Positions 1 through 64,000 of a DNA stretch of 64,000 bases are shown piece after piece. Position numbers and translations under genes: made by a program. Origin of the DNA: Candidatus Daviesbacteria bacterium. GTDB lineage: Bacteria; Patescibacteriota; Microgenomatia; Daviesbacterales; UBA10151. Below the pieces are notes generated by a model that saw only the letters and a list, made by a program, of their open reading frames with translations, had not been told where the DNA came from and did not search any database. The DNA is taken from contig JAQTPP010000003.1 of NCBI GenBank assembly GCA_028712705.1, positions 64,052 to 128,051 on the forward strand. The letters are read 5' to 3'. Every line of letters begins with the position of its first letter. Positions within the stretch are counted from its first letter, which is position 1.

Positions 1-799
1 ATCTGTGGGAGCACTCAAGGTCAAATATAAAACAGCTCCCCACTCGTCAAGTGGGAATACGATTGAACTGATTGAGAATAAAACAAATCTAGGTTTTGCC
101 GCAGGTAATAATGTGGGGGTAAAAAGAGCTAAAGCGCCGGTGATTCTTTTCTTAAACCCTGACACGCTGATAGTCAACCATGCAATTCAAAAGTCTCTGG
201 AGACTTTACTGTCCAATCCGGACTTTGGGGCTTTAACTTGTAAAGTGGAGCTGCCTGATGAAAGGTTAGATTATTCGTGCCATCGGGGTTTCCCTAACCC
301 ATGGAATTCATTTTGTTATTTTAGTGGTCTTGCTAAATTGTTTCCCCGCTCCCCTATTTTTTCCGGTTACACCGCTTCTTATCTTGACGCCAGAAAAGCC
401 CACGAGATTGACTGTGCAACAGGAGCCTTTTTGATGGTCAGAAAAATTGCCGGGGATCAAATTAACTGGTGGGATAAGGATTATTTCTGGAATGGAGAGG
501 ATATCGAGTTTTGTTATTCCTTAAAGATGAAAGGCTGGAAGATTTATTTTTATCCTGAGGTAAAAATTATTCATTATAAGGGTTCATCTTCCGGCCTTTG
601 GAAAACATCGGCGTTAAAGGTGAGTAAAGAAGAAAGGTTAAAAACTGCCACTCATGGTGTTTCTGCCATGAGGATTTTTTATAAAAAACACTACTACAAA
701 AAATACCCCCCCTTGCTCCGTGACTTTGTGCTTTGGGGAATTAAACTTCTGGAACATTACAGAAAATTTAGGATAATTACAGGAATGAGATATGAATGA
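1..799 (+). CDS. glycosyltransferase family 2, 5'-partial (runs off window start)
   Basis: ORF 5..799 is open to the window edge. GT2-type motifs (NLGFAAGNNVG, acidic DxD-like region) and a C-terminal hydrophobic tail. Confidence 0.7.
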   Translation, partial: SVGALKVKYKTAPHSSSGNTIELIENKTNLGFAAGNNVGVKRAKAPVILFLNPDTLIVNHAIQKSLETLLSNPDFGALTCKVELPDERLDYSCHRGFPNPWNSFCYFSGLAKLFPRSPIFSGYTASYLDARKAHEIDCATGAFLMVRKIAGDQINWWDKDYFWNGEDIEFCYSLKMKGWKIYFYPEVKIIHYKGSSSGLWKTSALKVSKEERLKTATHGVSAMRIFYKKHYYKKYPPLLRDFVLWGIKLLEHYRKFRIITGMRYE

Positions 800-878
800 C
801 TGTCATCGCGAGGTCCGCCTTGGCGGACCGTGGCGGATTGCTTCGTCTCCGGCTTCGCCGGATCCTCGCAATGACAGG
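799..878. repeat. GC-rich MITE-like palindromic element between two GT2 genes
   Basis: Terminal inverted repeats CTGTCATCGCGAGG (801-814) and CCTCGCAATGACAG (864-877). Internal perfect hairpins GGTCCGCCttGGCGGACC and CCGGCttcGCCGG. Same termini as the element at 58203-58298. Confidence 0.6.
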
Positions 879-889
879 AAAGAAAAGAA

Positions 890-1807
890 ATGTCTAATTT
901 AAATTTATCAGTAATTATTTTAAGTTACAATACCAAAGATATTACGGGCCGGTGTTTGGATAAGCTTAAAATTTCTAAAAGTTATTGTGAAAAAAGGCTG
1001 GGTAATAAAGTTGAAGTGATGGTTTTGGACAATGCTTCTTCTGATGGATCAGTTGGTTTTATAAAATTAGAATATCCCTGGGTAAAATTGATTATTTCAA
1101 AGGAGAATCTGGGATTTGGTAAGGGGAATAATGTATGTTTGAGGCAGTCTAAGTATCCGTATATTCTACTGCTTAATTCCGATGTTTACGTTGAGGAAGA
1201 GAGTTTATATAAGGCGCTGGCTTACTTTAGGGTTAATTTAAATTGTGACTCCCTGGGTGCCAGATTAAATTATGCAAACGGAGAACTTCAGCCAAGTTGC
1301 GGTAATTTGCCTACCCCGTTAAATATATTTTTTTGGATTTTAGGTTTAAGTTTAATACCTTTTGTCAGGAGATTTGTTATTTCTTTTCATCCAAGAGATA
1401 GAAAGTTTTTCTCCAAGGCTCATCAAGTTGGTTGGGTTATGGGCGCTTTTTTTATGCTGAAAAGAGAAATTTACAGTAAAGTTGGCGGTTTTGACGAGAA
1501 TTTATTTATGCATATGGAAGAAGTGGAATGGTGTAAAAGAATTAAGGATCAAGGCTATAAAATCTGGTATGTGCCTCAAGTTTCCGTAGTTCATCTGCAC
1601 GGCGCATCCACTAATTTTGACTTAAGTTCAAGTTTTTTAAATGAGTTAAAAGGTATAAAGTATTATTTAATAAAACATTACCGCTACTTTTATTTTCCGA
1701 TTAAACTTGTTCTAATTATCGGATTAGTGTTGAGGATTATTGCATTTTCGCTGTTTGCAAAAACTAAAAGGGCTAAAATTTATATGGAGGGATTAAGAGT
1801 GATTTAA
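890..1807 (+). CDS. glycosyltransferase family 2
   Basis: 305-aa ORF. N-terminus LSVIILSYNTKD..., LDNASSDGS, C-terminal TM helices. Confidence 0.8.
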   Translation: MSNLNLSVIILSYNTKDITGRCLDKLKISKSYCEKRLGNKVEVMVLDNASSDGSVGFIKLEYPWVKLIISKENLGFGKGNNVCLRQSKYPYILLLNSDVYVEEESLYKALAYFRVNLNCDSLGARLNYANGELQPSCGNLPTPLNIFFWILGLSLIPFVRRFVISFHPRDRKFFSKAHQVGWVMGAFFMLKREIYSKVGGFDENLFMHMEEVEWCKRIKDQGYKIWYVPQVSVVHLHGASTNFDLSSSFLNELKGIKYYLIKHYRYFYFPIKLVLIIGLVLRIIAFSLFAKTKRAKIYMEGLRVI

Positions 1808-1809
1808 GA

Positions 1810-3618
1810 ATGAAAATAGCAATTATTACAGTTAATTACAATGGTAAAAAAGATACTTTAGAGTTGCTGAGATCGTTTTCCATACTACCAACTACTAACT
1901 ACCAGCTACTAACCATCGTGGTTGATAATGCTTCATCGGATGGAAGCGTCTCTGAGATCAAAAAAAGTTTTCCTGAGACAGATATTTTGCAAACCGGAGA
2001 GAATTTAGGGTTCTCCGGCGGTTACAACAAAGGCCTGGATTATGCAAATATCTGGGGGGCAGATTATTTTTTACTTATCAATAACGACTGTTTGATAAAA
2101 GATCCTAATTTAATTTCAGAACTGGTGAAAATAGCGCAGTCCGATCCTAAAATTGGTCTGGTTTCCCCGAAAATTTATTTTGCCAAAGGTTTTGAATTCC
2201 AAAAAGGCCGATATCAAGAGGAAGATTTGGGCAAAGTCATTTGGTACGCCGGAGGGCAATTCGACTGGGATAATATTGTCTCAATCCATCGGGGAATTGA
2301 TGAGGTTGATAAAGGCCAATATGATGATGTGAGTGAAGTGGAGTTTATAAGTGGCGCATGTGTGTTAATTAAAAAAGAGGTTATCGAGAGAATTGGTCTA
2401 TTTGATGAAAAATATTTCCTGTACTTTGAAGATGGCGATTTTATCAAAAGAGCCAGAGATGATGGATTTAAAATTTACTACGATGGTCAAGTAGCGGTTT
2501 ACCACAAAGTTTCCAGCTCAACCGGTATTGGCTCTAAGATAACAGATTATTATCATACCAGGAACAGGTTAATTTTTGGCATGCAATATGGAAGATTGAG
2601 GACCAGATTTGCCCTGGTTCGGGAGGCGGTTAAGCTTTTGATTTTTGGTAGGTCTACTCAAAGAAGAGGCATTTCGGATTTTTATTTAGGAGTAACAGGA
2701 CACAATCCTGGTTTGAATAAAGACAAACCAGGATTGAATTTCGGTATCGAATATCCGCTGAAACTTTCAATCGGTATAGTCAATTACAACACCCCTGATC
2801 TTACTAAAAAGTTATTAAAAAGCATTTTTGATAAAGATTCCGGCTTTGATGAGAAGACTATGGAAGTAATTGTTTTAGATAATGGTTTAACAAATCCTTG
2901 CAAAGATGCCATCAAAGAATTTTTACCAAAAATAAAATATCTAGAAAATTTAGATAATGAAGGGTTTACCAAAGGTTATAACAAGACAATCAAGTTTTCC
3001 CTGGGTGAATATTACCTGATGTTTAATTCTGATATAGAAGTTTTAAAAAACGGCATTTCAGAATTAGTCAAAGTTGAAGATGAATTTGAGGGTAAAGCTG
3101 TTTTGGGCGGGAAATTGCTTTTTCCTGACGGGAGCGACCAAGATAGCGCTTTTCATTTACCTACTTTGACCGGTGCTATCAAAGAATATTTTTTTGCTCT
3201 GAAAGGTGCTTATTTTATGTATTTACCCACTTCACCTGGAAGGAGTCAAAGTCCACCTTCCAGGTGGATTAGAGTTGAAGGACTGGTGATGGCCTGTCTT
3301 TTGATCCCCAAAAAAATCTTAAATCAGGTGGGACTGTTGAATGAGGAAACTTTTATTTTCTTTGAAGATATTGAGTATGCCAGAAGGTTGAAAAAGTTTA
3401 AGATCCCTGTTTACTACGTCCCTGCTGCCAAATTCATGCATCATCACGGCGGTTCGACTAAAAAGATTGGTCAGGAAAAAGCTAATGAACATTTAATAGA
3501 ATCCTCAAAACACTACCATGGGAAATTTTATTACACACTGCTTTCTTTTGTTTTACGTTTGGGTCAAAAATTTGGCAGAGTCAAAACTCCTGTAGCCAGA
3601 TGGAAAAAAAGCAACTAG
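1810..3618 (+). CDS. two-domain (tandem) family 2 glycosyltransferase
   Basis: 602-aa ORF with two GT2-like modules: IAIITVNYNGKKDT...VDNASSDGS, then a second IVNYNTPDLTKK...VLDNG. Confidence 0.75.
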   Translation: MKIAIITVNYNGKKDTLELLRSFSILPTTNYQLLTIVVDNASSDGSVSEIKKSFPETDILQTGENLGFSGGYNKGLDYANIWGADYFLLINNDCLIKDPNLISELVKIAQSDPKIGLVSPKIYFAKGFEFQKGRYQEEDLGKVIWYAGGQFDWDNIVSIHRGIDEVDKGQYDDVSEVEFISGACVLIKKEVIERIGLFDEKYFLYFEDGDFIKRARDDGFKIYYDGQVAVYHKVSSSTGIGSKITDYYHTRNRLIFGMQYGRLRTRFALVREAVKLLIFGRSTQRRGISDFYLGVTGHNPGLNKDKPGLNFGIEYPLKLSIGIVNYNTPDLTKKLLKSIFDKDSGFDEKTMEVIVLDNGLTNPCKDAIKEFLPKIKYLENLDNEGFTKGYNKTIKFSLGEYYLMFNSDIEVLKNGISELVKVEDEFEGKAVLGGKLLFPDGSDQDSAFHLPTLTGAIKEYFFALKGAYFMYLPTSPGRSQSPPSRWIRVEGLVMACLLIPKKILNQVGLLNEETFIFFEDIEYARRLKKFKIPVYYVPAAKFMHHHGGSTKKIGQEKANEHLIESSKHYHGKFYYTLLSFVLRLGQKFGRVKTPVARWKKSN

Positions 3619-3625
3619 AAGTCAT

Positions 3626-4783
3626 TTAATTTGAAATAGGCTCTAGTCTTTTCAGGGCTTGATTTTTTTCAGAGGGGTTAATCCTGGATTTAATCACCAC
3701 TTTTCTTAAAGTTTCAATGGTAGCATCATAGGTTGGCCGGTCTACAGGATATGGAGTGGCATCTTTTCCGCCGTGGGCAAAACTGTAGCGGGCCGGGTCT
3801 TCATAAGAAGGTCTGGCCCCATAAATTACTTCTGAAACCAAACTTAAAGCTCTGATAGTTTTTGGTCCTACTCCTTTAGTTGCCAAAAGCGCTTCATAGT
3901 TTTGAGGCTTGTTATTGGCTAATTTTTCCAGAATTTTTTTAAGGTACGGGCTGTCCCAAAAATTTTCATCTTCTACTGGATGGTGATGAAATTCATTTGA
4001 AGAAAGCTGGAGCAGTGTCACTTTTCTACCGCCAACAGATACTCTCATCATCTTACTTAAATCAGTTGAGTGTTTCTTAAGAAGCTCAATATCACTCATT
4101 AAAGTTTTAAAACCTGAGGAAACAAGTTCAGCGCTTAAGTTTCGGGTTTTAGTGCTGGTTTTGGCAGTTAAGTTAAGGACTTGTGGTTGGGAGATTTGGG
4201 TGGCAATGCCGGAGTGAGGCTCACAAACCAGATCATCAATGTTCTCCGAATACCAATGATACCTTCTGGCAGTAAGGTGCCTCGTATTCATCCCCTGTTG
4301 AACAACTGCCCAGGTGCCATTTTTTGAAAAAAAGAAGCTGTGGTGATAAATTTGAAAGCCGTCCTGGATTAAGCTGGAGTCAACTTTGGCAGACATCCGG
4401 GAATTGTAAACCAGATTGTTGGCATGGGCTGGGGGTAAATTTAATCTTTCACCCCAAGCTAAAATTTCATCAGGAGTTTTGCGGGAAGTTTTACCTTTGC
4501 CTCCACAGATAAAAACCCCAAAATGCTGTTCCTGACCTCTTATAGCCTCTTTGAGAGCTGCTGTGAGTATTGTTGTTAATCCCGAGGCATTCCAGTCAAA
4601 AGCCAAAACTGTGCCTAAACTTTGAAACCAAACCGGGTCGGCAATTCTTTTAATAAATTCATCCGGGCCATATTCTTCAATTAAAACCCTGGTCATTTCC
4701 CTGCCCAAGCGGACCATTCGGTCAAAAAGCCATTTGGGGCAGGTTCCGTAATCTAAGGTAAAAGTGGCAATTCCTCTTTGCAT
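3626..4783 (-). CDS. hypothetical protein, DUF763-like (recalled from memory, not searched)
   Basis: 385-aa ORF. N-terminus MQRGIATFTLDYGTCPKWLFDRM resembles my recollection of DUF763. Confidence 0.55.
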   Translation of the reverse strand: MQRGIATFTLDYGTCPKWLFDRMVRLGREMTRVLIEEYGPDEFIKRIADPVWFQSLGTVLAFDWNASGLTTILTAALKEAIRGQEQHFGVFICGGKGKTSRKTPDEILAWGERLNLPPAHANNLVYNSRMSAKVDSSLIQDGFQIYHHSFFFSKNGTWAVVQQGMNTRHLTARRYHWYSENIDDLVCEPHSGIATQISQPQVLNLTAKTSTKTRNLSAELVSSGFKTLMSDIELLKKHSTDLSKMMRVSVGGRKVTLLQLSSNEFHHHPVEDENFWDSPYLKKILEKLANNKPQNYEALLATKGVGPKTIRALSLVSEVIYGARPSYEDPARYSFAHGGKDATPYPVDRPTYDATIETLRKVVIKSRINPSEKNQALKRLEPISN

Positions 4784-4799
4784 AATCTACTCCGATTTT

Positions 4800-4850
4800 T
4801 CGATGGACTTGCCCTGAGCGAGCGAAGCGAGTCGAATGGGTTCGGGTTAT
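4800..4850. repeat. GC-rich intergenic island with GCGAAGCG core
   Basis: ctgagcgagcgaagcgagtcgaatgggttcggg in otherwise AT-rich spacer. Shares the GCGAAGCG core with elements at 49025-49100 and 799-878. Confidence 0.35.
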
Positions 4851-4910
4851 CTTTGTAATTTTACTGTAGCTGATGGTCTACTGATTTGTCAACATCAGTA
4901 TTCGTTCCAC

Positions 4911-5171
4911 CTATTTAATAACTTGTAGTTGGGAAACAGGGCGATAATATGGATCCTGAGAAACGTCCTTATTCAGTCTTCCAATGACTTCTCTTGGAAT
5001 TTCAGTTTTATTTAGGTAGGCTTTGTATGCACGATGATTTCCATGAACAAGAGCATGATTTCCTGCACTATCTTCATAAACTGTTACTGGGATGGTTGGT
5101 TTTGCTTTATCAACTCGGTCTTGATGAACAATGCATTCTGGTGTATAGAGCGACGGGAATTCCTTTGGCAT
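4911..5171 (-). CDS. small ParB N-terminal-domain-like (ParB/Srx fold) protein
   Basis: 86-aa ORF. The ALVHGNHRAYKAY motif resembles the ParB-like nuclease-domain G-x-H-R-x-x-A signature. Confidence 0.5.
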   Translation of the reverse strand: MPKEFPSLYTPECIVHQDRVDKAKPTIPVTVYEDSAGNHALVHGNHRAYKAYLNKTEIPREVIGRLNKDVSQDPYYRPVSQLQVIK

Positions 5172-5206
5172 CCATAAATAGTAACAGGCGAACCCAGAGA
5201 TGTCAA
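5172..5206 (-). promoter_or_regulatory. sigma70-like promoter for the ParB-like gene, leaderless
   Basis: Minus strand: TTGACA (5201-5206), 17-nt spacer, TACTAT (5178-5183), then 6 nt to the ATG at 5171. Confidence 0.45.
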
Positions 5207-5253
5207 CCTATAGTATGATGCCTACTTGGTAAACGTTGGTTGAATAATAACAG
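5204..5253. repeat. diverged copy 1 of a repeated upstream element
   Basis: caacctatagtatgatgcctacttggtaaacgttggttgaataataacag aligns with copies at 6117-6185 and 7083-7157. Confidence 0.45.
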
Positions 5254-5264
5254 TCTCAAAAGTT

Positions 5265-6080
5265 TCACTTAGAAGCAGTTTGAATTGATGGTGGAGTTTT
5301 TTCAATTAACCAAACACTTTTTGCCAGAAAATTTACATCATTAGCGCTTAAGTTGTTTATAGTGGTATACTGAAACATAAAAGCTACGACTAGATCTCTG
5401 AAAGACCAAGGTCTTTCAGTTCTTTCATAAGGATCAATAACATTGATATTCAGTCTTCCGTCTCGTATCTGAAAGCCTGTTAAAGTGCGAGCGTGTTCAA
5501 ATGTTATACCCTGAGCAAGAGTATATCTGGGGCTATAAGGCCAACTTAATATTCCAACAGAGCCTCGATCAAATCTTTGAAGTAATTCAAGCATTATATC
5601 TGGAACTAACAAATCATTTCTAGCCTCTCCTTTAAGTTGTTCCATTCTAAATCTTCCATAGGGTGGCCCAGAAGAAAATATTTCAAGTAGAGAAGCTGGC
5701 TGAAGAATATCTCCTAACTCAACTAAACGTCCTAATTGTCTAGAACGTATTTCTGTAAGTCTAGATTTAAGTGCATCCTTTGTGTAATTTATATTAGGTT
5801 CATCAAGTACCCTTAGACCATTTGCTGTCGCAATATAAGCGCAACTTTCATCGTCGGTTTGTCTGAGTGATATGTTTTGGCCTAAACACATGGCTTGTCG
5901 ACCTATTTTATAGACAAAGGGGCTATCATGATTTAGTGGAAAATGGCTAACCAAATATGTTTCAAACCCTGCTAAAATAGGCTCATTATTTGTTCTCGCT
6001 TGAGGTGTTAAGCTATCCCAAAATTCACAACCTGCCGTGACTGTTCTGATTCCATTACCATGTATATTTTCAGTTGTCAT
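5265..6080 (-). CDS. hypothetical protein
   Basis: The ORF track gives 5265..6119 with a TTG start. The ATG at 6080 (MTTENIHG...) sits 10 nt after a TAAAAT -10 box and is the likelier start. No recognisable domain. Confidence 0.6.
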   Translation of the reverse strand: MTTENIHGNGIRTVTAGCEFWDSLTPQARTNNEPILAGFETYLVSHFPLNHDSPFVYKIGRQAMCLGQNISLRQTDDESCAYIATANGLRVLDEPNINYTKDALKSRLTEIRSRQLGRLVELGDILQPASLLEIFSSGPPYGRFRMEQLKGEARNDLLVPDIMLELLQRFDRGSVGILSWPYSPRYTLAQGITFEHARTLTGFQIRDGRLNINVIDPYERTERPWSFRDLVVAFMFQYTTINNLSANDVNFLAKSVWLIEKTPPSIQTASK

Positions 6081-6120
6081 AATAAATGAAATTTTAACAA
6101 AAAGTAGAGAAATAATCAAC
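6081..6120 (-). promoter_or_regulatory. sigma70-like promoter, leaderless
   Basis: Minus strand: TTGATT (6114-6119), 17-nt spacer, TAAAAT (6091-6096), then 10 nt to the ATG at 6080. Confidence 0.45.
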
Positions 6121-6185
6121 TATAGGATAATGTCCACCTAATAGACGTTAGTCTAACCATTATACCTAATCTATCATTTGAAGAG
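6117..6185. repeat. copy 2 of the about 70-bp repeated upstream element
   Basis: caactataggataatgtccacctaatagacgttagtctaaccattatacctaatctatcatttgaagag is about 80% identical to the copy at 7083-7157. Confidence 0.6.
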
Positions 6186-6233
6186 TTAACCATATATAGA
6201 CAACTCTCCTTGTTAAGAGATGGTAGGGATTGA

Positions 6234-7046
6234 TTATTGAGAATCTCTAAGATTTTGAATAAAAAAATCTCTTATCATATTTACAACCACGCCCTTAAAA
6301 GGTTCATTATGAAATCCATGGCTACCGCCTGCTAACATTTCAAGTCGCTTCCTAGGGTTTGGTAATCTTTTGAATTGCTCAACTACATCCCTATAGTCGA
6401 TTTTGTCATCCAGATCTCCTTGAACTACCATAATTTCGTGTGGATACTCTGCTAATGCATCAAAAGGTCTATACTGTTGCATTTCTTCAAACAGTATCTG
6501 TCCTAATCTAAATCTCCCTGCCCCTACTTCTAAATACCCTCTATCTTGAACTCTTTCTTCAATATTTCCAAAAAACTCTTTTCCCCAAGGTGTTTTAGGA
6601 TGAAGATAAACAGGATCAAAATCTAAAACAGGGTTCTCAAGAAATAGTGCTTGAATTTGCTGTGGATGATCTGCTGCATACAAGACACTAATTGCTCCTC
6701 CAAAACTTGCTCCAGCTAAACCAATTCTTTTAATACCTTGCTCTTGAAAAAACTTAACCATAGTATCTATATCAGCCATCGTTCCTGGAATCGTAACTTC
6801 TTGTTCAGAGTTGAGTTGTCTCAAGCCATGACCACGAAAATCAAATCTCAATGTTGAAAACCCTGCACTATTGAGGATAGGCTCAGCTGCTACTAATACA
6901 CTTTCTCTGGATCTATTTGTGGTAATTCCATGAGCAAGAATAATTCCTCTTTGGTTATTAGTTACCTGCCCAAAATCTGCATTTAATATAAGTCCATCTT
7001 GGGTTGGTATATCAACAACTCTGGTCTCAATTGCATCTAGTGACAT
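6234..7046 (-). CDS. alpha/beta hydrolase fold protein
   Basis: 270-aa ORF. HGITTN...FRGHG and nucleophile elbow GASFGG. Confidence 0.75.
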   Translation of the reverse strand: MSLDAIETRVVDIPTQDGLILNADFGQVTNNQRGIILAHGITTNRSRESVLVAAEPILNSAGFSTLRFDFRGHGLRQLNSEQEVTIPGTMADIDTMVKFFQEQGIKRIGLAGASFGGAISVLYAADHPQQIQALFLENPVLDFDPVYLHPKTPWGKEFFGNIEERVQDRGYLEVGAGRFRLGQILFEEMQQYRPFDALAEYPHEIMVVQGDLDDKIDYRDVVEQFKRLPNPRKRLEMLAGGSHGFHNEPFKGVVVNMIRDFFIQNLRDSQ

Positions 7047-7085
7047 ATGGAAGAAGATTATACCTTAGCAACCAAGATTATTCAA
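7047..7085 (-). promoter_or_regulatory. sigma70-like promoter, leaderless
   Basis: Minus strand: TTGAAT (7080-7085), 17-nt spacer, TATAAT (7057-7062), then 10 nt to the ATG at 7046. Confidence 0.45.
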
Positions 7086-7157
7086 CTATAGGATAAATGT
7101 CCACTGGTAAACGCTAGTCGAACCATTATTCCTGATTTAACGTTTGAAGAATTACAG
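7083..7157. repeat. copy 3 of the about 70-bp repeated upstream element
   Basis: caactataggataaatgtccactggtaaacgctagtcgaaccattattcctgatttaacgtttgaagaattaca. Confidence 0.6.
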
Positions 7158-7193
7158 ATTTATACACAATTTCCTTATAGATTTTAGCTAAAC

Positions 7194-8801
7194 TTGTCAA
7201 AAAATCTTTTAAATTCCAAACGGCTATTTTTAGAAGTTTTTTATGCTATACTGACAAAAATGGAAGGTCAGGGAGGCGGAATCGATAATGAACCAAGTTT
7301 ACATAAGATAGATCGTGGTTTTGACCTAAAAGCAGTTAGATCGCTGGTGAGAAAATTAGATAATCCAGGTCTTTGGAAAAACGGAAACGAAGCCAAAAAG
7401 ACGCTCTACGAACTATGGGAAAAGAGGCCCACTCTAGCTTCTGGATTAGATAACAAAGCTTCTATAGGAGTCACCTTGAAATCTTTCAGGCACCTTCAGA
7501 CTTTTGATTACAATAGATATCTACCTGATTATGCAGTAGAGGAAGCGAGAGCTGATGTCGATAGATTAGTTTTAGACAATATTCCTGCTATAGACAGAGC
7601 TGTAGAAATTAGTGCTAACCCTGCTGATCTGCAACTGAGTATCGATTTAGTTACTGGCGTGCTTAACGCAGGTGAACTTTCTCAAGACAGGAGAGAGACA
7701 AATTTTCTATTAAAACACTTTGAAGAGGGACTAAGAAGTGACGATTCAGAAGACGAGAAGGAGCCTGGATATACAAAATACCATCTTATAGCTTCAAAGA
7801 TGTTTCTGAAAATGGATGAAAATCAACGCGCAAGAGCAATGGAAATGTTTCAGGCTATGATTGATAATCCTGAAATAGGAAAACAGGCAGTTTATGTAAT
7901 AAACGTTCTTTCTGGAGATCAAATGATTCCTGATAACGCAAGGGAAGAAATCCGAAGAACTTTAACTAAACCAATAATCAATAAACTTGGATTAGATTAT
8001 GATGAATTGACAAAAGCTTGGATTAGCGGCAGTGATGAGATTATTGGTAATTATTTTTATCATACAAGGAATTTAAATCAAATTTTTATTCTTGAATCTA
8101 CCAACCCAGGGATTTGCAGAACCTTAAAGGATGAGTTCGGAATAACTAATTTTGATCGCTACCCCCGAGAATTATTAGTAGATTTATTTGAGCAAAGAAA
8201 TAGCACAAATACTCCTTATGGCTTAATGTTCTATCCTAAAAGAGACCATAGTGGGGCTGCTTATTTGTCAAAAAGCGTTGTGGGGAAGTTTTATAAGCAA
8301 CTTAAATCTCTTGGATATGGTTTAAGACTTTATGAGGTGGGCAGCAAGATAGACCTTGCTAGAGCTTTTATAACTTCTCAAAATAAGTTCGGCACTAGAA
8401 ATAAAATAGACTTTGTTATTCTGGTTGGACACGGCAATCCGCAAAGCATAACTTTTGGAGAAACTGGTAAAAATGCTGAAGCAGGAGAAGAAATAAACGA
8501 CCACAATGTAAAGGGTATTATTCACCAACTTGATTTTGAGGGGAAAGGCGTGCAGCGAATTGGTGAATTATTGTCTAATAATGCAAATATAATTCTTGTA
8601 TCCTGCTCTACGGGCGCAGCTGAGGGAATAGGAAAGACAATTTCCGAAACATATCCTGGCACGTTGGTGACAGCACCTGAAACTCCTACTGATTTAAGAG
8701 GTATAGATGTGACAAAAGATGACCAAGGCAAATTGCGCTTTAGAGTTGCTTATAGATCAGCAGATACATCAAGGTCTTTTGAGTCCGGAAAATCAGTTTA
8801 A
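7194..8801 (+). CDS. hypothetical protein with C-terminal caspase/CHAT-like His-Cys domain
   Basis: 535-aa ORF (alternative start MEGQGGG at 7260 after TATACT). C-terminus DFVILVGHGNPQS ... about 60 aa ... ANIILVSCSTGAAEG fits the beta-strand-HG / beta-strand-C pattern of the caspase fold. Confidence 0.55.
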   Translation: MSKNLLNSKRLFLEVFYAILTKMEGQGGGIDNEPSLHKIDRGFDLKAVRSLVRKLDNPGLWKNGNEAKKTLYELWEKRPTLASGLDNKASIGVTLKSFRHLQTFDYNRYLPDYAVEEARADVDRLVLDNIPAIDRAVEISANPADLQLSIDLVTGVLNAGELSQDRRETNFLLKHFEEGLRSDDSEDEKEPGYTKYHLIASKMFLKMDENQRARAMEMFQAMIDNPEIGKQAVYVINVLSGDQMIPDNAREEIRRTLTKPIINKLGLDYDELTKAWISGSDEIIGNYFYHTRNLNQIFILESTNPGICRTLKDEFGITNFDRYPRELLVDLFEQRNSTNTPYGLMFYPKRDHSGAAYLSKSVVGKFYKQLKSLGYGLRLYEVGSKIDLARAFITSQNKFGTRNKIDFVILVGHGNPQSITFGETGKNAEAGEEINDHNVKGIIHQLDFEGKGVQRIGELLSNNANIILVSCSTGAAEGIGKTISETYPGTLVTAPETPTDLRGIDVTKDDQGKLRFRVAYRSADTSRSFESGKSV

Positions 8802-8827
8802 CGAAAGGTTAAAAATTATAAAGTCCA

Positions 8828-8878
8828 GAGGGGAGGATAATACACCCAATCCTTCGACGAGCTCAGGATTGGCGAACC
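8828..8878. other. conserved about 50-nt hairpin motif, copy A
   Basis: GGAGGATAATACACCCAATCC-loop-GGATTGGCGAACC. Near-identical flanks recur at 55163-55207. Both copies lie 80-90 nt 3' of a minus-strand tRNA. Confidence 0.5.
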
Positions 8879-8968
8879 AATTCTCCGGCAAAGCCGGATC
8901 ATTAAGTCACAAATCCTCAATCCTTAAAATTTCGATTACGTCAGTAACAAGTACTGACTTATCGAAAT

Positions 8969-9051
8969 GTCCGGAGGGGAGGATTCGAACCTCCGCAGGG
9001 AAAACCCGGCTGATTTACAGTCAGCTGCAATTGGCCACTCTGCCACCTCCG
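8969..9051 (-). tRNA. tRNA-Tyr (anticodon GTA), long variable arm
   Basis: Reverse complement folds with acceptor CCGGAGG/CCTCCGG, anticodon loop cuGUAaa, T-arm GGAGGTTCGAATCCTCC. Confidence 0.85.
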
Positions 9052-9227
9052 GATAAGCTAAATTATATCTAATTTTTATGGTTATTGCTATGCCTGAATT
9101 GTTTTCAAAACTGTTCACATTAATGTCACAGTCGTAGTATTAATGTGAACAGAGATGTTTGAAGTGAAAATTTGAAGTGAAAAAAGATTCGCACAAAAGG
9201 ATCCACACCTGATATAATCAATTTTAT

Positions 9228-11783
9228 ATGATTCGCGGTTCATGGAAAGAGAGAAAAGAAAATAAAAAGATCTGGAAGTTTAAGTTTTTATCAAATTTAT
9301 CTACAGGAATGTTAGTTATTGTAGTGGGGTTTTTGTTACTCCTTTTTGGATCCGTAATTTTTTTTGCAACCCAAATACCCAATCCTTCCGATCTATCAAA
9401 CCGCGACATTGCCCAGGCCACTAAAATTTATGATAGAAAAGGGCAATTGCTTTATGACATTTACCAAAACCAAAACAGGACGCCCATAAAGTTAGCCGAA
9501 ATCCCTGAATATGTTAAAGAAGCAACCATTGCTATTGAGGATAAGGAATTCTACAAACATTCCGGTTTTTCTATCACCGGTATTATCAGATCTGTTTTTG
9601 AACTGGTGATTCACCGTCGGGTTGAAGGCGGATCTACACTGACTCAACAGCTGGTTAAAAATGCTTTGCTTTCCGGCGAGAGGACTCTAACCCGGAAACT
9701 TAAGGAATTCATTCTGGCAGTGCAGGTAGAACGCGCTTATTCTAAGGATGAAATTTTAGAGATGTACTTGAACGAAATTCCTTATGGCGGGACAGCTTAC
9801 GGAATTGAGGCTGCAGCTAATTTATATTTTGGAAAATCCGCTAAGGATTTGGACCTTGCGGAAGCGTCCCTTTTGGCAGGTTTACCTCAGCGTCCTTCTG
9901 TTTACTCGCCCTATGGCAGCCATCCTGAGCTGGCACAAGTCAGACAAAAAGAAGTTTTAGGTAGGATGGTTGAAGATAAGTTTATTACGGAAAATCAAGC
10001 TACGACAGCAACAGCGGAGCAGTTGATTTACAGGACAGGCCGGAGCGAACAGGGTTTCAAGGCGCCTCATTTTGTTCTTTATGTGAAGGAGAAGCTAATT
10101 GAGCAATTCGGGGACAAGATGGTGGAAGGAGGAGGTTTAAAGGTAACTACAACGCTGGATTATGATTTGCAGGAACAAACCGAGAAGATAGTTAAAAAAG
10201 AAGTAGATAACTTATCATCAGCCAAAGTTGGCAATGGAGCAGCTGTGGTGTTGGATCCAAAAACCGGCCAGATCCTTTCGATGGTTGGAAGCAGGGATTA
10301 TTTTGGTAAATCTGCGCCTGACGGGTGTAAAGAAGGAATAACTTGCAGCTTTGAACCTAATGTAAATGTAGCCACCAGTCCAAGGCAGCCCGGTTCTGCA
10401 ACCAAACCGATCGCCTACTCTAAAGCTTTGCAAAAGGGATATACGGCAAATCAAGTTTACATGGATGTTAAAACCGAGTTTCCCGGAGGTAATAAACCTA
10501 CCTATATTCCTGTTAATTATGACGGTCAATATCACGGAGTTGTCCAGATGAGGTATGCCCTGGGTAATTCATACAATATTGCTGCTGTTAAGAACTTAGG
10601 CTTGGTCGGAGTAAAAGATGTGCTGTCGCTGGGTTACCAAATGGGTCTAACAACCTGGGAGCCTTCGGATGAAAATGTAGCATCAGTTGGCTTAAGTCTT
10701 GTTTTGGGAGGCAGAGAAGTCAGACTTCTTGATTTAACCTCGGCCTATTCAGTTTTTGCCAACCAGGGTCGCCAGCTTGATCCTGTTTCTATTTTGAAAG
10801 TTACGGACAGCAAAGATAAAACCCTGTTTGAATTTCATCAATCGCAGGGAAAAGAAGTTTTAGATCAGGGTATCGCCTTTATCATTTCAGATATCCTTTC
10901 TGACAATGGTGCCAGAACAGCGGCCTTTGGTTCAAATTCGGTCCTAAACGTGTCCGGTAAAACCGTGGCAGTTAAAACCGGAACAACTGATGAGAAAAGG
11001 GATAATTGGACAATCGGATATACGCCGTCTGTTGTTGTGGGAGTTTGGGTTGGCAACAATGATAATTCTATAATGAGTCCTGTTGTTGCTTCCGGCATAA
11101 CAGGCGCCTCCCCTATCTGGAATAAAATTATGGCTGCTGTGCTTAAAAGCAGTCCTAATGAATCGTTTCCAAGGCCGGATGACGTTGTGCAAGTTGAAGT
11201 AGACGGCTTGATGACAGGAAAGCCGCATGCCGGTTCCCCGACCAGGAGAGAATATTTTATAGCCGGAACAGAGCCGAAAAACGAATCAAGCTCTTATCAG
11301 CGCCAGAAAGTTTGTAAAAGCAATCCTCACCGGTTGGCTAATGATAATGAAGATAACGAGGAAAAGGATGTAGTGGTTTTAAAAGAAGACGATCCGACCG
11401 GAGCAAATAAATGGCAGACCGGTATAGACCAGTGGGTTTTGACAGCTGCTGACGCCCGTTTGGTTGGGGCTACAAGAGGTTGTTCGGGTGTTCCCGGCTT
11501 TACAGCCGGCACTGGTGGAGTGATAGAGATTGTGAATGTGGGTAACGGCGCTAACGTACCAAGGGTTTTTGATGTTTTGGCTAGGGCTAACTCACCCGCC
11601 GGTGTTAAAAAAGTTACATGGTTAATAGACGGCGGGGTAAAATCAACTCAAACTTCCGAGCCTTTTGCCCTGCATGTGGAATTTCCAGTTGGTGATAAAG
11701 GTTCGCATACAATTACCATAACTTTGGAAGATAATAACGGCGGAAGTTTTTCCAGCTCAATTGGGGTTACTGTGGCCTTGTAA
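9228..11783 (+). CDS. class A penicillin-binding protein (transglycosylase + transpeptidase) with C-terminal Ig-like extension
   Basis: 851-aa ORF. GT51 motifs (EDKEFYKHSGF, GGSTLTQQL), transpeptidase motifs (SATKP, KTGT). TATAAT at 9213-9218 sits 9 nt before the ATG. Confidence 0.85.
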   Translation: MIRGSWKERKENKKIWKFKFLSNLSTGMLVIVVGFLLLLFGSVIFFATQIPNPSDLSNRDIAQATKIYDRKGQLLYDIYQNQNRTPIKLAEIPEYVKEATIAIEDKEFYKHSGFSITGIIRSVFELVIHRRVEGGSTLTQQLVKNALLSGERTLTRKLKEFILAVQVERAYSKDEILEMYLNEIPYGGTAYGIEAAANLYFGKSAKDLDLAEASLLAGLPQRPSVYSPYGSHPELAQVRQKEVLGRMVEDKFITENQATTATAEQLIYRTGRSEQGFKAPHFVLYVKEKLIEQFGDKMVEGGGLKVTTTLDYDLQEQTEKIVKKEVDNLSSAKVGNGAAVVLDPKTGQILSMVGSRDYFGKSAPDGCKEGITCSFEPNVNVATSPRQPGSATKPIAYSKALQKGYTANQVYMDVKTEFPGGNKPTYIPVNYDGQYHGVVQMRYALGNSYNIAAVKNLGLVGVKDVLSLGYQMGLTTWEPSDENVASVGLSLVLGGREVRLLDLTSAYSVFANQGRQLDPVSILKVTDSKDKTLFEFHQSQGKEVLDQGIAFIISDILSDNGARTAAFGSNSVLNVSGKTVAVKTGTTDEKRDNWTIGYTPSVVVGVWVGNNDNSIMSPVVASGITGASPIWNKIMAAVLKSSPNESFPRPDDVVQVEVDGLMTGKPHAGSPTRREYFIAGTEPKNESSSYQRQKVCKSNPHRLANDNEDNEEKDVVVLKEDDPTGANKWQTGIDQWVLTAADARLVGATRGCSGVPGFTAGTGGVIEIVNVGNGANVPRVFDVLARANSPAGVKKVTWLIDGGVKSTQTSEPFALHVEFPVGDKGSHTITITLEDNNGGSFSSSIGVTVAL

Positions 11784-12040
11784 TATTGTAATAAATGATA
11801 TAATTTATTCTAATAAATATGACAACACCGGAACAAGGGAGAGAAACTGGTTCAATTATCAGTACTGATATTGGTGCTGATGATACTGTATTGCTGAATT
11901 TAGTAAGTGATAAATTAGCAAGTGGACAAGAGGGAGGGCGTAAGGGAAGAAGATTTAGAGGAGGTCAAAGCGGGTTAGGTGTTGTTTCTCTATCAACTGG
12001 GATTCTGCCTGGTTTTCCTAACGCTATACTTCTAATTCCT

Positions 12041-13741
12041 TCAGGGTCTCGTTAGAGGATTTAATTCTATTTCCAAAACAGCTACTCTTTGATCAATCCC
12101 AAATTTATTAACAAATCTCGGATGAATTTCGGCCATACCGTCTGTATATCTTGTTGGATGAAAATATTCTCTTGATTTTCCACCTCCGAGGTGTAATTGC
12201 ATTTTTTCACCTCGGAGGTGTTTTTGTGCTTGCTGGAAAATTTGGTTAAGCTCCTGGATGGGATTATCGGTATCATTACACAAAGCAATTGCCAGATGGT
12301 AATTCTCATGGGGTAAATCTCCTTTTTGCGGAGTATATATTTTCCCTAATTCAAAAATAGCAATATCCTTTATTCCATTCCTGATATTTTTGGCAGCTAC
12401 TTCTAAAAGATTCGGCCAAAGATTGTCCCTTAAATACTCGGTTTCGGACGAAATAGGATTAGCAATTTTAACCAAATTGTTTTTATCCCGGTCCAAATTA
12501 TTTAAAACACCAGTTGAGTAAAAAGAATATGTTTGCACTTCTGTTAAACCTGCCTCTTTTAAGGATTTTTTTAAATCATAAATAAAATTGGGAAAACTTT
12601 GATCGATTTTCTCCGGAAGATTCCCTTCAAGTGTTTTTGGGGGGATTTTTTCATACCCATACATCCTGGCTACTTCCTCTACCAGGTCTTCTTCAATGCT
12701 GATATCCAGTCTCCAGTATGGCACTGTGACATTCCAAACCATTCCACCTCGAAGGTGTAATCGCATTTTTTCACCTTCGAGGTGTTTTGCTTCTAGTCTA
12801 AATCCTAGTTTTTTGAGGGATGATTCTGCCTCCTCTGGTGGAATGTCTACCCCAATTAATGAATTGATTTTTTGCCGGGTCAGTTGAATGGTTTTTACTT
12901 GATCCTGAAGATTTCCCGTAAATGTAATGGCAGTCAGTTTGCCACCCAAACCTTCATACATTTTGATGGCAGCAGACAAGGCTTGGAGCAAGTTGGTTTT
13001 AGTTAGGCCGTGCTGGAATCTTTTAGTCGCTTCCGAGTAAAGACCGTGTTTTTTAGAGCTTTTTCTGTTGAAAACAGGATCAAAAATGGCTGCCTCCAGA
13101 AGAATAGTTGTTGTTTTCTCTGTAACTTCCGAATTTTTTCCTCCCATTACTCCGGCAAGCGCCAGAGCTTTTTCTGAATCCGTAATTAATAAGTCAGTTT
13201 CATCTAAAGTTCGATCCTTTCCATCAAGCGTCATAATTTTTTCATCCTGCTTGGCAGTTCTCACAATCAACATCCCGTCTTTGACTTGAGATGCATCAAA
13301 GGCATGCATGGGCTGGTCATACTCAAGCATGATCAGATTAGTAACATCAGCAATGTTATTGACAGATCTGACGCCGCAATCTGTTAATTTTTTTACCCAT
13401 TGATCGGATGATGGTTTAATCTTAATGCCTTCAATTTTAGCTACACAATAAACTGGACAAAGACTTTTATTGTCAACTTGTACCGGGGTTTCAGGCAGGC
13501 AAGGATAAGTAGGTGGTTTGAGGTTTGAAAATAATAGCTCAGAGTCTGTTACAGCAGCTACTTCTCTGGCTACTCCGCGCATGGAAAGTAAATCACCCCG
13601 ATTGTATGTTAAATCTAATTCCAGATAGTCTTGTGTTTGATTTTTTATCCCAATGGAAATAAGCGACAATTTATCTGCCAGTTCTTGAGGAGATAGATTA
13701 CAGTTAACCAATTCTTTGAGCCAGGAAAGTGAAACTCTCAT
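12041..13741 (-). CDS. pheT: phenylalanine--tRNA ligase beta subunit
   Basis: MRVSLSWLKELV start; directly downstream of pheS. Carries two in-frame hairpin insertions. Confidence 0.85.
   Translation of the reverse strand: MRVSLSWLKELVNCNLSPQELADKLSLISIGIKNQTQDYLELDLTYNRGDLLSMRGVAREVAAVTDSELLFSNLKPPTYPCLPETPVQVDNKSLCPVYCVAKIEGIKIKPSSDQWVKKLTDCGVRSVNNIADVTNLIMLEYDQPMHAFDASQVKDGMLIVRTAKQDEKIMTLDGKDRTLDETDLLITDSEKALALAGVMGGKNSEVTEKTTTILLEAAIFDPVFNRKSSKKHGLYSEATKRFQHGLTKTNLLQALSAAIKMYEGLGGKLTAITFTGNLQDQVKTIQLTRQKINSLIGVDIPPEEAESSLKKLGFRLEAKHLEGEKMRLHLRGGMVWNVTVPYWRLDISIEEDLVEEVARMYGYEKIPPKTLEGNLPEKIDQSFPNFIYDLKKSLKEAGLTEVQTYSFYSTGVLNNLDRDKNNLVKIANPISSETEYLRDNLWPNLLEVAAKNIRNGIKDIAIFELGKIYTPQKGDLPHENYHLAIALCNDTDNPIQELNQIFQQAQKHLRGEKMQLHLGGGKSREYFHPTRYTDGMAEIHPRFVNKFGIDQRVAVLEIELNPLTRP
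12181..12220. repeat. perfect hairpin element inside pheT, copy 1
   Basis: CACCTCCGAGGTG-taattgcatttttt-CACCTCGGAGGTG: 13-bp perfectly complementary arms. Translated in frame as KHLRGEKMQLHLGGG. Confidence 0.7.
12745..12784. repeat. perfect hairpin element inside pheT, copy 2
   Basis: CACCTCGAAGGTG-taatcgcatttttt-CACCTTCGAGGTG. The arms differ from copy 1 at the centre but remain perfectly complementary (compensatory changes). Translated as KHLEGEKMRLHLRGG. Confidence 0.7.
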
Positions 13742-13745
13742 AAGA

Positions 13746-14786
13746 TTAATGCTCTTGCAGAAACTTTAAATCTCCTTCCAGGAAATATCTGATATCTTCT
13801 ATCTCATGTTTTATCATTAGCATCCTGTCAGGTCCAAAACCCCAGGCTAAACCGGTATATTTTTTAGGATCCAGTCCTGTAGACTTAAAAACATTCGGAT
13901 GAATCATACCTGCTCCTGCTATTTCAAACCAACCTGTTCCCGAACAGATTTTACAACCGCGTCCATGACAAAACACACACAGGCAATCTATTCCAACTCC
14001 TGGTTCAACAAACGGGTAATATTTTGGCCTGAATCTAGACTTGGCCTCTTTGCCCAAAATTGCTTTGAGAAGATAATCAGATAGGAATTTTAAATTAGCC
14101 ATAGTTATCTTTTCGCCGACAACTGCCACCTCAAACTGGTTAAAAGTGTGTGAATGTCTTGCATCAATTGCTTCGTATCTAAAGCAGCGGTCAAAACTCA
14201 TCGCTCTAATCGGAGTTTTGCCTTTCTCCATTAATCTCGGCCAAAAATTGGAAGTATGGGTGCGCAGCAGCATTTGCCCGGGTTCAACTTCCAGCCCGGA
14301 GGTATCTACATACAGCGTATCCCACATATCGCGGGAAGGATGGTCCCTGGGGATATTCAGGTATTCAAAATTATATTTATCCCATTCGACGTGAGGGGCA
14401 TCAAATTGATAAAAGCCTAATTTTTCAAACAATTCTATAATTTCCTGTTTAAACTGAGTAGCAAGATGCAGATGTCCCTTCCTAGGCTCCAGGGCGTCCC
14501 CCTGGAGGCTAAGTTTTTCACTCTCCAGTGCTTTATAAGACTCTTCTCTAACCTCTTTCCTTCTTTTTTCTATTGCTTTTTCCAAATCATTTTTTGCTGC
14601 AATAAACAAAGGGGCAAGAGTTTTTAATTCCTCTTTTGCAATCCTGGAAAATCCTTTAGGGATAAGGGTTATTTGCCCGTTTTTTCCAAAAAGCGCCAAA
14701 AAAATCTCATCAAGCTCTTTTAAGCTTTTTGTCTTTTGAATTTTTTCCAGGTAATCTTTTTGGATTTGAGAGATTTTTTCTTCCAC
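13746..14786 (-). CDS. pheS: phenylalanine--tRNA ligase alpha subunit
   Basis: 346 aa. Class II aaRS motifs (FDRCFRYEAIDARHSHTFNQFE, GAGMIHP). Confidence 0.9.
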   Translation of the reverse strand: MEEKISQIQKDYLEKIQKTKSLKELDEIFLALFGKNGQITLIPKGFSRIAKEELKTLAPLFIAAKNDLEKAIEKRRKEVREESYKALESEKLSLQGDALEPRKGHLHLATQFKQEIIELFEKLGFYQFDAPHVEWDKYNFEYLNIPRDHPSRDMWDTLYVDTSGLEVEPGQMLLRTHTSNFWPRLMEKGKTPIRAMSFDRCFRYEAIDARHSHTFNQFEVAVVGEKITMANLKFLSDYLLKAILGKEAKSRFRPKYYPFVEPGVGIDCLCVFCHGRGCKICSGTGWFEIAGAGMIHPNVFKSTGLDPKKYTGLAWGFGPDRMLMIKHEIEDIRYFLEGDLKFLQEH

Positions 14787-14839
14787 AACTTTTAAATTCT
14801 AGCACAATACGAATGAATTTCGAAGAGACGAATGGAAGA

Positions 14840-15184
14840 TTAGCGGATTTTGGCAATGATGTTCTTGAAATCTTCAAGGTTGTTGACTGCCAATTCGGCT
14901 AAGATTTTTCGGTCAAGCTTTATGTTCTTTGCGTGTAAATCCGAAATAAATTTTGAATAGGATAATCCTTCATTTTTTAAAGCGATTCCCATTTGAGTAA
15001 TCCAAAGTCTTCTCATGTCCCGCTTTCTAAGCTTCCTGCCCGCAAAAGCGTATTCTCCTGCATGAAGTAAAGAAGATTTTGCTTCTCTAATCAGTTTACT
15101 TCTACCGCCTCTGTGGCCGCTAGTTAGCTTCAATACCTTTTTGTGTTTTCTATGCGATGTAACTCCTCTTTTAACTCTTGCCAT
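14840..15184 (-). CDS. rplT: 50S ribosomal protein L20
   Basis: 114 aa. MARVKRGVTSHRKHKK... is a typical L20 sequence. Confidence 0.9.
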   Translation of the reverse strand: MARVKRGVTSHRKHKKVLKLTSGHRGGRSKLIREAKSSLLHAGEYAFAGRKLRKRDMRRLWITQMGIALKNEGLSYSKFISDLHAKNIKLDRKILAELAVNNLEDFKNIIAKIR

Positions 15185-15323
15185 AGTAACCGCCTTTCTT
15201 AAAAAAATTAATTATTTTTCCCCAATATCCTGTACGGTTAATCCCGGCGTAGTTTCTTGCCGATAAATTACCTGCTCTTGATCTTCCGGTTTGTCTGAAA
15301 TTCCTTGTTTCTCTGCCCATTTT

Positions 15324-15521
15324 TTAAAGTCCTATTATCTTTCTAAGATGTTTGCCTTCTCCTTTAAAATATTCACTTGTTTTCTTTTGGCGGTTGAGCG
15401 CTCCCTTACTTTTGTTCCGTTTGAGATGTCCGGCTCCAAGCTGGTGTCTTCTTAAAATCTTACCTGTTGAGGTAATTTTGATTCTCTTAAATATTGATTT
15501 GTTTGTTTTCTGCTTCGGCAT
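15324..15521 (-). CDS. rpmI: 50S ribosomal protein L35
   Basis: 65 aa. MPKQKTNKSIFKRIKITSTGKILRRH... Confidence 0.9.
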   Translation of the reverse strand: MPKQKTNKSIFKRIKITSTGKILRRHQLGAGHLKRNKSKGALNRQKKTSEYFKGEGKHLRKIIGL

Positions 15522-16038
15522 TTTTATCCTTTCTTCCTTTTCCTACGATCATTGATAATTTTCTTCCTTCAAACTTAGCTTCCTTATCTACCGCAACATT
15601 ATCCCCTAAAAGGGCTAGAGCTTCTTGTAAAATCTGGCGTCCAAGTTCGGGGTGAGCCATTTCCCTGCCCTTAAACTTAACCGTTAACTTTACCTTATAA
15701 CCTTCTTTTAAGAACTCTTCAGTTCTCGTTAGTCTGACTTTAAGGTCATGTTCTGCAATCCGTGGAGACAGCCACAATTCTTTCAACCCCCCTGCAGATA
15801 CGCCTTTTTTTGATGCTCTATCCTTTTTATTCTCTTCATACCTGAATTTCTGAAAATCAGCTATTTTGACGACAGGCGGCTGTGCATTGGGAGCAATTTC
15901 TATCACATCCTGTCCTAATGCCTTAGCTTTTTCCAAAGCCTCAAGTCTAGTTAAGATTCCCAGCTGTTCGCCCTTGGAATCTATTACCCTAAGCTTAGGA
16001 GCTTGGATATGCTCATTAAGACGATAAAATTTGGCCAG
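15487..16038 (-). CDS. infC: translation initiation factor IF-3, probable CTG start
   Basis: The ORF track begins at an internal Met (15936). The in-frame upstream extension encodes the conserved N-terminus INEHIQAPKLRVIDSKGEQLG. It is bounded by an in-frame TAA. CTG at 16036-16038 lies 8 nt after GGAGG. Confidence 0.8.
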   Translation of the reverse strand: MAKFYRLNEHIQAPKLRVIDSKGEQLGILTRLEALEKAKALGQDVIEIAPNAQPPVVKIADFQKFRYEENKKDRASKKGVSAGGLKELWLSPRIAEHDLKVRLTRTEEFLKEGYKVKLTVKFKGREMAHPELGRQILQEALALLGDNVAVDKEAKFEGRKLSMIVGKGRKDKNAEAENKQINI

Positions 16039-16126
16039 TTAACGAGCCTCCTTCATAGTTGCTTTTGTAGATATTAACACAGATTATACCTTAGATTCAA
16101 TGGTTCGATTTCACTCACCATTTCGC

Positions 16127-17356
16127 TTAAGATGACTTAAGCTCAATCTCCGAATTAATTCTTGTTAAAAATTCTTCAACCCCTAATGTACCTAAGTCCT
16201 GCCCCATTCTTGTCCTGACAGCGATTTTCTTTTCTTTTTCTTCGCGGTCGCCCACGATAATCATGTAAGGAATTTTTTGATTTTGGGCGTCTCGGATTTT
16301 TGCCTGCATAGTTTCTTGCCTGCTATCAAGCTCTGCCCTGATATTTGAAAACTTTAACTGTTCGAGTACAATTTGACTATATTTTTGATGCCGATCGGCA
16401 ATGGGTATAATTTGTACCTGGGTTGGAGAGAGCCAAGTTGGAAAAGCCCCCTGGAAATGTTCGGTTAAAATAGCTATAAACCTTTCAAAAGAACCAAAGA
16501 TAGCTCTGTGGATCATGACCGGGCGCGGCTTATTCCCTTTTTCATCAGTATATTCCAGTTCAAATGCTTCAGGTTGGTGAAAGTCAAGTTGGACAGTGGC
16601 CAGTTGCCATTCTCTTCCTTGAGTATCTTTAATATGTACATCAATCTTAGGCCCATAAAATGCACCGTCACCCTTTTTGTCTCCGGCTTTTAATCCTTTT
16701 TCCTTCAAAACATTCTCCAGAGCTTTTTCAGCTTTACCCCAATTTTCATCAGTTCCTGCTCTTGTATCCGGTCTGGTTGCTAACCTGAATTCGTATTCAA
16801 AATTAAAACTTTTGTAGAATTCAATCATCATATCTAAAATGCTTCCTACCTCGTCCGGTATCTGGTCTTCTGTAGCATAAATGTGGGCATCATCCATAGT
16901 AAGCTGGCGAACCCGCAGTAATCCGTTGACCTCCCCTGACTTTTCTCTTCTGTGCAACCTGCCAATTTCAGAAAGCCTTAAAGGCAGCTCCCGGTAGCTT
17001 CTGGGTCTGAACCTATAGAGGATAGTTGATTCGGGGCAGTTCATTGGTTTTAAGGTGTAGCTTACTGGTTTCGAATCATCTGCTTCATCAGAAAGCTGAA
17101 GGTTATACATATTGTGTTCACCGAATTTTTCCCAGTGTCCGGATTGCTTAAATATTTCGCTTTTGACCATGATTGGTGTTGAAGTTTCCAGATATCCTGC
17201 TTTTTCAGTTAGTTCGCGGATGTATTTTTCCAGTTCTTTAAAAATAACCATTCCTTTTGGAAGCCAGAATGGAGCGCCGGGAGCAATATCGTCTGTAAAA
17301 AAAAGTTCAAGCTCCTGGCCGATTTGTTTGTGATCTTTTAAATTCTTTTGATCCAT
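16127..17356 (-). CDS. thrS: threonine--tRNA ligase, short form lacking N-terminal TGS/editing domains
   Basis: 409 aa. DHKQIGQELELF (ThrRS signature), class II core plus anticodon-binding domain. Operon position upstream of infC. Confidence 0.85.
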   Translation of the reverse strand: MDQKNLKDHKQIGQELELFFTDDIAPGAPFWLPKGMVIFKELEKYIRELTEKAGYLETSTPIMVKSEIFKQSGHWEKFGEHNMYNLQLSDEADDSKPVSYTLKPMNCPESTILYRFRPRSYRELPLRLSEIGRLHRREKSGEVNGLLRVRQLTMDDAHIYATEDQIPDEVGSILDMMIEFYKSFNFEYEFRLATRPDTRAGTDENWGKAEKALENVLKEKGLKAGDKKGDGAFYGPKIDVHIKDTQGREWQLATVQLDFHQPEAFELEYTDEKGNKPRPVMIHRAIFGSFERFIAILTEHFQGAFPTWLSPTQVQIIPIADRHQKYSQIVLEQLKFSNIRAELDSRQETMQAKIRDAQNQKIPYMIIVGDREEKEKKIAVRTRMGQDLGTLGVEEFLTRINSEIELKSS

Positions 17357-17414
17357 ACTCGTATATTACTGTTTGCTTGTGGGTTATGTAAAGAGGTGTT
17401 AGAATTTACCAATC

Positions 17415-17487
17415 GGGTGGTTAGCTCAGCTGGTAGAGCGCATTCTTGACGTGAATGAGGTCACAGGTTCGATCCCTGTACCGCCCA
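17415..17487 (+). tRNA. tRNA-Val (anticodon GAC)
   Basis: Cloverleaf: acceptor GGGTGGT/ACCGCCC, anticodon loop ttGACgt, T-loop TTCGATC. Confidence 0.85.
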
Positions 17488-17492
17488 CAGAA

Positions 17493-18098
17493 TTAGCCTA
17501 CTGCTTGGAAAGAGAGATTACCTTTCGAACCGGAGGCTCCTTCAAATGCGACCTCCAGAGAATTTGGTTGTTTGGTCGAACTAGGTATTTCTGTATCTGC
17601 CTTCTGTTGCGCAGTTGCAAGTGCTTCTTCTTTAGCTTGCCTATATAGTTCAGTCATGTGGTAAGGATCTTCTGTATGTGCTCTTCTCAAACTAGCGTTT
17701 AATCGAAGTCTCCTATTCCTATCCTCCTCAGACATACCTGCAACTCCATGTCTAATTTCTTCTTGGGTAACAAATTCAATCCGAGATTGCCTAAGGATAC
17801 TTTCTGCTTCAGCAACAGCAGATCGTTGTTCTGCCAGCAATTGTTGATCAGTTTTTTCAGGGGTTCTTGGAATTTGGAAACCGGTAAGCGAGCCGGTTTC
17901 CAAACCCTTTGGTCTTGTTTCGTGCCATTTGGTTGCTTGACTTAATTGTTCAACACCGACTGGTCCTTCGTTTACATAACCCGCGCCACTACCTATAATT
18001 GTATCAAAGATATTTTCGAAAGTGCCTCCAATAATATCTCTAGGGTTAACTTTTTCCCTTTTTGGTTGCGTTGATTGTAAAATAGTTGTATCAGTCAT
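17493..18098 (-). CDS. hypothetical protein
   Basis: 201-aa ORF between two tRNA genes; no recognisable motif. Confidence 0.5.
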   Translation of the reverse strand: MTDTTILQSTQPKREKVNPRDIIGGTFENIFDTIIGSGAGYVNEGPVGVEQLSQATKWHETRPKGLETGSLTGFQIPRTPEKTDQQLLAEQRSAVAEAESILRQSRIEFVTQEEIRHGVAGMSEEDRNRRLRLNASLRRAHTEDPYHMTELYRQAKEEALATAQQKADTEIPSSTKQPNSLEVAFEGASGSKGNLSFQAVG

Positions 18099-18145
18099 AT
18101 TAGATTGTTATTTTACAACTTTATGACTATAAGTCAAGAACAGGG

Positions 18146-18226
18146 TGCCCGGGAGAGGAGTCGAACCTCCATGCTTTGCGGCACAGGATCCTAAATCCTG
18201 CGTGTCTACCATTCCACCACCCGGAC
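18146..18226 (-). tRNA. tRNA-Leu (anticodon TAG), long variable arm
   Basis: Reverse complement: GTCCGGGTGGTGGAATGGTAGAC..., anticodon loop ttTAGga, T-loop TTCGACT. Confidence 0.8.
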
Positions 18227-18259
18227 GCGAGATGATCATTTTAACAGAATATTAAGGAT

Positions 18260-19006
18260 TTAACCAAATTTTCTAATAGCGCTACTTTGTGCTTGAAGTT
18301 CTAAAGTATCATTCAGGGGTTCCAGTTCAATTTTCCCGCCATATTTTACTTCCAGAGCTTTTTTCAGCAGCCAATCAGCAAGTTTTGGATTTTTGGGCAA
18401 AAGCGAGCCATGCATATAAGTGCCGACGGCATTTTTATAAATACAGCCTTCAGTCTGATCCTCCCTGTTATTGCCAAAGCCTTTTACTACCATGCCTAAA
18501 GGTAAAGCGCCTTTTTTCAGGTAAGTTTTTCCGGAATGATTTTCAAATCCTACTAATTTGCCAAACATAGATTCGATTATGATATTGCCGATCATCCGGT
18601 CATGGCTTGCTACAGTATATGCTGGAAATAGTCCTACGCCAGGAAGCTTTGGGCCATTGTGGGGTTTATAATAATCCCCTAAAAGCTGGTAACCACCGCA
18701 AATAGCCAGAAGAGGAACTCCTCTTTCAACTTCTGATTTTATGCTTTTTCCCTTGCTACTTACTACCAAATCCCTTGCTACTAACTCTTGTGCCTGATCT
18801 TGCCCGCCTCCGAAAAAGTAAATATTGATTTTTTTACTTGACACATCGGATGTGTAAAGTTTATCGTCTATAGAAATATTTTTGACGTCAACCTTAATTC
18901 CTCTCCACTCTGCCCGCTTTTTCAGGGCAATGATATTGCCTGTGTCCCCATAAATATTCATCAGATCGCCGTAAAGATAACCGATTGTAATTTTCATTTT
19001 ATTCAT
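18260..19006 (-). CDS. gatD: lipid II isoglutaminyl synthase, glutaminase subunit GatD (CobQ-type GATase)
   Basis: 248 aa. MKITIGYLYGDLMNIYGDTGN, conserved Cys in LLAICGGYQLLG. Overlaps the murT end by 8 nt. Confidence 0.75.
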   Translation of the reverse strand: MNKMKITIGYLYGDLMNIYGDTGNIIALKKRAEWRGIKVDVKNISIDDKLYTSDVSSKKINIYFFGGGQDQAQELVARDLVVSSKGKSIKSEVERGVPLLAICGGYQLLGDYYKPHNGPKLPGVGLFPAYTVASHDRMIGNIIIESMFGKLVGFENHSGKTYLKKGALPLGMVVKGFGNNREDQTEGCIYKNAVGTYMHGSLLPKNPKLADWLLKKALEVKYGGKIELEPLNDTLELQAQSSAIRKFG

Positions 19007-20360
19007 CCTCCCAGTAATGTTTCTTGATGCCGGCTTTAGTCAGGATTGATTGCAGTTCCAGCATGGCAGTATATGTGGGAAGGATGAACAGTTTGCCTTT
19101 TAAGCCCATTCCAGCTTGTTTCAGAGCCTGTTTCAGGTCCGGTTGTATTTTAATTTCTTTAGGATTAAAATTGGCATATTTCAAGCGGAGCGCCAGATCA
19201 TTTGCCCTGGAACCGGAAGCAATTATTGTATAGTCCCTCGACTTCGCTCGTTCAGAAAGATTCGATGAATTTTGAATGAGTTCAAAATTCGCATCCCAGA
19301 TCCATGATACGTCTGTACCGTCCGCAATATTGTCATTTAATGCCAGAAGCATTCTGTCCCCGGGTTTGATATTTGGTGCAATAGTTTCAAAGACCTGGGT
19401 AGCTCCGGCCGGATTTTTGATCAGGAAAATATACCCCATGTATCCTACCTCGGAGGTAGGAGTACGATGAGACGTAGGGTTTAAATGGAATTTCTCGACC
19501 CTGCCAAAGGCAGGTGAATAGGTTTTCAAGGACAAAACCATTTCATCAGGATCTATATTTAACATTGTTCCTGCTGCAAAGGCAGCCAAAAAATCATAGA
19601 TATGGTAGATACCGGGAACCGGAAGATGGACGATGGAAGATTGATAATGGAGAGAAAGTGAGAATGAAATTCCGGTTAACCCGTTTGTTTTGACATTTTT
19701 TGCTTCAAAATCCAAGTTTTCGATTTCTTTCTTGTGAATAATTGATTCTCCGGCAATCGTGTAATCCTTGACACCAAATTTTTGAACTTTACCTCTAAAA
19801 CAGGCAGCCAGCTTTAATATGTTGGCATCGTCGCCGTTAACTAAAACCGCAGTTTCCGAAGAGAGCTTTTTTAGTGCCTGGCACCAGTTTTTGGTCACAG
19901 TATCAATTTCACCATAACGGTCAAGTTGATCACGGAAGACATTCAAAAAGATCACAACTTCAGGGTTTAGCTTTGGAGTAACGTTGTTGAAAGCTGCCTC
20001 ATCCAGTTCCCAAATCCCTAGGTCAAAATTTAGCCTGCAACCTTTCAGGTTGACGCACAGGTTGACGCATGAAATTAGAGTAGAGGCGATGCCGCGCTCA
20101 AGATTGGAACCGGTATGATTTCTGATAACTTTAAGTCCTGTTTCTTTTGCAAAATGGGCCAGCATTTTGGCAGTAGTGGTTTTGCCGTTAGTTCCGGTTA
20201 TCACTACATTTTTGGGGATTTTAGCAGCTAATTTTGCAACCAGATTCGGTTCGATAGACAGGGCATATAAACCCGGAGCAGCTGATCCTCCTCCGAGTTT
20301 AAAATTACGGGTGAGGAAAAAAATTAGTTTACCTACTAAAATGGCCAGAATAAATCGCAT
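18999..20360 (-). CDS. murT: lipid II isoglutaminyl synthase, Mur-ligase-like subunit MurT
   Basis: P-loop VITGTNGKTTTAKM, Mur ligase middle domain, DUF1727-like C-terminus. Likely start is the ATG at 20360 (MRFILAIL), 6 nt after TTATAAT. Confidence 0.8.
   Translation of the reverse strand: MRFILAILVGKLIFFLTRNFKLGGGSAAPGLYALSIEPNLVAKLAAKIPKNVVITGTNGKTTTAKMLAHFAKETGLKVIRNHTGSNLERGIASTLISCVNLCVNLKGCRLNFDLGIWELDEAAFNNVTPKLNPEVVIFLNVFRDQLDRYGEIDTVTKNWCQALKKLSSETAVLVNGDDANILKLAACFRGKVQKFGVKDYTIAGESIIHKKEIENLDFEAKNVKTNGLTGISFSLSLHYQSSIVHLPVPGIYHIYDFLAAFAAGTMLNIDPDEMVLSLKTYSPAFGRVEKFHLNPTSHRTPTSEVGYMGYIFLIKNPAGATQVFETIAPNIKPGDRMLLALNDNIADGTDVSWIWDANFELIQNSSNLSERAKSRDYTIIASGSRANDLALRLKYANFNPKEIKIQPDLKQALKQAGMGLKGKLFILPTYTAMLELQSILTKAGIKKHYWEDE
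19445..19482. repeat. palindromic repeat (family 2) inside the murT coding sequence
   Basis: CCTACCTCGGAGGTAGG palindrome followed by agtacgatgagacgtagggt; close homologue at 55398-55439. In frame: HRTPTSEVGYMG. Confidence 0.5.
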
Positions 20361-20372
20361 GTGAGCATTATA

Positions 20373-20405
20373 ACTAGTCACTAGTCACTAGTCACTAGTC
20401 ACTAG
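20373..20405. repeat. tandem heptanucleotide repeat (ACTAGTC) x 4.7
   Basis: Exact tandem copies immediately upstream of the murT -10 box and start. Confidence 0.9.
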
Positions 20406-20411
20406 AGTTAT

Positions 20412-21008
20412 TTATCTTAAGGCTAATTGGCCCGAGATGGCAGCTATCTTTGGAACAAAACCGATATTTGCCTGCATATTTTCGCCTTCAAAAGTGTTTG
20501 CGAACTTTTCTAAATCATTCATGAAATATGAAACCTTTCCACCCCAATAAGGGGAAGCAGCATAAACTCTGTTTATGGAATAAGGGTTTGTTAAACCTTT
20601 GTTTAAGTAATTTTCGCGTAAACCTTTAGCGACAGTAAAAATAGCTTCTCTCCATGAACTAAAATAAATAGCCTGGGTGCCATAAACTCCCCAACCCCAT
20701 CCATTAAAACCTCCCGGTATAGCTTTTCCGAAAGTGGATTCAACGCCTGCGATTGAGGGTAGAAGTTTCCAGTCTAAATTATATTCGTTGGCAGCATCAA
20801 TAAAATCCTGCGCATGATATTGCAGCGGAGAATCAAATTTTTTCAAATAGGCAGCTAAAATTTCTGCTTTGCTATCCAATTTTCTGGATTGCACCTGGGT
20901 AACCTGGTCAGTAATTTCCATCTTTTTTTCCGCCCGAACTTGCATGTTTGGGAAAAGGAATAGAAGAGTTAATAAAAAATAAAAAATTTTTAATTTTTTT
21001 GTTTTCAT
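20412..21008 (-). CDS. secreted or anchored glucosaminidase-like (FlgJ/Acm-type) peptidoglycan hydrolase, paralog 1
   Basis: 198 aa. N-terminal signal/TM region, LLPSIAGVESTFGK motif. Confidence 0.55.
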   Translation of the reverse strand: MKTKKLKIFYFLLTLLFLFPNMQVRAEKKMEITDQVTQVQSRKLDSKAEILAAYLKKFDSPLQYHAQDFIDAANEYNLDWKLLPSIAGVESTFGKAIPGGFNGWGWGVYGTQAIYFSSWREAIFTVAKGLRENYLNKGLTNPYSINRVYAASPYWGGKVSYFMNDLEKFANTFEGENMQANIGFVPKIAAISGQLALR

Positions 21009-21133
21009 AGCTTTTAAAAAACCCGTACCAGAGGGTACAGGTTTTTAAGACCGATAGTATAACAGAAAAGGAGTCAGAAGTCAAACTATTACCTCGAAGG
21101 AGTCAAAGCTTACCTTCGAGATGACTGCAAGAA

Positions 21134-21736
21134 TTATCGCAGTTCTTCCATGAAGGTAAAAACGCCTTTAGCCCAGCTTCCGTCCACGAGCAGAGATGGA
21201 GGTGTGTATTTGGTCATTATCTGGTATGGTGTTTTTAAACCTTGATTTAAGTAGTCCTCGCGCAGGGCTTTGCCAACCCTTTCAATTGCCTCTTCCCATG
21301 AATTAAATTTGAGCACCATACCGCCATATATGCCGTATCCGAATGGATTATAGGAATGATTAATAACTTTTTTCCCGCCGTTTGATTCCTGCATGGCGAT
21401 TGAAGGCAATAACCGGTAGTCCAACTGGTATTTATCGGCAACCTGGATAAAAATATGGCTATAATCGGATAAGGGTGATTTGTAATTTTTCAAAAAATCC
21501 TCAATTATTTTTGCCCTGCCGTCAGCATAGTTTATTTCGTCTGTAATAGATGTTCCGGATTTAGGTAAAGCTGCATATAGCTTAAAGCTTTGTCCGCCAG
21601 CTGGCGGATTGGGTTTAATTATTTTAGTGTTTGAGAGGTACAAGGTAAAAGTAAGTGAAAATATTAAAGCGGTAGTTGCTGCTGCAAACCAGGCGGCAAC
21701 AAACCACACATTGGTTTTAAGGTTGAGATTGTCCAT
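21134..21736 (-). CDS. glucosaminidase-like protein, paralog 2
   Basis: 200 aa. LLPSIAMQESNGGK; colinear with 20412-21008 along its length. Confidence 0.55.
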   Translation of the reverse strand: MDNLNLKTNVWFVAAWFAAATTALIFSLTFTLYLSNTKIIKPNPPAGGQSFKLYAALPKSGTSITDEINYADGRAKIIEDFLKNYKSPLSDYSHIFIQVADKYQLDYRLLPSIAMQESNGGKKVINHSYNPFGYGIYGGMVLKFNSWEEAIERVGKALREDYLNQGLKTPYQIMTKYTPPSLLVDGSWAKGVFTFMEELR

Positions 21737-21822
21737 CTGCTAAAAATTTCTGCAATTGATAGTAACCAGAATTTTTGTCTTTTGTCAATACTTCGGCGAT
21801 CTGCGCGCAGGCATTTTTGAGA

Positions 21823-22842
21823 TTATTCTACTTCTAAAATGGTGCCGGCTAATTTTTGCGGATCGTGGCGGAAAAGATGTTCCCTGATATGATAAACAGC
21901 CAAAGGTTTTTGTACTATTTTTATGCCGGGGGAAATTTTTCTGCATTCAGCCTCGTCTACTACTACAGGTTGCTGCTTATCTTTTTTATAGACTTTTAAG
22001 ACGCCGCTGTCTAATCCATTGGAATTTGCAACCATCACATCTATCCTGTTTTTGCCACCCAGGTAATATGAGAAGCTTTTTAGATAATCGGAGGCTTTAA
22101 AGTTGTCTGTTTCCCCTATTTTGGTCATCAAGTTGAGCACAAGGACTACTTTTGCTTTTGATCCCTCAATTGCCTCTTTTATTCCGGCAACCAAAAGATG
22201 AGGTAAAACGCTGGTGTACAAATCGCCCATAGAGAAGACTATTTTTTCAGCATCGGTAATAACTTGCAGTACTTCCGGGTTTGGGTCTGCATTGGTTTCA
22301 AAATAAACCTTGGTGATTTTCTTCTTTTTATTATAGTCTTCCTTTTCCCCTCTTAAGTCTATATTAGTTTCTCCATCCAATTCCTCTCCGCCTTCCAGTT
22401 TTGCCATCAGATTTAGTTCTGATATGCTCACAGGTAAAACCCTGGATCTGATTCTAAAAAGCAAGCGTTCTGCCTCTACGCCTCTGTCCGCGCCTTTATA
22501 AATGTGTTCTAACCTGGCGGCAATTAAGTTGCCCAGACTATGGCCTTTTAGCGGGCCTTCAATGTCTGCTAACCTGTCATCAAAAAGCTTTTGGGCAACC
22601 TGGCGCTGTTTGGGGTCTTCCATTAAAGCCAGTAAGCATTGTCTGATGTCTCCGGGAGGCAAAACTCCCAGTTCGGTTCTTAATCTGCCTGATGATCCGC
22701 CTGAATCCCAGGTGCCAACAACTGCACTGATCAGTTCCGGCTGGTTTAGTTCTACCAAACCGCGAAGAAGAGAAAAATGTCCTGTCCCTCCGCCAAAAGT
22801 GACTATTTTTTGCTGGAAAGGATACTTTTTGCCGTTTGCCAT
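21823..22842 (-). CDS. YvcK/CofD-family gluconeogenesis factor
   Basis: 339 aa. KIVTFGGGTGHFSLLRGL...VVGTWDSGGSSGRLR. Confidence 0.75.
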   Translation of the reverse strand: MANGKKYPFQQKIVTFGGGTGHFSLLRGLVELNQPELISAVVGTWDSGGSSGRLRTELGVLPPGDIRQCLLALMEDPKQRQVAQKLFDDRLADIEGPLKGHSLGNLIAARLEHIYKGADRGVEAERLLFRIRSRVLPVSISELNLMAKLEGGEELDGETNIDLRGEKEDYNKKKKITKVYFETNADPNPEVLQVITDAEKIVFSMGDLYTSVLPHLLVAGIKEAIEGSKAKVVLVLNLMTKIGETDNFKASDYLKSFSYYLGGKNRIDVMVANSNGLDSGVLKVYKKDKQQPVVVDEAECRKISPGIKIVQKPLAVYHIREHLFRHDPQKLAGTILEVE

Positions 22843-22880
22843 TTAGTGGATATTATACAACACTGGTATAATTAACAAGC

Positions 22881-22966
22881 GCCGAAGTGATGGAATGGTA
22901 GACATGCAACGTTCAGAACGTTGTGAGCGCAAGCTCGTGCAGGTTCAACTCCTGTCTTCGGCACCA
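22881..22966 (+). tRNA. tRNA-Leu (anticodon CAG), CCA encoded
   Basis: GCCGAAGTGATGGAATGGTAGAC..., anticodon loop ttCAGaa, long variable arm, ends ...CTTCGGCACCA. TGGTATAAT lies just upstream (22866-22874). Confidence 0.85.
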
Positions 22967-22967
22967 T

Positions 22968-23051
22968 GCCGGGGTGCTGAAATTGGTAAACAGACTACCT
23001 TGAGGTGGTAGCGCCCGTAAGGGCTTGCAGGTTCAAGTCCTGTCCCCGGCA
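22968..23051 (+). tRNA. tRNA-Leu (anticodon GAG)
   Basis: GCCGGGGTGCTGAAATTGGTAAAC..., anticodon loop ttGAGgt. Only 1 nt from the preceding tRNA. Confidence 0.85.
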
Positions 23052-23057
23052 CTGAAA

Positions 23058-23129
23058 GGGCACTTAGCTCAGCGGTAGAGCGCTTCGTTTACATCGAAGA
23101 TGTCGGGGGTTCAAATCCCTCAGTGCCCA
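23058..23129 (+). tRNA. tRNA-Val (anticodon TAC)
   Basis: GGGCACTTAGCTCAGCGGTAGAGC..., anticodon loop ttTACat. Confidence 0.85.
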
Positions 23130-23162
23130 CTTGTAGATGTACATGATATAATCCCAAAATAT

Positions 23163-24926
23163 ATGTGTGGGATATTTGGATACATTGGATCTAAGAATGC
23201 TTCCGAGGTAATTTTGGAAGGTTTAAAAAGACTGGAATACCGGGGTTATGATTCTTGGGGTATTGCGGTAGTAGCAGATCAGATTAAGCTTAATAAAAAA
23301 GTTGGAGCGATTGGCGATTTGAACCAACTAATTAATCTGCCAAAATCCAATGCCGGGATTGGCCATACCCGCTGGGCAACTCATGGAGGAGTGACCCAAA
23401 CAAACGCCCATCCGCATTTTTCTTCAGACAAATCTTTTGTCCTTGCGCAAAACGGCATTGTGGAAAATTACCAAAAGCTCAAGCACTATTTGAAGAACAA
23501 AGGAGCGAAGTTTGCGACAGAGACCGATACAGAAGTAATTGTCCGGCTGATAGAAGACAAGCTAAAGGACAGCAAGGATTTACAAGAAGCCGTAAGGAGA
23601 GCTTTTTTGCTCCTTGAGGGGAGAAATACCATTATTCTTGTGACAAAAAAAGGCCGGATTATAGCTTGCCGGAATGGCTCCCCTTTGGTGGTGGGAATTA
23701 ACGGCAAAGAAATATTTTTTTCTTCCGATACACTATCGTTTGCTCCTTATGTAAACAGAATAATAGTTGTAGAAAACGGGCAGATGATAACCTGGAGTGG
23801 CAAGCTGCAACTTAGGGATATCAAATCCAACAAAGATTTGCCTTATCATTCGGAGAAGATTGATTTTAAAAACAGCAAAGTTGATAAAGAAGGTTATGAT
23901 CATTTCATGCTTAAGGAAATTCATGAGAGCCCTTATGTCATCAGTCAGGTTTTAAATCAAGACTTTAAGTTATATGAGGATTTCATCAAAACATTAAAAG
24001 AAGCCAAAAATGTTTATACAGTCGGTTCCGGATCAGCCGGCATCGCCGCATCGGAGGTCGCTTTTTACCTTCGGGTATTTGCTCAAGTTAACGCAAGAAG
24101 CGTCATAGGCGCTGATATGTATGACTACTATGATTTATTAACTAAGGATGATTTGATCATTGCTCCTTCGCAATCCGGTGAAACAGCAGATGTTTTGGAA
24201 GTTCTGGAAATTGCCAAGAAGAAAGGTGTTAAGGTTGCCTCATATGTTAATATGCCTGGTTCTACTATGACCAGAATGTCTGATTACAAATTTCACTCAC
24301 ACGCAGGACCGGAGATTTGTGTGATGTCCACTAAAGTTTTTACCTCACAAATTGCCTGGGGATATCTGATAGCAAAAATGGCAAGCGGAAAAAGCAAAGA
24401 AGGAAGAGTTAACTTAAAGAAATTAGCTGAGGAAATGGATAAATACTTGAATACAAATACAAACCACGAAGCGATCAGGAATCTGGCAAAAATTTTAGCT
24501 AAACATAAAGATATCTTTCTGCTGGGCAAATATCAAAATTTTAATATTATCAGTGAAGGAATGGTTAAAATAATAGAAGGATCATACATACATGCTCATG
24601 GTATCCCTGCAGGAGACTTAAAGCATTATGCAATAACCTTGATGGAAAAGGGTGTACCGGTAATTGCGGTGGTATCAGAGGATTTGGCCAAGGATGACGT
24701 GATAAATGCAGTTAATCAGGTTAAGGCAAGAGGCGCAACAGTAATCGGCATTTCTCCCGCTGCCTGCGCTGTCTTTGACCACTATATTCCTGTTCCTGAC
24801 AGCGGTGAAACTTCTGCCATCATGAATATAATCCCCTTGCAGCTCCTGGCTTATTATATGGCTGTAAACTTAGGTCATAACGTAGATAAGCCCAGAAATA
24901 TTGCCAAAAGTGTAACAGTTAAGTAA
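23163..24926 (+). CDS. glmS: glutamine--fructose-6-phosphate aminotransferase
   Basis: MCGIFGYIG N-terminal nucleophile, two SIS domains, C-terminus ...AKSVTVK. TATAAT at 23147-23152 sits 10 nt before the ATG. Confidence 0.9.
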   Translation: MCGIFGYIGSKNASEVILEGLKRLEYRGYDSWGIAVVADQIKLNKKVGAIGDLNQLINLPKSNAGIGHTRWATHGGVTQTNAHPHFSSDKSFVLAQNGIVENYQKLKHYLKNKGAKFATETDTEVIVRLIEDKLKDSKDLQEAVRRAFLLLEGRNTIILVTKKGRIIACRNGSPLVVGINGKEIFFSSDTLSFAPYVNRIIVVENGQMITWSGKLQLRDIKSNKDLPYHSEKIDFKNSKVDKEGYDHFMLKEIHESPYVISQVLNQDFKLYEDFIKTLKEAKNVYTVGSGSAGIAASEVAFYLRVFAQVNARSVIGADMYDYYDLLTKDDLIIAPSQSGETADVLEVLEIAKKKGVKVASYVNMPGSTMTRMSDYKFHSHAGPEICVMSTKVFTSQIAWGYLIAKMASGKSKEGRVNLKKLAEEMDKYLNTNTNHEAIRNLAKILAKHKDIFLLGKYQNFNIISEGMVKIIEGSYIHAHGIPAGDLKHYAITLMEKGVPVIAVVSEDLAKDDVINAVNQVKARGATVIGISPAACAVFDHYIPVPDSGETSAIMNIIPLQLLAYYMAVNLGHNVDKPRNIAKSVTVK

Positions 24927-24979
24927 TTAGCCTGAAGAACTACTTTGTATTTCAATACTTTTTCTGATAGTTTAGACAA

Positions 24980-25447
24980 ATGGTAAAAAAATGCTCAAAA
25001 TGTGGTTTGGAGAAAGAAGCAAACGAGTTTTATATGCGTAAAAAGCACAGAACCGGAGAATATTATGAAAACTGTAAAGATTGTATGAGAAAGCGTGGTA
25101 GGAGTTATTACTATGATAATCACGATCGTCAATTGTGCCTTGCAAAACTAAGAAAACAAAGATACATAGAGGAACGAAAGATTTGGCTGAATGAAATAAA
25201 AAACAAACCGTGTGCAGATTGTGGTAAAATCTATCCACCTTGGGTGATGGATTTTGATCATAGAGATGGCGAGTTGAAGGTAGGTAGTATTTCGTTTCTA
25301 GCAATACATAACACATCGAACTTTGAAAAAATTAAAAACGAGATGGAAAAATGTGATTTAGTTTGTGCTAATTGTCACCGGCAAAGAACACATGTTAGAT
25401 TAAGTAAGACTGCCGAAGTTGCCAACATGGTTAAGGCGCCGCTCTGA
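24980..25447 (+). CDS. stand-alone HNH endonuclease / zinc-finger protein
   Basis: 155 aa. CSKCG...CKDC N-terminal zinc knuckle. HNH core DFDHRDG ... CANCHRQRTH. Confidence 0.65.
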   Translation: MVKKCSKCGLEKEANEFYMRKKHRTGEYYENCKDCMRKRGRSYYYDNHDRQLCLAKLRKQRYIEERKIWLNEIKNKPCADCGKIYPPWVMDFDHRDGELKVGSISFLAIHNTSNFEKIKNEMEKCDLVCANCHRQRTHVRLSKTAEVANMVKAPL

Positions 25448-25593
25448 AGAAGCGGTTATCGGTGTTCGATTCACCGCTTCGGCACATTAAAACAGCTAAA
25501 TTGTTGTAAAGTGGGAAGCGACCGAGTCGCCTTTGGAGACTTGCCACGGCGACAGGTCATGGGTACGTATGAGGAAATTAAAAAGATTTTAAT

Positions 25594-25665
25594 GCGGCGG
25601 TAGTTCAGTGGTAGAATGTCTCGTTGCCAACGAGAAGGTCGCCGGTTCAAATCCGGTCCGCCGCT
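25594..25665 (+). tRNA. tRNA-Gly (anticodon GCC)
   Basis: GCGGCGGTAGTTCAGTGGTAGAATG..., anticodon loop ttGCCaa, T-loop TTCAAAT. Confidence 0.85.
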
Positions 25666-25669
25666 CACA

Positions 25670-25690
25670 AGTAGTTCAGTGGTAGAAATG
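25670..25690 (+). other. partial duplicate of the tRNA-Gly(GCC) 5' half
   Basis: GTAGTTCAGTGGTAGAA, 4 nt after the tRNA 3' end, repeats 17 nt of the tRNA's acceptor/D-arm. Confidence 0.5.
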
Positions 25691-25727
25691 GCAGTTTTAC
25701 TATAAAACGTATAATATAATTGGTCTT

Positions 25728-26501
25728 ATGGTAATGGGCAAACAAGAGACAGGAAACGACTATGCTCCTTTTAGAGATGAATTATCTGAAGCTAATATAG
25801 ATAGCAGTGGGTATTTTTCTAGAATTACAACATTTGAAAATAATCCAGATTTAGTTATTAGAATTCGAAAACAGAAATCTTATAACTATTTTTCAAAAAT
25901 CCAGGGTGTTAATGTTTTAGCTGTTAATAGGTGCGAACTATTAAAACTAGAAAAGCATGGACTCACTCTACCAAGGTTTATGTCAGTACTTGGAGCAATA
26001 GGAAAATTAAATCCTGTAACTTATTTCATTATAACAGATAGGATTTATGGTGTTGATTTAAGACAGCTTAGATACTCAGAATTAAGTCAGGACGAATTAG
26101 CAAATGCGACAAAACAAATTGATACATCTTTTACTGGAATTGCCAGCTATCTGCATGAAAGATCTAGAAAAAGTGGTTGGTATATAGCCGATGCTTCTTA
26201 CAATGTACGCCATACACAGTTTATGTATGGAAGAAGAAGGGGTGAAACAGAAAGCCGTGTCTATTATGTTGATCTCGGACCTACTCTCCAATATTACTCT
26301 GTCGATGATATCTCCTTTCCTGATTACTATGAAGTAGCAGTAAGGGATTTATATTATTTAATAAGCAGTACGGAGCGTAGATTAAATTCAGTCTTGGATG
26401 ATTCAAGAGTTACTTTATCAGCTTTACTTCTTGACCTTTATCCCAAAAGTTGGTGGTTAAAGGAATTGATAAATTCTGAAGGAAGATTTTTACGGCTCTA
26501 G
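25728..26501 (+). CDS. hypothetical protein
   Basis: 257-aa ORF with no recognisable motif. TATAAT about 10 nt upstream. Confidence 0.55.
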   Translation: MVMGKQETGNDYAPFRDELSEANIDSSGYFSRITTFENNPDLVIRIRKQKSYNYFSKIQGVNVLAVNRCELLKLEKHGLTLPRFMSVLGAIGKLNPVTYFIITDRIYGVDLRQLRYSELSQDELANATKQIDTSFTGIASYLHERSRKSGWYIADASYNVRHTQFMYGRRRGETESRVYYVDLGPTLQYYSVDDISFPDYYEVAVRDLYYLISSTERRLNSVLDDSRVTLSALLLDLYPKSWWLKELINSEGRFLRL

Positions 26502-26528
26502 CTGAAGAAACAGAATTTGTTAAAAAAT

Positions 26529-26557
26529 CCGGCCTACAACGGCCGGATTTCAATAAT
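26529..26557 (+). terminator. candidate intrinsic terminator
   Basis: TCCGGCCtacaacGGCCGGA hairpin followed by TTTCAATAAT. Confidence 0.45.
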
Positions 26558-26592
26558 TACCAAAATATATAACCGCTAGCGATTATATACTT

Positions 26593-26781
26593 TTATTTTT
26601 TACCCCCAACCAATACGTATACCTTATAAAGGCCTGCCAAACCTACTACCATGTAAACTACTCTGGTGAGCAATGTACCAGCTCCTAAAACTGTCTCAAC
26701 AACATTAAGGCCCAAAAGTCCAACCAATCCCATGTTAACAGCACCGAGCACTAATACCCAAGCTACCAATTGTTTTGTATT
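26593..26781 (-). CDS. small membrane protein, DUF378-like
   Basis: Start at MNTKQLVAWVLVLGAVNMGLVGL... with two TM helices. The ORF track extension to 26835 is probably spurious. Confidence 0.5.
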   Translation of the reverse strand, partial: NTKQLVAWVLVLGAVNMGLVGLLGLNVVETVLGAGTLLTRVVYMVVGLAGLYKVYVLVGGKK

Positions 26782-26926
26782 CATGTATCTATTATCACCT
26801 CCTCTTTTTAAAAACTCTACTTCCATTGTTGGCATACTTTTAAATCATAGTCAATACCTTGATAGTCTATATTGGAGTATTTAAGGTATAATGTGTACAG
26901 AATAATTAGAATTGGAGGTGATAAAT

Positions 26927-27205
26927 TTGGATAAATCAGGAGATGGTTGCTGTAAAGATAGTAAATCTATAGGCAAAGTTGTTCACTACTATGATAAGTT
27001 AGGAGTGGCTATTGTGGATTTGGAGTCAGGTGGGTTGAAAGTGGGAGATGAAGTTAAATTTAAAAGAGGAGATGAAGAGTTCGTTCAAAAAATTGACAGT
27101 CTGCAGGTAGATCACAAGGATGTGGACTCGGTGAAAAAAGGAGACTCCTTTGGCTTGAAAGTAGACCAACCCACCAAGCCAGGAACAGAAGTTTATTTAG
27201 TTTAA
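26927..27205 (+). CDS. small hypothetical protein (beta-barrel-like)
   Basis: GGAGGTG SD at 26914-26920, then TTG at 26927 (6-nt spacing). 92 aa: MDKSGDGCCK...VGDEVKF... Confidence 0.5.
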   Translation: MDKSGDGCCKDSKSIGKVVHYYDKLGVAIVDLESGGLKVGDEVKFKRGDEEFVQKIDSLQVDHKDVDSVKKGDSFGLKVDQPTKPGTEVYLV

Positions 27206-27278
27206 GTACATTGGCAATGCGCTTCAATTAATTGAATTTGGTATTGAATTTGGTATGGTAGAATCGTCCAAAAATCAA

Positions 27279-27349
27279 TGCGGGATCGTCTAATGGTAGG
27301 ACGACAGACTTTGGATCTGTCTATCATGGTTCGAATCCATGTCCCGCAG
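27279..27349 (+). tRNA. tRNA-Gln (anticodon TTG)
   Basis: TGCGGGATCGTCTAATGGTAGGAC..., anticodon loop ctTTGga, T-loop TTCGAAT. Confidence 0.8.
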
Positions 27350-27414
27350 CTACTCACCCACACACTTTTTAGCCATCTGATAAGATTTTAATAAGCGGAG
27401 CTTGTCAGCGATGC

Positions 27415-28329
27415 TTACAGCTTGCTGATAAGAACTTGTATGCTGTCCCAATTATGAATTGATATAGGAATAACCTCTTTCTTGCCTATCTTTTTAAGTT
27501 TAGTTTCTTTAAGGTCTGATTTTGTTAGCAAAACGATCTCTTTTTTATTTAAAAGCTCAGGATTAAATTTTTTAAGCTCCTCTCTGATAATTTTATAATC
27601 CCTAAAGGGATCATCTGACTCAGAAGAAATGCAGTGAAGTAAAAGACCAACTTTTTCTATATGTTTTAAGAATTTATACCCTAAGCCTCTGCCTTCTGAA
27701 GCCCCTTCTATTAAACCTGGTATATCTGCTAAGACCTTACCATTTAAAACTCCCAGGTTTGGCTCCAAGGTCGTAAAAGGATAATCACCAATTTTAGCAT
27801 TAGCATTTGTAATTTCATTTAAAAAAGAGCTTTTGCCTGCATTTGGAAGTCCAATTAAACCAAAGTCTGCAATTAATTTGAGTTTTAGCTTTAATCCTTT
27901 TTCTTGTCCCCTAAGTCCCTTTTGAGCATATTTTGGGGTTGTATTGCTTGGAGATTTAAAGGATTCATTTCCCCTTCCTCCTAAGCCCCCTTTTGCTAAT
28001 AGTATTTCTTGACCTTCCTGCGTTAATTCAATCTCAGCACCCTCTTCATCTGTTAAAAAAGTTCCAACAGGCATTGTTAAAATTAGATCTTTTCCATTTG
28101 CTCCTGATCTTATTCCAGTTCCTCCACCTTCCCCATCTTCAGCCTCACAAACTTTTTTGGAAAGAAACTGCTTTAAGGCATATATATCAGCTGTAGCCCT
28201 CACTAAAACATCCCCACCTCTACCTCCATCCCCTCCATCAGGCCCCCCACCTTTTTTACCCCTAAAGGAAACAAGCCCTGCTCCACCATGCCCTCCTCTT
28301 ATAATAATTTCTGCTTCATCTACTAACAT
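27415..28329 (-). CDS. obg: GTPase Obg/CgtA
   Basis: Gly-rich Obg fold N-terminus (GGHGGAGLVSFRGKKGGGPDGGDGGRGGDV) and G domain (GLPNAGKSSF). Confidence 0.85.
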   Translation of the reverse strand: MLVDEAEIIIRGGHGGAGLVSFRGKKGGGPDGGDGGRGGDVLVRATADIYALKQFLSKKVCEAEDGEGGGTGIRSGANGKDLILTMPVGTFLTDEEGAEIELTQEGQEILLAKGGLGGRGNESFKSPSNTTPKYAQKGLRGQEKGLKLKLKLIADFGLIGLPNAGKSSFLNEITNANAKIGDYPFTTLEPNLGVLNGKVLADIPGLIEGASEGRGLGYKFLKHIEKVGLLLHCISSESDDPFRDYKIIREELKKFNPELLNKKEIVLLTKSDLKETKLKKIGKKEVIPISIHNWDSIQVLISKL

Positions 28330-28492
28330 AACGTGTATTATAACGTGAAACGTTACAAGAAGTGCACGATGTAATCGTAAACGATTATATGCTATATGTA
28401 GGGGTTAGACGTATCATCTCACCTTTCTAAAATAATAAGGGATTTGGACATTAGAACTTCTGGTATACTATAATCAAATCGGGGTAAAGCAG

Positions 28493-29203
28493 ATGGTTGC
28501 AGAAGCAGAATCTGCCTCTTTAGAAACAATTTATTGGCTCAAAGATACTGGTGTTCATGCACCTGCTTCCACCATTTTACATGCAAATTTTATATCACTG
28601 GTAAAACCAGGGGATTTGTTTTTAGATATTGGTTGTGGTCACGGAAGAGTCACCCACCAACTTGATATTTTAGGTGCAAGGGCTGTCGCTTTTGACCCAA
28701 ATCTTCAAGAACTATTGACTGGTAAAGCAGAATTTCCAGAGTTGCCTTTTCTTCAGGCATACGGAGAGCATCAACCCTTTCCCCCTGATACTTTTGATGG
28801 AGCTGTGATGCTCGGTGTTTTAGGAGCGGTAAATAGAAACCAGAGAGAAGAAATATTAAATGAAACCATGAGAGTTTTAAAAGACGGAGGATTAATTTAT
28901 GTAGCTGAGTTTGCTTTAATTAACGATCCTTTTCAAAGGACACATTACGATAACCAGCGGTGGGTTGATGTTTATACAAGGGACAGCAATGTTATCGGAG
29001 AATATGGTAGTGTTGTTGTGCATAATACTCGTGACGGAGGAATATGGTTTATTGCGCATCATTTTAGAAGTGATGAACTATCTGATCTTTTGCAATACAG
29101 TGGAGTTAAAATTATGGCAAGTAAAAATGTAACGGTAGAAAGCCAAGTAAGTGGACAATTACGTGATACTTTTAATATTTGGGGATTAAAAGTTAAGTCT
29201 TAA
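28493..29203 (+). CDS. class I SAM-dependent methyltransferase
   Basis: 236 aa. LDIGCGHGRVT motif I; acidic residue after beta-2. Confidence 0.75.
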   Translation: MVAEAESASLETIYWLKDTGVHAPASTILHANFISLVKPGDLFLDIGCGHGRVTHQLDILGARAVAFDPNLQELLTGKAEFPELPFLQAYGEHQPFPPDTFDGAVMLGVLGAVNRNQREEILNETMRVLKDGGLIYVAEFALINDPFQRTHYDNQRWVDVYTRDSNVIGEYGSVVVHNTRDGGIWFIAHHFRSDELSDLLQYSGVKIMASKNVTVESQVSGQLRDTFNIWGLKVKS

Positions 29204-29288
29204 ACACTCATTAAAGAAGTTCTAACTTGGTTTAAGACCCGCAGTCTACTTTGTTAGGACTTTTTACTATACTTGCTATAATTTACTG

Positions 29289-29969
29289 ATGGAGACTCCT
29301 GAAATAGTATTTCCAACTCCAACAACCGGAAACCCGAGATTAGATATTGAGCTGGAAACCTGGGGTATTAAACTGGGATGTCCTGTAGAAGATATGAATT
29401 TGGCAAGAAGAGGTCACTCAACTTATCTGGAAGTATCCGGATTTCCTCATGTTTTTCACAGTCAATTGTTAGTTTTGACAGAGCGAGGTAAAGAGTTAGA
29501 ATTTATAACTTCAGCAATGATTATGATGGGGTATGGTACTGCTTTAGATGCAGATAATGAAAATTGGTATTTTTTGGAGACGGGCAAAAGAGTTTTAGAT
29601 ACAGTAAATGTATATGAACGCATTGCAAATCAAACAGGCTGGCCACCTGTGGATGCATTACTTGTGTGTAGAACTAGTTTAAAATCAGAATATCCCCCCC
29701 AAATTAGAACAATTTTTACAAGTAGAAATATTCCCTATATATTAGCTGATGATACGGTAACTATCTCTCGCTCCATTTTAAGAGAAGGAAGAATATCCGG
29801 GGTATATAGACCTATGGAGGGTTTTGAATTAATTATTGCCGATGCTAATTATTGGTTTGAGTCTACGCTTGATAGATGGAGAAATTATTGGTCATACAGA
29901 CTTAATGTTGAAGATGTTCGTACTATACCAGCATGGGCGAAACATCCAATCTGTATGGTTCATTCATAA
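29289..29969 (+). CDS. hypothetical protein
   Basis: 226-aa ORF immediately downstream of the methyltransferase; no motif recognised. Confidence 0.5.
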   Translation: METPEIVFPTPTTGNPRLDIELETWGIKLGCPVEDMNLARRGHSTYLEVSGFPHVFHSQLLVLTERGKELEFITSAMIMMGYGTALDADNENWYFLETGKRVLDTVNVYERIANQTGWPPVDALLVCRTSLKSEYPPQIRTIFTSRNIPYILADDTVTISRSILREGRISGVYRPMEGFELIIADANYWFESTLDRWRNYWSYRLNVEDVRTIPAWAKHPICMVHS

Positions 29970-31165
29970 CGCAAGGCATCTATAGGAAGCAGGTCGGCTG
30001 CTTTTCTTGCCGGGTATATACCAAATACAACCCCGACTAATGTCGATATGCCGACTGCCAAAAGTATCCAGGGCACACTAATTATGAAAGGGATACCGAA
30101 AGCAACAGATATCAGAAATGTGCCTCCAAGTCCCAATAAAATGCCGGCAAATCCACCAATCGTGGTCATCACTGCTGACTCAATCAGAAACTGAGTCAGG
30201 ATATCTTTGCGTTTGGCCCCGATTGCTTTCAGAAGACCTATCTCTTTTGTTCTCTCGGTAACAGACACAAGCATGATATTCATAACCCCCACTCCGCCGA
30301 CCAAAAGCGATATGGCAGAAATTCCGGTGATGAAGACGGTCAGTAAAGTAGTAATAGTTTCGAATGTGTCCAGAGCACCCTCAAAACTCTGTAAAACAAA
30401 ATCATTTTCTTCCATATCACTAATGTGTCGATGGTCTCTTAACGCCATCTCAACTTCATCCATAGTTTCATTGATAAGATCAATATTCCGGACACCGATA
30501 TCAATCTCCTGGATTTCATCGTTGCCGGTGATCTGGTTTTGCAATGTCCCAAGCGGAATATTAACTGCGGTGTTAAAGAAGCTTCCAAACAAGCTACCAC
30601 CGCTTTTTGAAACACCAATCACCACGAAGCGGATATCATCAATTTTTATGGATTCGCCTACCGGATTTGTATCTTTTCCAAACAAATCTTCCACTACATC
30701 CGAACCGAGAACAACCACACGATTATTGCTGTCATCCTCTGATAAGAATTCACCGTAGATTAAATCGGGTTTAAGCATTTCTTGTGCCTGAGGTGTCATC
30801 CCGTATACGCTCGTTCTCTTTGACTCTTCGTCGGCAGAAACGACCTTGCTCGTATAAGAAAAAGCAGCAATGTTTTCGATGTTTGGAATGTTGGCATCTT
30901 CGATTGCCTCTATATCTGCAGTTGTTAATGGTTCATCCCCCCCTGTTATCGCACTCATAAAATTGCTTCCGGGATTAATAGAGAAAAAATTAGTCCCAAA
31001 TGAGGTCAGCTCGTTGGAAATGAAAGCCACTGTCCCCTGCCCGACAGAGGAAATAAGTATCACCGCGGTAATACCTATAATGATACCCAGCATAGTTAAG
31101 GATGATCTGAGAGCGTTTATGCGTAAAGCCTGTATTGCGGATCGTAAGGTCTCTTTAAGTTCCAT
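29960..31165 (-). CDS. ABC transporter permease, FtsX/MacB family
   Basis: 401 aa. N-terminal TM, large periplasmic domain, 3 C-terminal TM helices. Confidence 0.8.
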   Translation of the reverse strand: MELKETLRSAIQALRINALRSSLTMLGIIIGITAVILISSVGQGTVAFISNELTSFGTNFFSINPGSNFMSAITGGDEPLTTADIEAIEDANIPNIENIAAFSYTSKVVSADEESKRTSVYGMTPQAQEMLKPDLIYGEFLSEDDSNNRVVVLGSDVVEDLFGKDTNPVGESIKIDDIRFVVIGVSKSGGSLFGSFFNTAVNIPLGTLQNQITGNDEIQEIDIGVRNIDLINETMDEVEMALRDHRHISDMEENDFVLQSFEGALDTFETITTLLTVFITGISAISLLVGGVGVMNIMLVSVTERTKEIGLLKAIGAKRKDILTQFLIESAVMTTIGGFAGILLGLGGTFLISVAFGIPFIISVPWILLAVGISTLVGVVFGIYPARKAADLLPIDALRYE

Positions 31166-31167
31166 GA

Positions 31168-31872
31168 TTATCTTTTATTATTAGTATCTGACACAATTTT
31201 GCCGTCAACTAATCTAATTCTTCTTTTTGCAAAACTTGCTATATCATCCTCATGAGTGATAATTACAATGGTATGACCTTCCTTATTTAAATTTGTTAAA
31301 ATATTCATAATTTCATGAGCAGTTTTGGTATCTAAATTCCCTGTAGGTTCATCTGCGAGTATAACTGAGGGTTCCATAATCAAAGCTCTGGCAATTGCTA
31401 CTCTTTGTATCTGACCCCCGGATATGTGATTGGACAGATTTTCCGCCTTTTCAGCTATACCCACAATATTCAATGCATTCATGACACGCTTTTTACGCTC
31501 ACTGGCCGGAATTTTTCCATAAAGCATTGGACGCTCAACATTTTTAAAAACTGTCATTCGAGGAAGTAAATTAAAAAACTGAAATACAAAACCGATTTCC
31601 TTATTTCTTATTTCCGCAAGATGATCTTCACTGAAACTTGCTATGTTTTTTCCTTTAAAGAACTGTTTCCCTTCTGTGACTCTGTCCAAAGCGCCTATGA
31701 TATGCATAAGAGAGGATTTACCGCTTCCCGAAGGGCCCATAATTGCTACGAATTCTCCTTCATTGATGTTTAAATCAATACCATTAAGAGCTTGGTAGAA
31801 GTCGTTTATTCCGATTGGGTATCTTTTAATAACTCCTTCCAGGCTAATAAGGGGTATATTATTTTTTATCAT
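31168..31872 (-). CDS. ABC transporter ATP-binding protein (MacB/LolD-type)
   Basis: Walker A GPSGSGKSS, signature LSGGQIQRVAIARAL, Walker B ILADEPTGNLD. Confidence 0.9.
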   Translation of the reverse strand: MIKNNIPLISLEGVIKRYPIGINDFYQALNGIDLNINEGEFVAIMGPSGSGKSSLMHIIGALDRVTEGKQFFKGKNIASFSEDHLAEIRNKEIGFVFQFFNLLPRMTVFKNVERPMLYGKIPASERKKRVMNALNIVGIAEKAENLSNHISGGQIQRVAIARALIMEPSVILADEPTGNLDTKTAHEIMNILTNLNKEGHTIVIITHEDDIASFAKRRIRLVDGKIVSDTNNKR

Positions 31873-31874
31873 TA

Positions 31875-33059
31875 TTAAAATCCTAAGAGGTTTTTTCTAC
31901 CGGTCTTCTCACTGGTAAGTGATACTACAATCTTCTGCCCTTCTGTAAGCCCCTCTATAATTTGTGTAAATTCTTTTCCCCGGAGGCCAGTCTTAACCGG
32001 TACAAACTCAAGCTTGCCACTACCACCTAACTTTCTGACGGCACGGCCTTTTTGATAAGGTTTTACTGCAGAGTTTGGCACAGCAAGCACGTCTGTCAGC
32101 TTATTCGTGACAATATCGACGTCCGCCGTCATCCCGGATTTAATCCTGTCATCCGAATCTGTTAGTATGATATATACGTTAAACTTAACAACACCTTGCG
32201 TTATGGTTCCATTATTATCAAACCTCTTGAGTGTACCTTTGTAAACCCTGTCATCTATCGCATCCAGTTTAATTTCAACTTCCTGACCGGTTTTTATCTT
32301 ATCGATGTCGCTTTCACCAACAGATACCGCTATTTCAGTTTCTCCTGGACCGCTAATTACCAGTACCGGCATGGTCGGAACAAGAACGTTATTTACAACC
32401 ACACTGCTCCCGCTAACCGCAGACAGGTTGGAAACCGTACCGGAAACCGGTGCTACAACTTTCGAATTTTGTGTTGCCTGGTACGCAACCTGGGCGGAAA
32501 GCAGCTTTGCACGCGCAGCTGTAAGCCCGTCATAAGCATTATCATTAGCCACCTCCGCAGTAGTCCGGGTCTCTTTTTGCAGGAAAGACTCATCCTTACT
32601 GTGATTCTTCACATCATCATGGACACGTTCTACTATAGCTAAAGCCTCACGGTGAGTATTCTCAGCTTGTTTGACAGCCGCTACCGCCGCCTCGTAAGCG
32701 GCATAGGCCGCAGTCTTCTCTTGCGAGGTCGCGGTACTTTTGACGGTAAACAGTACTTGATTTTCGTTAATACTTTCCCCGTTTGAAACAAAAACTTCAC
32801 CAATTACTCCACTGGTTGGAGAGTAAATATTTACACTGCCGTTTGTAGCAACGGTGCCTGATTCAGTCACAATTTCGGTTATTGTCCGTTTTTGGGCAGT
32901 GTCGAAAACATATCCGTCTTTTCTACCGGAAATGATTTTATAACCTGCAACAAAACCGACTATCAAAATCAGCAGAGTAATTATAGCTTTCTTCTTCCAT
33001 GAAGTTTTGAAAAACCAACCAACTATCCTCGGAATAAAATTCACTAATTTTTTCAACAT
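31875..33059 (-). CDS. efflux periplasmic adaptor (HlyD/MacA family)
   Basis: 394 aa. N-terminal TM anchor, coiled-coil, beta-barrel C-terminus. Directly upstream of the ABC pair. Confidence 0.75.
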   Translation of the reverse strand: MLKKLVNFIPRIVGWFFKTSWKKKAIITLLILIVGFVAGYKIISGRKDGYVFDTAQKRTITEIVTESGTVATNGSVNIYSPTSGVIGEVFVSNGESINENQVLFTVKSTATSQEKTAAYAAYEAAVAAVKQAENTHREALAIVERVHDDVKNHSKDESFLQKETRTTAEVANDNAYDGLTAARAKLLSAQVAYQATQNSKVVAPVSGTVSNLSAVSGSSVVVNNVLVPTMPVLVISGPGETEIAVSVGESDIDKIKTGQEVEIKLDAIDDRVYKGTLKRFDNNGTITQGVVKFNVYIILTDSDDRIKSGMTADVDIVTNKLTDVLAVPNSAVKPYQKGRAVRKLGGSGKLEFVPVKTGLRGKEFTQIIEGLTEGQKIVVSLTSEKTGRKNLLGF

Positions 33060-33254
33060 TTTCTTAATATTAATTATTTTCGCATTTCCGGCACTTTTTG
33101 TCTAATTTTTATAAACTTTATCTTTTATGACAGTAAATTTCGGAAATTCAATAATTAGTGTTACAAATACACACATTGCATGTTGCATCAATAAAATAAT
33201 ATCCTAAATTCTAAATGCTTGACGGGAGAAAATTAAAGTGAAATACTAAATATA

Positions 33255-33485
33255 ATGGTAAAAGAAAGAGCATTAAAAGTAATCTTAATTATCTCCTTGA
33301 TAGGAATTCTTTTTTCAGGCCTCCTTTCCTACCAGGAACTTTTTGTTGGTAGCTGTAATTTTTTGTTTGTCAGTTGTGGAGTGAATTCTAAGCCGATTGC
33401 AGGTTTGCCCGCTTGTGTTTATGGATTAGTAATGTATCTGGTTGTTTTCATCGTGAGTCTCCTAGGTTTACACAGTAAAAAATAA
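33255..33485 (+). CDS. small Cys-containing membrane protein
   Basis: 76-aa ORF with two TM helices and CNFLFVSC. Confidence 0.4.
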   Translation: MVKERALKVILIISLIGILFSGLLSYQELFVGSCNFLFVSCGVNSKPIAGLPACVYGLVMYLVVFIVSLLGLHSKK

Positions 33486-33499
33486 TTATTCTTAAGACT

Positions 33500-35137
33500 T
33501 TATTTTTTACAGGTTTTTACAGGATTAGTCTGGTATGCCCACAAAATTATTTTTCCTTCAAGGTCTTTATATTCTGAAACAAGCGTAAAGAAATGCTCAT
33601 TTGCTTGACTTTCTGATAATGTTCCTGCATCCCCCACTATAATTTGATCTATACAAGGATCTAAAGACCAGTTCAGCGGTTTTACAGCCACATTTTCAAC
33701 TACCCGGTATTTGTTAAAGTTGGTATTTGTATAATAACCCTTTAGCAAAATCGGATCAGTTTGCAGCTGCATCTTGAAAGGATCAAGTTTTTTGTAGAAA
33801 GCCATTAAAATGTATGGCGCATCATACATTTCAGAATCCAAAAGGAATTTTTTATCTTTCATTTGTTCGGTTTGTTGGGCAAATTTTAAATATGGTTGCC
33901 CAAAAGCAGATGATCTTTCTTTCTTAAACAGGATAAAGTATGAGGTATAGAACATAAAACAAGACAGCACAACAAGTAATACGCCAAGTCCCAACCTCAA
34001 AATTTTAAAATGTATCTTTTTAAGAATATAAAAAAGCCCAAAGGCGATTAAAATACTCACTCCCCAGAGCATTGGCAGCATTCTTAAGGTATAGAATGGG
34101 TCTCCTGTCAGTGCGGCAGGTAGCGCACCTAAAATAATACAAGCTAAAATCAGCCTGATAACCGGGTCGTTTTTGTTTTCCCAAATCTCTTTTATTCCCA
34201 GAAAAAAAGGTATGATCATCCAAATATAAAAAGTACTTAAGTTAGACATTGACCGAAAAAGCTGATTTTCCGGTTCAAAAAATAAACTTCGTGGAGAATA
34301 AGAAGAAATATACTGAGCAACAAATTTTCTAGTTATGTATAAATATCTTCCAGCTAATGGAATTTGCTTGAAGCCGGCTCCAAATTTTTCAAAAACTTCT
34401 TGTTGCATATATCCTTGCGTGCTGAATCGTTGTAAAGATCCGGAGGTGGTGGAAAGCAATAGTTGCGGTATTAAGATCAAAAGAAAAACCCCAACGCCCA
34501 AAAGTACGAATCTTTTGTAATTTCGTAAATATTTATTAAACCAAAGCAGAATAAAGGCCAAAAAAACGAAGACCAGTACTCTCTGGCCGTGATAGGCATA
34601 ACTGGATATAGCTAAAATTATGCAGGCCGGAACAAAGTAGATAATCTTTTTTTCTGACAAAAAGAATATATACAAACTGAGGATAAGTAATGTAAGAGCC
34701 AAATTTGCTTCAACGGCGACACGGCTTTGAAATATTGCCCAGGGAGAAAATCCCAAAACAACAATGGATAAAAAAGCAAGTTTTGTGCTGTTTTTAGTTT
34801 GCAATTTTTTTACAAAAAAGTAGGTTATCAAAATCAGTAAAATTCCCGACAGGGCGGAAACAAGCCGTACCGAAAATATATTTAGTCCAAAAATCAAAAT
34901 CGGGATGGTTGTTAGATATGTATAAAGAGGGGCCTGAAAAGTGGCAAAAGACCTAAAAAACAGCGGGAAGCTCTTTCCATACTCATCCTTGCCTGTTTCA
35001 ACGATCGAAAAAGCATTGTAGCCTATTGAGGCCTCGTCTACATACAGTCCTGCCGGCACTTGATCCAAAGCCGTTAACCTGACTAAAGCCGTCATTGCTA
35101 TAATAAGAGTAACTGCCATGATTTCTCTAAGTTTCAT
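33500..35137 (-). CDS. GT-C membrane glycosyltransferase (family 39 / ArnT-like)
   Basis: 545 aa. Loop-1 motif LDQVPAGLYVDEASIGYNAFSI...GKDEYG; many TM helices. Confidence 0.7.
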   Translation of the reverse strand: MKLREIMAVTLIIAMTALVRLTALDQVPAGLYVDEASIGYNAFSIVETGKDEYGKSFPLFFRSFATFQAPLYTYLTTIPILIFGLNIFSVRLVSALSGILLILITYFFVKKLQTKNSTKLAFLSIVVLGFSPWAIFQSRVAVEANLALTLLILSLYIFFLSEKKIIYFVPACIILAISSYAYHGQRVLVFVFLAFILLWFNKYLRNYKRFVLLGVGVFLLILIPQLLLSTTSGSLQRFSTQGYMQQEVFEKFGAGFKQIPLAGRYLYITRKFVAQYISSYSPRSLFFEPENQLFRSMSNLSTFYIWMIIPFFLGIKEIWENKNDPVIRLILACIILGALPAALTGDPFYTLRMLPMLWGVSILIAFGLFYILKKIHFKILRLGLGVLLVVLSCFMFYTSYFILFKKERSSAFGQPYLKFAQQTEQMKDKKFLLDSEMYDAPYILMAFYKKLDPFKMQLQTDPILLKGYYTNTNFNKYRVVENVAVKPLNWSLDPCIDQIIVGDAGTLSESQANEHFFTLVSEYKDLEGKIILWAYQTNPVKTCKK

Positions 35138-35813
35138 ATTTTTTCCTTACAAAATTTAAGAAATTTATTCCTCCCAGTACTATTATCAGACTAAGATAAG
35201 GAAATAAAAAAACCGGTCCTAATTTATAATATGGAGTTGCAAAACCGGATATGATTATTGCCATAATTAAATAGGCGCTTAATGTTTTGTATTTGCTCAA
35301 AGATAGAAAATGAGCAAATAGCCCCAGTAAAAAAACAGGCAACAGCAGCGGTGAATATTTCTCGAATTCATCAATACCTGATTTTTCTCTGGGGTGACTC
35401 ATAAAAAAATACAGATTTGGATCAATGCTATAAGAAATGTTTCTTGAATAGTTGGTAATCGGATAGTACCAATTGCTAAAAAACTGTAAACTGAATTTAT
35501 TGGTAAACAACTTCCCTAACCCCTCAGCGAAATAACCATGCCGTTTTAGAGCAATACTTACTTCAGTCGGATTTTTTTCTCTTAGCGATCTGTCAAAATT
35601 TCCCTGTAAAAAGTAAAAAGACCCTACGCAAAAAGTTAACAAAAGTACTAAAAAAGCAATCTTCCGTAAAGATTTTTCTGCGGCAAATGTTAAAGCAAAA
35701 AGAGATATTGTTATTATTATGAGAGTAATAGCCAAAAATAGATCTTGTTTAAGCAGTTGCCAAGTCCAGGAATTTAAAACGAGCGTCAAAAGGAGCAGCA
35801 ATGACCCGAACAT
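35127..35813 (-). CDS. integral membrane protein (possibly partner or N-terminal part of the adjacent GT-C enzyme)
   Basis: 228-aa multi-TM ORF overlapping the downstream gene by 11 nt. Confidence 0.5.
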   Translation of the reverse strand: MFGSLLLLLTLVLNSWTWQLLKQDLFLAITLIIITISLFALTFAAEKSLRKIAFLVLLLTFCVGSFYFLQGNFDRSLREKNPTEVSIALKRHGYFAEGLGKLFTNKFSLQFFSNWYYPITNYSRNISYSIDPNLYFFMSHPREKSGIDEFEKYSPLLLPVFLLGLFAHFLSLSKYKTLSAYLIMAIIISGFATPYYKLGPVFLFPYLSLIIVLGGINFLNFVRKKYET

Positions 35814-35819
35814 AGTATA

Positions 35820-36218
35820 TTACAAATGATCTTTCGTATCTGCAAGAGCTTCCTGTTTGGTTTTGTGAACAGTTTTATCCCGGTGCTCAGCTGGACTATA
35901 AATTGTATACAGCTTAAGTTTTTTATCCGCAGATGTATTGACAATATTGTGTTGTGTTCCTGCTGGCACCACAACTGCAAAACCATCTGAAATAGGATGT
36001 TCTTCTCCGTCTAAAATAGCTTTTCCTTCCCCTTCCTCAATTCTTAAAAACTGGTCCACAGTTTCATGCACTTCCATGCCAATTTCTTCACCGGGCAAAA
36101 GACTCATCACTACTAGTTGGCTGTGAGGAGCTGTAAATAAAACTTCACGAAAATAGTCATTCTGGAGCGTTTTTTCTTCAATATTGATGATATAACCTGC
36201 CATTTCTATCACCTCCAA
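35820..36218 (-). CDS. cupin-domain protein
   Basis: 132 aa. Two His-containing cupin motifs (GMEVHETVDQF; VVVPAGTQHNI). Confidence 0.7.
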   Translation of the reverse strand: MEVIEMAGYIINIEEKTLQNDYFREVLFTAPHSQLVVMSLLPGEEIGMEVHETVDQFLRIEEGEGKAILDGEEHPISDGFAVVVPAGTQHNIVNTSADKKLKLYTIYSPAEHRDKTVHKTKQEALADTKDHL

Positions 36219-36225
36219 GATACTA

Positions 36226-37518
36226 TTATAGCACTGTTTTCACTGCATCAACTAAAGTTTGATTGTTAAAATATAAAAGCAGTTTTTGTGGCCATGCCGG
36301 ATCTTTAATGCTGATATCCGGGTCTACTCCCCGGCCCTCAATCGGCTGATTATCATCCCTTAAAGTTACAGAATGAACCAAAAACAGCGAGTATTTTTCG
36401 CTCTGGCTAATTTGATTATCCAAAGGGAAAACCCGCTCCACTGTTCCCCATCCTTTAGTAGGAATTCCTACTACCACTCCCGCATGATATTTTTTCAAAG
36501 ACGCTGTTATCATCTCGGCAGAAGATTGTGAGTTTTGGTCCACCAGTATTACTACCTGTTTATATCGAGAAAGGCTGGCTAGCTTATCCGCAGCAGTCTT
36601 AAACGGCAGATATTCGCCTTTATGGTAAAAATCAAACGCGTACTGGCCTTTTCCCAGGAAAAAACCTAAAAAGTAGGCAGTGGCATCAATGGCTCCGCCG
36701 ATATTTTCCCTAAGGTCGAAAATTAAGGTGTTGAGCTGTTGGTCTTTATAACTGTCAAAAGCTTTTTGAAATTCCTCCAAAGAGGTGGGTGAGAATTTTT
36801 TAAATTGTACATATAAAGTACCCGGCGGGACAATTTTTGCAAAAATAGTAGGTTCTACCTGATTTTGATCATATCTTTGTTTGGTATCTTTTTGTGTTAA
36901 AGTGTCCTTGGCATAAGTAATTTTCTTTAAGTTTTCCTTTGCTTCGGGTGATTTATCATTAGCTAATTTGGTAGCTTCTGTTTGATAAGCCTGTTGCACC
37001 GCCGCCTCAGAGGCTCCTTTGGCTAACCTTAAATCTTTATATAAATCTTTTTCCGGATTAATATTGGAAATAGTATTTTTAAGCTGCGCTTCTTGTTTTT
37101 CGGTAAACAACCCTGATCTGCCCTGGGGGGTTAATGAATTTAAAACCACTCCGGCAACGGAGACCAGGAATTTATTTCTTTGATCCTCATCCATGCCTGA
37201 GATTGATTTATTGATAGTTTCCAGCAGTTTTTCTTTGTTTTCAAATTTGGCAACGCCGGTACTGCCGCCATTTTTGTCTATTGATAATCTAAAAAGATCC
37301 AGCAGTTCGCCGTCAGAAATATTATTCCAATAATTTTCTTTAATCTTGTCATAGATTTCGGAGATGAAGCGAGCTTCCTGCTTCGCAGTAAAAACCTTTG
37401 GGGTATTTTTTTCATTATTTTCGACATACCGGTATCCAACACCAACACCCAAAGCAAAAACCGCTAAAAGTATAATAAGAGTCTTTGGAAAGGACTTAGG
37501 AATCTTAAATTTCACCAT
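36226..37518 (-). CDS. S41-family (C-terminal processing) peptidase-like protein
   Basis: 430 aa. N-terminal TM, DLRENIGG, Ser motif DQNSQSSAE, Lys motif IPTKGWG. Confidence 0.6.
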   Translation of the reverse strand: MVKFKIPKSFPKTLIILLAVFALGVGVGYRYVENNEKNTPKVFTAKQEARFISEIYDKIKENYWNNISDGELLDLFRLSIDKNGGSTGVAKFENKEKLLETINKSISGMDEDQRNKFLVSVAGVVLNSLTPQGRSGLFTEKQEAQLKNTISNINPEKDLYKDLRLAKGASEAAVQQAYQTEATKLANDKSPEAKENLKKITYAKDTLTQKDTKQRYDQNQVEPTIFAKIVPPGTLYVQFKKFSPTSLEEFQKAFDSYKDQQLNTLIFDLRENIGGAIDATAYFLGFFLGKGQYAFDFYHKGEYLPFKTAADKLASLSRYKQVVILVDQNSQSSAEMITASLKKYHAGVVVGIPTKGWGTVERVFPLDNQISQSEKYSLFLVHSVTLRDDNQPIEGRGVDPDISIKDPAWPQKLLLYFNNQTLVDAVKTVL

Positions 37519-37538
37519 CTTAGTATATAATAAAACAA

Positions 37539-38447
37539 GTGGATATTTTAACCATAATTTTAATAGTTTCCGGTCTGGTTTTATTTGAAACTATCTCTTC
37601 GGTGGATAATGCCATTATTAATGCCCAGGTTTTATCGACCATGGGAGCGAGGGCTAAAAGATGGTTTCTTTTTTGGGGTTTACTGATAGCCGTTTTTTTG
37701 ATAAGAGGATTGCTGCCTTTTTTGATAGTCTGGATTGCCAACCCTGATTTAGGGGTTGCGGGTATTTTGTCAGCGACTTTTTCAAGCGACCCTGCGGTGG
37801 TGGAAGCAATTGAGAAGTCAGCACCTATTTTGCTGATCGGCGGAGGCACCTTTTTGGTTTTTCTTTTTTTTCACTGGTTGTTTTTGGAAACTAAGAATTT
37901 TGGCCTTAGGGGTGAGCGGTTTTTGCTTTCTCAGGGCGTCTGGTTCTATGCGGTTGTCTCTGTAATTTTAGCCGTCATTGTTTGGTTTGCGCTAAAAGTA
38001 AATCCTTTAATGGCGTTTGGGGCAGTAGTTGGTTCAACTGCTTTTTTTATCACCCACGGGTTTAAGCAAAATGCCGAAGATCAGGAAAAGAAACTTTTTT
38101 CTACCACCAGGTCTGATTTGAGCAAGTTATTTTATCTGGAGGTAATTGATGCTACTTTTTCCATAGACGGGGTGATCGGAGCCTTTGCTTTTACCCTGGT
38201 AGTTCCTTTGATTTTACTGGGTAATGGAATTGGCGCTTTTGTTGTTCGAGAAGTTACAATTCATAATATCGAAAGAATTAAAAAGTATATATTTTTAAAA
38301 AACGGAGCCATGTATTCAATTTTCTTTTTGGGAGTAATCATGGTTTTGGATAGTTTTGGTTTTGATATTCCCTCGTGGCTGTCCCCTGTTGTAACAGCAC
38401 TAGTAGTAGGTTATTTCTTCCTAAAATCCAAAAAAGCCTTAGCTTAA
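37539..38447 (+). CDS. TerC/DUF475-like integral membrane protein
   Basis: 302 aa. SVDNAII motif near N-terminus; multiple TM helices. Confidence 0.55.
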   Translation: MDILTIILIVSGLVLFETISSVDNAIINAQVLSTMGARAKRWFLFWGLLIAVFLIRGLLPFLIVWIANPDLGVAGILSATFSSDPAVVEAIEKSAPILLIGGGTFLVFLFFHWLFLETKNFGLRGERFLLSQGVWFYAVVSVILAVIVWFALKVNPLMAFGAVVGSTAFFITHGFKQNAEDQEKKLFSTTRSDLSKLFYLEVIDATFSIDGVIGAFAFTLVVPLILLGNGIGAFVVREVTIHNIERIKKYIFLKNGAMYSIFFLGVIMVLDSFGFDIPSWLSPVVTALVVGYFFLKSKKALA

Positions 38448-38503
38448 AAAGTACGGTGTCAACCTATCCCACCCCAGGGGTGGGATACGCACACACAGTT
38501 ATT

Positions 38504-40174
38504 TTACCAGAAGAATTTGTTTGAGGTACTGATTCCAAAAAGCGCATTGCCCAAAGGGCTTGCTGGAAAAATCGCTAACCCCCTTTTTGCGAATTCTTGA
38601 GCCGATTCCAAGTTTCCGGTTTGACTTAGAAATAAAGAGAGTCGTAAATAAGAAAGATGAGAATCAAAGCGATACCTGCCAGGATCCAGCTTGGAAAGGT
38701 CAATAGGCTCCAGGGGGACGCCTTGCGAGGCTACGACATTGTTTTTTACTAGTATAATCATAAAATCATCTACATAAACTATTCTCCAATCAGGATCTTT
38801 AACTACTGAGGTTAAAAAAGCTTTTCCCCAGGGAGTTTGATCTGTGTGGGAAAAAACAATGGTCTTAAAGCCAATTTTTTGATCTAACTCTTTAAACTTT
38901 TGTGGATCAGATTGAGCTGGAATATATACATTCTGGAAAAATTCCTTAGGATACTCTCCGGGCCTGCCATCCACAAAGACTCTATATTTTGGCCAACCTC
39001 TGTAGGTAATATAGCTGCCAATATCAAAATTGTTAAAAACAGGTTGGGGTAAATTATTTTTTAAAACAAAATCCAAAGCATTCCTGCCGCTTTCTTTAAA
39101 TTCCAATTTTGGACGGTCGTCGCTGCTGGTGTATTTGTAATAATCCCCGTTTAGGTAAAAATAGCTTTCCAGAAGCAGCAGCGGAACTGTTATTATAGTA
39201 AAGAGTTTACGAAACAAGACGGGTTTGGGGATGCCGAAATTTTCCAAAATTGCCGGTAGTGAAATGAATACAAGATAAGGGAAGCTACGCACATTCGCTA
39301 GGGCAAGAGTCAGGCCAAAGCCGGCAAGAAGAAGATTTTTAATTAAAAGCCTTTTTTTAAACAAGGCAACTGCGGTTGATAATAAAATAGTTGCGGCAGC
39401 GAGTTTTACAAACAAAAAATTAGGGTTTCTAAAATTGATGCTTTCCAGGAGGAACATTGTCTGGTTTTCAACAATGGTGTATCCATAATTTTGGTTGAAA
39501 GTAAACGGGTTCAGAAAACCTGCTAAGCCACTGGGGTTGGCCAAACTTACTACAACCGATAGTCCAAAAATAAATACTAACAACTTCAGCTTTACACCCT
39601 TGGGGTGTAAACGGAGGTTTTGAGAGGCTAGATGAATTAGAAAAATGGCTTGTAAGCTTAGGCCTACAAAGAAATAGATGTGGGTATTGATCCAAACAAG
39701 CTGAATTATGGGCAGAAGGTAAAGTAATTTGGTAGGACTTTTTAAGTATTTCTCCAGTATGAAATAAGTGCTGGCTGTAAACAGAAAGCTGAAAATTTCC
39801 GGCCTAAGATCCGGCCTTTCCCTTAAAGTATGTAAAAAGATAAAACCAACAGGCAGCAGCAGATACTGGTTTTTAGGTATTGTTTTTAGAACCAGCCAAA
39901 CAGACAGTAAAAATATAACAACTTTCAAAACCAAAACTGCTTGCAGACCGATTGTTTGTTGTCCCAAGTAAACCAGTAGTTCAAAAAACCAGTGACTATT
40001 TATAAAAGGAAAATCTGGATAGGTATAAGAAAACAGGTTAGTTAGGGGTACGTTTTTAGTTTGCCAGATAATTTCACCCAATTTTAGGTGCCGTCCTAAG
40101 TCCTGGTCAAACGAGTGGTCGGTTCTAAAAAGAAAAGAAAAAACAAAGAAAAGAAGCAAAATTTTTGCCCACAT
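38504..40174 (-). CDS. large polytopic membrane protein
   Basis: 556-aa ORF, more than 10 predicted TM helices, soluble C-terminal domain. Confidence 0.55.
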   Translation of the reverse strand: MWAKILLLFFVFSFLFRTDHSFDQDLGRHLKLGEIIWQTKNVPLTNLFSYTYPDFPFINSHWFFELLVYLGQQTIGLQAVLVLKVVIFLLSVWLVLKTIPKNQYLLLPVGFIFLHTLRERPDLRPEIFSFLFTASTYFILEKYLKSPTKLLYLLPIIQLVWINTHIYFFVGLSLQAIFLIHLASQNLRLHPKGVKLKLLVFIFGLSVVVSLANPSGLAGFLNPFTFNQNYGYTIVENQTMFLLESINFRNPNFLFVKLAAATILLSTAVALFKKRLLIKNLLLAGFGLTLALANVRSFPYLVFISLPAILENFGIPKPVLFRKLFTIITVPLLLLESYFYLNGDYYKYTSSDDRPKLEFKESGRNALDFVLKNNLPQPVFNNFDIGSYITYRGWPKYRVFVDGRPGEYPKEFFQNVYIPAQSDPQKFKELDQKIGFKTIVFSHTDQTPWGKAFLTSVVKDPDWRIVYVDDFMIILVKNNVVASQGVPLEPIDLSKLDPGRYRFDSHLSYLRLSLFLSQTGNLESAQEFAKRGLAIFPASPLGNALFGISTSNKFFW

Positions 40175-40244
40175 GTAAAGATATTACCATCTTTCTCCCT
40201 TGTCAAAATAGGATTAATTATAACTTGTCTTACGCTCAGTCCGA

Positions 40245-40280
40245 TTGCGTGATTTATTGCGCGATTATTGCGTGATTATA
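40245..40280. repeat. three tandem 12-bp repeats (TTGCGYGATTWA) upstream of fic, overlapping its promoter
   Basis: ttgcgtgattta-ttgcgcgattat-tgcgtgattata, then TATAAT at 40284-40289. Confidence 0.7.
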
Positions 40281-40295
40281 TGGTATAATATGTAT

Positions 40296-41354
40296 ATGTT
40301 AAAGCCTCAATATAGTATTACTTCTACCATACTTTCCCGGATTGCCGAGATTGCTGAAATAAAAGCCGCTGTTGAAAGGTCAAGGGTTCTGCCCTTAAAC
40401 GAAGCACAATTGCGTCGTCAGGCAATACTCCGTATGGCCCATACCTCAACCAGCATTGAGGGAAATAAACTTGCCCAATTTGAAGTGGGAAAGGTATTGG
40501 AGGGAAAAACCGTAAGGGCTTCTCAAAAAGATATCTTGGAAGTAGAAAATTATTATAATGCGTTAAAACTCCTTGATGAAATGGCTAAAAAGAAAGGAGA
40601 TATTACGCTTGAGGAAATTTTACATTTGCATAAGGTGATAATTTCCGGTTTGGCGGACAAAGAAAAAGTCGGTAAATTTAGACCTGCCGATGTGTATGTT
40701 TTGGATGATTTAGGAGATGGCCGTGAAATGGTCAGATTTAAGGCTCCTCCTGCCAGTAAGGTGAAAAAAATGGTTGATGATTTACTGAAGTGGTTTAAGG
40801 AATCGAAAAAAGAAGGTGTTCATCCAATCATCAGGGCCGGCATCCTGCACTTGCAATTTGTGACTATCCATCCATTTACAGACGGCAATGGTAGAGTAGC
40901 AAGACTTTTAACCCAGCTTCAGCTATACAGGGATGGCTGGGATTTTAGGAAAATCCTGGTTTTGGAAGACTACTACAACAGAGATAGAATGTCTTATTAC
41001 AGCGCTGAAAACAGGGCTCAAGGCAAAAGCTATTCGGCAAATATGGATTTTACCTTTTGGCTTGAATATTTTACCACCGGATTTTTGATTGAGGCAAGAA
41101 AAGTGCTGGAACAAATTCAATCCATTGGATTTGGCAAGGTTAGTAAAAAGAGCGAGCAAATTTTTCTTGATCGCGACCAAATCCAAATTATGGACTTTTT
41201 AACCACAACAGGGAGGATAACTTCAGATGACGTGGTAGATATTTTAAAGGTGGCTAAAAGAACGGCACAGCTTAAACTTAGAAATCTAACGGATAAAGGC
41301 TTACTTAAATTAAACGGTAAAGGTCCCAGTTCCTACTACATTCTTGCGCGATAA
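40296..41354 (+). CDS. Fic-family protein (AMPylase-type) with C-terminal winged-helix domain
   Basis: Fic motif HPFTDGNGRVARLL. Start taken as the ATG at 40296, 6 nt after TATAAT; the ORF track starts at 40245. Confidence 0.85.
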   Translation: MLKPQYSITSTILSRIAEIAEIKAAVERSRVLPLNEAQLRRQAILRMAHTSTSIEGNKLAQFEVGKVLEGKTVRASQKDILEVENYYNALKLLDEMAKKKGDITLEEILHLHKVIISGLADKEKVGKFRPADVYVLDDLGDGREMVRFKAPPASKVKKMVDDLLKWFKESKKEGVHPIIRAGILHLQFVTIHPFTDGNGRVARLLTQLQLYRDGWDFRKILVLEDYYNRDRMSYYSAENRAQGKSYSANMDFTFWLEYFTTGFLIEARKVLEQIQSIGFGKVSKKSEQIFLDRDQIQIMDFLTTTGRITSDDVVDILKVAKRTAQLKLRNLTDKGLLKLNGKGPSSYYILAR

Positions 41355-41380
41355 GTTGCGCGATTATTGCGCGATTATTT
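41344..41380. repeat. three tandem 12-bp repeats downstream of fic, overlapping its last codons
   Basis: ttgcgcgataag-ttgcgcgattat-tgcgcgattatt; same unit as 40245-40280. Confidence 0.7.
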
Positions 41381-41456
41381 TGGGGTATTTGCTATTTTGC
41401 GGGAGATATGTGATACTATTTATGTGAGTAGAGTGTATTTAGTGTTTTTACAGTAA

Positions 41457-41493
41457 TTCACCTCCACAAATCTAAAAAAGAAAGAGAGGTGAA
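41457..41493 (+). promoter_or_regulatory. candidate SD-sequestering hairpin in the RRM-gene leader
   Basis: TTCACCTCC (41457-41465) is complementary to GAGAGGTGAA (41484-41493), which is the Shine-Dalgarno sequence for the TTG start at 41500. Confidence 0.4.
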
Positions 41494-41499
41494 TTTTTT

Positions 41500-41760
41500 T
41501 TGAACAATAAGAAATTATTCGTAGGTTCTTTGCCTTGGGGTGTTGATGATGCCAAGCTTGGCGAAATTTTTGCTCAAGCCGGTAATGTTGTCAGCGCACA
41601 AGTTGTTAAAGACCGCGAAACAGGAAGATCAAGAGGATTTGGTTTCGTTGAGATGTCAACCGATGAGGAAGCTCAAAACGCAGTCAAAAACTTAAACGGT
41701 GCAGATGTTGATGGTCGTAAGATCGTAGTTAACATTGCCAGACCAAGAGAAGACCGTTAA
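41500..41760 (+). CDS. RRM-type RNA-binding protein
   Basis: 86 aa. RNP2 KLFVGSL and RNP1 RGFGFVEM. Confidence 0.85.
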   Translation: MNNKKLFVGSLPWGVDDAKLGEIFAQAGNVVSAQVVKDRETGRSRGFGFVEMSTDEEAQNAVKNLNGADVDGRKIVVNIARPREDR

Positions 41761-41845
41761 AATTTTTCCCGGTTAACTTGTAGTACAAGTAAAGTTAGAA
41801 TCTGTGCTTTTTAGCAATGAAAGGCATGGGTTTTAGCAAGATTTT

Positions 41846-42538
41846 TCAGGAGGAAGCTATTTCCAGCTTTGGAAGCAGTTTTTTAGAGGCCAGGAATGAA
41901 AGCGTGTATTTTACTGCCAGGTAAGATACGGTAATTCCTGTGGCAAAAAGCAACCTTTCGCAAACTACTATCGGAGGCAAGTTTTGCCAAACAGTCACCG
42001 GCAGATTTAAGGCATAAAGGAAAGCAGTACTGCCTACGGCATGAGCCGTGAAAGTAGCGCCCAAACTTCTCAGGAATAGATTGTTTCTTTTAAAATAAGC
42101 GGCAACCGGAATCCACCAAAACATTAAAGGATAATAAGGTACTTGTTTGCCAATCGGGTGCGCTATAAAGAAAAGAATACAAAGGACAGGAACAGCCAAA
42201 ATCCACCTTCCCTGGTATTTTTTGTTGGTAATGACCGCAAAATAGAAAACCGCAAAAAGCGTCGGGAAAAGTCTGATAATTGTGCTTGTCGTAAGCGGAG
42301 TTTGTTTAATCCAGATATTGACTGCTTCTACGGCAAATACAGAGGCTATTCCTAAGGCAGGCCCTAAAAAGCCTCCTGTCATCGGTCCGAAGAAATCAAA
42401 CATGGTAAAAGATACATTAGAACCCATAACTTTATTAAAAGGAATCTGAAAGGCAATAAAGCCTAAGATAGAAAAAAGCGCTAAAAAGAATATTTTTTTC
42501 TGGAGGTTTGACATAGCAAGGAGTTTAGAATAATGCAC
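41846..42538 (-). CDS. integral membrane protein, function unknown
   Basis: 230-aa ORF, 6 predicted TM helices. Confidence 0.5.
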   Translation of the reverse strand: MHYSKLLAMSNLQKKIFFLALFSILGFIAFQIPFNKVMGSNVSFTMFDFFGPMTGGFLGPALGIASVFAVEAVNIWIKQTPLTTSTIIRLFPTLFAVFYFAVITNKKYQGRWILAVPVLCILFFIAHPIGKQVPYYPLMFWWIPVAAYFKRNNLFLRSLGATFTAHAVGSTAFLYALNLPVTVWQNLPPIVVCERLLFATGITVSYLAVKYTLSFLASKKLLPKLEIASS

Positions 42539-42581
42539 GTTCTTTCAAATGTCAAGGATTATTTGATACAATAGCTGGTGA

Positions 42582-42664
42582 GCCGCGGTGGTGGAATGGT
42601 ATACACGCAGGACTTAAAATCCTGTAGCCGCAAGGCTGTGTGGGTTCGACTCCCACTCGCGGCA
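42582..42664 (+). tRNA. tRNA-Leu (anticodon TAA)
   Basis: GCCGCGGTGGTGGAATGGTATAC..., anticodon loop ctTAAaa, long variable arm, T-loop TTCGACT. Confidence 0.85.
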
Positions 42665-42681
42665 CCGGGGTTGGATAATCA

Positions 42682-42753
42682 CGGGGACTAGTTCATCGGT
42701 AGAACGCCCGCTTTGGGAGCGGGAAGCACAGGGTTCAATTCCCTGGTCCCCGA
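42682..42753 (+). tRNA. tRNA-Pro (anticodon TGG)
   Basis: CGGGGACTAGTTCATCGGTAGAAC..., anticodon loop ttTGGga, acceptor CGGGGAC/GTCCCCG. Confidence 0.85.
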
Positions 42754-42789
42754 CTGAAAGTGAATCCGCAAAATTGAGCCTGGATTGGC

Positions 42790-42815
42790 TCTGCGCGGGT
42801 GGGGGCGCGCAGAGC
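42790..42815 (+). other. GC-rich perfect hairpin in the 380-bp noncoding region after tRNA-Pro
   Basis: CTCTGCGCGggtggggCGCGCAGAG. Further downstream an inverted repeat AATGGCGCAA...TTGCGCCATT (about 42921-42975). Confidence 0.4.
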
Positions 42816-43152
42816 TCTGCAAAGCCCTGTTTGTAAACTGGGACGAGAGCCGCCGGTTAAAAAGAACAAAAAACGGGAAGACACGCAAAAATTTAAAAGA
42901 ACTTTTCCGCCCTTTTATCATAAATGGCGCAACCAGCGGACTCAACAGGAAATGTCTCCCTATTGTCTGATTGCGCCATTAAAAAAGACATTTCCAAAAA
43001 ATGTTGAGTCCACCAAAAACTTACCAGTTTTCTTGGGCTAAATCAACTGGAATTTACTATTGCAAACAAGATTATATTATGCCTAACTAATCTTAGGGAC
43101 TATTTATATTACTATCATTACTATATTATTAATGTAGTTATTGCGATCTATT

Positions 43153-46100
43153 ATGCTATGCCTGCTATGCCATATGCTTACCAAGACAAGACAAGACAAG
43201 ACAAGACAAGACAATTATGACTTCTTAAATTTTTCAGTTGTCAAATTTTATCTAAAATTCTTTTTAATTGCAATTTTTCTAGTTGGTACATTTTTAATAC
43301 CAATGAAGGTATTGGCAGTTTCTTGGTGGAATACAAGCTATCAGTATCGGCAAAACATTAAAATAACTTCCTCAAATGCTATTATTCCTCAAAATGGTAC
43401 CCTTACTACCACCATTGATACTCAATCTTTAATAAATGCCGGAAAGCTGAGAGGAGACGGAAAAGATTTAAGACTGGTTTATTATAACGGCAGCACTAAT
43501 TCAGAAATTGACTACACGATTAATTTTCCTTCTACTCGTTTACTAAATAATATCGGAAGTTCTGATACTGCTGTTTACATAGATGACGGAGATGCTTTGC
43601 CAGCCAGCGGAAAAGTACAAATAGACGATGAAATTATCAGTTATACCGGAGTTAGCCAAACTGCCGTTGCAACACCTTCCAGTAATAATGCGGGCAATAT
43701 CGGACCTGTCACAAATATTAACGACGGCGATATTACGACCGCCAATAACAATATCGGAGATTTCGTGCCTGCTGGTTGGTATGAATTGGACTTTCCGGGT
43801 CAGGTAACTTTTAACGAGGTAAGATTTAAAGAGGCATCATGGGCGGACGGATGGATAGAATCATCTGTTGTCCAATATTGGGATGGTGACAGCTGGGAAT
43901 CTGTTGGCAATGCAACGTTAACTCCCACGCCACCAGCAGCTTGGGGAGATAAAAACTTATCCTGGTATAAATCAAGTTTTGATAGCGTTACCTCGACAAA
44001 AATGAGGCTTTCCGTTACACAAGGAGGGGCGGCTCTATTTTCCGGTTTATATGAGTTGGAAGTGTTTAATAGCCCTTCTGCCACCAATCTTGCCAGACAA
44101 ATATGGCAGCTGACCGGCGTATCAAGAGGCGCTGATAGTACGACTGCGGCATCGCATACCTCATTAGCTCAAGTCAGAAAAGCTTTAATTTCCTCAACAA
44201 CCACCGAGATTGTTTTCAAAGTACAGTCGAGAATTGAGACAGATAAGAGTGATTCTGGTTATTATCTTTATTATGGCCACTCCGATGAAAATACCAGCCC
44301 CGCAACAAATTCCAGTAATGTGTATTTATTTGCGGATGAATTTACCAGCAGCAGCCTGAATGCCTCCCTAACCTTAGCTAACACGACTGGCTTAGCAGTG
44401 ACGGAAAACAATGCCCACAGCAGTTACTATCATATTAATTTACCTTACGGATATGTCTTTGATTATATTACCGGTACTAACAATTCTGTAACTTTATACC
44501 ATCCTTCACCGTTTCTGGATTGGACAATAGAGACTTCTTTGGATACTTTCGGTAATTTTGCTAAACACGCTGGAATTGCCGTCAGCTTTGGCAAAACCGT
44601 TTGGGATACTTATTTGTATGGAGTGTGGTGTGGCTATCTTGATGAAGTGCTTGGGTCTGCTTGTCGAATTAGGGTTGATAACGCGAATTCAACTCTCAAT
44701 CTTTTATCAACTTCATTTACCGGTGCATATGGCATTGCCGGACATGTGCAGTTGAAAGTCAGAAAAATTAGCGATACTTATTATTTTGATTATCGTTTAA
44801 ATAATAGTTCCGATTTTACTAATTTAGGATCTTTAAAAACATGCTGTAGCACTAATGATTATGGTATTGATCCGGTGAATATCGGGTTATTTAGTAAAGA
44901 CTGGGTGGATACAAAGCAACTTGATGATTCATATTTTGATTATTTGCGCGTTGCAACTAACACACCTTCGGCCAACTATTCCGTAAATTTTGGTACAGAA
45001 AGAACTCAGGCGACAACAGGCTCTGTCAGTACCGGTAATTCTTCTTTAACTACCACTAACCCAATTATTGTTCCAGGTCACGATACACTTTCACCAATTA
45101 CTCTAACTCTCAGGGACAGTTATGGCGATCCAATTAGTGGTAAACAAATCACATTTACTTCTTCCAGATCAGGCGATAGTTTTTCTGCATCTTCTGGTAC
45201 AACTGATGTTAACGGCCAACTGACTACTAATTTAACCGCTTCTACCACTGCCGGGACTTCCAATATTACCGCCACCGATAGCGACGGGAATGCCGTTACT
45301 GCCACCAGTTTAATTACAGTCCAAAGCATAGAGCCTATAGGATTTGATCTCTACAACAATTTGTATAGGTTGCCTTATCTGGATCCCAATCTACAAACCT
45401 TACAAACATCATCCGTAGATCTTAATCAGCTGAATGCTGACGGCGGTCCTGCCGTTGGTGTTAGCAAATTTTTATATAAAGATAGCAATGATGAATATGT
45501 TATCTTGGATGAAAAAGGACCTGGAATTCTTTATCGATTTTGGATGACAAAAGACGCAGGGCTTGAAGCCGATTTAGGGAACATAAGGTTTTATCTAGAT
45601 GGTTCTGCAACTCCTGCTTTAGATACTAACGTAAATACTCTTTTTGGTGGGAGCTATCAAAATCTAGCATTCCCTATTGTTTCTAACAGATGGAATGCTG
45701 CAGGAGGTTTCCATTCATTTTTACCAATTACATTTGCCAGTTCCTTGAAAATTACAACAACGAACAATACCAACTATTACTACAATATTACCTACCAAAA
45801 ACTTCCTTCTAATGCATCTCTAACTTCTTATACTACCAGTGATAGTAATACCAAGTTATTAAACCTATTTAATTCAGCGGGGCTGGACCCGAAATCAACC
45901 AGCGGTAATACAACTCTGACCGGGTCAACTGCTTTAGCCGATGGAAATACAGCTACAATTGTTAATTTGTCAGGTAACGGGTCAATTCAGAGTTTGAAAC
46001 TGACATTTAATCCAAAAACCAAAACAGTCCTTAACGGAACATATTTACAAATGTATTGGGATGGGGAATCAACGCCAAGTGTTAATGTCCCAATAGGATA

Positions 46101-48927
46101 TTTCTTTGGAACGAGTGAAGGTACATTCAGGGTAAGAAGCATGTTTGTCGGATACGATGATTATAACGACCAATTTTACGTCTATTTTCCGATGCCATAC
46201 GGGTCAAGTGCGGTCATAAAATTAACAAATAGCAGCGGGATTGATATCACCGCAGTTTCTTATGCAGCAGATTATAAAACTAGTGTTTACGAAAATGTCG
46301 GTAAAGAGGCAGTTTATTTTAAGGCTAATTATGTGAGTGATACGCCGGCCACAGGCCAGAATTTGATTGCTTTGGACACAAGCGGGAGAGGCAGAATAGT
46401 CGGATTCCTAAATGACCAGGGCGGCCCGGCTGAAGGGATGGAGGGTAATGAAAGAGTCTACATAAACGCAAACAAAAGCCCTCAAATTGAAGGAACGGGC
46501 ACGGAAGATTTTTTTAATGCGGCTTGGGGATTTGAGGGTCTCAATTTTCTAAAACCTTTAAGCGGAAATCCGTATGGTGCTTTCGCTTCTACCCCAATTA
46601 CTATGTATACCATTATGCCGGGACACAGTTTTAATTACGAAAACGGGGTTAAGTTTGAGCTTCAGCATGGACCTACCAGCAACATTGTTATTCCCTATAA
46701 TGCCGTTACTCTTTATTATGGATCATCAATTCCGGGAATTTCCCTTACCGATACCCTGGATGTAGATAACAGCTCTTCTGAAACCTCCCACAGCTATTCA
46801 AAAACAAACCAAACCTCCAGTGGTAGCCAAACCTATACTTATCCCGGGTCTGTTACAACCAGTGTTGCAGATGACGGGAGAGTTTTGACAGGAACAAGCC
46901 AATTTACCGCGAGTATCTCAAGTACCAACTTAGGTGTTATTTTACGAAGAAGATTAGATTATGGCACTGCCAACCAGACTGCAACGGTATCTGTTGATGG
47001 TACGGATGTTGGAACTTGGTATGATGCGGGCAGTAATAGTGTTAATAAATGGAGGGATTCAAATTTTTGGATCCCTTCAACATATACGGATGGGAAAAGC
47101 AGTATTACTGTCAAGATTACCAGTACAGACGGCAATGCCTGGAATGAATATTACTATTGGGTTTATTCCATTGACAATTTACTGGAAGCTCCAACTGTTT
47201 CAGCAGTGTCCTCTTCCCCAACTTCTTCCGCTACGACAATCACTTGGGCGACTAATAAGACTGCTTCTTCTAAAATCGATTATGGTTTAACCTCATCTTA
47301 TGGCAGCAGTACTACAGAGACTGACATCTCTACTCGTGTATCAAGTCACTCTGTTTCTCTTTCAAATCTGGTTGCCTGTACGACTTATCACTATCGAGTT
47401 AGATCGGTGGATGCTGCCAGTAACGAAACAATTGATAGTGATAACACTTTTACTACAACAGGCTGTACCGGTTCGGCAAGCGTTTCCTCTCAAGCTTCGT
47501 CCAATATTACCGCTGCTTCGGGAGGATCAGTCAGTTTACTTAGTAGCGGCAAGGGACTTAGTTTAATTGTTCCCGCTTCTTTTGCCGGTTCTGATGCTAA
47601 TTTTCAGATTAAACAACTGGAAAAAACAGCAGCTTTAGCCACAACCTCTGTTCCCAGTTCCGGTATATCTTCCGGAGGATACGGTTTAATCGGCAATTAT
47701 ATTTACCAGTTGGGCGCTTTAACAGATTTAGCTACTTCTTTATCCACTTTCAATCAACCCATTACCATAACTATGACTTATGGATCATCCGATGTGACAA
47801 GTATTGATGAATCTACTCTGAAGATATTCAGATGGGACGGAAGTTCCTGGCACCAACTTTCCGGCTGTAGTGTTGATACATCAGCTAAAACAGTTAGCTG
47901 TAGTACTTCCAACTTTTCTACTTTTGGATTGTTTGGCCAGACTACCACTCAGGCTCCAGCGCCTGCCTCAGCACCGTCTTGTAATGATATTACTCCAACG
48001 GGTATCCCTAATCTTTTCCAAATTTCAACCACCGGCAGTAGCGCCAAACTGACATTTACCACCTTTTCCTCCGGAGTAACTGGCTACAATATCTTTTATG
48101 GCTATACTTTGGGAGACGAGAGATTTAGTAGTAATGTTGATTACACAGGATCACTTTGGGTGCTAGATACCACTATCAATAACCTTGCCCCGAATACCAC
48201 CTATTACTTTAAGGTGAGGGCGAAAAATGGTTGTACTGCCGGTAGTTGGTCCAGTAGCCTTTCCGCCAAAACTCTCAATCCGGTGGAGTTTTCTAAATTA
48301 GAAATTGTTTCTTCTGAGCTGACACCCCAGACCAAAACAGAAGAAAGCTTAGACAACTGTTCTACATACACCGTACAGTCTGGTGATACGCTTTGGTCGA
48401 TAGCATCTCGACTTTTAGGAGATGGTAGTAAATACAAAAATCTTATTAATCAAAACAATGATAAATATCCCTCACTGGAAAACTCGAATAATTTAAAAGT
48501 AGGATGGGAGTTGAAAGTAAATTGTGAGAAACAGGAAGAAACAGGAGAAACCCAAAAACAAAGTGGCTATGATGTAAAAGTTAAAATTATGGACACTAAC
48601 AAAAAACCTGTTGAAGGAGCAACAGTTACCCTGCACTCCACACCCCAAACAACTAAAACAGATAAAGATGGTACTGCTCTATTTCATAATGTGGAACAGG
48701 GAGACCATAAAGTATTAATTGCCTACAGTGGTTTTCAGGGAGAACAATCCATAAATCTGACAGGAGATGTTAAAGAGTTTGATCTGAATGTGACTGTCAA
48801 ACCTCAAAGTGTGCTTTTATCGCCGATAGTAATAGGAATTGTTTCTGCTATGGCAGTAGTGATTGTAGTTCTAGGTTTTCTTTTAATGAGATCCAAAAAC
48901 ACAATAAAAAATATAAGCAAGATTTAA
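43153..48927 (+). CDS. giant multidomain cell-surface protein (DUF2341-like, discoidin-like, DUF2961-like, FN3, LysM, C-terminal TM anchor)
   Basis: 1928-aa ORF; ATG at 43153 (the ORF track uses TTG at 43141). N-terminal hydrophobic signal. SWWNTSYQYRQNI...DGKDLRLV (DUF2341-like), YELEVF (discoidin-like), GTEDFFNAAWGF, two FN3-like modules, LysM (YTVQSGDTLWSIAS), C-terminal TM LLSPIVIGIVSAMAVVIVVLGFLLM. Confidence 0.8.
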   Translation: MLCLLCHMLTKTRQDKTRQDNYDFLNFSVVKFYLKFFLIAIFLVGTFLIPMKVLAVSWWNTSYQYRQNIKITSSNAIIPQNGTLTTTIDTQSLINAGKLRGDGKDLRLVYYNGSTNSEIDYTINFPSTRLLNNIGSSDTAVYIDDGDALPASGKVQIDDEIISYTGVSQTAVATPSSNNAGNIGPVTNINDGDITTANNNIGDFVPAGWYELDFPGQVTFNEVRFKEASWADGWIESSVVQYWDGDSWESVGNATLTPTPPAAWGDKNLSWYKSSFDSVTSTKMRLSVTQGGAALFSGLYELEVFNSPSATNLARQIWQLTGVSRGADSTTAASHTSLAQVRKALISSTTTEIVFKVQSRIETDKSDSGYYLYYGHSDENTSPATNSSNVYLFADEFTSSSLNASLTLANTTGLAVTENNAHSSYYHINLPYGYVFDYITGTNNSVTLYHPSPFLDWTIETSLDTFGNFAKHAGIAVSFGKTVWDTYLYGVWCGYLDEVLGSACRIRVDNANSTLNLLSTSFTGAYGIAGHVQLKVRKISDTYYFDYRLNNSSDFTNLGSLKTCCSTNDYGIDPVNIGLFSKDWVDTKQLDDSYFDYLRVATNTPSANYSVNFGTERTQATTGSVSTGNSSLTTTNPIIVPGHDTLSPITLTLRDSYGDPISGKQITFTSSRSGDSFSASSGTTDVNGQLTTNLTASTTAGTSNITATDSDGNAVTATSLITVQSIEPIGFDLYNNLYRLPYLDPNLQTLQTSSVDLNQLNADGGPAVGVSKFLYKDSNDEYVILDEKGPGILYRFWMTKDAGLEADLGNIRFYLDGSATPALDTNVNTLFGGSYQNLAFPIVSNRWNAAGGFHSFLPITFASSLKITTTNNTNYYYNITYQKLPSNASLTSYTTSDSNTKLLNLFNSAGLDPKSTSGNTTLTGSTALADGNTATIVNLSGNGSIQSLKLTFNPKTKTVLNGTYLQMYWDGESTPSVNVPIGYFFGTSEGTFRVRSMFVGYDDYNDQFYVYFPMPYGSSAVIKLTNSSGIDITAVSYAADYKTSVYENVGKEAVYFKANYVSDTPATGQNLIALDTSGRGRIVGFLNDQGGPAEGMEGNERVYINANKSPQIEGTGTEDFFNAAWGFEGLNFLKPLSGNPYGAFASTPITMYTIMPGHSFNYENGVKFELQHGPTSNIVIPYNAVTLYYGSSIPGISLTDTLDVDNSSSETSHSYSKTNQTSSGSQTYTYPGSVTTSVADDGRVLTGTSQFTASISSTNLGVILRRRLDYGTANQTATVSVDGTDVGTWYDAGSNSVNKWRDSNFWIPSTYTDGKSSITVKITSTDGNAWNEYYYWVYSIDNLLEAPTVSAVSSSPTSSATTITWATNKTASSKIDYGLTSSYGSSTTETDISTRVSSHSVSLSNLVACTTYHYRVRSVDAASNETIDSDNTFTTTGCTGSASVSSQASSNITAASGGSVSLLSSGKGLSLIVPASFAGSDANFQIKQLEKTAALATTSVPSSGISSGGYGLIGNYIYQLGALTDLATSLSTFNQPITITMTYGSSDVTSIDESTLKIFRWDGSSWHQLSGCSVDTSAKTVSCSTSNFSTFGLFGQTTTQAPAPASAPSCNDITPTGIPNLFQISTTGSSAKLTFTTFSSGVTGYNIFYGYTLGDERFSSNVDYTGSLWVLDTTINNLAPNTTYYFKVRAKNGCTAGSWSSSLSAKTLNPVEFSKLEIVSSELTPQTKTEESLDNCSTYTVQSGDTLWSIASRLLGDGSKYKNLINQNNDKYPSLENSNNLKVGWELKVNCEKQEETGETQKQSGYDVKVKIMDTNKKPVEGATVTLHSTPQTTKTDKDGTALFHNVEQGDHKVLIAYSGFQGEQSINLTGDVKEFDLNVTVKPQSVLLSPIVIGIVSAMAVVIVVLGFLLMRSKNTIKNISKI
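43182..43214 (+). repeat. pentanucleotide microsatellite (CAAGA) x 6.6 inside the 5' coding region of the giant gene
   Basis: Exact tandem repeat, translated as TKTRQDKTRQDN. It lies between the start codon and the signal-peptide hydrophobic core. Confidence 0.9.
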
Positions 48928-49024
48928 GTTTCTTGTCTTTTCCGTTACGCCAGAGGCGGGACTATAAATAATAAAAATCGCGCGCTCTTAAAAAAAATAG
49001 ATGTATTGCTTTTAGCAAAAAATA

Positions 49025-49100
49025 CCAGAGCAAGGCCGAAGGCCGAGCGGACAATGAAGTCCCGCCAAGCGAAGCGCGGCGGGGCTACCGAAGCGACTTA
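49025..49100. repeat. GC-rich hairpin element in a convergent intergenic gap (likely bidirectional terminator)
   Basis: CCCGCCaagcgaagcgcGGCGGG hairpin plus GCGAAGCG-type repeats, in AT-rich surroundings. Confidence 0.4.
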
Positions 49101-50171
49101 AAGGTTATTAGTACCAACTGCCTCCGAGATATTTTTGTAGCCGTCTTTTTTAAGAAGCTTTACTAATCCCTGGTTAATTTCGGAAATTACTTGGGGCCCC
49201 TCAAAAATCATTCCTGTTATCAGTTCTACAAGCGATGCCCCAAGTTTAATCTTTTTATAGGCGTCTTCTGCCGAAAAAACTCCTCCTGCTCCGATGATGA
49301 CATATTTCCCCCTGGTTTTTTGATGAATTTCTTGGATCTGATGATTTGATAAATCTTCTACTGCTTTTCCGCTTAATCCTCCTTTGTGATTTTTTTGCTT
49401 GGTCAGATTAGTACAAATAAACCCTGCCACTTTATGTTTTTTTACTACCTCAAGAATTCCATCAAGCTCCTGATTTGTTAAATCAGGCGGCATTTTTATA
49501 AAAATAGGCTTATCAGTCGGAATTTTATCTATTTGAAGCAGTAGTTTGTGAAGTTTTTCCGGGTCGGAAAAAGGGCTGCCGCCAAACGCATTGGGACAAC
49601 TGATATTAATGTCAAAAATCCGGCCGATACCGGTAAAATGCCGGTATGCCTTAAGATAATCCCTGATACCTGCTTCTTCTTCAATCGTATCCTGGCTATT
49701 GGTTTTACCGATACTGGTAATAACGGGGATGGTAAATTTTTCCTTTTCCAGCCTGCTTGAAATCGTTTCACAGCCGTCATTTTTGAGGCCGTAATAGACC
49801 AGCAAGCTTTTGGATTCCTTTAATCGCCAAAGGCGGGGTTTGGGATTGCCGGAACACGCCTCACCTGTGATTGTGCCGATTTCGGTAAAGCCAAATCCAA
49901 CCGAAGGTAAAATTTGTGTGAGCCTGGCATTTTTATCAAATCCTGCAGCCAACCCGACAGGGTTATTAAAATTTATCCCTAAAATTTTCTGCTCCAAAGA
50001 GGGATGGGAATAAGTAAGAAAAAAGGCGGTAATGCTTTTTGTGATTTTGCTTTTACCCAGAAGTATGCCAACCCAGGTTATAAAATCATGGATTGATTCA
50101 GGATCTATCTTGAAAAAGACTGGTTTTAACAGGTTTTGATAAAGAAAACGGATGAAATTGGTTTTTATCAT
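49098..50171 (-). CDS. pyrD: dihydroorotate dehydrogenase (quinone), class 2
   Basis: 357 aa. N-terminal membrane-association helix, GFDKNA, FGFTEIGTIT, C-terminal GAGGV...GASLVE. Confidence 0.85.
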   Translation of the reverse strand: MIKTNFIRFLYQNLLKPVFFKIDPESIHDFITWVGILLGKSKITKSITAFFLTYSHPSLEQKILGINFNNPVGLAAGFDKNARLTQILPSVGFGFTEIGTITGEACSGNPKPRLWRLKESKSLLVYYGLKNDGCETISSRLEKEKFTIPVITSIGKTNSQDTIEEEAGIRDYLKAYRHFTGIGRIFDINISCPNAFGGSPFSDPEKLHKLLLQIDKIPTDKPIFIKMPPDLTNQELDGILEVVKKHKVAGFICTNLTKQKNHKGGLSGKAVEDLSNHQIQEIHQKTRGKYVIIGAGGVFSAEDAYKKIKLGASLVELITGMIFEGPQVISEINQGLVKLLKKDGYKNISEAVGTNNL

Positions 50172-50200
50172 TATAGATTTAGATGTTATAATACTACTGT

Positions 50201-50938
50201 ATGAGAAGTCTTGCCACTTTTATCATTCCCATTCTGGCGTTTTTTGTGATTTTACTCATTTACACTAAAGCTTTTGGGCCAATCCCCTTTTCGGTAAATA
50301 GTGTAAACACAACCAAAACAGATACTTTTAATGTTTCGGGTGAAGGTGCTGCGGTTGCAAAACCGGATATGGCAATTTTGGTTGTCGGCATTCAGGCGGA
50401 GGCTAGTACAGTCAAAGCCGCGCAAGACCAGATCAACTCCATCATCAATAATGTGGCAGCTGCCATTAAAAAATTGGGCGTTGAACAAAAAGATATTCAA
50501 ACAGCAAGCTATAATATTAATCCCGCTTACGATTATACAGGCGGTTCCCAGCGCATTACCGGTTACTCGGCTTCAACTAATTTGTCAATAAAAATCCGCA
50601 GTATAGATCTTACCGGTCAAGTGATAGATTCGGCTACAGGAAACGGAGCAAATCAAATAGGAGGAATTAGTTTTGATGTAGATGATAAAAGCAAACTAGA
50701 AGATGAGGCCAGACAAAAAGCAGTGGTTGCGGCCAAAAAGAAAGCTGAAAGTGCTGCTAAAATTGCCGGATTTAAGTTGGGCAGAATAGTTAATTACTCG
50801 GAAAACTTTGACTTAAACCCTCAGCCGTTACGGATGGCAGTCGGGGCACCGGCTGAAAGTGTAAACTTAAAAACAGCAGTGGAACCCGGGTCTTCTGAGA
50901 TTAAAGTAATAGTTACCCTAAGCTACGAAATTTACTGA
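50201..50938 (+). CDS. SIMPL/DUF541 domain protein
   Basis: 245 aa. N-terminal TM; overall similarity pattern to 26-kDa periplasmic SIMPL proteins (recalled, not searched). Confidence 0.6.
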   Translation: MRSLATFIIPILAFFVILLIYTKAFGPIPFSVNSVNTTKTDTFNVSGEGAAVAKPDMAILVVGIQAEASTVKAAQDQINSIINNVAAAIKKLGVEQKDIQTASYNINPAYDYTGGSQRITGYSASTNLSIKIRSIDLTGQVIDSATGNGANQIGGISFDVDDKSKLEDEARQKAVVAAKKKAESAAKIAGFKLGRIVNYSENFDLNPQPLRMAVGAPAESVNLKTAVEPGSSEIKVIVTLSYEIY

Positions 50939-50994
50939 TATCCATTATTTTCTTGAAAAAAGCAAGTGTTTTTGAGTACAATAGAATTTACTTC

Positions 50995-51066
50995 GCGGGT
51001 GTAATTCACCGGTAGAATGCCACTTTTCCAAAGTGGACGTAAGGGGTCCGACTCCCCTCACCCGCT
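50995..51066 (+). tRNA. tRNA-Gly (anticodon TCC), unusual T-loop
   Basis: GCGGGTGTAATTCACCGGTAGAATG..., anticodon loop ttTCCaa, acceptor GCGGGTG/CACCCGC. The T-loop reads TCCGACT (C at position 55). Confidence 0.65.
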
Positions 51067-51179
51067 CTTGATCAACAAAAATTCCCATTTCGGGAGTTTT
51101 TTTGAGCATGGGTGAGTTTGGAATCGGATTCTAGTCCGAAGGACGGTCCGCCATCCCGCCATGGCGGGATGATCTGCGT

Positions 51180-51196
51180 TCTCCCCTCACCCGCTC
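51180..51196 (+). repeat. direct repeat of the tRNA-Gly(TCC) 3' end
   Basis: CTCCCCTCACCCGCTC is identical to 51052-51067 (T-arm 3' strand plus acceptor). The intervening 113 bp has a degenerate tRNA-like sequence. Confidence 0.6.
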
Positions 51197-51249
51197 ATCG
51201 CCTCGTCCTTTTGCAAAGCAAAAGAGACGGGCGTATTAAAACAGGATAA

Positions 51250-51484
51250 ATGTATACAGTCTACGTTTTACGAAGTTTCAAAGATGGCAGACTAAAGACA
51301 TTGAAAACCGAGTCAAAGAACACAATGCTGGTGAAGTAAAATCTACAAAAGGCAGAATTCCATTTGAACTTTAGTATAAAGAAGAATTTCCCGACAAATA
51401 TGAAGCTTTTAAGTGTGAACAGCATTTTAAGACTGCTTGGGGACGTAGACGATTAAGGAAAATTCTGTCAAATTTAATCCTATA
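51250..51484 (+). pseudogene. GIY-YIG nuclease (UPF0213/YhbQ-like) pseudogene
   Basis: MYTVYVLRSFKDGRL, then a frame switch restores ...KDIENRVKEHNAGEVKSTKGRIPFEL, followed by an in-frame TAG, then YKEEFPDKYEAFKCEQHFKTAWGRRRLRKIL. Confidence 0.65.
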
Positions 51485-51655
51485 ACCCTGCACCCTAACG
51501 AGAATCGAACTAATCTTATGCTCGTTATTTCCATTGTGGGTCGAACTCTTCAAAATCTCCCAACTGCGCATACCAATTGTATGTCTTTTAGTTCATCTTC
51601 CGATGCGTTAGGATAATATTTCTTTATTACTTCTAAAGGCAACATCTTAAATCAT

Positions 51656-52444
51656 TTGCTCTTGCAAGACCTAAGCCTATACCCTATAATTCCTCACATG
51701 TCAGTAGAAATACCTCGTGGAGAACCAAGAAAAGATGATCAGCCATCTGAAATAAAACTTGATGTCCGATTTAAGCCATACAAAAGAGTTCGTAATTTTT
51801 ATTGGCCCAAGAAAGGTGAGGACCCAGCTATAGTTGATGAAAGATATGATCATACATTATTGCTACGTAGGAAAGTATCTCTTTATGGAATCCTTGGTTG
51901 GATAGATATCGTAAGTGATGATCCCGAGTCTTGGGTAGAATCACTCATAAGAGGACTTCCTATAGAAAAACCGTTTGGAGAGACTCACTTTGAGGAAATT
52001 TACAGAGGGCGTGATAATATTAAGTATACAAAGAAACCTTATATACTTCGTTTTGCCTTTCATCTCCATAATCCTGCGGAGTATGCCAAACTTTTAAACA
52101 CCTATGCTGATGTAAACTTAGGTCAGGAGCGATACATGGCAGCTTGGAATTTAAGTGTTCCTAGAGTTCAAAGAATAATGCAATGCCTAGAAGATGGAAA
52201 AGAAGTAATACTTCCAGAAAAAAATCTCATAAATTTAAAAACAGAGAACGGAAATGACGGCGATATAGATGGAGACGGTAGAAATGAAGATTTTGGGCGA
52301 GCATCTTTTGTTTGGCTACCAGAAGATCTTAAAAAACTTAGGACTATTCAACTAACATTTCATAGGTTCTTCGATAAAGATGATGAAGAACCACCAACAG
52401 AACCGCCTATACCCGATAGAGAACGCCTACTTGTACGTACATAA
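51656..52444 (+). CDS. hypothetical protein
   Basis: 262-aa ORF (possible internal start MSVEIPRGE). Acidic C-terminus; no motif recognised. Confidence 0.5.
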   Translation: MLLQDLSLYPIIPHMSVEIPRGEPRKDDQPSEIKLDVRFKPYKRVRNFYWPKKGEDPAIVDERYDHTLLLRRKVSLYGILGWIDIVSDDPESWVESLIRGLPIEKPFGETHFEEIYRGRDNIKYTKKPYILRFAFHLHNPAEYAKLLNTYADVNLGQERYMAAWNLSVPRVQRIMQCLEDGKEVILPEKNLINLKTENGNDGDIDGDGRNEDFGRASFVWLPEDLKKLRTIQLTFHRFFDKDDEEPPTEPPIPDRERLLVRT

Positions 52445-52639
52445 TTTGATATGCATACTTATACAGTTTTTAGTTCTAAAATATAAACTAAATCAGGTAA
52501 TAGACCGTCAGATAGGGAATAATCTGAAGAATTCTGGCAGTCTGTGTAACAGTACGTTAGGAGCTCCATACGATTTTTATTGAGCTGGCAATATTTAGCT
52601 TCAAAAAATTGTTAAATCTTTATGTGCTAATATTTCTAT

Positions 52640-53446
52640 ATGATTAACCCAAAAGCACTCATTGAGGGTTTAACTGAAGAGTTTTCTCAAAATCCTTTAG
52701 TCCTGGCTTTTACTTTAGTAGGATCGCAAGCCAGAGAGGATAGCTATAAAGCAGCTAAATATTCCGACATGGAGGCTTACGTTATTACAAAAGATGAGGA
52801 TGCAGAAAAATTAGAGAAAGAACTGCCTGATTTAGTAAAAAAATTTGGTAAGGTTTTATTCTCCTTTAAACATCAAATTGGATTTGTTACAGTTTATGAC
52901 GATCTCTTTAGACTAGAGCTGCCGGTAATCAAGTTATCACAGCTAAAATCTTTATTTTCCCGGCCTGAAGCACAAGTAGTAAGCGTTCTAATTGACAGGA
53001 TTGAAGGTGAACTGGAAAAAGTGCTCCACAGTCGACCTGAAACCATTGATTATGCTCAAGCGTTTGCAGATAAAATAACTAATTTTTGGTATTGGCAGAT
53101 ACTTGGGGTCCAATATTTTAAAAAAGGAGAGATATACAATACGAGGGGTATCTTGAATATTCATGCCTCAGCGCTAATTAAATTATTCGAACTGTTAAAT
53201 AACCCCTTGATACTGCTTCTGGAAACAAATAAAAGAATTGAACAATCTCTCACAAAAGAGCAATTAAAACTTCTTAAAGAAGTTACCCCTGCTTATAATT
53301 CTGGACAAATTAAAAAGTCTCTTGAGAAAGTTATGGATATTTTTTCAGAAACAGCAAAAGCGATTAAAGAAAAATATGGCTATAGTTATGATGAAAATCT
53401 TGAAAGTACAGTAAGACCAAAACTCCTTGACCTCTTATCTGTGTAA
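52640..53446 (+). CDS. nucleotidyltransferase-fold protein, ANT(6)/AadK-like
   Basis: 268 aa. N-terminal LVGSQAREDSYKAAKYSDMEAYV fits the G-S...D-x-E pattern of the NTase fold and resembles streptomycin 6-adenylyltransferase N-termini. Confidence 0.5.
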   Translation: MINPKALIEGLTEEFSQNPLVLAFTLVGSQAREDSYKAAKYSDMEAYVITKDEDAEKLEKELPDLVKKFGKVLFSFKHQIGFVTVYDDLFRLELPVIKLSQLKSLFSRPEAQVVSVLIDRIEGELEKVLHSRPETIDYAQAFADKITNFWYWQILGVQYFKKGEIYNTRGILNIHASALIKLFELLNNPLILLLETNKRIEQSLTKEQLKLLKEVTPAYNSGQIKKSLEKVMDIFSETAKAIKEKYGYSYDENLESTVRPKLLDLLSV

Positions 53447-53503
53447 GATAATGTCTATTGCGGTTATACACATAAATATGTGTTACAATTAACATCTAAC
53501 ATC

Positions 53504-54040
53504 ATGGGAAATTTTAATCGCGGTAGATCAGGCAGAAACGGAGGGTTCAGGCCAAGATTTAACGACCGTGGTTCAAGTCGTGGTCCTGTTGAAATGCACC
53601 AGGCAGTTTGTGACAATTGTGGAAAAAACTGTGAAGTTCCTTTCCGGCCAACAAGCGGTAAGCCTATATTTTGCAGCAGTTGCTTTGAAAGTAATAGAGG
53701 GTCTGATTCAAGACCGACTAGTTTTGAAGAAAAAAGAATGTTTGAAGCTACCTGTGATGAGTGCGCAAACACTTGTAAGGTTCCCTTTCAACCAAGCGGT
53801 GGAAAGCCGGTCTACTGCAGTAATTGTTTTGGAGAGAAAAAAGGAGCCGGAAGCAAGGAAAATGCACAATCCCAGCCTCAGTATACAGAACAGTTTGAAC
53901 AGCTGAATAACAAACTCGATAAAATATTAATAATGTTGTCTCCAGAAGTAAAAGATCAACAACCCGAAGAACAAACTGTTAATACAGATAATACAGAGAA
54001 GAAAACAAAAGTAACTAAGAAAAAACCTCCTCTGCTATAG
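53504..54040 (+). CDS. RG-rich protein with two CxxC-x17-CxxC zinc-ribbon repeats
   Basis: MGNFNRGRSGRNGGFRPRFNDRGSSRG, then CDNCGKNCEVPFRPTSGKPIFCSSCF and CDECANTCKVPFQPSGGKPVYCSNCF. Confidence 0.6.
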   Translation: MGNFNRGRSGRNGGFRPRFNDRGSSRGPVEMHQAVCDNCGKNCEVPFRPTSGKPIFCSSCFESNRGSDSRPTSFEEKRMFEATCDECANTCKVPFQPSGGKPVYCSNCFGEKKGAGSKENAQSQPQYTEQFEQLNNKLDKILIMLSPEVKDQQPEEQTVNTDNTEKKTKVTKKKPPLL

Positions 54041-54122
54041 TTGAGAACTATCAGGTCTCTGTTGCATTAACGGATTTAACTGGACGCTTTGGGCTGTAAC
54101 GCTTCCGTCTTTTGAGAGGTTA

Positions 54123-54533
54123 TTAGAGCTGCTGGAGGTCCTGGTCTACTTGAGCAAAATCAGCATCTGCTTCTGATGACACGTCAATACTGTTTAGCTC
54201 ATCTTCTAGATTTGACTGAGGAGAAGGTGAAGGAGAAGTTTGAGTTGTAGTAGTTTGAGGAGCAGCTGTTTGTTGCCTGTTTAAGAAGAAATAGATTCCG
54301 CCTACCGCTAAAATTACTATTATTAGCCCAACCACGAACCAAACGACTATATTATTAGAATTATTTGAAGGCGCGTTTACCGGAGGGATACCGGGCATTT
54401 GAGCCTGTGGCGGTGTTTCAGGTTTTGATATCGGAGCAGAAGGTGCTACATTTGGTGTTATTGGCGCTTGAACCGGATTATTGTTTTCCACTTGTTGTTG
54501 CCTCCTTGCCTGATTTAGCCACTCTGATGGCAT
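54123..54533 (-). CDS. Pro-rich single-pass membrane protein
   Basis: N-terminal PxxP-rich region, TM helix IVVWFVVGLIIVILAVGGIYFF, acidic C-terminus. Start uncertain; the longest ORF overlaps the upstream gene by 80 nt. Confidence 0.4.
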   Translation of the reverse strand: MPSEWLNQARRQQQVENNNPVQAPITPNVAPSAPISKPETPPQAQMPGIPPVNAPSNNSNNIVVWFVVGLIIVILAVGGIYFFLNRQQTAAPQTTTTQTSPSPSPQSNLEDELNSIDVSSEADADFAQVDQDLQQL

Positions 54534-55107
54534 TTGCCACCGATTGTTTTGCATCAATAACAGATTTTCTAAGAGTCAAAAGATCCGTATGCAGCTTATC
54601 TCTTTGTATTTTAGCATCTATGCCAATTCTATTCTCTGAAGTCACCTGAATTGTATAATCATTTTGAGCTTGAACAGCAATCAAGGCTGATGCCGAAGCA
54701 ATAGCCGTTCTCGCAGAGACAATAGCAGCTTTTGCGCTGGCAGGATCTTTGATGTCCGGGGTCGGTTTACTTACTCTTGTCTCCAGCTTATCTAAAATTG
54801 AAGTCATTGTATCCAGATGTTTTTGCATTTGCGTAGTTTGGTTTTGATTTATTTGATTTAAGTTAGCGCTAATCCTGGCTGCTGCTGTTGCTTTCTTTTG
54901 ATCCCTGAATGTTTGCAGTTTCAACTTTAAAGCTGCTTCTCTGAAAGCCAGCTTTTCCCTCGTTAGTTGAATTTTGTTGGGTTCAACAGGCTTTCTTGCT
55001 GACGCTGTTCCCGGTAGATCTTCGGCAAATGCTAGACCGGCACTTGTAACTAGAACTGATAATCCAATTAATATTGCTGAGGCTTTTGAAAGACCGAATT
55101 TGAACAT
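54478..55107 (-). CDS. secreted coiled-coil protein
   Basis: 209 aa. Signal peptide MFKFGLSKASAILIGLSVLVTSAGLAFA. TTGACA-17-TAGATT promoter with 8 nt to the ATG. Confidence 0.5.
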   Translation of the reverse strand: MFKFGLSKASAILIGLSVLVTSAGLAFAEDLPGTASARKPVEPNKIQLTREKLAFREAALKLKLQTFRDQKKATAAARISANLNQINQNQTTQMQKHLDTMTSILDKLETRVSKPTPDIKDPASAKAAIVSARTAIASASALIAVQAQNDYTIQVTSENRIGIDAKIQRDKLHTDLLTLRKSVIDAKQSVANAIRVAKSGKEATTSGKQ

Positions 55108-55162
55108 TACAATCTAATCTATCAAAAGTCGGAATGTCTGTCAACTATTAAGTGGCGCGCCC

Positions 55163-55207
55163 GGAGGGATAATACACCCAATCGCGCCTTCGGCGGATTG
55201 GCGAACC
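55163..55207. other. conserved about 50-nt hairpin motif, copy B
   Basis: GGAGGGATAATACACCCAATCGCGCC-ttcg-GCGGATTGGCGAACC. The flanks match copy A (8828-8878); stem extended by compensatory GCGCC/GGCG. Confidence 0.5.
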
Positions 55208-55283
55208 GCTCTTTGAGCTAGGGTCGATTCCCAAACCGGACACTTTAAAAAATAACCGGCCATAAAGACCGGTATTTTTTAAG

Positions 55284-55356
55284 CGCGCCCAGAGGGATTC
55301 GGACCCCCGGCCTATTCGTTAGAACCGAATTGCTCTATCCGCTGAGCTATGGGCGC
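55284..55356 (-). tRNA. tRNA-Arg (anticodon TCT), unusual T-loop
   Basis: Reverse complement: GCGCCCATAGCTCAGCGGATAGAGC..., anticodon loop gtTCTaa, acceptor GCGCCCA/TGGGCGC. The T-loop reads TCCGAAT. Confidence 0.8.
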
Positions 55357-55397
55357 AATTGATCTATTTTATCAACTTGGATCTGATTTATCAAAAA

Positions 55398-55439
55398 CAT
55401 CCTACCTCCGAGGTAGTAGTGAAGCTACACCTAGGGTTT
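55398..55439. repeat. palindromic repeat (family 2), intergenic copy
   Basis: atCCTACCTCCGAGGTAGtagtgaagctacacctagggttt is homologous to 19441-19482. Confidence 0.5.
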
Positions 55440-56384
55440 CTATTTAGTTTGTAAATACACAATTAATTTTTTCAATCCTTCTTCAAGGCTAACTTTGGGT
55501 TCCCAGCCAAGCATTTCTCTGGCTTTTTGGATATCCGGACAACGCCGCATCGGATCATCTTTCGGCAAACTCCCAACTAAGGATATTTCTGAGCTGGTAT
55601 TTGTTAATTGCTTAATCTTTTCCGCCAATTCCAAAATAGTAAATTCCTGCGGATTGCCAAGATTATAAACTTCACCCTTTACTCCTTTTTCCATTGCTAA
55701 AGTAAGTCCGTCAATTAAATCGGATACGAAACAAAAGGACCTTGTTTGTTTGCCATCACCAAAAACCGGGAAAGGTTTATTTTGCAAAGCTGCCGTGACA
55801 AATTCAATCACTACCCTGCCGTCCGGGGCCATCCTTGGACCGTAAGTATTAAAAATGCGGATGATCTTTCCGTCTAAGTTATTGTAGCGGACAAATGCGG
55901 AAGTAACTGTTTCACCGAAACGTTTAGCTTCATCATAAACAGAACGCGGGCCTAAAGTGGAAACATTTCCCTGGTAAGTCTCTTTTTGAGGATGTTCCAG
56001 GGGATCTCCGTAAACCTCCGAAGTTGATGCAAATAAAAATTTAGCCCCCCGGGCCAGCGCTTCCTCGCACAAGCTCCATGTCCCAAATGTATTAACTTGC
56101 ATGGTGTCAAAAGGCAGAGCCTGATAGCTTTTAGGGTTATCTTTATTTGGGGATGCAGGAGAAGCCAGGTGATAGATCTGGTCAAAATCTAAATCCTGAG
56201 GTAATCCCTCACTGGCATCTGCCTGGATAAACTGGAAATTAGGACTCTGTTGCAGATGGACTATATTATTGAGGCTCCCTGTTAAAAGATTATCTATACA
56301 AATTACTTGATGGTCAAGTTCCACTAATTTATCGCAAAGGTGCGACCCTAAAAATCCGGCTCCTCCGGTAACTATAATTACCAT
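55440..56384 (-). CDS. NAD-dependent sugar-nucleotide decarboxylase/epimerase (UDP-glucuronate decarboxylase-like)
   Basis: MVIIVTGGAGFLGSHL Rossmann start, YxxxK catalytic motif, high overall SDR-extended similarity. The ORF track extends to 56447. Confidence 0.8.
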   Translation of the reverse strand: MVIIVTGGAGFLGSHLCDKLVELDHQVICIDNLLTGSLNNIVHLQQSPNFQFIQADASEGLPQDLDFDQIYHLASPASPNKDNPKSYQALPFDTMQVNTFGTWSLCEEALARGAKFLFASTSEVYGDPLEHPQKETYQGNVSTLGPRSVYDEAKRFGETVTSAFVRYNNLDGKIIRIFNTYGPRMAPDGRVVIEFVTAALQNKPFPVFGDGKQTRSFCFVSDLIDGLTLAMEKGVKGEVYNLGNPQEFTILELAEKIKQLTNTSSEISLVGSLPKDDPMRRCPDIQKAREMLGWEPKVSLEEGLKKLIVYLQTK

Positions 56385-56435
56385 ATTTTGATAATACCAC
56401 AGTTTCACATTTAAACTTTTCTTAAAAGTGATAAA

Positions 56436-58193
56436 ATGGTAGCCCAAATGTTTAAATCTCTCATTCTCTCGTTATCTGCCGCCTGCTACTTACTATTTGC
56501 TGTTCCAGTTGCTCATGCGATTGTTGATCCGCTCTCCGTACCTAATAACAAATTCGGTATCCATATTATCCAGGCTACCCCTGACGAATCTTCCCCTGCC
56601 GCACAACTGGTCAATACTAATGGTGACTGGGGTTATATTACGGTTTTAATTGAAAGCAAAGATAGAAATAGCGGGAAATGGCAGGAGTTTTTCAACGACC
56701 TGCGCCGCAGACACCTGATTCCCCTTGTCAGATTAGCTACAGAGCCTGAAGGCGACTGCTGGAAAAGGCCTTACGAGGGAGAGGAGAAAGCCTGGGTTGA
56801 TTTTTTAGACGACTTAAACTGGCCGACTAAAAACCGGTATGTCATTGTTTACAATGAGCCCAACCATGCTAAAGAATGGGGAAATAAAGTTGACGCCAGT
56901 CTTTACGCAAAAGTGTTAGATCAGTTTGTTGCAGCGCTTAAAAACAAAAATCAGGACTTTTTTGTACTCAATGCCGGTTTTGATGCTTCCGCTCCTTCCA
57001 ACCCGCCTGCATTTGAAGATCAGGTAGTATTTATGAAAAAAATGAATGAGGCGGTACCGGGCATATTTGAAAAACTGGACGGATGGGTATCTCACAGCTA
57101 TCCTAATCCCGGTTTTGTTGGCTTTCCGGATGCGGTGGGCCGGGGAACTGTTAGAACTTATGCCTGGGAGATACAACAGCTTCGCAACTTAGGTGTGAGT
57201 AAAAATTTACCGATATTTATTACTGAAACAGGCTGGAAGCATGCCGAAGGATTAGACTTCGATCCGTGGCTGCCAAAAGTAGACACTGTTAATGAATATT
57301 ACCGGCAAGCCTTTGAAAGCGCCTGGAATATCAGCAGAATTGTTGCGGTAACTCCTTTTTTACTAAACTATCAGGAAACCCTTTTTGACCACTTTTCGTT
57401 TAAAAAAATCGCTGCAGAGGGACAGGAGTATTATTCCATGTATCAAACAATACGGGATTTACCCAAAGTTGACGGAAAACCGGTTCAGGAAAATAAAGCA
57501 AAACTCACTCAGGGTGAAATCTATTCGTCCGTAGTTTCAGGACAAAACTATGTTGTTTCTCTAACCTTTAAAAATACCGGCCAATCTATCTGGAATGACC
57601 CACAAGGCAAGTTTGAAGAGGTTAAGCTTGCGGCAACGGAAGGGGCAAAAGAGCTGGGAATTGATCCGGTTGCGATTCCAAAAGAAATTAGCGTGGAACC
57701 CGGGAAGGAATATACATTTCAAGTAAGACTAAGAAGCCCTTTAAGCGGAACCTACAAGGTAGCTCTAAACTTATTTAAAGAAGAGAAACAGTTCGATTTT
57801 ACGCAGAAAAATAGTCCCACGGTTTATTCGAATAATTTGGAATTTACCACAGTGGTCAAATCTCCGGTCATACTTAAAATTAAAGGTGGACTTTCCTGGA
57901 AGGAAGATTTCTCAGGCAATTATATTTTGTCAATTAAAGGAGCAACCGGAGAAAATTCGCAAAACATAAATCTTGATAAAAACGGTTTATCTGCTGAAAT
58001 TGAAGCAAGATACTTGCTTCCTGATTATGCTTTTGATTTTGCTTTGGAAAAACCATATTATCAGCCTTCTAAGCTACAACAAACTATGCATGCCGGTGTA
58101 AATATATTGGATTTTGGCAAGCTCAACCCGGATATTCTTTCTGCATTATTCAATTTCCGTGAATTCTGGAAACTACTACCATTTTCTAAATAA
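56436..58193 (+). CDS. secreted hypothetical protein (possible carbohydrate-active TIM-barrel plus beta-sandwich domains)
   Basis: 585 aa. Signal peptide MVAQMFKSLILSLSAACYLLFAVPVAHA; no confident family assignment. Confidence 0.5.
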   Translation: MVAQMFKSLILSLSAACYLLFAVPVAHAIVDPLSVPNNKFGIHIIQATPDESSPAAQLVNTNGDWGYITVLIESKDRNSGKWQEFFNDLRRRHLIPLVRLATEPEGDCWKRPYEGEEKAWVDFLDDLNWPTKNRYVIVYNEPNHAKEWGNKVDASLYAKVLDQFVAALKNKNQDFFVLNAGFDASAPSNPPAFEDQVVFMKKMNEAVPGIFEKLDGWVSHSYPNPGFVGFPDAVGRGTVRTYAWEIQQLRNLGVSKNLPIFITETGWKHAEGLDFDPWLPKVDTVNEYYRQAFESAWNISRIVAVTPFLLNYQETLFDHFSFKKIAAEGQEYYSMYQTIRDLPKVDGKPVQENKAKLTQGEIYSSVVSGQNYVVSLTFKNTGQSIWNDPQGKFEEVKLAATEGAKELGIDPVAIPKEISVEPGKEYTFQVRLRSPLSGTYKVALNLFKEEKQFDFTQKNSPTVYSNNLEFTTVVKSPVILKIKGGLSWKEDFSGNYILSIKGATGENSQNINLDKNGLSAEIEARYLLPDYAFDFALEKPYYQPSKLQQTMHAGVNILDFGKLNPDILSALFNFREFWKLLPFSK

Positions 58194-58202
58194 TCCTCTC
58201 CC

Positions 58203-58298
58203 CTGTCATTCTGAGGCGATTAGCCGAAGAATCTAATTAATAACTTTGCTGATACTCCAACAGAGATCCTTCGTCGCTTTGCTCCTCAGGATGACAAT
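58203..58298. repeat. MITE-like palindromic element
   Basis: Terminal inverted repeats CTGTCATTCTGAGG and CCTCAGGATGACAA. The interior gcgattagccgaagaatc / gatccttcgtcgctttgc is imperfectly palindromic. Same termini as 799-878. Confidence 0.6.
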
Positions 58299-58495
58299 TT
58301 GTGTTTAGAGATTGTACACAAATTGTCAATTTTGCTATATTTTGATCTATTTTAGCCTAGTTGACAAGGCACTATTTATATAATAAAGTGATAGAACCTT
58401 ATAAATCGTAAGATCTGTAAGGTTCTCTAGGAATCCCGCTGCAAGGCGGGATTTTTAGTGGAGAATTTGCGGGTAAACTGTTAAAATATATGTAC

Positions 58496-58569
58496 GGTGG
58501 TGTGTGCCGAACGGTTTAGGCGTCGCCCTGTGGAGGCGATTTTAGCGGGTTCGACTCCCGTACACCACC
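58496..58569 (+). tRNA. tRNA-His (anticodon GTG) with encoded G-1
   Basis: G-GTGGTGTGTGCCGAACGGTTTAGGC..., anticodon loop ctGTGga, T-loop TTCGACT, acceptor GTGGTGT/ACACCAC. Extra 5' G pairs with discriminator C. Confidence 0.8.
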
Positions 58570-58892
58570 CCTAATGAGGTATGACCTTGCTCTATCCTTT
58601 TGATTAGTTTGAAGGGAAGCCCTAAATCCTCGGTTCTAAATCCTGGATAAGTATAAGTAACATTTTTAGGGAAAATAGAACCGCTTAAAGCTTTTCTTTG
58701 TTCCAACGTTCCTTCTACCCAGGCAGAAGTTATATTACCTAATAACCCCTTCATAAAAGTTACAACCACTTCAATATCAATTTCTTGTAGCTTAGCTTCA
58801 CTCTTAACTGATTTCTTTATAATTATTTCATCCTCAATTGAAGCAAGCTGCTCTCTATAAACTTCATCTACGAATAAGTAATCCAGTTCCAT
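58542..58892 (-). CDS. hypothetical ORF whose last 9 codons are antisense to the tRNA-His 3' end
   Basis: 116-aa ORF; the C-terminal ...GVVYGSRTR is encoded by the reverse complement of the tRNA T-arm and acceptor. Possibly a truncated or fused gene at an integration junction. Confidence 0.35.
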   Translation of the reverse strand: MELDYLFVDEVYREQLASIEDEIIIKKSVKSEAKLQEIDIEVVVTFMKGLLGNITSAWVEGTLEQRKALSGSIFPKNVTYTYPGFRTEDLGLPFKLIKRIEQGHTSLGVVYGSRTR

Positions 58893-58925
58893 TAGTGGGC
58901 AACAATTGTTAAGATATACGTATAA

Positions 58926-59690
58926 ATGACATTTGAAGAGCTGAGATCACTCATAAGTGATACTATTTTTAATATTTCACTGAATGCTCAAGCTAAAGTT
59001 GATAAAGATTTTAAAAAAGATATTGATAATTCTATTTACATAATTTCTAAATCTTTTTTAATCCTAGATACAATTTTGAATCACACTGATCAAGAGAAGG
59101 TATCTGATAGGGTTTTTGACAGTCAGGCAATATTGTGGCAAGGAGGAAATTCCTTGATAGGAAGTCTTCAATTAATTAGACAGGGTTATACCTTGGAGCC
59201 TCAATTTCTTATGAGGTATGCTATAGAAAATTTGGCTATGGTTTTAAGTTTCCATACAGAAAACGCAGAATTATACTATCAAAAATTTAACAATGGCGAC
59301 CTTTCAGGAGAAAAATGTGTAGGAGAGGCAAGAAAATTAGTTAAACAAATAGGACCTATATACGGATTGCTTAGCGAAGTTACTCACCCCTCTAAAAAAA
59401 CCCTGGGTTATCTTTACATGTTGGAAAGAAAAACTGTTTTAATTGGCGGAGGAGTCACTGATACAACCCTTCATAGGGTTAAGATGAATTTGGCTATCCT
59501 TCAATTCTTATCAAACATTTACTGGAGTAGTTCAGAATTAATATTTAGTGATTACCTTGATAAATATACATTCTGGAGTAAGGATGGAGACATAATGAAA
59601 TGGGCTCCAAAAGAAGAGGAGAAGGATATCTACGAGAGGAGTTTATCCTTGTTCCAAGAAGCAATTTCAGCATTAACTCAAAAAAGTTGA
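58926..59690 (+). CDS. hypothetical protein
   Basis: 254-aa ORF; no motif recognised. Confidence 0.5.
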   Translation: MTFEELRSLISDTIFNISLNAQAKVDKDFKKDIDNSIYIISKSFLILDTILNHTDQEKVSDRVFDSQAILWQGGNSLIGSLQLIRQGYTLEPQFLMRYAIENLAMVLSFHTENAELYYQKFNNGDLSGEKCVGEARKLVKQIGPIYGLLSEVTHPSKKTLGYLYMLERKTVLIGGGVTDTTLHRVKMNLAILQFLSNIYWSSSELIFSDYLDKYTFWSKDGDIMKWAPKEEEKDIYERSLSLFQEAISALTQKS

Positions 59691-59714
59691 GTTGTGAGTT
59701 AAAATTGACAATGC

Positions 59715-59957
59715 TCATTCAGAAATATATTGCAGAAATCTAATTCCAAAGTTGGTTAAACTATAATCCTTACCCCCTCCACCTCCAAAACTGGATGCGC
59801 CTGTTTTAATATCTAAAATTCCAAGAGTTACCATTTCTGATATGCAGTCATATATTTCTGTCTGTTTTGCTCTCTGGCGAGTTTCAGCTCTGTGCTGCAA
59901 ATCTGAAGGCCAACCTTCATTATTTTTTATACTATACTCCTCTTTTACTTTTAGCAT
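59715..59957 (-). CDS. hypothetical small protein
   Basis: 80-aa ORF with a GGGGG stretch. Confidence 0.4.
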   Translation of the reverse strand: MLKVKEEYSIKNNEGWPSDLQHRAETRQRAKQTEIYDCISEMVTLGILDIKTGASSFGGGGGKDYSLTNFGIRFLQYISE

Positions 59958-59996
59958 ATGTGGAGCTAAATTAACATTTAGCCACCGACTTACAGG

Positions 59997-60401
59997 TTAC
60001 CAAGCTGATTTTTGTATTAACAATTGGTCATGCCACCATTCTTTGCTTCTATCTGAAGTTTTATATTGGTCCTTATTTAGTCTTTCTTGAATCTCTTTTT
60101 CTAGTTCTGGCTGTATCTCTTTCTTGAAGAAAACTAAAAATTCTAAAGATGGGATGGTTATTCTAGCTAAACAATCATTTAGCCGCTCTAATTCATAATG
60201 CTCTTTATCCTCTGCAGCCACAAATCCTAAAAGAATTTTCTTTAGAATATCTTTTTTTGCTTTTGTTCTAGATTTCAAATATTCCTCAAAAAAAATTAAA
60301 AATCCTTCCTGAAATTCTTTACTTTGAATGATTTCTTTCCTAAATTCTTCGGGGTGTTCTTGGATAAACTCTGATACTTCATTTACTTTTTCCTGTTTCA
60401 A
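59997..60401 (-). CDS. hypothetical protein
   Basis: 134-aa ORF with a TTG start abutting the stop of an upstream 47-codon ORF (TAA then TTG). Confidence 0.45.
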   Translation of the reverse strand: MKQEKVNEVSEFIQEHPEEFRKEIIQSKEFQEGFLIFFEEYLKSRTKAKKDILKKILLGFVAAEDKEHYELERLNDCLARITIPSLEFLVFFKKEIQPELEKEIQERLNKDQYKTSDRSKEWWHDQLLIQKSAW

Positions 60402-60545
60402 TTACATTAAGGCTGGGAAAAAACCATAGATTAGAGCAAAAATCGCACCCCAAACAGGATCAATATTAAATAAAGGCAAAAGTCCTGGTATTAATACTCC
60501 TACTTGTTGCGTTACAGCTTCTACGGAAACCAGACCTTTACTCAT
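60402..60545 (-). CDS. possible 47-aa small membrane protein
   Basis: MSKGLVSVEAVTQQVGVLIPGLLPLFNIDPVWGAIFALIYGFFPALM. Below the ORF-track length cutoff. Translationally coupled to the next gene. Confidence 0.3.
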   Translation of the reverse strand: MSKGLVSVEAVTQQVGVLIPGLLPLFNIDPVWGAIFALIYGFFPALM

Positions 60546-60699
60546 ACTCGGAAGTATATCAGATTACTTGAAAAACCTGTCTGAGTTTAAAAATATCAAG
60601 CACAAGTGGTTCTAGGAGCTCATCATTAAGAACCCCATAGTATTTTTGTAATTAATTGTAGGGTCTGTTATAATACTCTTGTTTGAATAGGCATAATTA

Positions 60700-61179
60700 C
60701 ATCGCAAAAGTTCTTCACGACAAGAGTCATCGTTCAGATGCTCTAATTGTCGTGCAATCCTCTCAGCAGATCCATTAGGTTCTAAACACAGAAATCATTG
60801 TCCGTCCTGCCTATGGTCCAAACATGTTGACCTTGCTACCCCTGGAGACAGAAGGTCAGATTGTTGTGCAAGAATGCAGCCGATATCATTAGCCTTTAAA
60901 AATTACAGAGTAAATCCATTTACTGGTAGGGGTAATGGTGAACTGATGATAATTCATCAATGTCTAAATTGTGGCAAGATTTCTCCTAACCGGATAGCCG
61001 GAGATGATAACGAGTATCAGATTCTCTCTATTTTGAAGGAATCCTTAAATTTGAATGAAAGTATAGCCATCCCACTTAAAAACCTGGGGTTAGAACTTAT
61101 TACGGCTTTGAATAAAGAAGAAGCGCTTATCTCATTATTTGGGATCAATTACCGGAAATATTTAAAAAATTGTGATTAA
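60700..61179 (+). CDS. RNHCP-domain zinc-ribbon protein, start codon unclear
   Basis: The frame is open from 60697. It encodes FRCSNCRAILSADPLGSKHRNHCPSCLWSKHVDLATPGDRRSDCCARMQPISL... (RNHCP signature). The first in-frame ATG is only at 60874, after the core motif. Confidence 0.5.
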   Translation, partial: HRKSSSRQESSFRCSNCRAILSADPLGSKHRNHCPSCLWSKHVDLATPGDRRSDCCARMQPISLAFKNYRVNPFTGRGNGELMIIHQCLNCGKISPNRIAGDDNEYQILSILKESLNLNESIAIPLKNLGLELITALNKEEALISLFGINYRKYLKNCD

Positions 61180-61403
61180 TTAATTAATTAAAATATGTTT
61201 GTAAATTTCCAATTCCTGAGGCTTACATAGGCTAAAATAGGTTCTAACATCGTACGCTAGACCACCCCAAACATTTTTAGCCTCAATTTTAGGTACCACT
61301 GAAAGGACATATTGCAGCGAGTATTTATATGAGTAATAGTAATCAGGAATAATAAATTGAGGTTTAAATTTCTTAAGTTGGGTATGAAGTAAGTCTAATT
61401 GTC

Positions 61404-61754
61404 TTAAGCTTGGGGTATATCTGGTATGAGAGGTAAATCCAGGTGTTTTTTGATTTCATCAATTTCTCTTTTGTCTCTTTGATGCCAAAGGCCTATTTCG
61501 TCTCTTATTCCCTTAACATCCATAAGTAATTGTTCTGTATCGCCGGCTATAGCCTCTAATCTTCTTGAATGATCTTCTAGAGTTTCATCTATACTATCCA
61601 ATTTATCATTTAGAACAGATTGTTTATCTTTTATCAAGGTTAATTGCGCGGAATAAATTGACTGATTAGTCTCAACTTTATCTACTTTATGATTGATAAC
61701 CTCTATTAGCTCTTTGATGTCCTTAAGTGTGTTTTTTAAATGATCATTAGTCAT
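61404..61754 (-). CDS. hypothetical coiled-coil protein
   Basis: 116-aa ORF with heptad-like pattern. Confidence 0.45.
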   Translation of the reverse strand: MTNDHLKNTLKDIKELIEVINHKVDKVETNQSIYSAQLTLIKDKQSVLNDKLDSIDETLEDHSRRLEAIAGDTEQLLMDVKGIRDEIGLWHQRDKREIDEIKKHLDLPLIPDIPQA

Positions 61755-61829
61755 AAATTTGATCCTAGTCTAATTTCTTTAAAAAGACAAGATAGATTAT
61801 CTATATCAAGCATTTAAACATTCATTCAA

Positions 61830-63014
61830 TTATTTTGTAACACTTAAGTTCAATTTCCTATAAAAAACTATAAATAATAAAAGTGCAAAAAACGCCATAA
61901 AGCTCCCGTAGAAAAAAGTTGTGTGAGGATTTATATAATACCACAAAAGTCCTCCGACAAACGATGCCAGAAATGTGCCTATAGCAGTGAGCGTGTAATA
62001 TGCCCCGAAATATGTTCCTGATTCCTTTTTATCAATAAATTCAGAAATATAGGCTTTTGAAACACCATCTGTTGCGGCGATATAAATTCCGTAAATCGGG
62101 AAAAGAAACCAGATCCAAAACGATGAATTTGTTAAACCGAAACACAGGTACACTATTGAAAAAACTAATAATCCTCCGGCAAAAATCTTTCTGGGACCGA
62201 TTTTATCGGCTAACATCCCGGCCGGAGTGGCAAATACGGTTTGTGAAATGTTATAAAGCACATACGCCAGAACAACTAATGTCGTTGTCAGTCCCAAATT
62301 TTTAGCCTGCAGTAATATAAATACATCAGAACTGTTACCGGCCGAGAATATAAAACTTATAAGCAAAAATAATTTTAACCTGGAATCCATATTTCTGAAA
62401 TTTATTCTCAAGAATTTACTTTTTTCTTTTCTAATTCCCGTATTTTTTTCCTTGACTAATACAATAAGCAGTATTACTGCAACCAGAGCCGGTATAAATG
62501 CAATAAAAAATGTCTGTCTGATATTGTCTTTTAAGAAAAATAATACTACTAGCGCTAGAAGAGGACCGATCGTCGCGCCTAAACTATCAAATGCCCGGTG
62601 AAATCCGAAGATATATCCCCTGTTTTGAAGGTTGGCGTTTTCCAATAAAAGACTGTCTCTCGGAGCCGTCCTTAAACCTTTTCCTACCCTGTCAATAATT
62701 CTGGCAAACAAAACCATTGGCCATCCGACAGCCAAACCAATTAGGATTTTGGAGATTGCGGCAAAAGAATAGCCTACTGTCACAAACACTTTTCGTTTTT
62801 GCACATAATCTGAATATGCGCCGAAGAAGTATTTGGTGGTGCTGGCCAGCGCTTCTACCACACCTTCAATAAGTCCTACAACCGGAATGGATGTATGCAA
62901 TACCGTAGTTAAAAAAATAGGTACAATCGGGTAAATCATTTCTGACGCCAAGTCATTAAAGAAACTGACCAGTCCTAATACAGTCACATTTTTAGGAATT
63001 TTACGAAAAATCAT
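61830..63014 (-). CDS. MFS transporter
   Basis: 394 aa, 12 predicted TM helices, MFS loop motif GRIIDRVGKG. Confidence 0.8.
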   Translation of the reverse strand: MIFRKIPKNVTVLGLVSFFNDLASEMIYPIVPIFLTTVLHTSIPVVGLIEGVVEALASTTKYFFGAYSDYVQKRKVFVTVGYSFAAISKILIGLAVGWPMVLFARIIDRVGKGLRTAPRDSLLLENANLQNRGYIFGFHRAFDSLGATIGPLLALVVLFFLKDNIRQTFFIAFIPALVAVILLIVLVKEKNTGIRKEKSKFLRINFRNMDSRLKLFLLISFIFSAGNSSDVFILLQAKNLGLTTTLVVLAYVLYNISQTVFATPAGMLADKIGPRKIFAGGLLVFSIVYLCFGLTNSSFWIWFLFPIYGIYIAATDGVSKAYISEFIDKKESGTYFGAYYTLTAIGTFLASFVGGLLWYYINPHTTFFYGSFMAFFALLLFIVFYRKLNLSVTK

Positions 63015-63091
63015 ATGTTAAGCATAGGTAAAAATAGTATTTTTATCAAGCCAGACTATTATTGACAAGTCAAACTGCTTATCTTTAATAT

Positions 63092-63838
63092 ATGCATATG
63101 AATAATCCCCGGGATATTAAAAAAATAGTTAAACAATCGTATGGTAATATCGCTAAAACCTCAGGCGGTTGTGGTAGTTGCAACTGCAATTCCAACCAGA
63201 CTGTTCAGTTACAGTCAGGACAAATTGGTTATTCGCAAGATGAGATGAATAAAGCTCCTGATGGTTCAAACTTAGGATTAGGCTGTGGTAATCCAGTTGC
63301 AATTGCCTCATTAAAGCCAGGTGAGGTGGTTTTGGATTTAGGCTCCGGGGCGGGGTTTGATGCTTTTTTGGCTGCAAGAAAAGTCGGTAATACAGGCAAA
63401 GTTGTGGGAATTGATATGACAGATGAAATGCTTGAAAAAGCCAGGGAAAATGCTAAAAAGGACGGTTTTACAAATGTTGAGTTTAGGAAAGGAGATATTG
63501 AGCACCTGCCGGTTGAAGATAGCTCAATCAATGTAATTATCTCAAACTGCGTTATAAATTTAGCTCCCAATAAAGAAAAAGTGTTTAAAGAGGCATACAG
63601 AGTATTAAAAACTGGCGGAAGATTAATGGTTTCAGATGTTGTCTTGATCAAACCTTTACCAGATGAGCTAAGAAATGATGCAGATTTGTTGATAGGTTGT
63701 GTCAGCGGTGCGATTTTGAAACAAGATTATCTAAGACTTCTTGTAAGTGCCGGATTTTCAAATCTTACTATTCACAAAGAAATACCGGCCTTTTTACCGG
63801 AATACGCAACAAGTATTACCTATTCAGCAGTGAAGTAA
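63092..63838 (+). CDS. ArsM-like SAM-dependent methyltransferase
   Basis: Cys-rich N-terminus (GGCGSCNCN), motif [12 protein letters not shown], conserved Cys in LGCGNP. Adjacent to the MFS transporter. Confidence 0.65.
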
Positions 63839-63845
63839 TCTTCTT

Positions 63846-64000
63846 AAGAACTTGATCCATTCTTTTTAGCCTCATCTTCTCTCCATTTAGCACTAATAAC
63901 ACGCTCACCAACTATAACATCCTGTTTGGTGCGGGTGGTAAATGGAAGTTTGGCTATTTCACCAAAGGCCACCCACGAAAAAGCATCTCCTTTAAAAGGA
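63846..64000 (-). CDS. 3' end of a gene running off the window (partial)
   Basis: Minus-strand frame is open to the window edge and ends ...FGEIAKLPFTTRTKQDVIVGERVISAKWREDEAKKNGSSS with stop at 63846-63848. Confidence 0.3.

Follow-up and report, generated by a model that had tools for sequence, protein, structure and literature searches.

In the 64-kb stretch of Daviesbacteria DNA analysed here, termed the window, three consecutive minus-strand genes close to a tRNA-Tyr gene are each preceded by a homologous element of about 70 nt, termed E. A preliminary description proposed that E is an operator, extending from -35 to -105, through which one regulator controls a small regulon. This raises the question of whether E is a switch shared by the three genes or belongs to another kind of genetic arrangement. 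With a probability of roughly 0.6, E is a boundary element of small exchangeable gene cassettes arrayed behind tRNA-Tyr(GTA) in Daviesbacteria, a CPR lineage without cultured members, and not a common operator. The ~70-nt element would thus be a spacer between swappable cassettes.

Repeat element E in the window

The window contains a 91-nt repeat pair, 6113-6203 and 7079-7169, which is 75% identical without gaps and about 80% identical with one gap, the latter being the value proposed earlier for copies 2 and 3. An nhmmer model built from these two copies only has copy 1 as its best other match in the 64-kb window (5201-5244, E-value 0.037), and beyond the three copies the best score is no better than an E-value of 4.5. 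The three-copy repeat ahead of the genes is thereby confirmed. The gene order and the neighbouring tRNA-Tyr are as originally described. Features are listed below, starting from the tRNA; E scores are from an nhmmer model of 16 copies.

8969..9052, minus: tRNA-Tyr(GTA), array head (ARAGORN; Rfam tRNA, 57.7 bits)
8929..8968, minus: hairpin directly after the tRNA, ATTTCGATAAGTCAGTACTTGTTACTGACGTAATCGAAAT (RNA fold, -15.4 kcal/mol)
7260..8801, plus: cassette 1, reverse orientation, 513-aa protein with N-terminal helical-repeat and putative C-terminal caspase-like alpha/beta domain
7099..7167, minus: E3, conserved body, closes cassette 1 (61.2 bits)
7057..7085, minus: putative promoter of the hydrolase gene, TTGAAT-17-TATAAT, with ATG 10 nt past the -10 box (promoter scan)
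6234..7046, minus: cassette 2, alpha/beta hydrolase, 270 aa (Pfam Hydrolase_4, 8.1e-20; Abhydrolase_1, 2.3e-13)
6132..6201, minus: E2, conserved body, closes cassette 2 (60.5 bits)
6091..6119, minus: putative promoter of the 271-aa gene, TTGATT-17-TAAAAT, with TG preceding the -10 box and ATG 13 nt on (promoter scan)
5265..6077, minus: cassette 3, orphan protein, 270/271 aa (homology and domain searches)
5220..5291, minus: E1, degenerate (32.4 bits)
5178..5206, minus: putative promoter of the 86-aa gene, TTGACA-17-TACTAT, with ATG 6 nt past the -10 box (promoter scan)
4911..5171, minus: 86-aa miniprotein of predicted ParB/Srx fold, last gene of the block (DGNHR motif, AF2, Foldseek)

The E consensus, written on the window minus strand, is TTGTCTATATATnTnTAATTCTTCAAATGATAAATTnGGTATAATGGTTCGACTAACGTTTACCAGGTGGAC. 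E3 has a 1-nt deletion within CCAGTGGAC, and E1 overlaps the final codons of the 271-aa gene. A possible fourth remnant within 4784-5000 does not reach significance (p=0.08). The coordinates first given for the element fall inside the conserved bodies, displaced in the direction of the genes, and leave out the distal 20-40 nt. They also take in the CTATAG-TTGA junction, which is outside the conserved body.

Promoters and translation starts

TTGAnn-N17-TAnnAT boxes are found by promoter scan at the positions originally assigned for all three genes. The distance to ATG, said to be 6-10 nt, is 6 nt and 10 nt for the 86-aa and hydrolase genes, but 13 nt for the 271-aa gene. The proximal end of the element does not supply the -35 hexamer as had been thought, since the conserved body terminates in ...GGTGGAC, 0-12 nt short of the -35 box. 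Judged by sequence comparison, the -35 and -10 boxes belong to each cassette. Orthologues of a given gene have homologous sequence in this region, and different genes do not; the stretch from TTGA to ATG is kept in orthologous cassettes of the 271-aa gene (window, L002 and L004) and not in other cassettes. Each cassette brings a promoter of its own, which begins 0-12 nt past ...GGAC. Promoter-like sites are not in excess in the region (14, versus 14.5 expected from shuffles). Leaderless promoters, regarded earlier as a property of the cluster, are not specific to it, because a -10 box is situated 4-14 nt before ATG in 22 of 45 long open reading frames of the window, while an SD-like motif precedes only four. 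Promoters set near ATG are a genome-wide trait.

Arrays behind tRNA-Tyr

The window has no further copies, and 26 additional Daviesbacteria-like loci were gathered by protein look-ups, a GTDB scan and a metagenome scan. The ~70-nt E body is present in 48 copies in the resulting 27 loci. All arrays occupy a single hot spot of the chromosome, bordered by three GT2 genes on one side and PBP/PheST on the other; these flanks are 65-76% identical at the nucleotide level across genomes. The interval between these flanks has different genes in each related genome examined; the block adjacent to tRNA-Tyr is therefore accessory and variable, which bears out its suspected accessory character.

A co-oriented tRNA-Tyr(GTA) is found just upstream of the E array in 10/10 loci that show the array head. 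The layout is tRNA-Tyr, cassette, E, cassette, E, repeating. Every E copy is co-oriented with the tRNA, and each cassette has one E, on its tRNA-distal side; arrays have up to six copies (L024) or five (L018), spaced 645-3106 nt apart. No E directly follows the tRNA in the arrays with a tRNA that were examined. In the window the order from the tRNA is the reversed 513-aa gene with E3, the hydrolase with E2, the 271-aa gene with E1, and the 86-aa gene, after which no recognisable E is found. The tRNA-Tyr 3' end (...CCTCCGGAC) holds the position that is taken by the E 3' end (...CCAGGTGGAC) farther along the array.

One cassette can follow either 3' end. An 88-aa cassette comes after the tRNA in L005 and after an E in L003, and in L020 the sequence straight after the tRNA, AACCTATAGTTGATTA, matches that following E2 and E3 in the window. 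The same cassette is also found beside different cassettes in different genomes: the 271-aa cassette neighbours the hydrolase and 86-aa genes in the window, whereas in L002 its neighbour is a 512-aa gene, and in L003 and L004 it lies beside genes of 225 and 88 aa. In the window, the hairpin that follows the tRNA probably serves as a terminator separating it from the 513-aa gene, which is convergent with it. The corresponding hairpin behind the tRNA of L024 has homologues among the hairpins that follow E in L018, L021 and L024.

Cassettes consist of one or two unrelated accessory genes in either orientation, with many toxin-antitoxin pairs; 16 of 62 cassette open reading frames are oriented opposite to E. 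Their content is diverse. A Pfam census of 61 cassette proteins matched 60 families, and the 25 listed first include PemK four times, MazE three times and DUF5615 with DUF433, as well as Fic, GNAT, APH, SDR and LigT.

Sequence character of E

Approximately 45 positions of E are near-invariant, and these are kept across genomes in which synonymous-like sites are saturated (pS 0.55). E also displays a codon-like substitution pattern, which a model of E purely as a protein-binding site would not predict. There is no conserved secondary structure (RNAalifold -2.7 kcal/mol, 0 covarying pairs), DNA folds of the individual copies have z-scores from -1.45 to +1.05, and no dyad symmetry like that of tyrosine or serine recombinase core sites is obvious. 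The mean identity of E copies is 0.73, with 0.716 within arrays and 0.730 between arrays. Copies beside orthologous cassettes are no more alike than random pairs, and joint travel of E and cassette is therefore not demonstrated.

Cassettes may move as units of genes plus E, through site-specific recombination between E, or the tRNA-Tyr 3' end, and another E. The tRNA 3' end would then play a part like that of the integron attI site, with crossover at or just past ...GGAC, and the arrayed genes would be expressed from their own near-leaderless promoters. A recombinase whose gene lies in another part of the genome, or is supplied by a helper element, might act on E, which would be conserved as its binding site. 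Neither the 64-kb window nor any of the loci yielded a recombinase. Phmmer queries with approximate IntI1 and XerD sequences give nothing below an E-value of 1, and no integrase is among the 25 listed Pfam families. An excision product, an empty site or a circle junction was not observed. The cassette model is weakened by the 86-aa gene, which has no recognisable E after it, by the absence of a conserved hairpin or obvious dyad in E, by the absence of co-variation between E and cassettes, and by the codon-like pattern of E.

Alternative readings and known systems

The operator originally proposed, a cis-regulatory module by which one transcription factor co-regulates three genes, would account for the promoter-like site just downstream of each E in the window, and the ~45 conserved positions are compatible with protein binding. 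It is nevertheless highly improbable. In L007 and L008 E has no co-oriented downstream gene, and in L024, L018 and L016 E lies beside cassettes of opposite orientation. The genes downstream of E are unrelated and differ in every genome, the distance to the promoter boxes varies, and E is tied to polar tRNA-Tyr arrays and absent from the remainder of the window. E may have a secondary insulating or silencing role. Exchange without a dedicated enzyme is unlikely, though it deserves more weight: RecA-dependent recombination after DNA uptake would swap cassettes, with the conserved tRNA-Tyr gene and E copies of ~70 nt, or else the conserved GT2/PBP flanks, as anchors. The lack of a recombinase near the arrays, of a hairpin and of dyad symmetry agrees with this, as does flank identity, and E that co-varies with neither neighbouring cassette is expected if crossovers occur anywhere inside E. 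However, copies that are about 73% identical are a poor RecA substrate over 70 nt, and a passive anchor should decay, whereas the ~45 positions persist. The strict polarity of the arrays, with one distal E per cassette, none after the tRNA, and all co-oriented, suggests a directional reaction.

The exchangeable cassettes proposed here most likely represent a novel variant, either integron-like or of the tRNA-island type. Sedentary chromosomal integrons, and likewise CALINs, which are attC clusters that lack an integrase, similarly have short, mostly one-gene cassettes in either orientation, including toxin-antitoxin pairs, and co-oriented repeats, about 60-130 nt long and alike in sequence within a lineage (cf. 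Vibrio VCR). They also share one distal repeat per cassette, a cassette order that varies between relatives, and a distinct site at the array head, attI in integrons and the tRNA-Tyr 3' end here. A canonical integron array that lacks its integrase, a CALIN with E as attC, could be read from these properties and from GTTGAAT after E3, which fits the R' consensus GTTRRRY. This is scarcely credible, and the identity is disfavoured: the copies do not share the putative R' box, E has no R/L boxes, IntI is not found, and E lacks the conserved imperfect-palindrome hairpin and is therefore not an attC site. Integrons rely on a common Pc promoter, whereas every co-oriented cassette examined here has its own; the array starts from a tRNA gene instead of an attI-intI unit, and the host is a CPR bacterium. 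No account of an integron in Patescibacteria came up in a full-text literature search. Distinctly improbable as well is a stack of tRNA islands, in which E is a decayed partial tRNA-Tyr 3' half, the attR scar of elements that no longer have an integrase. Tycheposons of Prochlorococcus are tRNA-anchored islands that arise by tandem integration and stack elements between partial tRNAs (bioRxiv 10.1101/2020.12.28.424599). The arrays resemble them in growth at the tRNA 3' end, in units stacked between direct repeats with degenerate copies, and in accessory content that is highly variable between relatives. The 3' 27 nt of E resemble the 74-nt type of tRNA-Tyr at its 3' end, with identity at 17/23 positions (local-alignment p about 0.01 to <0.002), tRNA-Tyr is the best match among 23 tRNAs, albeit by a small margin (7.0 vs 5.5 for tRNA-His and tRNA-Leu), and stray T-arm fragments occur inside the L018 and L025 arrays. 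Yet this apparent resemblance is weak. An E profile search detects no tRNA-Tyr, the Rfam tRNA model scores no E, E is much closer to E of other genomes than to the tRNA of its own genome, and 45 nt have no tRNA counterpart. Tycheposon repeats are recognisable partial tRNAs, and scars should not remain conserved. Tycheposon units carry tyrosine recombinases and replication genes, while units here are 0.6-3 kb, hold one or two cargo genes and lack a recombinase; integrase-bearing islands are far larger than cassettes of 0.6-1.2 kb, and the Pfam families listed for the 61 cassette open reading frames include no integrase remnant.

Xer-dependent modules (pdif of Acinetobacter plasmids, IMEX at dif) have small cargo, short conserved sites and a recombinase encoded elsewhere, as proposed for the E cassettes. 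The pdif sites are dyads of 28 bp for XerC/XerD, and their orientation alternates. In contrast, E spans about 70 nt without a dyad, and its copies are always in direct orientation.

Proteins of the cassettes

The four proteins match no PADLOC defence model, and of the defence or accessory content suggested earlier only the accessory part, variable between genomes, is upheld. Pfam supports the alpha/beta hydrolase assignment, with Hydrolase_4 at 8.1e-20. The 271-aa protein has only two homologues among 5.8e9 proteins and no matches in Pfam, NCBIfam, PADLOC, PHROG or PDB. Structure prediction confirms the ParB-like fold proposed for the 86-aa miniprotein: the AlphaFold model has a pLDDT of 93, and all top Foldseek matches are of ParB/Srx fold (Atu1540, sulfiredoxin, SbnI, Noc, PadC, ParB and KorB). 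Its family comprises 19 cluster representatives, with the DGNHR motif invariant in the alignment.

The protein described as 535 aa and caspase-like is most likely 513 aa in length, with a probable start at ATG 7260; the listed open reading frame from TTG 7194 would yield 535 aa. The caspase-like fold is supported in part. A His (GHG) and a Cys (LVSCSTG) are invariant in the alignment of homologues, of which only four were found. The AF2 model has a pLDDT of 76, and Foldseek matches to the C-terminal domain are dominated by caspases 3, 4, 6, 7 and 11, with probabilities of 0.8-0.97 but E-values of only 0.05-0.17. Another Daviesbacteria genome has a 64% homologue of the 513-aa protein, there in unrelated surroundings.

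The repeated element and its locus

The window comes from a metagenome-assembled genome of Candidatus Daviesbacteria (CPR). The cassette array begins at a tRNA-Tyr gene and carries a repeated element of ∼70 nt, termed E, between successive units. The features of the locus in the window, from the tRNA gene onwards, are as follows.

9052–8969, minus strand, tRNA-Tyr(GTA)
7194/7260–8801, strand opposite to tRNA-Tyr, gene for a 513-aa protein
7099–7167, minus strand, element copy E3
7046–6234, minus strand, alpha/beta hydrolase gene
6132–6201, minus strand, element copy E2
6077–5265, minus strand, gene for a 270/271-aa orphan protein (PHV63_01920 in NCBI for the 271-aa protein)
5220–5291, minus strand, element copy E1, degenerate
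5171–4911, minus strand, gene for an 86-aa protein
4783–3626, minus strand, DUF763 gene

A repeat search pairs positions 6113–6203 with 7079–7169 at 75% identity, ungapped across 91 nt. The preliminary description was correct in proposing a repeated element here, as a profile built from two copies alone retrieves the third (5201–5244, E=0.037), the best remaining match in the 64 kb. With this two-copy profile the window has no other match better than E=4.5, and neither a fourth E 3′ of the 86-aa gene (p=0.08) nor one between tRNA-Tyr and the 513-aa gene (p=0.60) is significant. The sequence CTATAGTTGA was rejected as a general promoter motif; it has four exact copies in the 64 kb, and of the two that lie outside elements, neither is upstream of a gene.

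Sampling, sequence and structure of the E family

The 271-aa protein has just two homologues among 5.8 billion proteins. The short contigs that carry these (L002–L004) display the same element between each gene pair, with neighbours that differ from those in the window. A search with a degenerate 26-nt core pattern yielded five loci from GTDB genomes and 16 from JGI metagenomes, and extra loci were obtained via small open reading frames that overlap the element. The core pattern has no matches in IMG/VR, and a phage origin of E was rejected on this basis. In total, a profile of the conserved body finds 48 copies of E in 27 non-redundant loci.

The conserved body is ∼70 nt in length (TTGTCTATATATnTnTAATTCTTCAAATGATAAATTnGGTATAATGGTTCGACTAACGTTTACCAGGTGGAC) and ends in GGAC. 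The sequence 3′ of it is heterogeneous: TTGACA may follow directly, or N5–10 and then CTATAG(G)TTGA, a hairpin, or unrelated sequence. Mean identity between copies is ∼73%, with values of 0.716 within arrays vs 0.730 between arrays, and there is no signal of concerted evolution within arrays. Copies beside orthologous cassettes are no more similar than other pairs, and there is likewise no sign that E travels together with the cassette next to it.

Little secondary structure is evident. In an alignment of 16 copies, RNAalifold predicts a mini-stem of six pairs (−2.7 kcal/mol) with no compensatory pairs, and DNA folds of single copies, on both strands, give z-scores of −1.45 to +1.05 vs shuffles. 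A known RNA family was ruled out, since at E≤1 the sole Rfam match in window positions 4000–10000 is the tRNA. In one copy (L005:6985–7085) there is an insertion of 17 nt with (C)GTTTACCA, duplicated, on either side (…CGTTTACCAC ATTCATGTCTAACTGAA CGGTTTACCAGGTGGAC), which could be the footprint of aberrant recombination within the core.

Array architecture and genomic location

E bounds exchangeable cassettes, each with a promoter of its own, in a polar array anchored at tRNA-Tyr. The orientation of E is uniform within each locus. The largest arrays have six copies (L024) and five copies (L018), at spacings of 645–3106 nt. In all ten loci whose contig includes the relevant end (the window, L005, L008, L011, L016, L020, L024, L025, L026 and L027), tRNA-Tyr(GTA) is on the same strand and upstream of the first E, and in none of the array heads examined does E stand immediately 3′ of the tRNA gene. 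From this the layout reads tRNA, cassette, E, cassette, E, each cassette having a single E on its tRNA-distal side.

Every array is found in one chromosomal interval, which extends from three GT2 glycosyltransferase genes to the PBP/PheST genes, and the flanks are 65–76% identical to those in the window. Four of the loci, L005, L006, L007 and L009 (CAYSNN01, CAZWTE01, CAZFVS01 and CAZDFU01, from GTDB), are titled 'uncultured Gammaproteobacteria bacterium'. They share synteny (GT2 x3, PBP, PheST) and 65–75% nucleotide identity with the Daviesbacteria window, and the gammaproteobacterial label looks wrong.

Two kinds of tRNA-Tyr(GTA) occur at the same genomic position in relatives. An 84-nt kind with a long variable arm, which is usual for bacterial tRNA-Tyr, is found in the window (8969–9052), L005, L008 and others, and a 74-nt kind with a short variable arm is found in L020 (5883–5956) and L024 (7347–7420).

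Cassette content and exchange

Cassettes hold one or two open reading frames, 46 of which are co-oriented with E and 16 opposite. A Pfam census of 61 cassette proteins includes PemK/MazF (4), MazE (3), DUF5615 with DUF433, Fic, GNAT, APH, SDR, LigT, DUF2268 and GIY-YIG, among others.

Evidence of exchange comes from the 271-aa cassette, which is 78–84% identical at the nucleotide level between genomes and has different neighbours in three of them. In the window these are the hydrolase and 86-aa genes, in L002 a 512-aa gene, and in L003/L004 225-aa and 88-aa genes. Comparison of cassette starts also presents evidence that the end of the tRNA and the end of E may be equivalent boundaries. The 88-aa cassette (85% identity) follows E in L003 and directly follows the 3′ end of tRNA-Tyr in L005; AACCTATAGTTGATTA, found right after tRNA-Tyr in L020, also stands 3′ of E2 and E3 in the window; and a hairpin 3′ of the L024 tRNA is homologous to hairpins 3′ of E in L018, L021 and L024. 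Homology between the MazEF cassettes of L009 and L020 starts at TTGACAA, straight after GGAC, and thus the left boundary of a cassette is at, or a few bases past, the end of the conserved body.

First cassettes show no homology between the arrays compared (window vs L027 and window vs L002), and the idea that they are related was rejected. The first-cassette gene of the window has a 64% homologue in another Daviesbacteria genome, in an unrelated context with no E nearby.

Promoters and the question of an operator

E was initially described as the site through which one regulator controls three unrelated genes. Its distribution contradicts such a regulon. E is present without a co-oriented downstream gene in L007 and L008, is found beside reversed cassettes, and is not found in the other ∼60 kb of the window. 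Nor does it behave as an operator at a fixed promoter position, as the gap between it and the −35 box can be anything from 0 to 12 nt, or larger. The promoter boxes are cassette-specific and lie outside the conserved body, and the CTATAG-TTGAnn (−35) box, formerly assigned to the element, is located 3′ of the body and in some copies only. Promoter-like hexamers do stand at the positions first given for them, but the region has no more of them than shuffled sequences do. E may nevertheless have a subsidiary role, e.g. in insulation or silencing. A caution for annotation is that repeated intergenic elements before genes are not automatically operators.

Leaderless promoters, proposed as a property of the cluster, are a general arrangement in this genome. 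A −10-like hexamer ends 4–14 nt before the ATG in 22 of 45 long open reading frames of the window, and a Shine–Dalgarno-like motif is present in four; mRNAs without a leader, or with a very short one, appear to be typical here. Elsewhere in the window (∼20385–20420), at least four tandem copies of the heptamer CTAGTGA are directly upstream of a −10-like box that precedes a 460-aa Mur-ligase-like gene (18999–20381, minus strand).

Similarity of E to tRNA-Tyr

The 3′ 27 nt of E (GGTTCGACTAACGTTTACCAGGTGGAC) are similar to the 3′ terminus of the 74-nt tRNA-Tyr (L020 and L024; GGTTCGACTCCTACCCCATGGAC), with 17 of 23 positions identical. In local alignment with this tRNA-Tyr end, the E consensus has p=0.012 and E3 has p<0.002. 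T-arm-like fragments (CTAAATAGGTTCGACTCC) are found 35–45 nt past E, at the start of the next cassette, in L018 (∼2320–2345) and L025 (∼9400–9420), and the CTATAG(G)TTGAC seen where other cassettes start could be a degenerate form of this sequence. Against this, the 74-nt tRNA-Tyr is the best match to E among 23 tRNAs only by a narrow margin, the E profile search detected neither tRNA-Tyr nor other tRNAs, and E is not scored by the Rfam tRNA model. Part of E may thus be of tRNA origin.

A codon-like substitution pattern in E

The ratio pN/pS was computed across 29 distinct copies of E in all six frames. In one frame antisense to the array (the plus strand of the window), pN/pS is 0.35 over 25–28 codons, a value reached by none of 200 column shuffles. 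This frame reads VHLV[ND]VS[RL]T[IL]IPNLSFEELxIYRQL and ends at a stop codon. A value of 0.44 is found in the sense frame with the same wobble position, and values of 0.8–1.9 in the other four frames. Several properties count against coding: neither low-ratio frame has a conserved start codon, many copies have in-frame stops 1–3 codons upstream, and several have 1-nt indels.

Three coding interpretations were considered and rejected. The first was that E is the 3′ end of a larger gene. A profile of the antisense peptide vs 5.8e9 proteins, however, finds only four incidental open reading frames of 51–76 aa and no long protein with this peptide at its end, and no stop-to-stop frame in any of the loci runs from the peptide into a larger protein. 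In L008, E abuts a 150-aa gene in frame, and homologues of that gene are without such abutment. The second was that E adds a C-terminal tag, by read-through, to the protein of the preceding cassette; the sense frame of E agrees with that of the upstream gene in 10 of 24 cases vs 8 expected. The third, a micro-ORF starting at ATG GTT CGA, has its ATG in just ∼40% of copies.

Comparison with integrons and tRNA islands, and a proposed mechanism

In its short cassettes, co-oriented repeats and single repeat per cassette, the array resembles an integron or CALIN. Integron attC sites, however, have R″-L″…L′-R′ inverted repeats that form a hairpin with extrahelical bases, whereas 16 copies of E have no common hairpin, and E as an attC site was ruled out on this ground. 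The cassette junctions also differ, as the R′ core GTTRRRY fits only some of them. In its position at a tRNA 3′ end and its extension downstream, the array is similar to islands of the tycheposon type, which arise by tandem integration, but its repeats are not clear partial tRNAs and no integrase was found in the units. An integron, unlike a CALIN, has an IntI integrase next to attI. Approximate IntI1 and XerD query sequences gave nothing below E=1 in a phmmer search, of limited sensitivity, of six-frame open reading frames from the window and the related loci. The open reading frames listed for the window include nothing recombinase-like, and no integrase is among the Pfam families listed (25 of 60 matched) for 61 cassette open reading frames. 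Thus, despite similar working, the array does not show the defining features of either the integron/CALIN or the tRNA island. Full-text literature searches returned no account of integrons, or of cassette arrays linked to tRNA genes, in Patescibacteria.

Cassettes most likely move as units of genes plus E by site-specific recombination, E recombining with the tRNA 3′ end or with another E. The recombinase would be encoded elsewhere, in the genome or on a helper element, and E would be conserved because the recombinase binds it. The chief alternative, homologous exchange with E and the tRNA as anchors, is a process that would fit the absence of a found recombinase but poorly fits ∼73% identity over 70 nt, the strong conservation of ∼45 positions, and the strict polarity of the arrays. 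A more far-reaching interpretation, to which we assign a probability of only about 0.3, is that Daviesbacteria have a previously undescribed integron-like capture platform in which the tRNA-Tyr 3′ end is the insertion site, the unstructured ∼70-nt E is the cassette-borne site, a recombinase acts in trans and each cassette has a near-leaderless promoter. The codon-like pattern without a start codon may mean that E is read as, or derived from, a short coding sequence.

The genomes of CPR bacteria are very small, and the ways in which accessory genes enter them and are reshuffled are poorly understood. A dedicated hot spot would account for their flexible gene pool by a concrete mechanism that can be tested, with a cargo here of toxin–antitoxin pairs, hydrolases, Fic, GNAT, an APH-like kinase and a caspase-like protein. 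In function, such an array would be a counterpart of integrons in a lineage other than those known to have them. With the E consensus, further cassettes can be collected from metagenomes and the recombinase sought.

Proteins encoded in the window array

The assignment of the hydrolase is secure, and that of the 86-aa protein as ParB-like is upheld: it has a ParB/Srx fold, with DGNHR invariant in 16 homologues and a model pLDDT of 93. The top Foldseek matches of the model are all ParB/Srx proteins (TMq 0.44–0.66, probability ≤0.99), with E-values of only 0.045–1, and the Pfam ParBc model gives no match. A profile match to the designed NHL 'Pizza' propeller was discarded as an artefact of a short motif summed over six repeats. 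For the 271-aa protein, searches that included PADLOC gave no hint of function. A comparison with the PADLOC defence models gave no match for any of the four proteins.

The 513-aa protein is predicted to combine a helical-repeat domain at the N terminus with an alpha/beta domain at the C terminus. Its designation as caspase-like is partly borne out, as the His and Cys residues are invariant (in GHG and LVSCSTG, across the alignment) and caspases recur among the fold matches, but the E-values are weak and the model is moderately confident in this region (pLDDT only 50–65 around the Cys). Foldseek finds caspases 3, 4, 6, 7 and 11 (probability 0.8–0.97, E 0.05–0.17, TMt 0.3–0.4), and the profile aligns GHG and LVSCSTG to caspase-4, weakly (E=1.3). 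In Pfam, DUF4347 alone is matched (E=0.07). A relative with a homologue of this protein has three consecutive LAGLIDADG homing-endonuclease genes (L031:11349–14208), which probably sit in rRNA introns.

Two further sequence features flank the array in the window. A perfect 14-nt inverted repeat, CTGTTCACATTAAT N14 ATTAATGTGAACAG, a possible operator, lies at 9111–9152 in the intergenic stretch that precedes the PBP gene (9228–11783). At 4805–4850, in the leader between a TTGACA promoter (4892) and the DUF763 start, a GC-rich segment (CCTGAGCGAGCGAAGCGAGTCGAATGGGTTCGGG) stands in AT-rich surroundings, with a terminator-like plus-strand stem called in part of it.

Follow-up and report, generated by a model that had tools for sequence, protein, structure and literature searches.

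A dispersed in-frame hairpin repeat in pheT and unrelated housekeeping genes of Candidatus Daviesbacteria

Relation to described palindromic repeats

Descriptions of in-frame palindromic repeats in essential genes have treated them as peculiar to Rickettsia. The Rickettsia palindromic elements (RPEs) are repeats of about 100–150 bp in this genus, which lie in frame in unrelated housekeeping genes, are translated and apparently sit where the fold of the protein can accommodate them (Ogata et al. 2000, 2002, via PMC10969869). The present study concerns two hairpins in the pheT gene of Candidatus Daviesbacteria, within a stretch of 64,000 nucleotides that was analysed as a whole and is called the window. 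The element to which they belong resembles the RPEs in being an in-frame palindromic repeat in unrelated housekeeping genes of a reduced-genome bacterium and in giving its hosts an extra peptide, although translation is inferred in our case. It differs in size (40–41 nt, or 13 aa, as against about 100–150 bp), in lineage (CPR/Patescibacteria, Candidatus Daviesbacteria/Microgenomates, as against Alphaproteobacteria) and in its intragenic share, which is ~85% among the matches listed and roughly half for RPEs. Perfect covarying stems, a strictly sense orientation and single-arm remnants set it further apart. The first-pass annotation of this DNA had found the hairpins reminiscent of RPEs in a different lineage. 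As an analogy this stands, the lineage being different indeed; it does not extend to common membership, as by size and lineage, without a direct sequence comparison, the element is not one of the RPE sequence families.

The architecture matches that of the REPINs, in which two inverted REP sequences and a spacer form a hairpin, singlets are remnants and RAYT Y1 transposases mobilise the unit (PMC3116915). The Daviesbacteria element meets this description with two inverted short imperfect palindromes and a hairpin-forming spacer; its doublets are likewise better conserved than its singlets, and some of the genomes with the element also have Y1_Tnp homologues. On the other hand, REPs and REPINs are extragenic by definition whereas this element is mostly intragenic among the matches listed, and a REP unit measures about 20–60 bp as compared to 13 nt. 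One end of a REP carries a tetranucleotide tag, GTAG or CGTC (PMC3733652). This tag is absent from the Daviesbacteria element, the arms of which start with CACC and end with GGTG and the flanks of which are unconserved. Like MITEs, the element is short, non-autonomous and dispersed, has inverted ends (13 nt, perfect) and occasionally makes in-frame fusions; unlike them, it shows no detectable target-site duplication and has no known parent insertion sequence, its 40 nt are far below the usual MITE size and two thirds of its length belong to the inverted ends.

Coding palindromes are also known from the mitochondrial genes of Nematomorpha (PMC6649704), where perfect inverted repeats again lie in translated sequence and structure and protein function are both kept. 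Those palindromes, however, are local, reach 284 bp, have arms encoding conserved protein and form no dispersed family with a shared loop; certain local 'LASQ...WEV' hairpins of PheT orthologues, taken up below, are closer to them than the Daviesbacteria element is. Elhai and co-workers reportedly described in 2008 the SDRs of Nostoc and other cyanobacteria, hairpin-forming repeats of about 21–27 nt that insert into one another. These are similar in being very small dispersed hairpins with nesting, as in one PheT orthologue (P0086), and differ in sequences, lineage and unit structure. The literature searched contained no account of such elements in CPR bacteria.

Two hairpins in pheT

The host gene pheT (12041..13741, minus strand) has pheS (13746..14786) directly upstream and encodes the phenylalanine–tRNA ligase beta subunit of 566 aa (Pfam B3_4, B5 and tRNA_synthFbeta). 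As read, the sequence at 12181-12220 is CACCTCCGAGGTG-TAATTGCATTTTTT-CACCTCGGAGGTG and that at 12745-12784 is CACCTCGAAGGTG-TAATCGCATTTTTT-CACCTTCGAGGTG, and in both the arms are complementary at 13 of 13 positions. On the coding strand the copy at site 1 (12745..12784, minus strand; covariance model 67.6 bits, E 8e-14) is CACCTCGAAGGTG-AAAAAATGCGATTA-CACCTTCGAGGTG, a full 40-nt element with the product HLEGEKMRLHLRG. This forms PheT residues 320-332, flanked by strands 315-319 and 335-339 of the B5 domain. The full 40-nt copy at site 2 (12181..12220, minus strand; 69.6 bits, E 3e-14) is CACCTCCGAGGTG-AAAAAATGCAATTA-CACCTCGGAGGTG on the coding strand, with the product HLRGEKMQLHLGG as residues 508-520, which the catalytic-like domain carries between its helices 494-506 and 521-526; this copy is identical at 40 of 40 positions to the copy in a PheT orthologue (P0008) with a protein identity of 67%. 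The reading frame is open across both elements, as KHLEGEKMRLHLRGG (residues 319-333) and KHLRGEKMQLHLGGG (507-521). The claim of the first-pass annotation that pheT holds two perfect in-frame hairpins was thus borne out, with a 13-bp stem and a 14-nt loop on the minus strand. The same is true of the compensatory stem mutations that it had proposed, as the copies differ at two stem pairs (C-G to G-C and G-C to A-T) and both changes are compensated.

The 40-nt pattern matched twice in the window and 0.00 times in 100 shuffles, and CACC-N5-GGTG occurred 7 times against 0.33 expected. The RNA hairpins predicted for the pheT copies have about −26 kcal/mol (z = −6 to −7.6). A scan of the window with the covariance model returned two full copies only, both in pheT, and in an Rfam search of the window only tRNAs reached the gathering score, the element remaining without a match. 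A T-run follows both copies on the plus strand, and an antisense terminator was considered; it was rejected since other copies lack A-rich 5' flanks.

The pheT segments had been taken for insertions in surface loops, and an alignment of 120 PheT orthologues supports patchy inserts in variable loops: both sites are hypervariable (0–38 aa and 10–59 aa), and the full element is present in just 5 and ~9 of 119 orthologues at the two sites, scattered on the tree. An AlphaFold2 model of PheT likewise places the inserts in the two internal loops of lowest confidence, with a pLDDT of 61 for residues 321-330 and 58 for residues 511-520 against a mean of 91. Turnover at these sites can be considerable. 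Between the window and its relative L001 a segment of ~60 nt at pheT site 2 is wholly different while the flanks are >90% identical. In two orthologues (P0006 and P0064) the same PheT loop carries local hairpins, in which one arm consists of the conserved W-E-V codons and the other, 'LASQ', of their reverse complement, and in P0086 the hairpins are nested. One site in MurD was seen empty, with a single arm and full. The full state exceeds the empty one by 27 nt, which is one arm plus the loop or exactly 9 codons, and no duplication accompanies the gain; across the copies listed, neither target-site duplication nor conserved flank is visible.

A dispersed family with covarying stems

The pheT hairpins are members of a dispersed palindromic repeat family that resides in unrelated housekeeping genes of Candidatus Daviesbacteria. 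The unit has 40 or 41 nt and consists of two inverted 13-nt modules, CACC-N5-GGTG, each of them near-palindromic, around an asymmetric A-rich spacer of 14 or 15 nt with the consensus AAAAAATGCGATTA. As single-stranded DNA or RNA it would fold into a 13-bp hairpin of ~−26 kcal/mol. Genome contigs were scanned with an arm pattern (at least 119 loci) and metagenome contigs with a loop-anchored pattern, and together they yielded at least 42 non-redundant copies at no fewer than ~21 independent sites. It should be noted that the genome-contig matches listed are examples and give no copy number per genome, and that most of them are GC-rich matches without relation to the element or belong to other hairpin families (Omnitrophota, Planctomycetia, other Patescibacteria). 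Among the matches listed, the element nevertheless recurs in many other genes of Daviesbacteria genomes, as a repeat family would, and its hosts include PheT (two sites), TsaD, UvrD, MurB, MurD, CysRS, PGK, RF, DinB and CarB. Hosts in the sense frame were confirmed by Pfam for TsaD, an OmpR-type regulator, a GHMP kinase, MurB, MurD, CysRS, PGK, SpoU, DinB, RF1/2 and PheT. Stop-free reading frames of 200–1114 codons enclose 37 of the 42 copies among the matches listed. Of the copies outside ORFs, two (L123, L196) stand directly 3' of a stop codon, and one (L188) stands directly upstream of a start codon, with its second arm as the Shine-Dalgarno sequence.

In all intragenic copies listed the A-rich loop is on the coding strand and the element is stop-free in the host frame, hence the ribosome would read it as a hydrophilic segment of 13 aa, translation itself being inferred. 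The peptide is H-L/P-x-G-E-K-M-R/Q-L-H-L/P-x-G, or T-S-E-V-K-K-M-R-L-H-L-G-G with the 15-nt spacer, and a second frame of the element DNA is used in other hosts (TSEVKK..., TFEVKKSDYTSEV). A search of the protein database with a 45-aa concatemer of the element peptide gave no candidate. Stop codons as the sole cause of the sense orientation were rejected, because two antisense frames are stop-free and one of them is hydrophilic. At one locus (L202) two convergent neighbouring genes each have one sense copy, which argues against a bias from replication direction. Excision of the hairpin from mRNA was also rejected, since a length of 40 nt is not divisible by 3 and the host frame runs through each intragenic copy without a stop codon.

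Among 24 distinct sequences 99% of the stem cells are paired and all 5 variable pairs have changed on both sides; the covariation score was reached in 0 of 500 shuffles. The loop-anchored scan fixed just 4 loop-adjacent stem pairs and left the other 9 free. These 9 are perfect in 32 low-GC matches, while ~55 unrelated matches have 3–9 mismatches. Only GGTG/CACC is invariant across the stem versions, and the same versions recur in different genes. Compensated changes separate orthologous copies at PheT site 1 (TCGAA/TTCGA, CCGAA/TTCGG and CCGGG/CCCGG) and at the MurD site (L133 versus L205). Orthologues with the peptide and without a palindrome would have refuted the first reading of this locus; none appeared, as 9 of 9 PheT copies picked by their peptide keep a perfect palindrome, in five different stem versions. 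Part of the identity statistics comes from copies found by exact pattern and therefore carries ascertainment bias. An element-versus-flank identity of 95% versus 70% was for this reason set aside as inflated and replaced with a test of synonymous codons, for which PheT orthologues were selected on the similarity of their proteins. In this test, a shared amino acid has the same codon in 174 of 208 cases (84%) in the element and in 3196 of 6438 (50%) in the rest of pheT. The His codons of the element are all CAC, which accounts for 38% of His codons in the window, and CTC (5% of Leu codons) and CGA (6% of Arg codons) are further rare codons in it. It was inferred at first that structure is conserved at the DNA or RNA level. 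The conservation of stem pairing is confirmed; selection on structure as its cause is not, for the perfect pairing could come from a mutational process, namely template-switch correction of near-palindromes.

Origin and significance of the element

The reading that we prefer, at a probability of about 0.62, is that of a translated, REPIN-shaped and RPE-like repeat, a non-autonomous element of the REP/REPIN kind. On this reading, the hairpin or the paired ends would be a requirement of the copying machinery. A Y1/HUH transposase of RAYT/IS200 type would be the leading candidate, the enzyme being unidentified, and the distinct stem versions would be subfamilies. The host would purge frame-breaking or protein-damaging copies by selection, so that what survives would be loops in frame, confined to a small number of tolerant hot spots. 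Single arms (H-L/P-x-G) could be remnants of a 27-nt deletion between near-identical arms, or they could be addition sites at which the other 27 nt (spacer and arm, 9 codons) joins. After insertion, pairing may be maintained by selection or by template-switch correction. Y1_Tnp homologues were found at 4 of ~70 CPR loci (L002, L072, L078 and L080), 1–7 kb from hairpins of the same arm type. No arms directly flank these genes at any of the four, and at these loci the Y1_Tnp gene is accordingly not supported as a repeat-flanked RAYT. No mobilising enzyme was found among the 32 window ORFs scanned. The lack of an enzyme linked to the element weighs against the preferred reading, as do the absence of a visible target-site duplication or conserved flank and the restriction of the two full copies in the window to a single gene. 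The IMG/VR viral contigs scanned contained no copy of the family, thus there is no sign of phage carriage. Simple cut-and-paste or copy-and-paste insertion hardly accounts for the recurrence at the same few sites or for a net gain of 27 nt in place of 40 nt. The strict sense orientation at no fewer than ~21 sites also counts against the preferred reading, stop codons alone being insufficient, and the high conservation in orthologues could mean function and not selfish spread.

Library artefacts sometimes yield perfect palindromes, and a chimeric join or an adaptor hairpin had to be considered for that reason. This can practically be discounted: NCBI and an independent Logan assembly both contain the very same protein, further metagenome-assembled genomes derived from other samples have the element at matching pheT positions, with the same codon positions in independent NCBI, JGI, ENA and Logan assemblies, and the copies are always in frame and show evolutionary variation. 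Very improbable, and already contradicted, is the notion that the peptide H-L-x-G-E-K-M-x-L-H-L-x-G-G is a functional protein module and the palindrome incidental. The peptide does recur in frame, is hydrophilic and Gly/His-rich, resembles a beta-hairpin-forming segment and keeps its second half, M-R/Q-L-H-L-x-G, at 18 of 21 sites among the matches listed. Its stem-centre residues, however, change freely (R, E, P, G, A) without loss of base pairing, rare codons are fixed with the 84% versus 50% synonymous identity, other hosts read this DNA in a second frame, copies also lie outside ORFs, and model confidence at the inserts is low. It is also conceivable that the hairpins are immobile, being made and kept perfect by template-switch (fold-back) errors at loop hot spots, with convergent similarity. 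The clearly local hairpins of P0006 and P0064, the nesting in P0086, the 9 perfect hairpins with a stem of at least 11 bp in the window against 0.23 in shuffles and the net gain of arm plus loop all agree with this, and compensated orthologous changes are the expected product of near-palindrome correction. We still consider it quite unlikely, since a (near-)identical asymmetric 14-nt loop in ~20 unrelated genes of many genomes cannot converge, and identical stem versions stand in different genes.

It is possible, though improbable in our estimate, that the hairpin is a functional cis-element selected in the mRNA sense strand or in the non-template DNA strand, its spread and retention being adaptive and not selfish; it could serve for binding or processing, stabilise the mRNA or make translation pause. 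All of the at least ~21 independent host sites are in sense even though two antisense frames are open, the convergent genes at L202 conform to this, and the non-ORF copies adjoin stop codons or a start codon. Stems are perfect and loops conserved at orthologous sites with ~70%-identical flanks. The commonest arms represent an anti-Shine-Dalgarno CACCUCC paired to GGAGGUG, followed by A5 and AUG, and the AUG of the loop is in frame at 18 of 21 sites among the matches listed. Against this, the element is missing from the majority of the orthologues of every host gene, which evidently function without it, turnover between close relatives is fast, and there is no Rfam match. Nor is the Shine-Dalgarno resemblance kept in all stem versions, of which only GGTG/CACC is invariant, and selection against VIAFF and Cys/Pro-rich antisense peptides could yield the orientation bias. 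A more far-reaching proposal, which we regard as doubtful, is that this lineage-specific hairpin is more than tolerated junk, being active in the transcribed sense strand of coding regions and also spreading by way of it. Insertion may then be transcription-coupled, RNA-mediated or by way of single-stranded non-template DNA, with 27 nt joining at a pre-existing 13-nt palindrome, and the hairpin would be retained by selection for a role in mRNA, where its stem mimics a Shine-Dalgarno/anti-Shine-Dalgarno duplex and hides a ribosome-binding site together with an in-frame AUG. If true, CPR bacteria would possess a coding-region element, mobile or regulatory, that belongs to a new class.

Daviesbacteria would provide a second, independent and much smaller system of this type, among the ultra-small CPR bacteria, which would make such repeats a recurring outcome of genome reduction; where almost no intergenic space is left, repeats survive only where they are translatable. 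The element is a source of loop diversity, as pheT site 2 demonstrates, and a natural test of how coding mRNA bears a stable structure (−26 kcal/mol) and a Shine-Dalgarno-like load. Its inserts inflate the apparent divergence of CPR phylogenomic markers such as PheT, MurD and RF, and the covariance model can mask them. Concrete handles on the insertion mechanism come from the strictly sense orientation and from the arithmetic of 27 nt.

Other arms and hairpins in the window

A related in-frame hairpin with the same arm type and a different loop of 12 nt, CACCTGGAAGG-agtcaaagtcca-CCTTCCAGGTG, is located at 3233..3266 (plus strand; covariance model E 0.0025) in a glycosyltransferase (GT2) gene (1810..3618) and encodes SPGRSQSPPSRW. 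At this site the window differs from its 88%-identical relative L001 by one compensated stem pair (A-T to G-C). A single arm CACCCCAGGGGTG at 38470..38482, to which no strand is assigned, lies within the palindrome TATCCCACCC-cag-GGGTGGGATA and is intergenic, between ORF 37539..38447 (plus strand) and ORF 38504..40174 (minus strand). The latter ORF carries another single arm in frame (LHPKGV), the 19-nt palindrome TTACACCCCAAGGGTGTAA at 39592..39610 (minus strand), and the core of this palindrome also fills pheT site 2 in L001.

Paired hairpins within pheT

Two perfect hairpins (13-bp stem, 14-nt loop) lie within pheT. On the window strand the copy at 12181-12220 (site 2) reads CACCTCCGAGGTG-TAATTGCATTTTTT-CACCTCGGAGGTG and the copy at 12745-12784 (site 1) reads CACCTCGAAGGTG-TAATCGCATTTTTT-CACCTTCGAGGTG. 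The combined hairpin pattern has 2 matches in the window versus 0.00 in 100 shuffles, and RNA folding of each copy gave about -26 kcal/mol (z = -6 to -7.6). The host ORF (12041..13741, minus strand) carries the Pfam domains B3_4, B5 and tRNA_synthFbeta. Its product matches a Candidatus Daviesbacteria protein at 100% identity, the fold agrees with bacterial PheRS beta chains in a structure match, and pheS is located directly upstream. The coding strand is translated through both hairpins, as KHLEGEKMRLHLRGG (residues 319-333) and KHLRGEKMQLHLGGG (residues 507-521). Two stem pairs differ between the copies and both are compensated. The first-pass annotation had described perfect in-frame hairpins with compensatory stem mutations, and each of these points was borne out. 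It had not mentioned that each 13-nt arm is itself a near-palindrome (CACC-N5-GGTG), so that the arm pair forms inverted repeats and at the same time near-direct repeats of each other.

It should be noted that the window PheT has 566 aa, with Pfam matches only to B3_4, B5 and catalytic-like domains, and that solved bacterial PheRS beta chains have 775-836 aa. Given this difference two domains appear to be missing, presumably the B2 EMAP-like tRNA-binding domain and the C-terminal B8. The 120 PheT orthologues all come close to it in length (495-591 aa).

Dispersal and conservation of the element

The hairpin element is a dispersed family and not a peculiarity of pheT. A noisy scan of genome_contigs with the arm pattern CACCYNNNRGGTG-N12-16-CACCYNNNRGGTG gave, among the matches listed, same-loop copies in other Daviesbacteria genes. 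A scan of metagenome_contigs anchored on the loop (GGTG-N3-5-AAATGCRATTACACC), which fixes only four loop-adjacent stem pairs, gave 89 loci that split cleanly into two groups. At the nine stem pairs left free by the pattern, the 34 matches in low-GC contigs have 0-2 mismatches (32/34 perfect), and the remaining ~55, with 3-9 stem mismatches, are unrelated. After removal of duplicates the two scans yielded at least 42 copies (the genome_contigs portion being the matches listed) at ~21 independent host sites; absence elsewhere, which the first-pass annotation had named together with chimeric reads as a refuting case, does not hold in these contig collections. Stop-free reading frames of 200-1114 codons contain 37 of the 42. 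Hosts identified by Pfam are PheT (two sites), TsaD, an OmpR-type regulator, GHMP kinase (two sites), MurB, MurD, CysRS, PGK, SpoU methylase, DinB and RF1/2; reading of translations added UvrD/PcrA, a UvrB-like protein, CarB, a P-type ATPase, a SucC-like ATP-grasp protein (two sites), a pilin leader and a large membrane protein. The other five copies are positioned at gene ends: just 3' of the stop codon (loci L123 and L196), just upstream of the start codon with arm 2 in Shine-Dalgarno position (L188), or providing the stop codon of the host gene (L210 and L170).

A covariance model trained on 24 distinct copies reached full score in the window only at the two pheT copies, with a related hairpin at 3233-3266 (E 0.0025). 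No Rfam family matched the element, and the IMG/VR viral contigs searched contained zero copies. Hairpins with the same arm type and other loops were found in other Microgenomates and Patescibacteria, mostly in short ORFs, and given these short ORFs they are probably intergenic. A number of low-GC contigs (L002/L058, L024, L053, L076, L083 and others) are titled 'uncultured Gammaproteobacteria bacterium isolate binchicken_...' and look mislabelled. In L002/L058 (assembly GCA_964551605.1) the PheT is of Daviesbacteria type and there is synteny with the window; the remaining ones (GC 0.36-0.43) have copies of the element family.

The alignment of 24 sequences shows no variation in CACC/GGTG or in most of the loop, and five central stem positions are variable. 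Pairing holds in 99% of cells, changes occur on both sides at 5/5 variable pairs, and the covariation score was reached by no shuffle; when the partner columns were slid, pairing fell to 41-56%. About ten stem versions exist, and the same versions were found again in different genes. Compensated changes were also observed between orthologous copies, namely at PheT site 1 of three genomes (TCGAA/TTCGA, CCGAA/TTCGG, CCGGG/CCCGG), at the MurD site (L133 vs L205) and in the hairpin at 3233-3266 of the GT2 gene (window vs L001, A-T to G-C). The refuting case, an orthologue with the peptide and without the palindrome, did not materialize: in DNA of PheT orthologues picked by protein similarity and peptide motif, 9/9 copies are perfect palindromes. 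The site-2 copy of one orthologue (P0008) is identical to the window copy at 40/40 positions, in proteins 67% identical. Where the amino acid is the same, codons are identical in 174/208 cases (84%) inside the element vs 3196/6438 (50%) elsewhere in pheT, and the element contains codons uncommon in the window (CAC, 38% of His; CTC, 5% of Leu; CGA, 6% of Arg). From the perfect palindromes, the codon identity and the rare codons it follows that what is conserved is the base sequence together with its pairing rather than the peptide.

Insertion sites and orientation

Both pheT segments had been proposed to be insertions in surface loops. In the alignment of 120 orthologues the two sites are indeed hypervariable (0-38 aa at site 1, 10-59 aa at site 2). 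The full element occurs in 5/119 orthologues at site 1 and ~9/119 at site 2, scattered on a neighbour-joining tree, and a single H-L/P-x-G arm occurs in 23 and 40, respectively. Mapping on an AlphaFold2 model (mean pLDDT 91, pTM 0.74) gave the same picture, as the two lowest internal pLDDT blocks, 61 (residues 321-330) and 58 (511-520), coincide with the inserts. These are modelled as a loop between strands 315-319 and 335-339 and a loop between helices 494-506 and 521-526. The window and its close relative L001 have >90% identical flanks around a ~60-nt site-2 segment that is wholly unlike; turnover there is recent.

MurD is the cleanest insertion site. Most orthologues are empty, including P0122, 79% identical to the filled protein, which reads L-K-A-A-G-K-K-V-I-L-A-G-N. 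A single-arm state reads L-K-I-S-H-L-G-G-V-I-L-A-G-N (P0138), and the full state L-A-I-HLRGEKMRLHLGG-V-V-L-A-G-N (L133, L205). The full state exceeds the empty one by 27 nt, equal to the sum of an arm (13) and the loop (14) and to 9 codons. Neither the MurD site nor the other copies show a target-site duplication. In other genomes the MurD, PheT and GT2 (glycosyltransferase) positions hold other hairpin-type inserts. These hot spots reflect either the small number of insert-tolerant loops or the arm itself being the target. The MurD loop follows the GKST P-loop helix; the MurD orthologues (P0121-P0240) have 419-506 aa, apart from three longer entries with an extra Pfam domain. P0167 is encoded on the 130-kb contig from which the window is taken, in a part beyond the window, and a MurD insert containing a CACC-type arm, GVNLSHPRGGQRTHPWK, is present in the source genome and a close relative.

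Two sense and two antisense frames of the consensus are open, and the antisense reading PPRCNRIFSPRR is hydrophilic; all intragenic copies are nevertheless sense (p ~5e-7 under equal odds at 21 independent sites). Replication-direction bias does not account for this, because at L202 convergent neighbouring genes have one sense copy each. Selection on the peptide may be responsible but is not established, and with sense-only orientation RNA function or transcription coupling stays open as an explanation. Copies with a 14-nt loop are read as HLxGEKMxLHLxG and those with a 15-nt loop as TSEVKKMRLHLGG; the loop ATG is in frame at 18/21 sites (GTG in the pilin copy). The commonest arms pair anti-Shine-Dalgarno CACCUCC with GGAGGUG, and GGTG-AAAAA-ATG resembles a ribosome-binding site with start codon. 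This putative likeness is a lead and not a finding, since invariance is limited to GGTG/CACC.

Relation to known repeats and to other hairpins

The data demonstrate a hairpin-forming doublet of inverted 13-nt units with maintained pairing, dispersed in coding sequence at variable loops with the host frame open. REPINs, inverted REP doublets with a spacer that form hairpins and leave singlets as remnants (PMC3116915), are closest in architecture, but the element fails their extragenic criterion and a link to the associated RAYT transposases is undemonstrated. As regards MITEs, a target-site duplication is lacking and no parent insertion sequence is known, the latter sought only via Y1_Tnp. Coding palindromes of Nematomorpha are local repeats (PMC6649704), whereas the element is a dispersed family. 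Rickettsia palindromic elements (RPEs) are ~100-150 bp, in frame, translated and in essential genes (PMC10969869). They are closest in behaviour (translation of the element being inferred) and differ in size (40 nt here) and lineage, sequences not being compared. The likeness to RPEs in another lineage suggested by the first-pass annotation is supported, and the element is best classed among in-frame palindromic repeat elements. The literature searched gave no account of elements of this sort in CPR bacteria; its coverage was incomplete and an earlier description is not excluded.

It is inferred that the element behaves like a REPIN which, in a genome where intergenic space is nearly absent, has become adapted or has been filtered, the outcome being its resemblance to RPEs. 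Y1_Tnp (HUH transposase) homologues lie 1-7 kb from hairpins of this arm type at 4 of ~70 CPR loci (L002 14557-15219, L072 131-646, L078 5365-5889, L080 423-1001; PF01797, HFHLL and Tyr motifs), and the L002 gene adjoins the pheT-PBP block. None of these four genes has hairpin arms immediately beside it, and no Y1_Tnp was found among 32 scanned window ORFs. The 27-nt step could be a gain at a pre-existing arm, or a deletion between near-identical arms could have left the single-arm state; the direction is undecided. Perfect stems could result from selection for mobility or for RNA or DNA function, or from template-switch correction of near-palindromes. Signs of the latter process are present in these genomes: the 'LASQ...WEV' hairpins of PheT, which are local, have conserved codons as an arm, and perfect hairpins with stems >=11 bp number 9 in the window versus 0.23 in shuffles. 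The exclusively sense orientation and the net gain of 27 nt are both still without an explanation.

Other recurrent PheT site-1 loop peptides are likewise in-frame hairpins, in P0006 (L237 5201-6871), P0064 (L238 1223-2860) and P0086 (L236 10001-11725), the last with one hairpin nested within another. In 'LASQ..WEV' (P0006 and P0064) the conserved W-E-V codons are one arm and A-S-Q is its reverse complement, so this is a coding palindrome of local origin. Two perfect window hairpins unrelated to the CACC family are in frame: CAATCCTGGTTTG-n8-CAAACCAGGATTG (2703-2736, read as HNPGLNKDKPGLN) in the GT2 gene 1810..3618, and TTTGGAAACCGG-n8-CCGGTTTCCAAA (17873-17904) in ORF 17493..18098. Two others, at 9111-9152 (14-bp stem, 14-nt loop, between tRNA-Tyr and the PBP gene) and 58292-58328 (13-bp stem, 11-nt loop, upstream of tRNA-His), are covered by no long ORF and may be terminators or operators. 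Other lineages have their own hairpin families with CACC...GGTG arms. In Omnitrophota (L004, L012, L016, L031, L040, L044, L085, L089, L090, L096, L111; for example CACCCCGTAGGTG-AGCCATATGGCT-CACCTACGGGGTG) covering ORFs are mixed. In Patescibacteria (L030, L045, L049, L093, L107, L108, L115) the best covering ORFs are mostly short, and given this the family is probably REP-like and extragenic. Longer ORFs over the GC-rich Planctomycetia hairpins (L017, L046, L047, L057, L068, L118) may be spurious.

The window is also rich in tRNA genes, with 14 of them in its 64 kb (noted regions 17415-27350 and 42582-42754) and Leu, Leu and Val genes in a row at 22881-23130. The listed start of a GlmS-like ORF (23100..24926) is overlapped by the 3' end of tRNA-Val, and because of this overlap translation of the ORF probably starts at a codon further downstream. 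A large ORF (43141-48927) encodes 1928 aa. A Pfam scan of ORFs 38504-40174, 56436-58193 and 7194-8801 (556, 585 and 535 aa) gave no match; ORF 38504..40174 contains an in-frame single-arm palindrome.

Follow-up and report, generated by a model that had tools for sequence, protein, structure and literature searches.

A CAAGA microsatellite in the leader of a giant surface-protein gene of a Candidatus Daviesbacteria genome as a candidate three-state translational switch

The surface-protein gene and its genomic slot

The locus described here lies in a 64-kb stretch of DNA, which we refer to as the window, and centres on a single, very large gene. Its open reading frame covers 43141-48927 (+) and holds 1928 aa when counted from a TTG. 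Read from the ATG at 43174, the product is identical to MDD5147333.1, a "DUF2961 domain-containing protein" from a Candidatus Daviesbacteria MAG, whose source contig is 129,964 bp long. Daviesbacteria are part of the Candidate Phyla Radiation (CPR). The coordinates of the gene and of the features around its start are collected in Table 1.

Twelve families were listed in a Pfam scan of the whole protein, including Big_1, DUF2961, two fn3 / purple-acid-phosphatase-N-like domains, LysM and CarboxypepD_reg; no family matched within the first 600 aa. The C-terminus is a hydrophobic transmembrane helix followed by a basic tail. By its sequence, the product is a large, predicted membrane-anchored protein with an extracytoplasmic architecture, and because it combines extracytoplasmic domains with a C-terminal membrane anchor, it would need an N-terminal export signal. 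In the gene frame the N-terminus translates as LRSIMLCLLCHMLTKTRQDKTRQDNYDFLNFSVVKFYLKFFLIAIFLVGTFLIPMKVLAVSWWNTSYQYR. The charged region, hydrophobic core and V-L-A found there look like a signal peptide, with a Kyte-Doolittle maximum of 2.63 at residues 29-43 (counted from ATG 43174). Cleavage is plausible after V-L-A on the basis of the -3/-1 rule, just before the SWWNTSYQYR domain start. An environment-facing product is what the signal-peptide-like N-terminus, the Big_1, fn3, LysM, DUF2961 and CarboxypepD_reg domains, the C-terminal anchor and the location in an accessory island all fit. A sequence-only reading of this DNA had already proposed a surface protein with a hydrophobic signal core 3' of the repeat, and the domains, the anchor and the Kyte-Doolittle maximum bear it out.

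The gene, its 5' region and the repeat occupy a 6.3-kb island directly after tRNA-Leu and tRNA-Pro (42582-42754). A sister Daviesbacteria MAG, GCA_028715175.1, was reached via the neighbouring proteins, and its flanks are syntenic with those of the window at about 87% nucleotide identity (36370-42807 and 49067-51067). Instead of 42808-49065, the sister slot carries a 2.4-kb cassette with a D12-class methyltransferase, a 276-aa protein and an HTH protein, which by its sequence is a predicted restriction-modification cassette. Because the sister genome holds a different cassette at the same slot, the surface-protein gene and its putative switch module are, as far as this comparison indicates, an accessory island in a variable slot.

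Relatives of the gene were sought in several collections. A homology search with the N-terminal 600 aa gave no ortholog, and the full-length protein retrieved only itself and partial matches to fn3-type domains. An exact-product look-up of the gene returned nothing. Genome contigs yielded one Chloroflexi protein that shares an internal domain; its WW(N/D)T.Y.YRQNI motif is also internal and does not adjoin a signal peptide. Metagenome contigs yielded 14 loci, all of them internal domains of other giant proteins, and the best of these (L002) has neither the repeat nor a gene start at that place. Across the protein, genome-contig and metagenome-contig collections searched, there was no ortholog or second copy of the surface-protein gene.

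Table 1. Features at and around the surface-protein gene, in window coordinates
Feature	Position	Strand	Basis or detail
Strain-specific island (5' region, repeat and gene)	42808..49065		comparison with sister MAG
20-bp hairpin	42938..43011	+	minimum free energy -28 kcal/mol, z = -4.4
TATTAT, best -10-like hexamer near the ATG cluster	43149..43154	+	sequence; analogy with the window's other genes
ATG cluster	43153..43176	+	four ATGs, two frames
Surface-protein gene	43174..48927	+	NCBI MDD5147333.1, start 43174, 1917 aa
CAAGA tract, (CAAGA)6.6	43182..43214	+	33 nt, zero mismatches; sequence read directly
Putative hydrophobic signal-peptide core FFLIAIFLVGTFLIP, then MKVLA	43258..43317	+	Kyte-Doolittle, translation

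The CAAGA tract and the starts around it

Tandem Repeats Finder describes the CAAGA tract as period 5 with 6.6 copies, 100% matches and a score of 66. The 15-mer (CAAGA)3 has four overlapping matches, all at 43182-43214 and none elsewhere in the 64-kb window, with a chance expectation of 0.02 matches (100 dinucleotide shuffles). A census of perfect repeats across the 64 kb found two long tracts only, each of 33 nt: the CAAGA tract and (ACTAGTC)4.7 at 20373-20405. The longest tract with a unit of 4-7 across the 100 shuffles was 17 nt. The CAAGA tract is real and non-random. Its unit length is not a multiple of three, as is expected of the repeat in an SSR contingency locus. The exact, frame-shifting microsatellite of 5-bp units claimed from the sequence alone is upheld on both counts, by the 100% matches and the direct reading for its exactness and by the unit length for its effect on the frame.

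No further (CAAGA)3 match was found in the window or in 21 other loci, and a search with an N-terminus carrying eight units found no other protein with a QDKTR repeat. Paralogous loci sharing the repeat were likewise not seen in the window, in the 21 other loci or in the QDKTR peptide search. Other repeats in the window were considered as switches in their own right. The heptanucleotide repeat (ACTAGTC)4.7 sits at the housekeeping gene murT and was rejected as a spacer-length switch, as the -35-like GTGACT that the repeat itself supplies stays fixed at 17 nt from a TATAAT at any copy number. A second candidate, (AAAAG)5.4 at 40128-40155, was rejected as well; it is imperfect and encodes the Phe/Leu-rich signal peptide of a 556-aa minus-strand ORF. 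Homopolymer runs of 8 nt number six in the window, near the estimate of about six from base composition.

Because three pentanucleotide units make 15 nt, the CAAGA tract encodes the same five-residue peptide period, K-T-R-Q-D (QDKTR), in every frame of the + strand (three-frame translation). The period carries a net charge of +1 per unit. As a pentameric coding repeat the tract lies inside the leader-peptide region, where it encodes the charged n-region and not the hydrophobic core; the hydrophobic maximum FFLIAIFLVGTFLIP is 3' of the repeat and 5' of an ATG at 43303.

Four ATGs are clustered within 24 nt immediately 5' of the tract. The gene frame as assembled, with 6.6 units, contains those at 43153 and 43174, as had been claimed from the sequence alone. 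The ATGs at 43158 and 43167 are in a second (+2) frame, just 5' of the tract, and they arise because of a 9-bp tandem duplication, TGCTATGCC twice at 43154-43171, inside the cluster. The third frame has no start codon within 43153..43176. As in a lic-type switch, ATGs in more than one frame thereby lie directly 5' of the repeat, the use of each being a prediction. The second start-codon frame (43158, 43167) had been overlooked by the sequence-only reading.

We rebuilt the locus in silico with 1.6 to 11.6 units. With 3.6, 6.6 or 9.6 units, the in-frame starts are 43153 and 43174; with 4.6, 7.6 or 10.6 units, they are 43158 and 43167; with 5.6 or 8.6 units, there is no in-frame start 5' of the signal peptide. 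Two of the three frame classes therefore have a start codon and one has none. The ON/OFF layout proposed earlier holds in that the tract lies between the starts and the signal core, and loss of one unit in the simulation leaves zero starts in frame. It does not hold for the gain of one unit, which brings 43158 and 43167 into frame.

Could translation instead begin downstream of the repeat? Under such a reading the start would be ATG 43303 or a non-canonical codon, and the tract would lie in a promoter or 5' untranslated region, its length tuning transcription or mRNA stability. A TTTAAT 4 nt before ATG 43303 loosely resembles the TATAAT-N6-10-ATG arrangement of other genes, and a -10-like TATGCT lies at 43173-43178, just 5' of the tract. 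In H. influenzae, phase variation is reported to arise also from repeats that lie in 5' untranslated regions (PMC12721329). Yet a start at 43303, the next in-frame ATG, lies 3' of the hydrophobic core and would strip it from a protein with extracytoplasmic domains and a C-terminal anchor. The 54 codons 5' of 43303 are open (P about 0.02 from local composition) and signal-peptide-like, and 33 nt is too long for a promoter spacer. ATG 43217, just 3' of the tract, is out of frame and meets a stop after three codons. In the gene-frame translation no in-frame ATG, GTG or TTG separates the tract from the hydrophobic core; all such codons preceding the core are 5' of the tract. We consider a downstream start improbable, which agrees with the view taken of it from the sequence alone.

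Because the only usable starts lie 5' of the repeat and the protein has domains and an anchor that need an export signal, translation giving an exportable protein must, on the predicted architecture, begin 5' of the repeat. The placement of the repeat in frame and 3' of the start depends in this way on the signal peptide being needed, which is judged from domain content. Among the first-in-operon genes of the window, most lack a Shine-Dalgarno sequence and show a TATAAT-like box 6-10 nt ahead of the ATG, a pattern suggestive of mRNAs with no leader or a very short one. The surface-protein gene has no Shine-Dalgarno sequence either, and the spacing of the TATTAT hexamer (Table 1) is a clean fit to none of the four ATGs.

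Tract length in a second assembly

The Logan (k=31) assembly of run SRR22315508 contains a contig, SRR22315508_356857, of 7,839 bp that matches window 43185-51023 at 100% identity. Its first 30 nt, exactly k-1, are pure repeat and lead into unique flank, so that the tract is not spanned; its other end breaks in a tRNA-Gly. No Logan contig to the left of the tract is on record when sought via the 80-aa ORF in 42799-43041, and the contig carrying the upstream 222-aa gene ends in tRNA-Leu.

That the tract or its copy number is wrong in the MAG has to be considered, as repeats are classic sites of assembly error and the Logan assembly stops within this one. However, at least 30 nt of pure repeat and the right flank are the same in both assemblies, which are independent, and a 33-nt tract fits well inside one Illumina read. 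The given copy number also keeps a 1917-aa ORF open. An assembly artefact is very improbable.

We simulated de Bruijn graphs of tract alleles at k=31. A 33-nt tract alone produced no branch and no break, and an added shorter allele produced breaks at other positions. The observation was reproduced only when a longer allele (+1 or +3 units) was added, the start of the right-hand unitig then being equal to the observed contig start. The break is an indirect sign of length variation, and the simulation suggests that a longer tract is also among the reads. Library stutter could also account for the extra k-mers, and so could a different (CAAGA)n tract, of 7 or more units, somewhere else in the metagenome.

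The second long repeat of the window behaves in a similar manner. One end of a Logan contig (L023) lies 30 nt inside the heptanucleotide tract, and this end matches only the longer-allele simulation. In the window the heptanucleotide repeat runs to 4.7 copies, all perfect; the sister genome has 3.6 copies and one mismatch. Because copy number differs between these two Daviesbacteria genomes, microsatellite lengths do change in this lineage.

A proposed translational switch and its known counterparts

We propose that the locus is an SSR contingency locus with translational switching, which moves stochastically between ON, alternative-ON and OFF states, and we give this reading a probability of about 0.6. 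Slipped-strand mispairing at replication would add or remove CAAGA units, and with each 5-nt step the signal peptide and the 1,870-aa ectodomain would change frame relative to the upstream starts. At 3.6, 6.6 (assembled) or 9.6 units, the gene would be ON from 43153/43174. At 4.6, 7.6 or 10.6 units, 43158/43167 would give an alternative ON, possibly at another level. At 5.6 or 8.6 units, the exported protein could not be made and the gene would be OFF. Because the QDKTR period, with its charge of +1 per unit, is the same in all frames, both ON classes would keep a positively charged n-region before the same hydrophobic core. An accessory surface protein in a CPR bacterium would be under a stochastic switch with three states. 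The predicted architecture is fully consistent with a contingency locus, refined to three states. Slippage at a useful rate, the choice of ATG and any benefit of switching, such as evasion of phage or host, are inferred.

An Opa/lic1-like contingency locus is a credible reading, and in its proposed mode of action it has its closest analogue in the opa genes of Neisseria. In Opa the repeat codes for the leader's hydrophobic part, whereas in the Daviesbacteria gene it codes for the charged n-region. Opa itself is small and sits in the outer membrane, in contrast to the 1917-aa, multidomain, C-terminally anchored protein described here; no Opa family is among the 12 Pfam families, and the full-length search found no Opa homology. 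The opa genes form a family of about 11 copies sharing the repeat, whereas one locus was found here, and Opa tracts are usually longer. What the two have in common is a pentanucleotide repeat in the 5' coding region, between the start and the mature surface protein. In Neisseria, the CTCTT repeats in the Opa leader peptide switch expression by frame shift at about 1e-3 per cell per generation (PMC3960869); here, frame-shift switching is predicted.

A second likeness is to the lic loci, which share with the Daviesbacteria locus several start codons in different frames just 5' of a non-triplet repeat, the alternative ATGs being predicted in the latter case. In the lic1/lic2-type loci of H. influenzae, (CAAT)n is preceded by several ATGs in different frames, and repeat number selects among more than two expression states. 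The lic loci differ in having a tetranucleotide, CAAT, and in encoding cytoplasmic lipooligosaccharide-modifying enzymes of a proteobacterial pathogen, as opposed to CAAGA and an exported multidomain surface protein. Because the protein is unrelated, the repeat encodes an n-region and no paralogous loci were seen, we judge on sequence grounds that the Daviesbacteria locus belongs to neither the Opa nor the lic family.

A further counterpart in other organisms is nanH3 of Gardnerella, for which a preprint describes slipped-strand mispairing in an extracellular sialidase gene (bioRxiv 10.1101/2020.09.16.300947). It resembles the Daviesbacteria locus as a gene for a large extracellular, suspected cell-wall-associated glycosidase in a non-proteobacterial organism, and it differs in that the organism is a human-associated actinobacterium.

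Alternatively, the tract may be a static coding microsatellite, the product of a recent neutral expansion in a tolerant n-region, in which case the gene would simply be expressed and length changes would occur too seldom to make a switch. The tract has only 6.6 units, and by the measure of most proven penta- and tetranucleotide switches six is short. The annotated start and the assembled allele share a frame, and no direct sign of variation was found, the gene being a singleton in the collections searched. In addition, the second long repeat lies at murT, where a switch is implausible, so that long repeats do occur here without an obvious switching role. Against this, the hsdM gene of H. influenzae has a (GACGA)4 coding tract that switches at high rates with four units (PMC2651432). 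Like the tract described here, it is a short pentanucleotide coding repeat, and in hsdM it brings about frame-shift phase variation; it differs in belonging to a restriction-modification gene and in lying outside any signal peptide. Because a four-unit tract switches there, six units could in principle suffice. In the absence of ongoing turnover an exact 33-nt tract would not be expected, and second-frame ATGs directly 5' of it are hard to explain if frame changes never matter. In the simulation, moreover, the break in the Logan graph requires longer tracts in the same sample. We therefore regard a static tract as unlikely, if still a serious contender, and favour the contingency locus.

To our knowledge, SSR phase variation is documented almost entirely in host-adapted pathogens and commensals. 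A full-text literature search found no report tying it to CPR or Patescibacteria. It is possible, and we put it forward tentatively at slightly less than even odds, that this is the first SSR contingency locus described in CPR, one that combines a three-state translational switch, a strain-specific giant surface protein and a swappable slot by tRNA genes. CPR bacteria have known diversity-generating retroelements. If the proposal is true, tiny, host-dependent environmental bacteria would use pathogen-style stochastic surface switching beside these retroelements. Expression of a giant surface protein would be a matter of bet-hedging in uncultured, ultra-small bacteria, with a bearing on host attachment or phage escape. 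It would also follow that ON and OFF subpopulations can go unseen when a metagenome yields a single consensus genome. As a mechanism this is textbook; the gain would be in taxonomic and ecological reach and would entail no new principle.

The RNA of the region was also considered. An Rfam search returned tRNAs only, and a known RNA element was rejected as an explanation of the region on this ground. For 43141-43310 the RNA shows no unusual degree of structure (z = +1.3), for which reason we rejected the idea that the tract is part of a stable leader structure. Further upstream, a strong hairpin (Table 1) lies inside the island, about 140 nt 5' of the ATG cluster.

Promoters, leaders and a second microsatellite

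Across the window, the majority of first-in-operon genes have a TATAAT-like box merely 6-10 nt 5' of the ATG and lack a Shine-Dalgarno sequence. This short spacing, together with the missing Shine-Dalgarno, suggests from sequence that leaderless or near-leaderless mRNAs are widespread here. A small number do carry a Shine-Dalgarno of the GAGAGGTG type; the RRM gene at 41500 is one example.

The window holds two perfect 33-nt microsatellites, the CAAGA repeat of the surface-protein gene and (ACTAGTC)4.7, which fills the space between murT (18999-20360, minus strand) and a 198-aa ORF. A TATAAT-N6-ATG directly adjoins this heptanucleotide tract, and the repeat itself contributes a -35-like GTGACT at 17 nt spacing. 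The counterpart in the sister Daviesbacteria genome (L021 7325-7360) has 3.6 copies with one mismatch, versus 4.7 in the window. A k=31 Logan contig of the source run, L023, ends 30 nt inside the (ACTAGTC)4.7 tract, and the same break pattern is seen at the CAAGA repeat.

Coordinates of features in the window
Feature	Position	Detail
Example starts with close TATAAT-like box	9228; 27415-28329(-); 29289; 38504-40174(-); 50201; 52640	
(ACTAGTC)4.7, perfect microsatellite	20373-20405	33 nt; TAGTGAC repeat on minus strand
Three 11-mers, TTGCGYGATT core	40244-40277	directly 5' of Fic-family gene's -10 box
Fic-family gene	40296-41354	
Second array, three 11-mers, TTGCGYGATT core	41344-41376	3' end of Fic-family gene
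Logan contig break, tRNA-Leu	~42625	
Inverted repeat, 14 nt	42923-42936 / 42967-42980	interleaved with 20-bp hairpin
Strong 20-bp hairpin	42938-43011	-28 kcal/mol, z = -4.4
Logan contig break, tRNA-Gly	~51023	

Arrays at the Fic-family gene

The 11-mer arrays at the Fic-family gene may be operator sites. The array at its 3' end is identical at 33/34 nt to a stretch that, in the sister genome, directly precedes the Fic gene.

The variable slot and its tRNA neighbors

In the slot 3' of tRNA-Leu and tRNA-Pro, window 42808-49065 carries the surface-protein gene, and the corresponding slot of the sister genome (L018 6386-8829) carries a restriction-modification-like cassette of D12 methyltransferase, 276-aa and HTH genes. 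The left breakpoint sits within a GC-rich hairpin (42788-42815). The separate 20-bp hairpin, which has no match in Rfam, lies within this strain-specific island, ~140 nt 5' of the cluster of four ATGs preceding the CAAGA tract.

The 14 tRNA genes are dispersed along window 1-64000 and are frequent end points of source-run Logan contigs.
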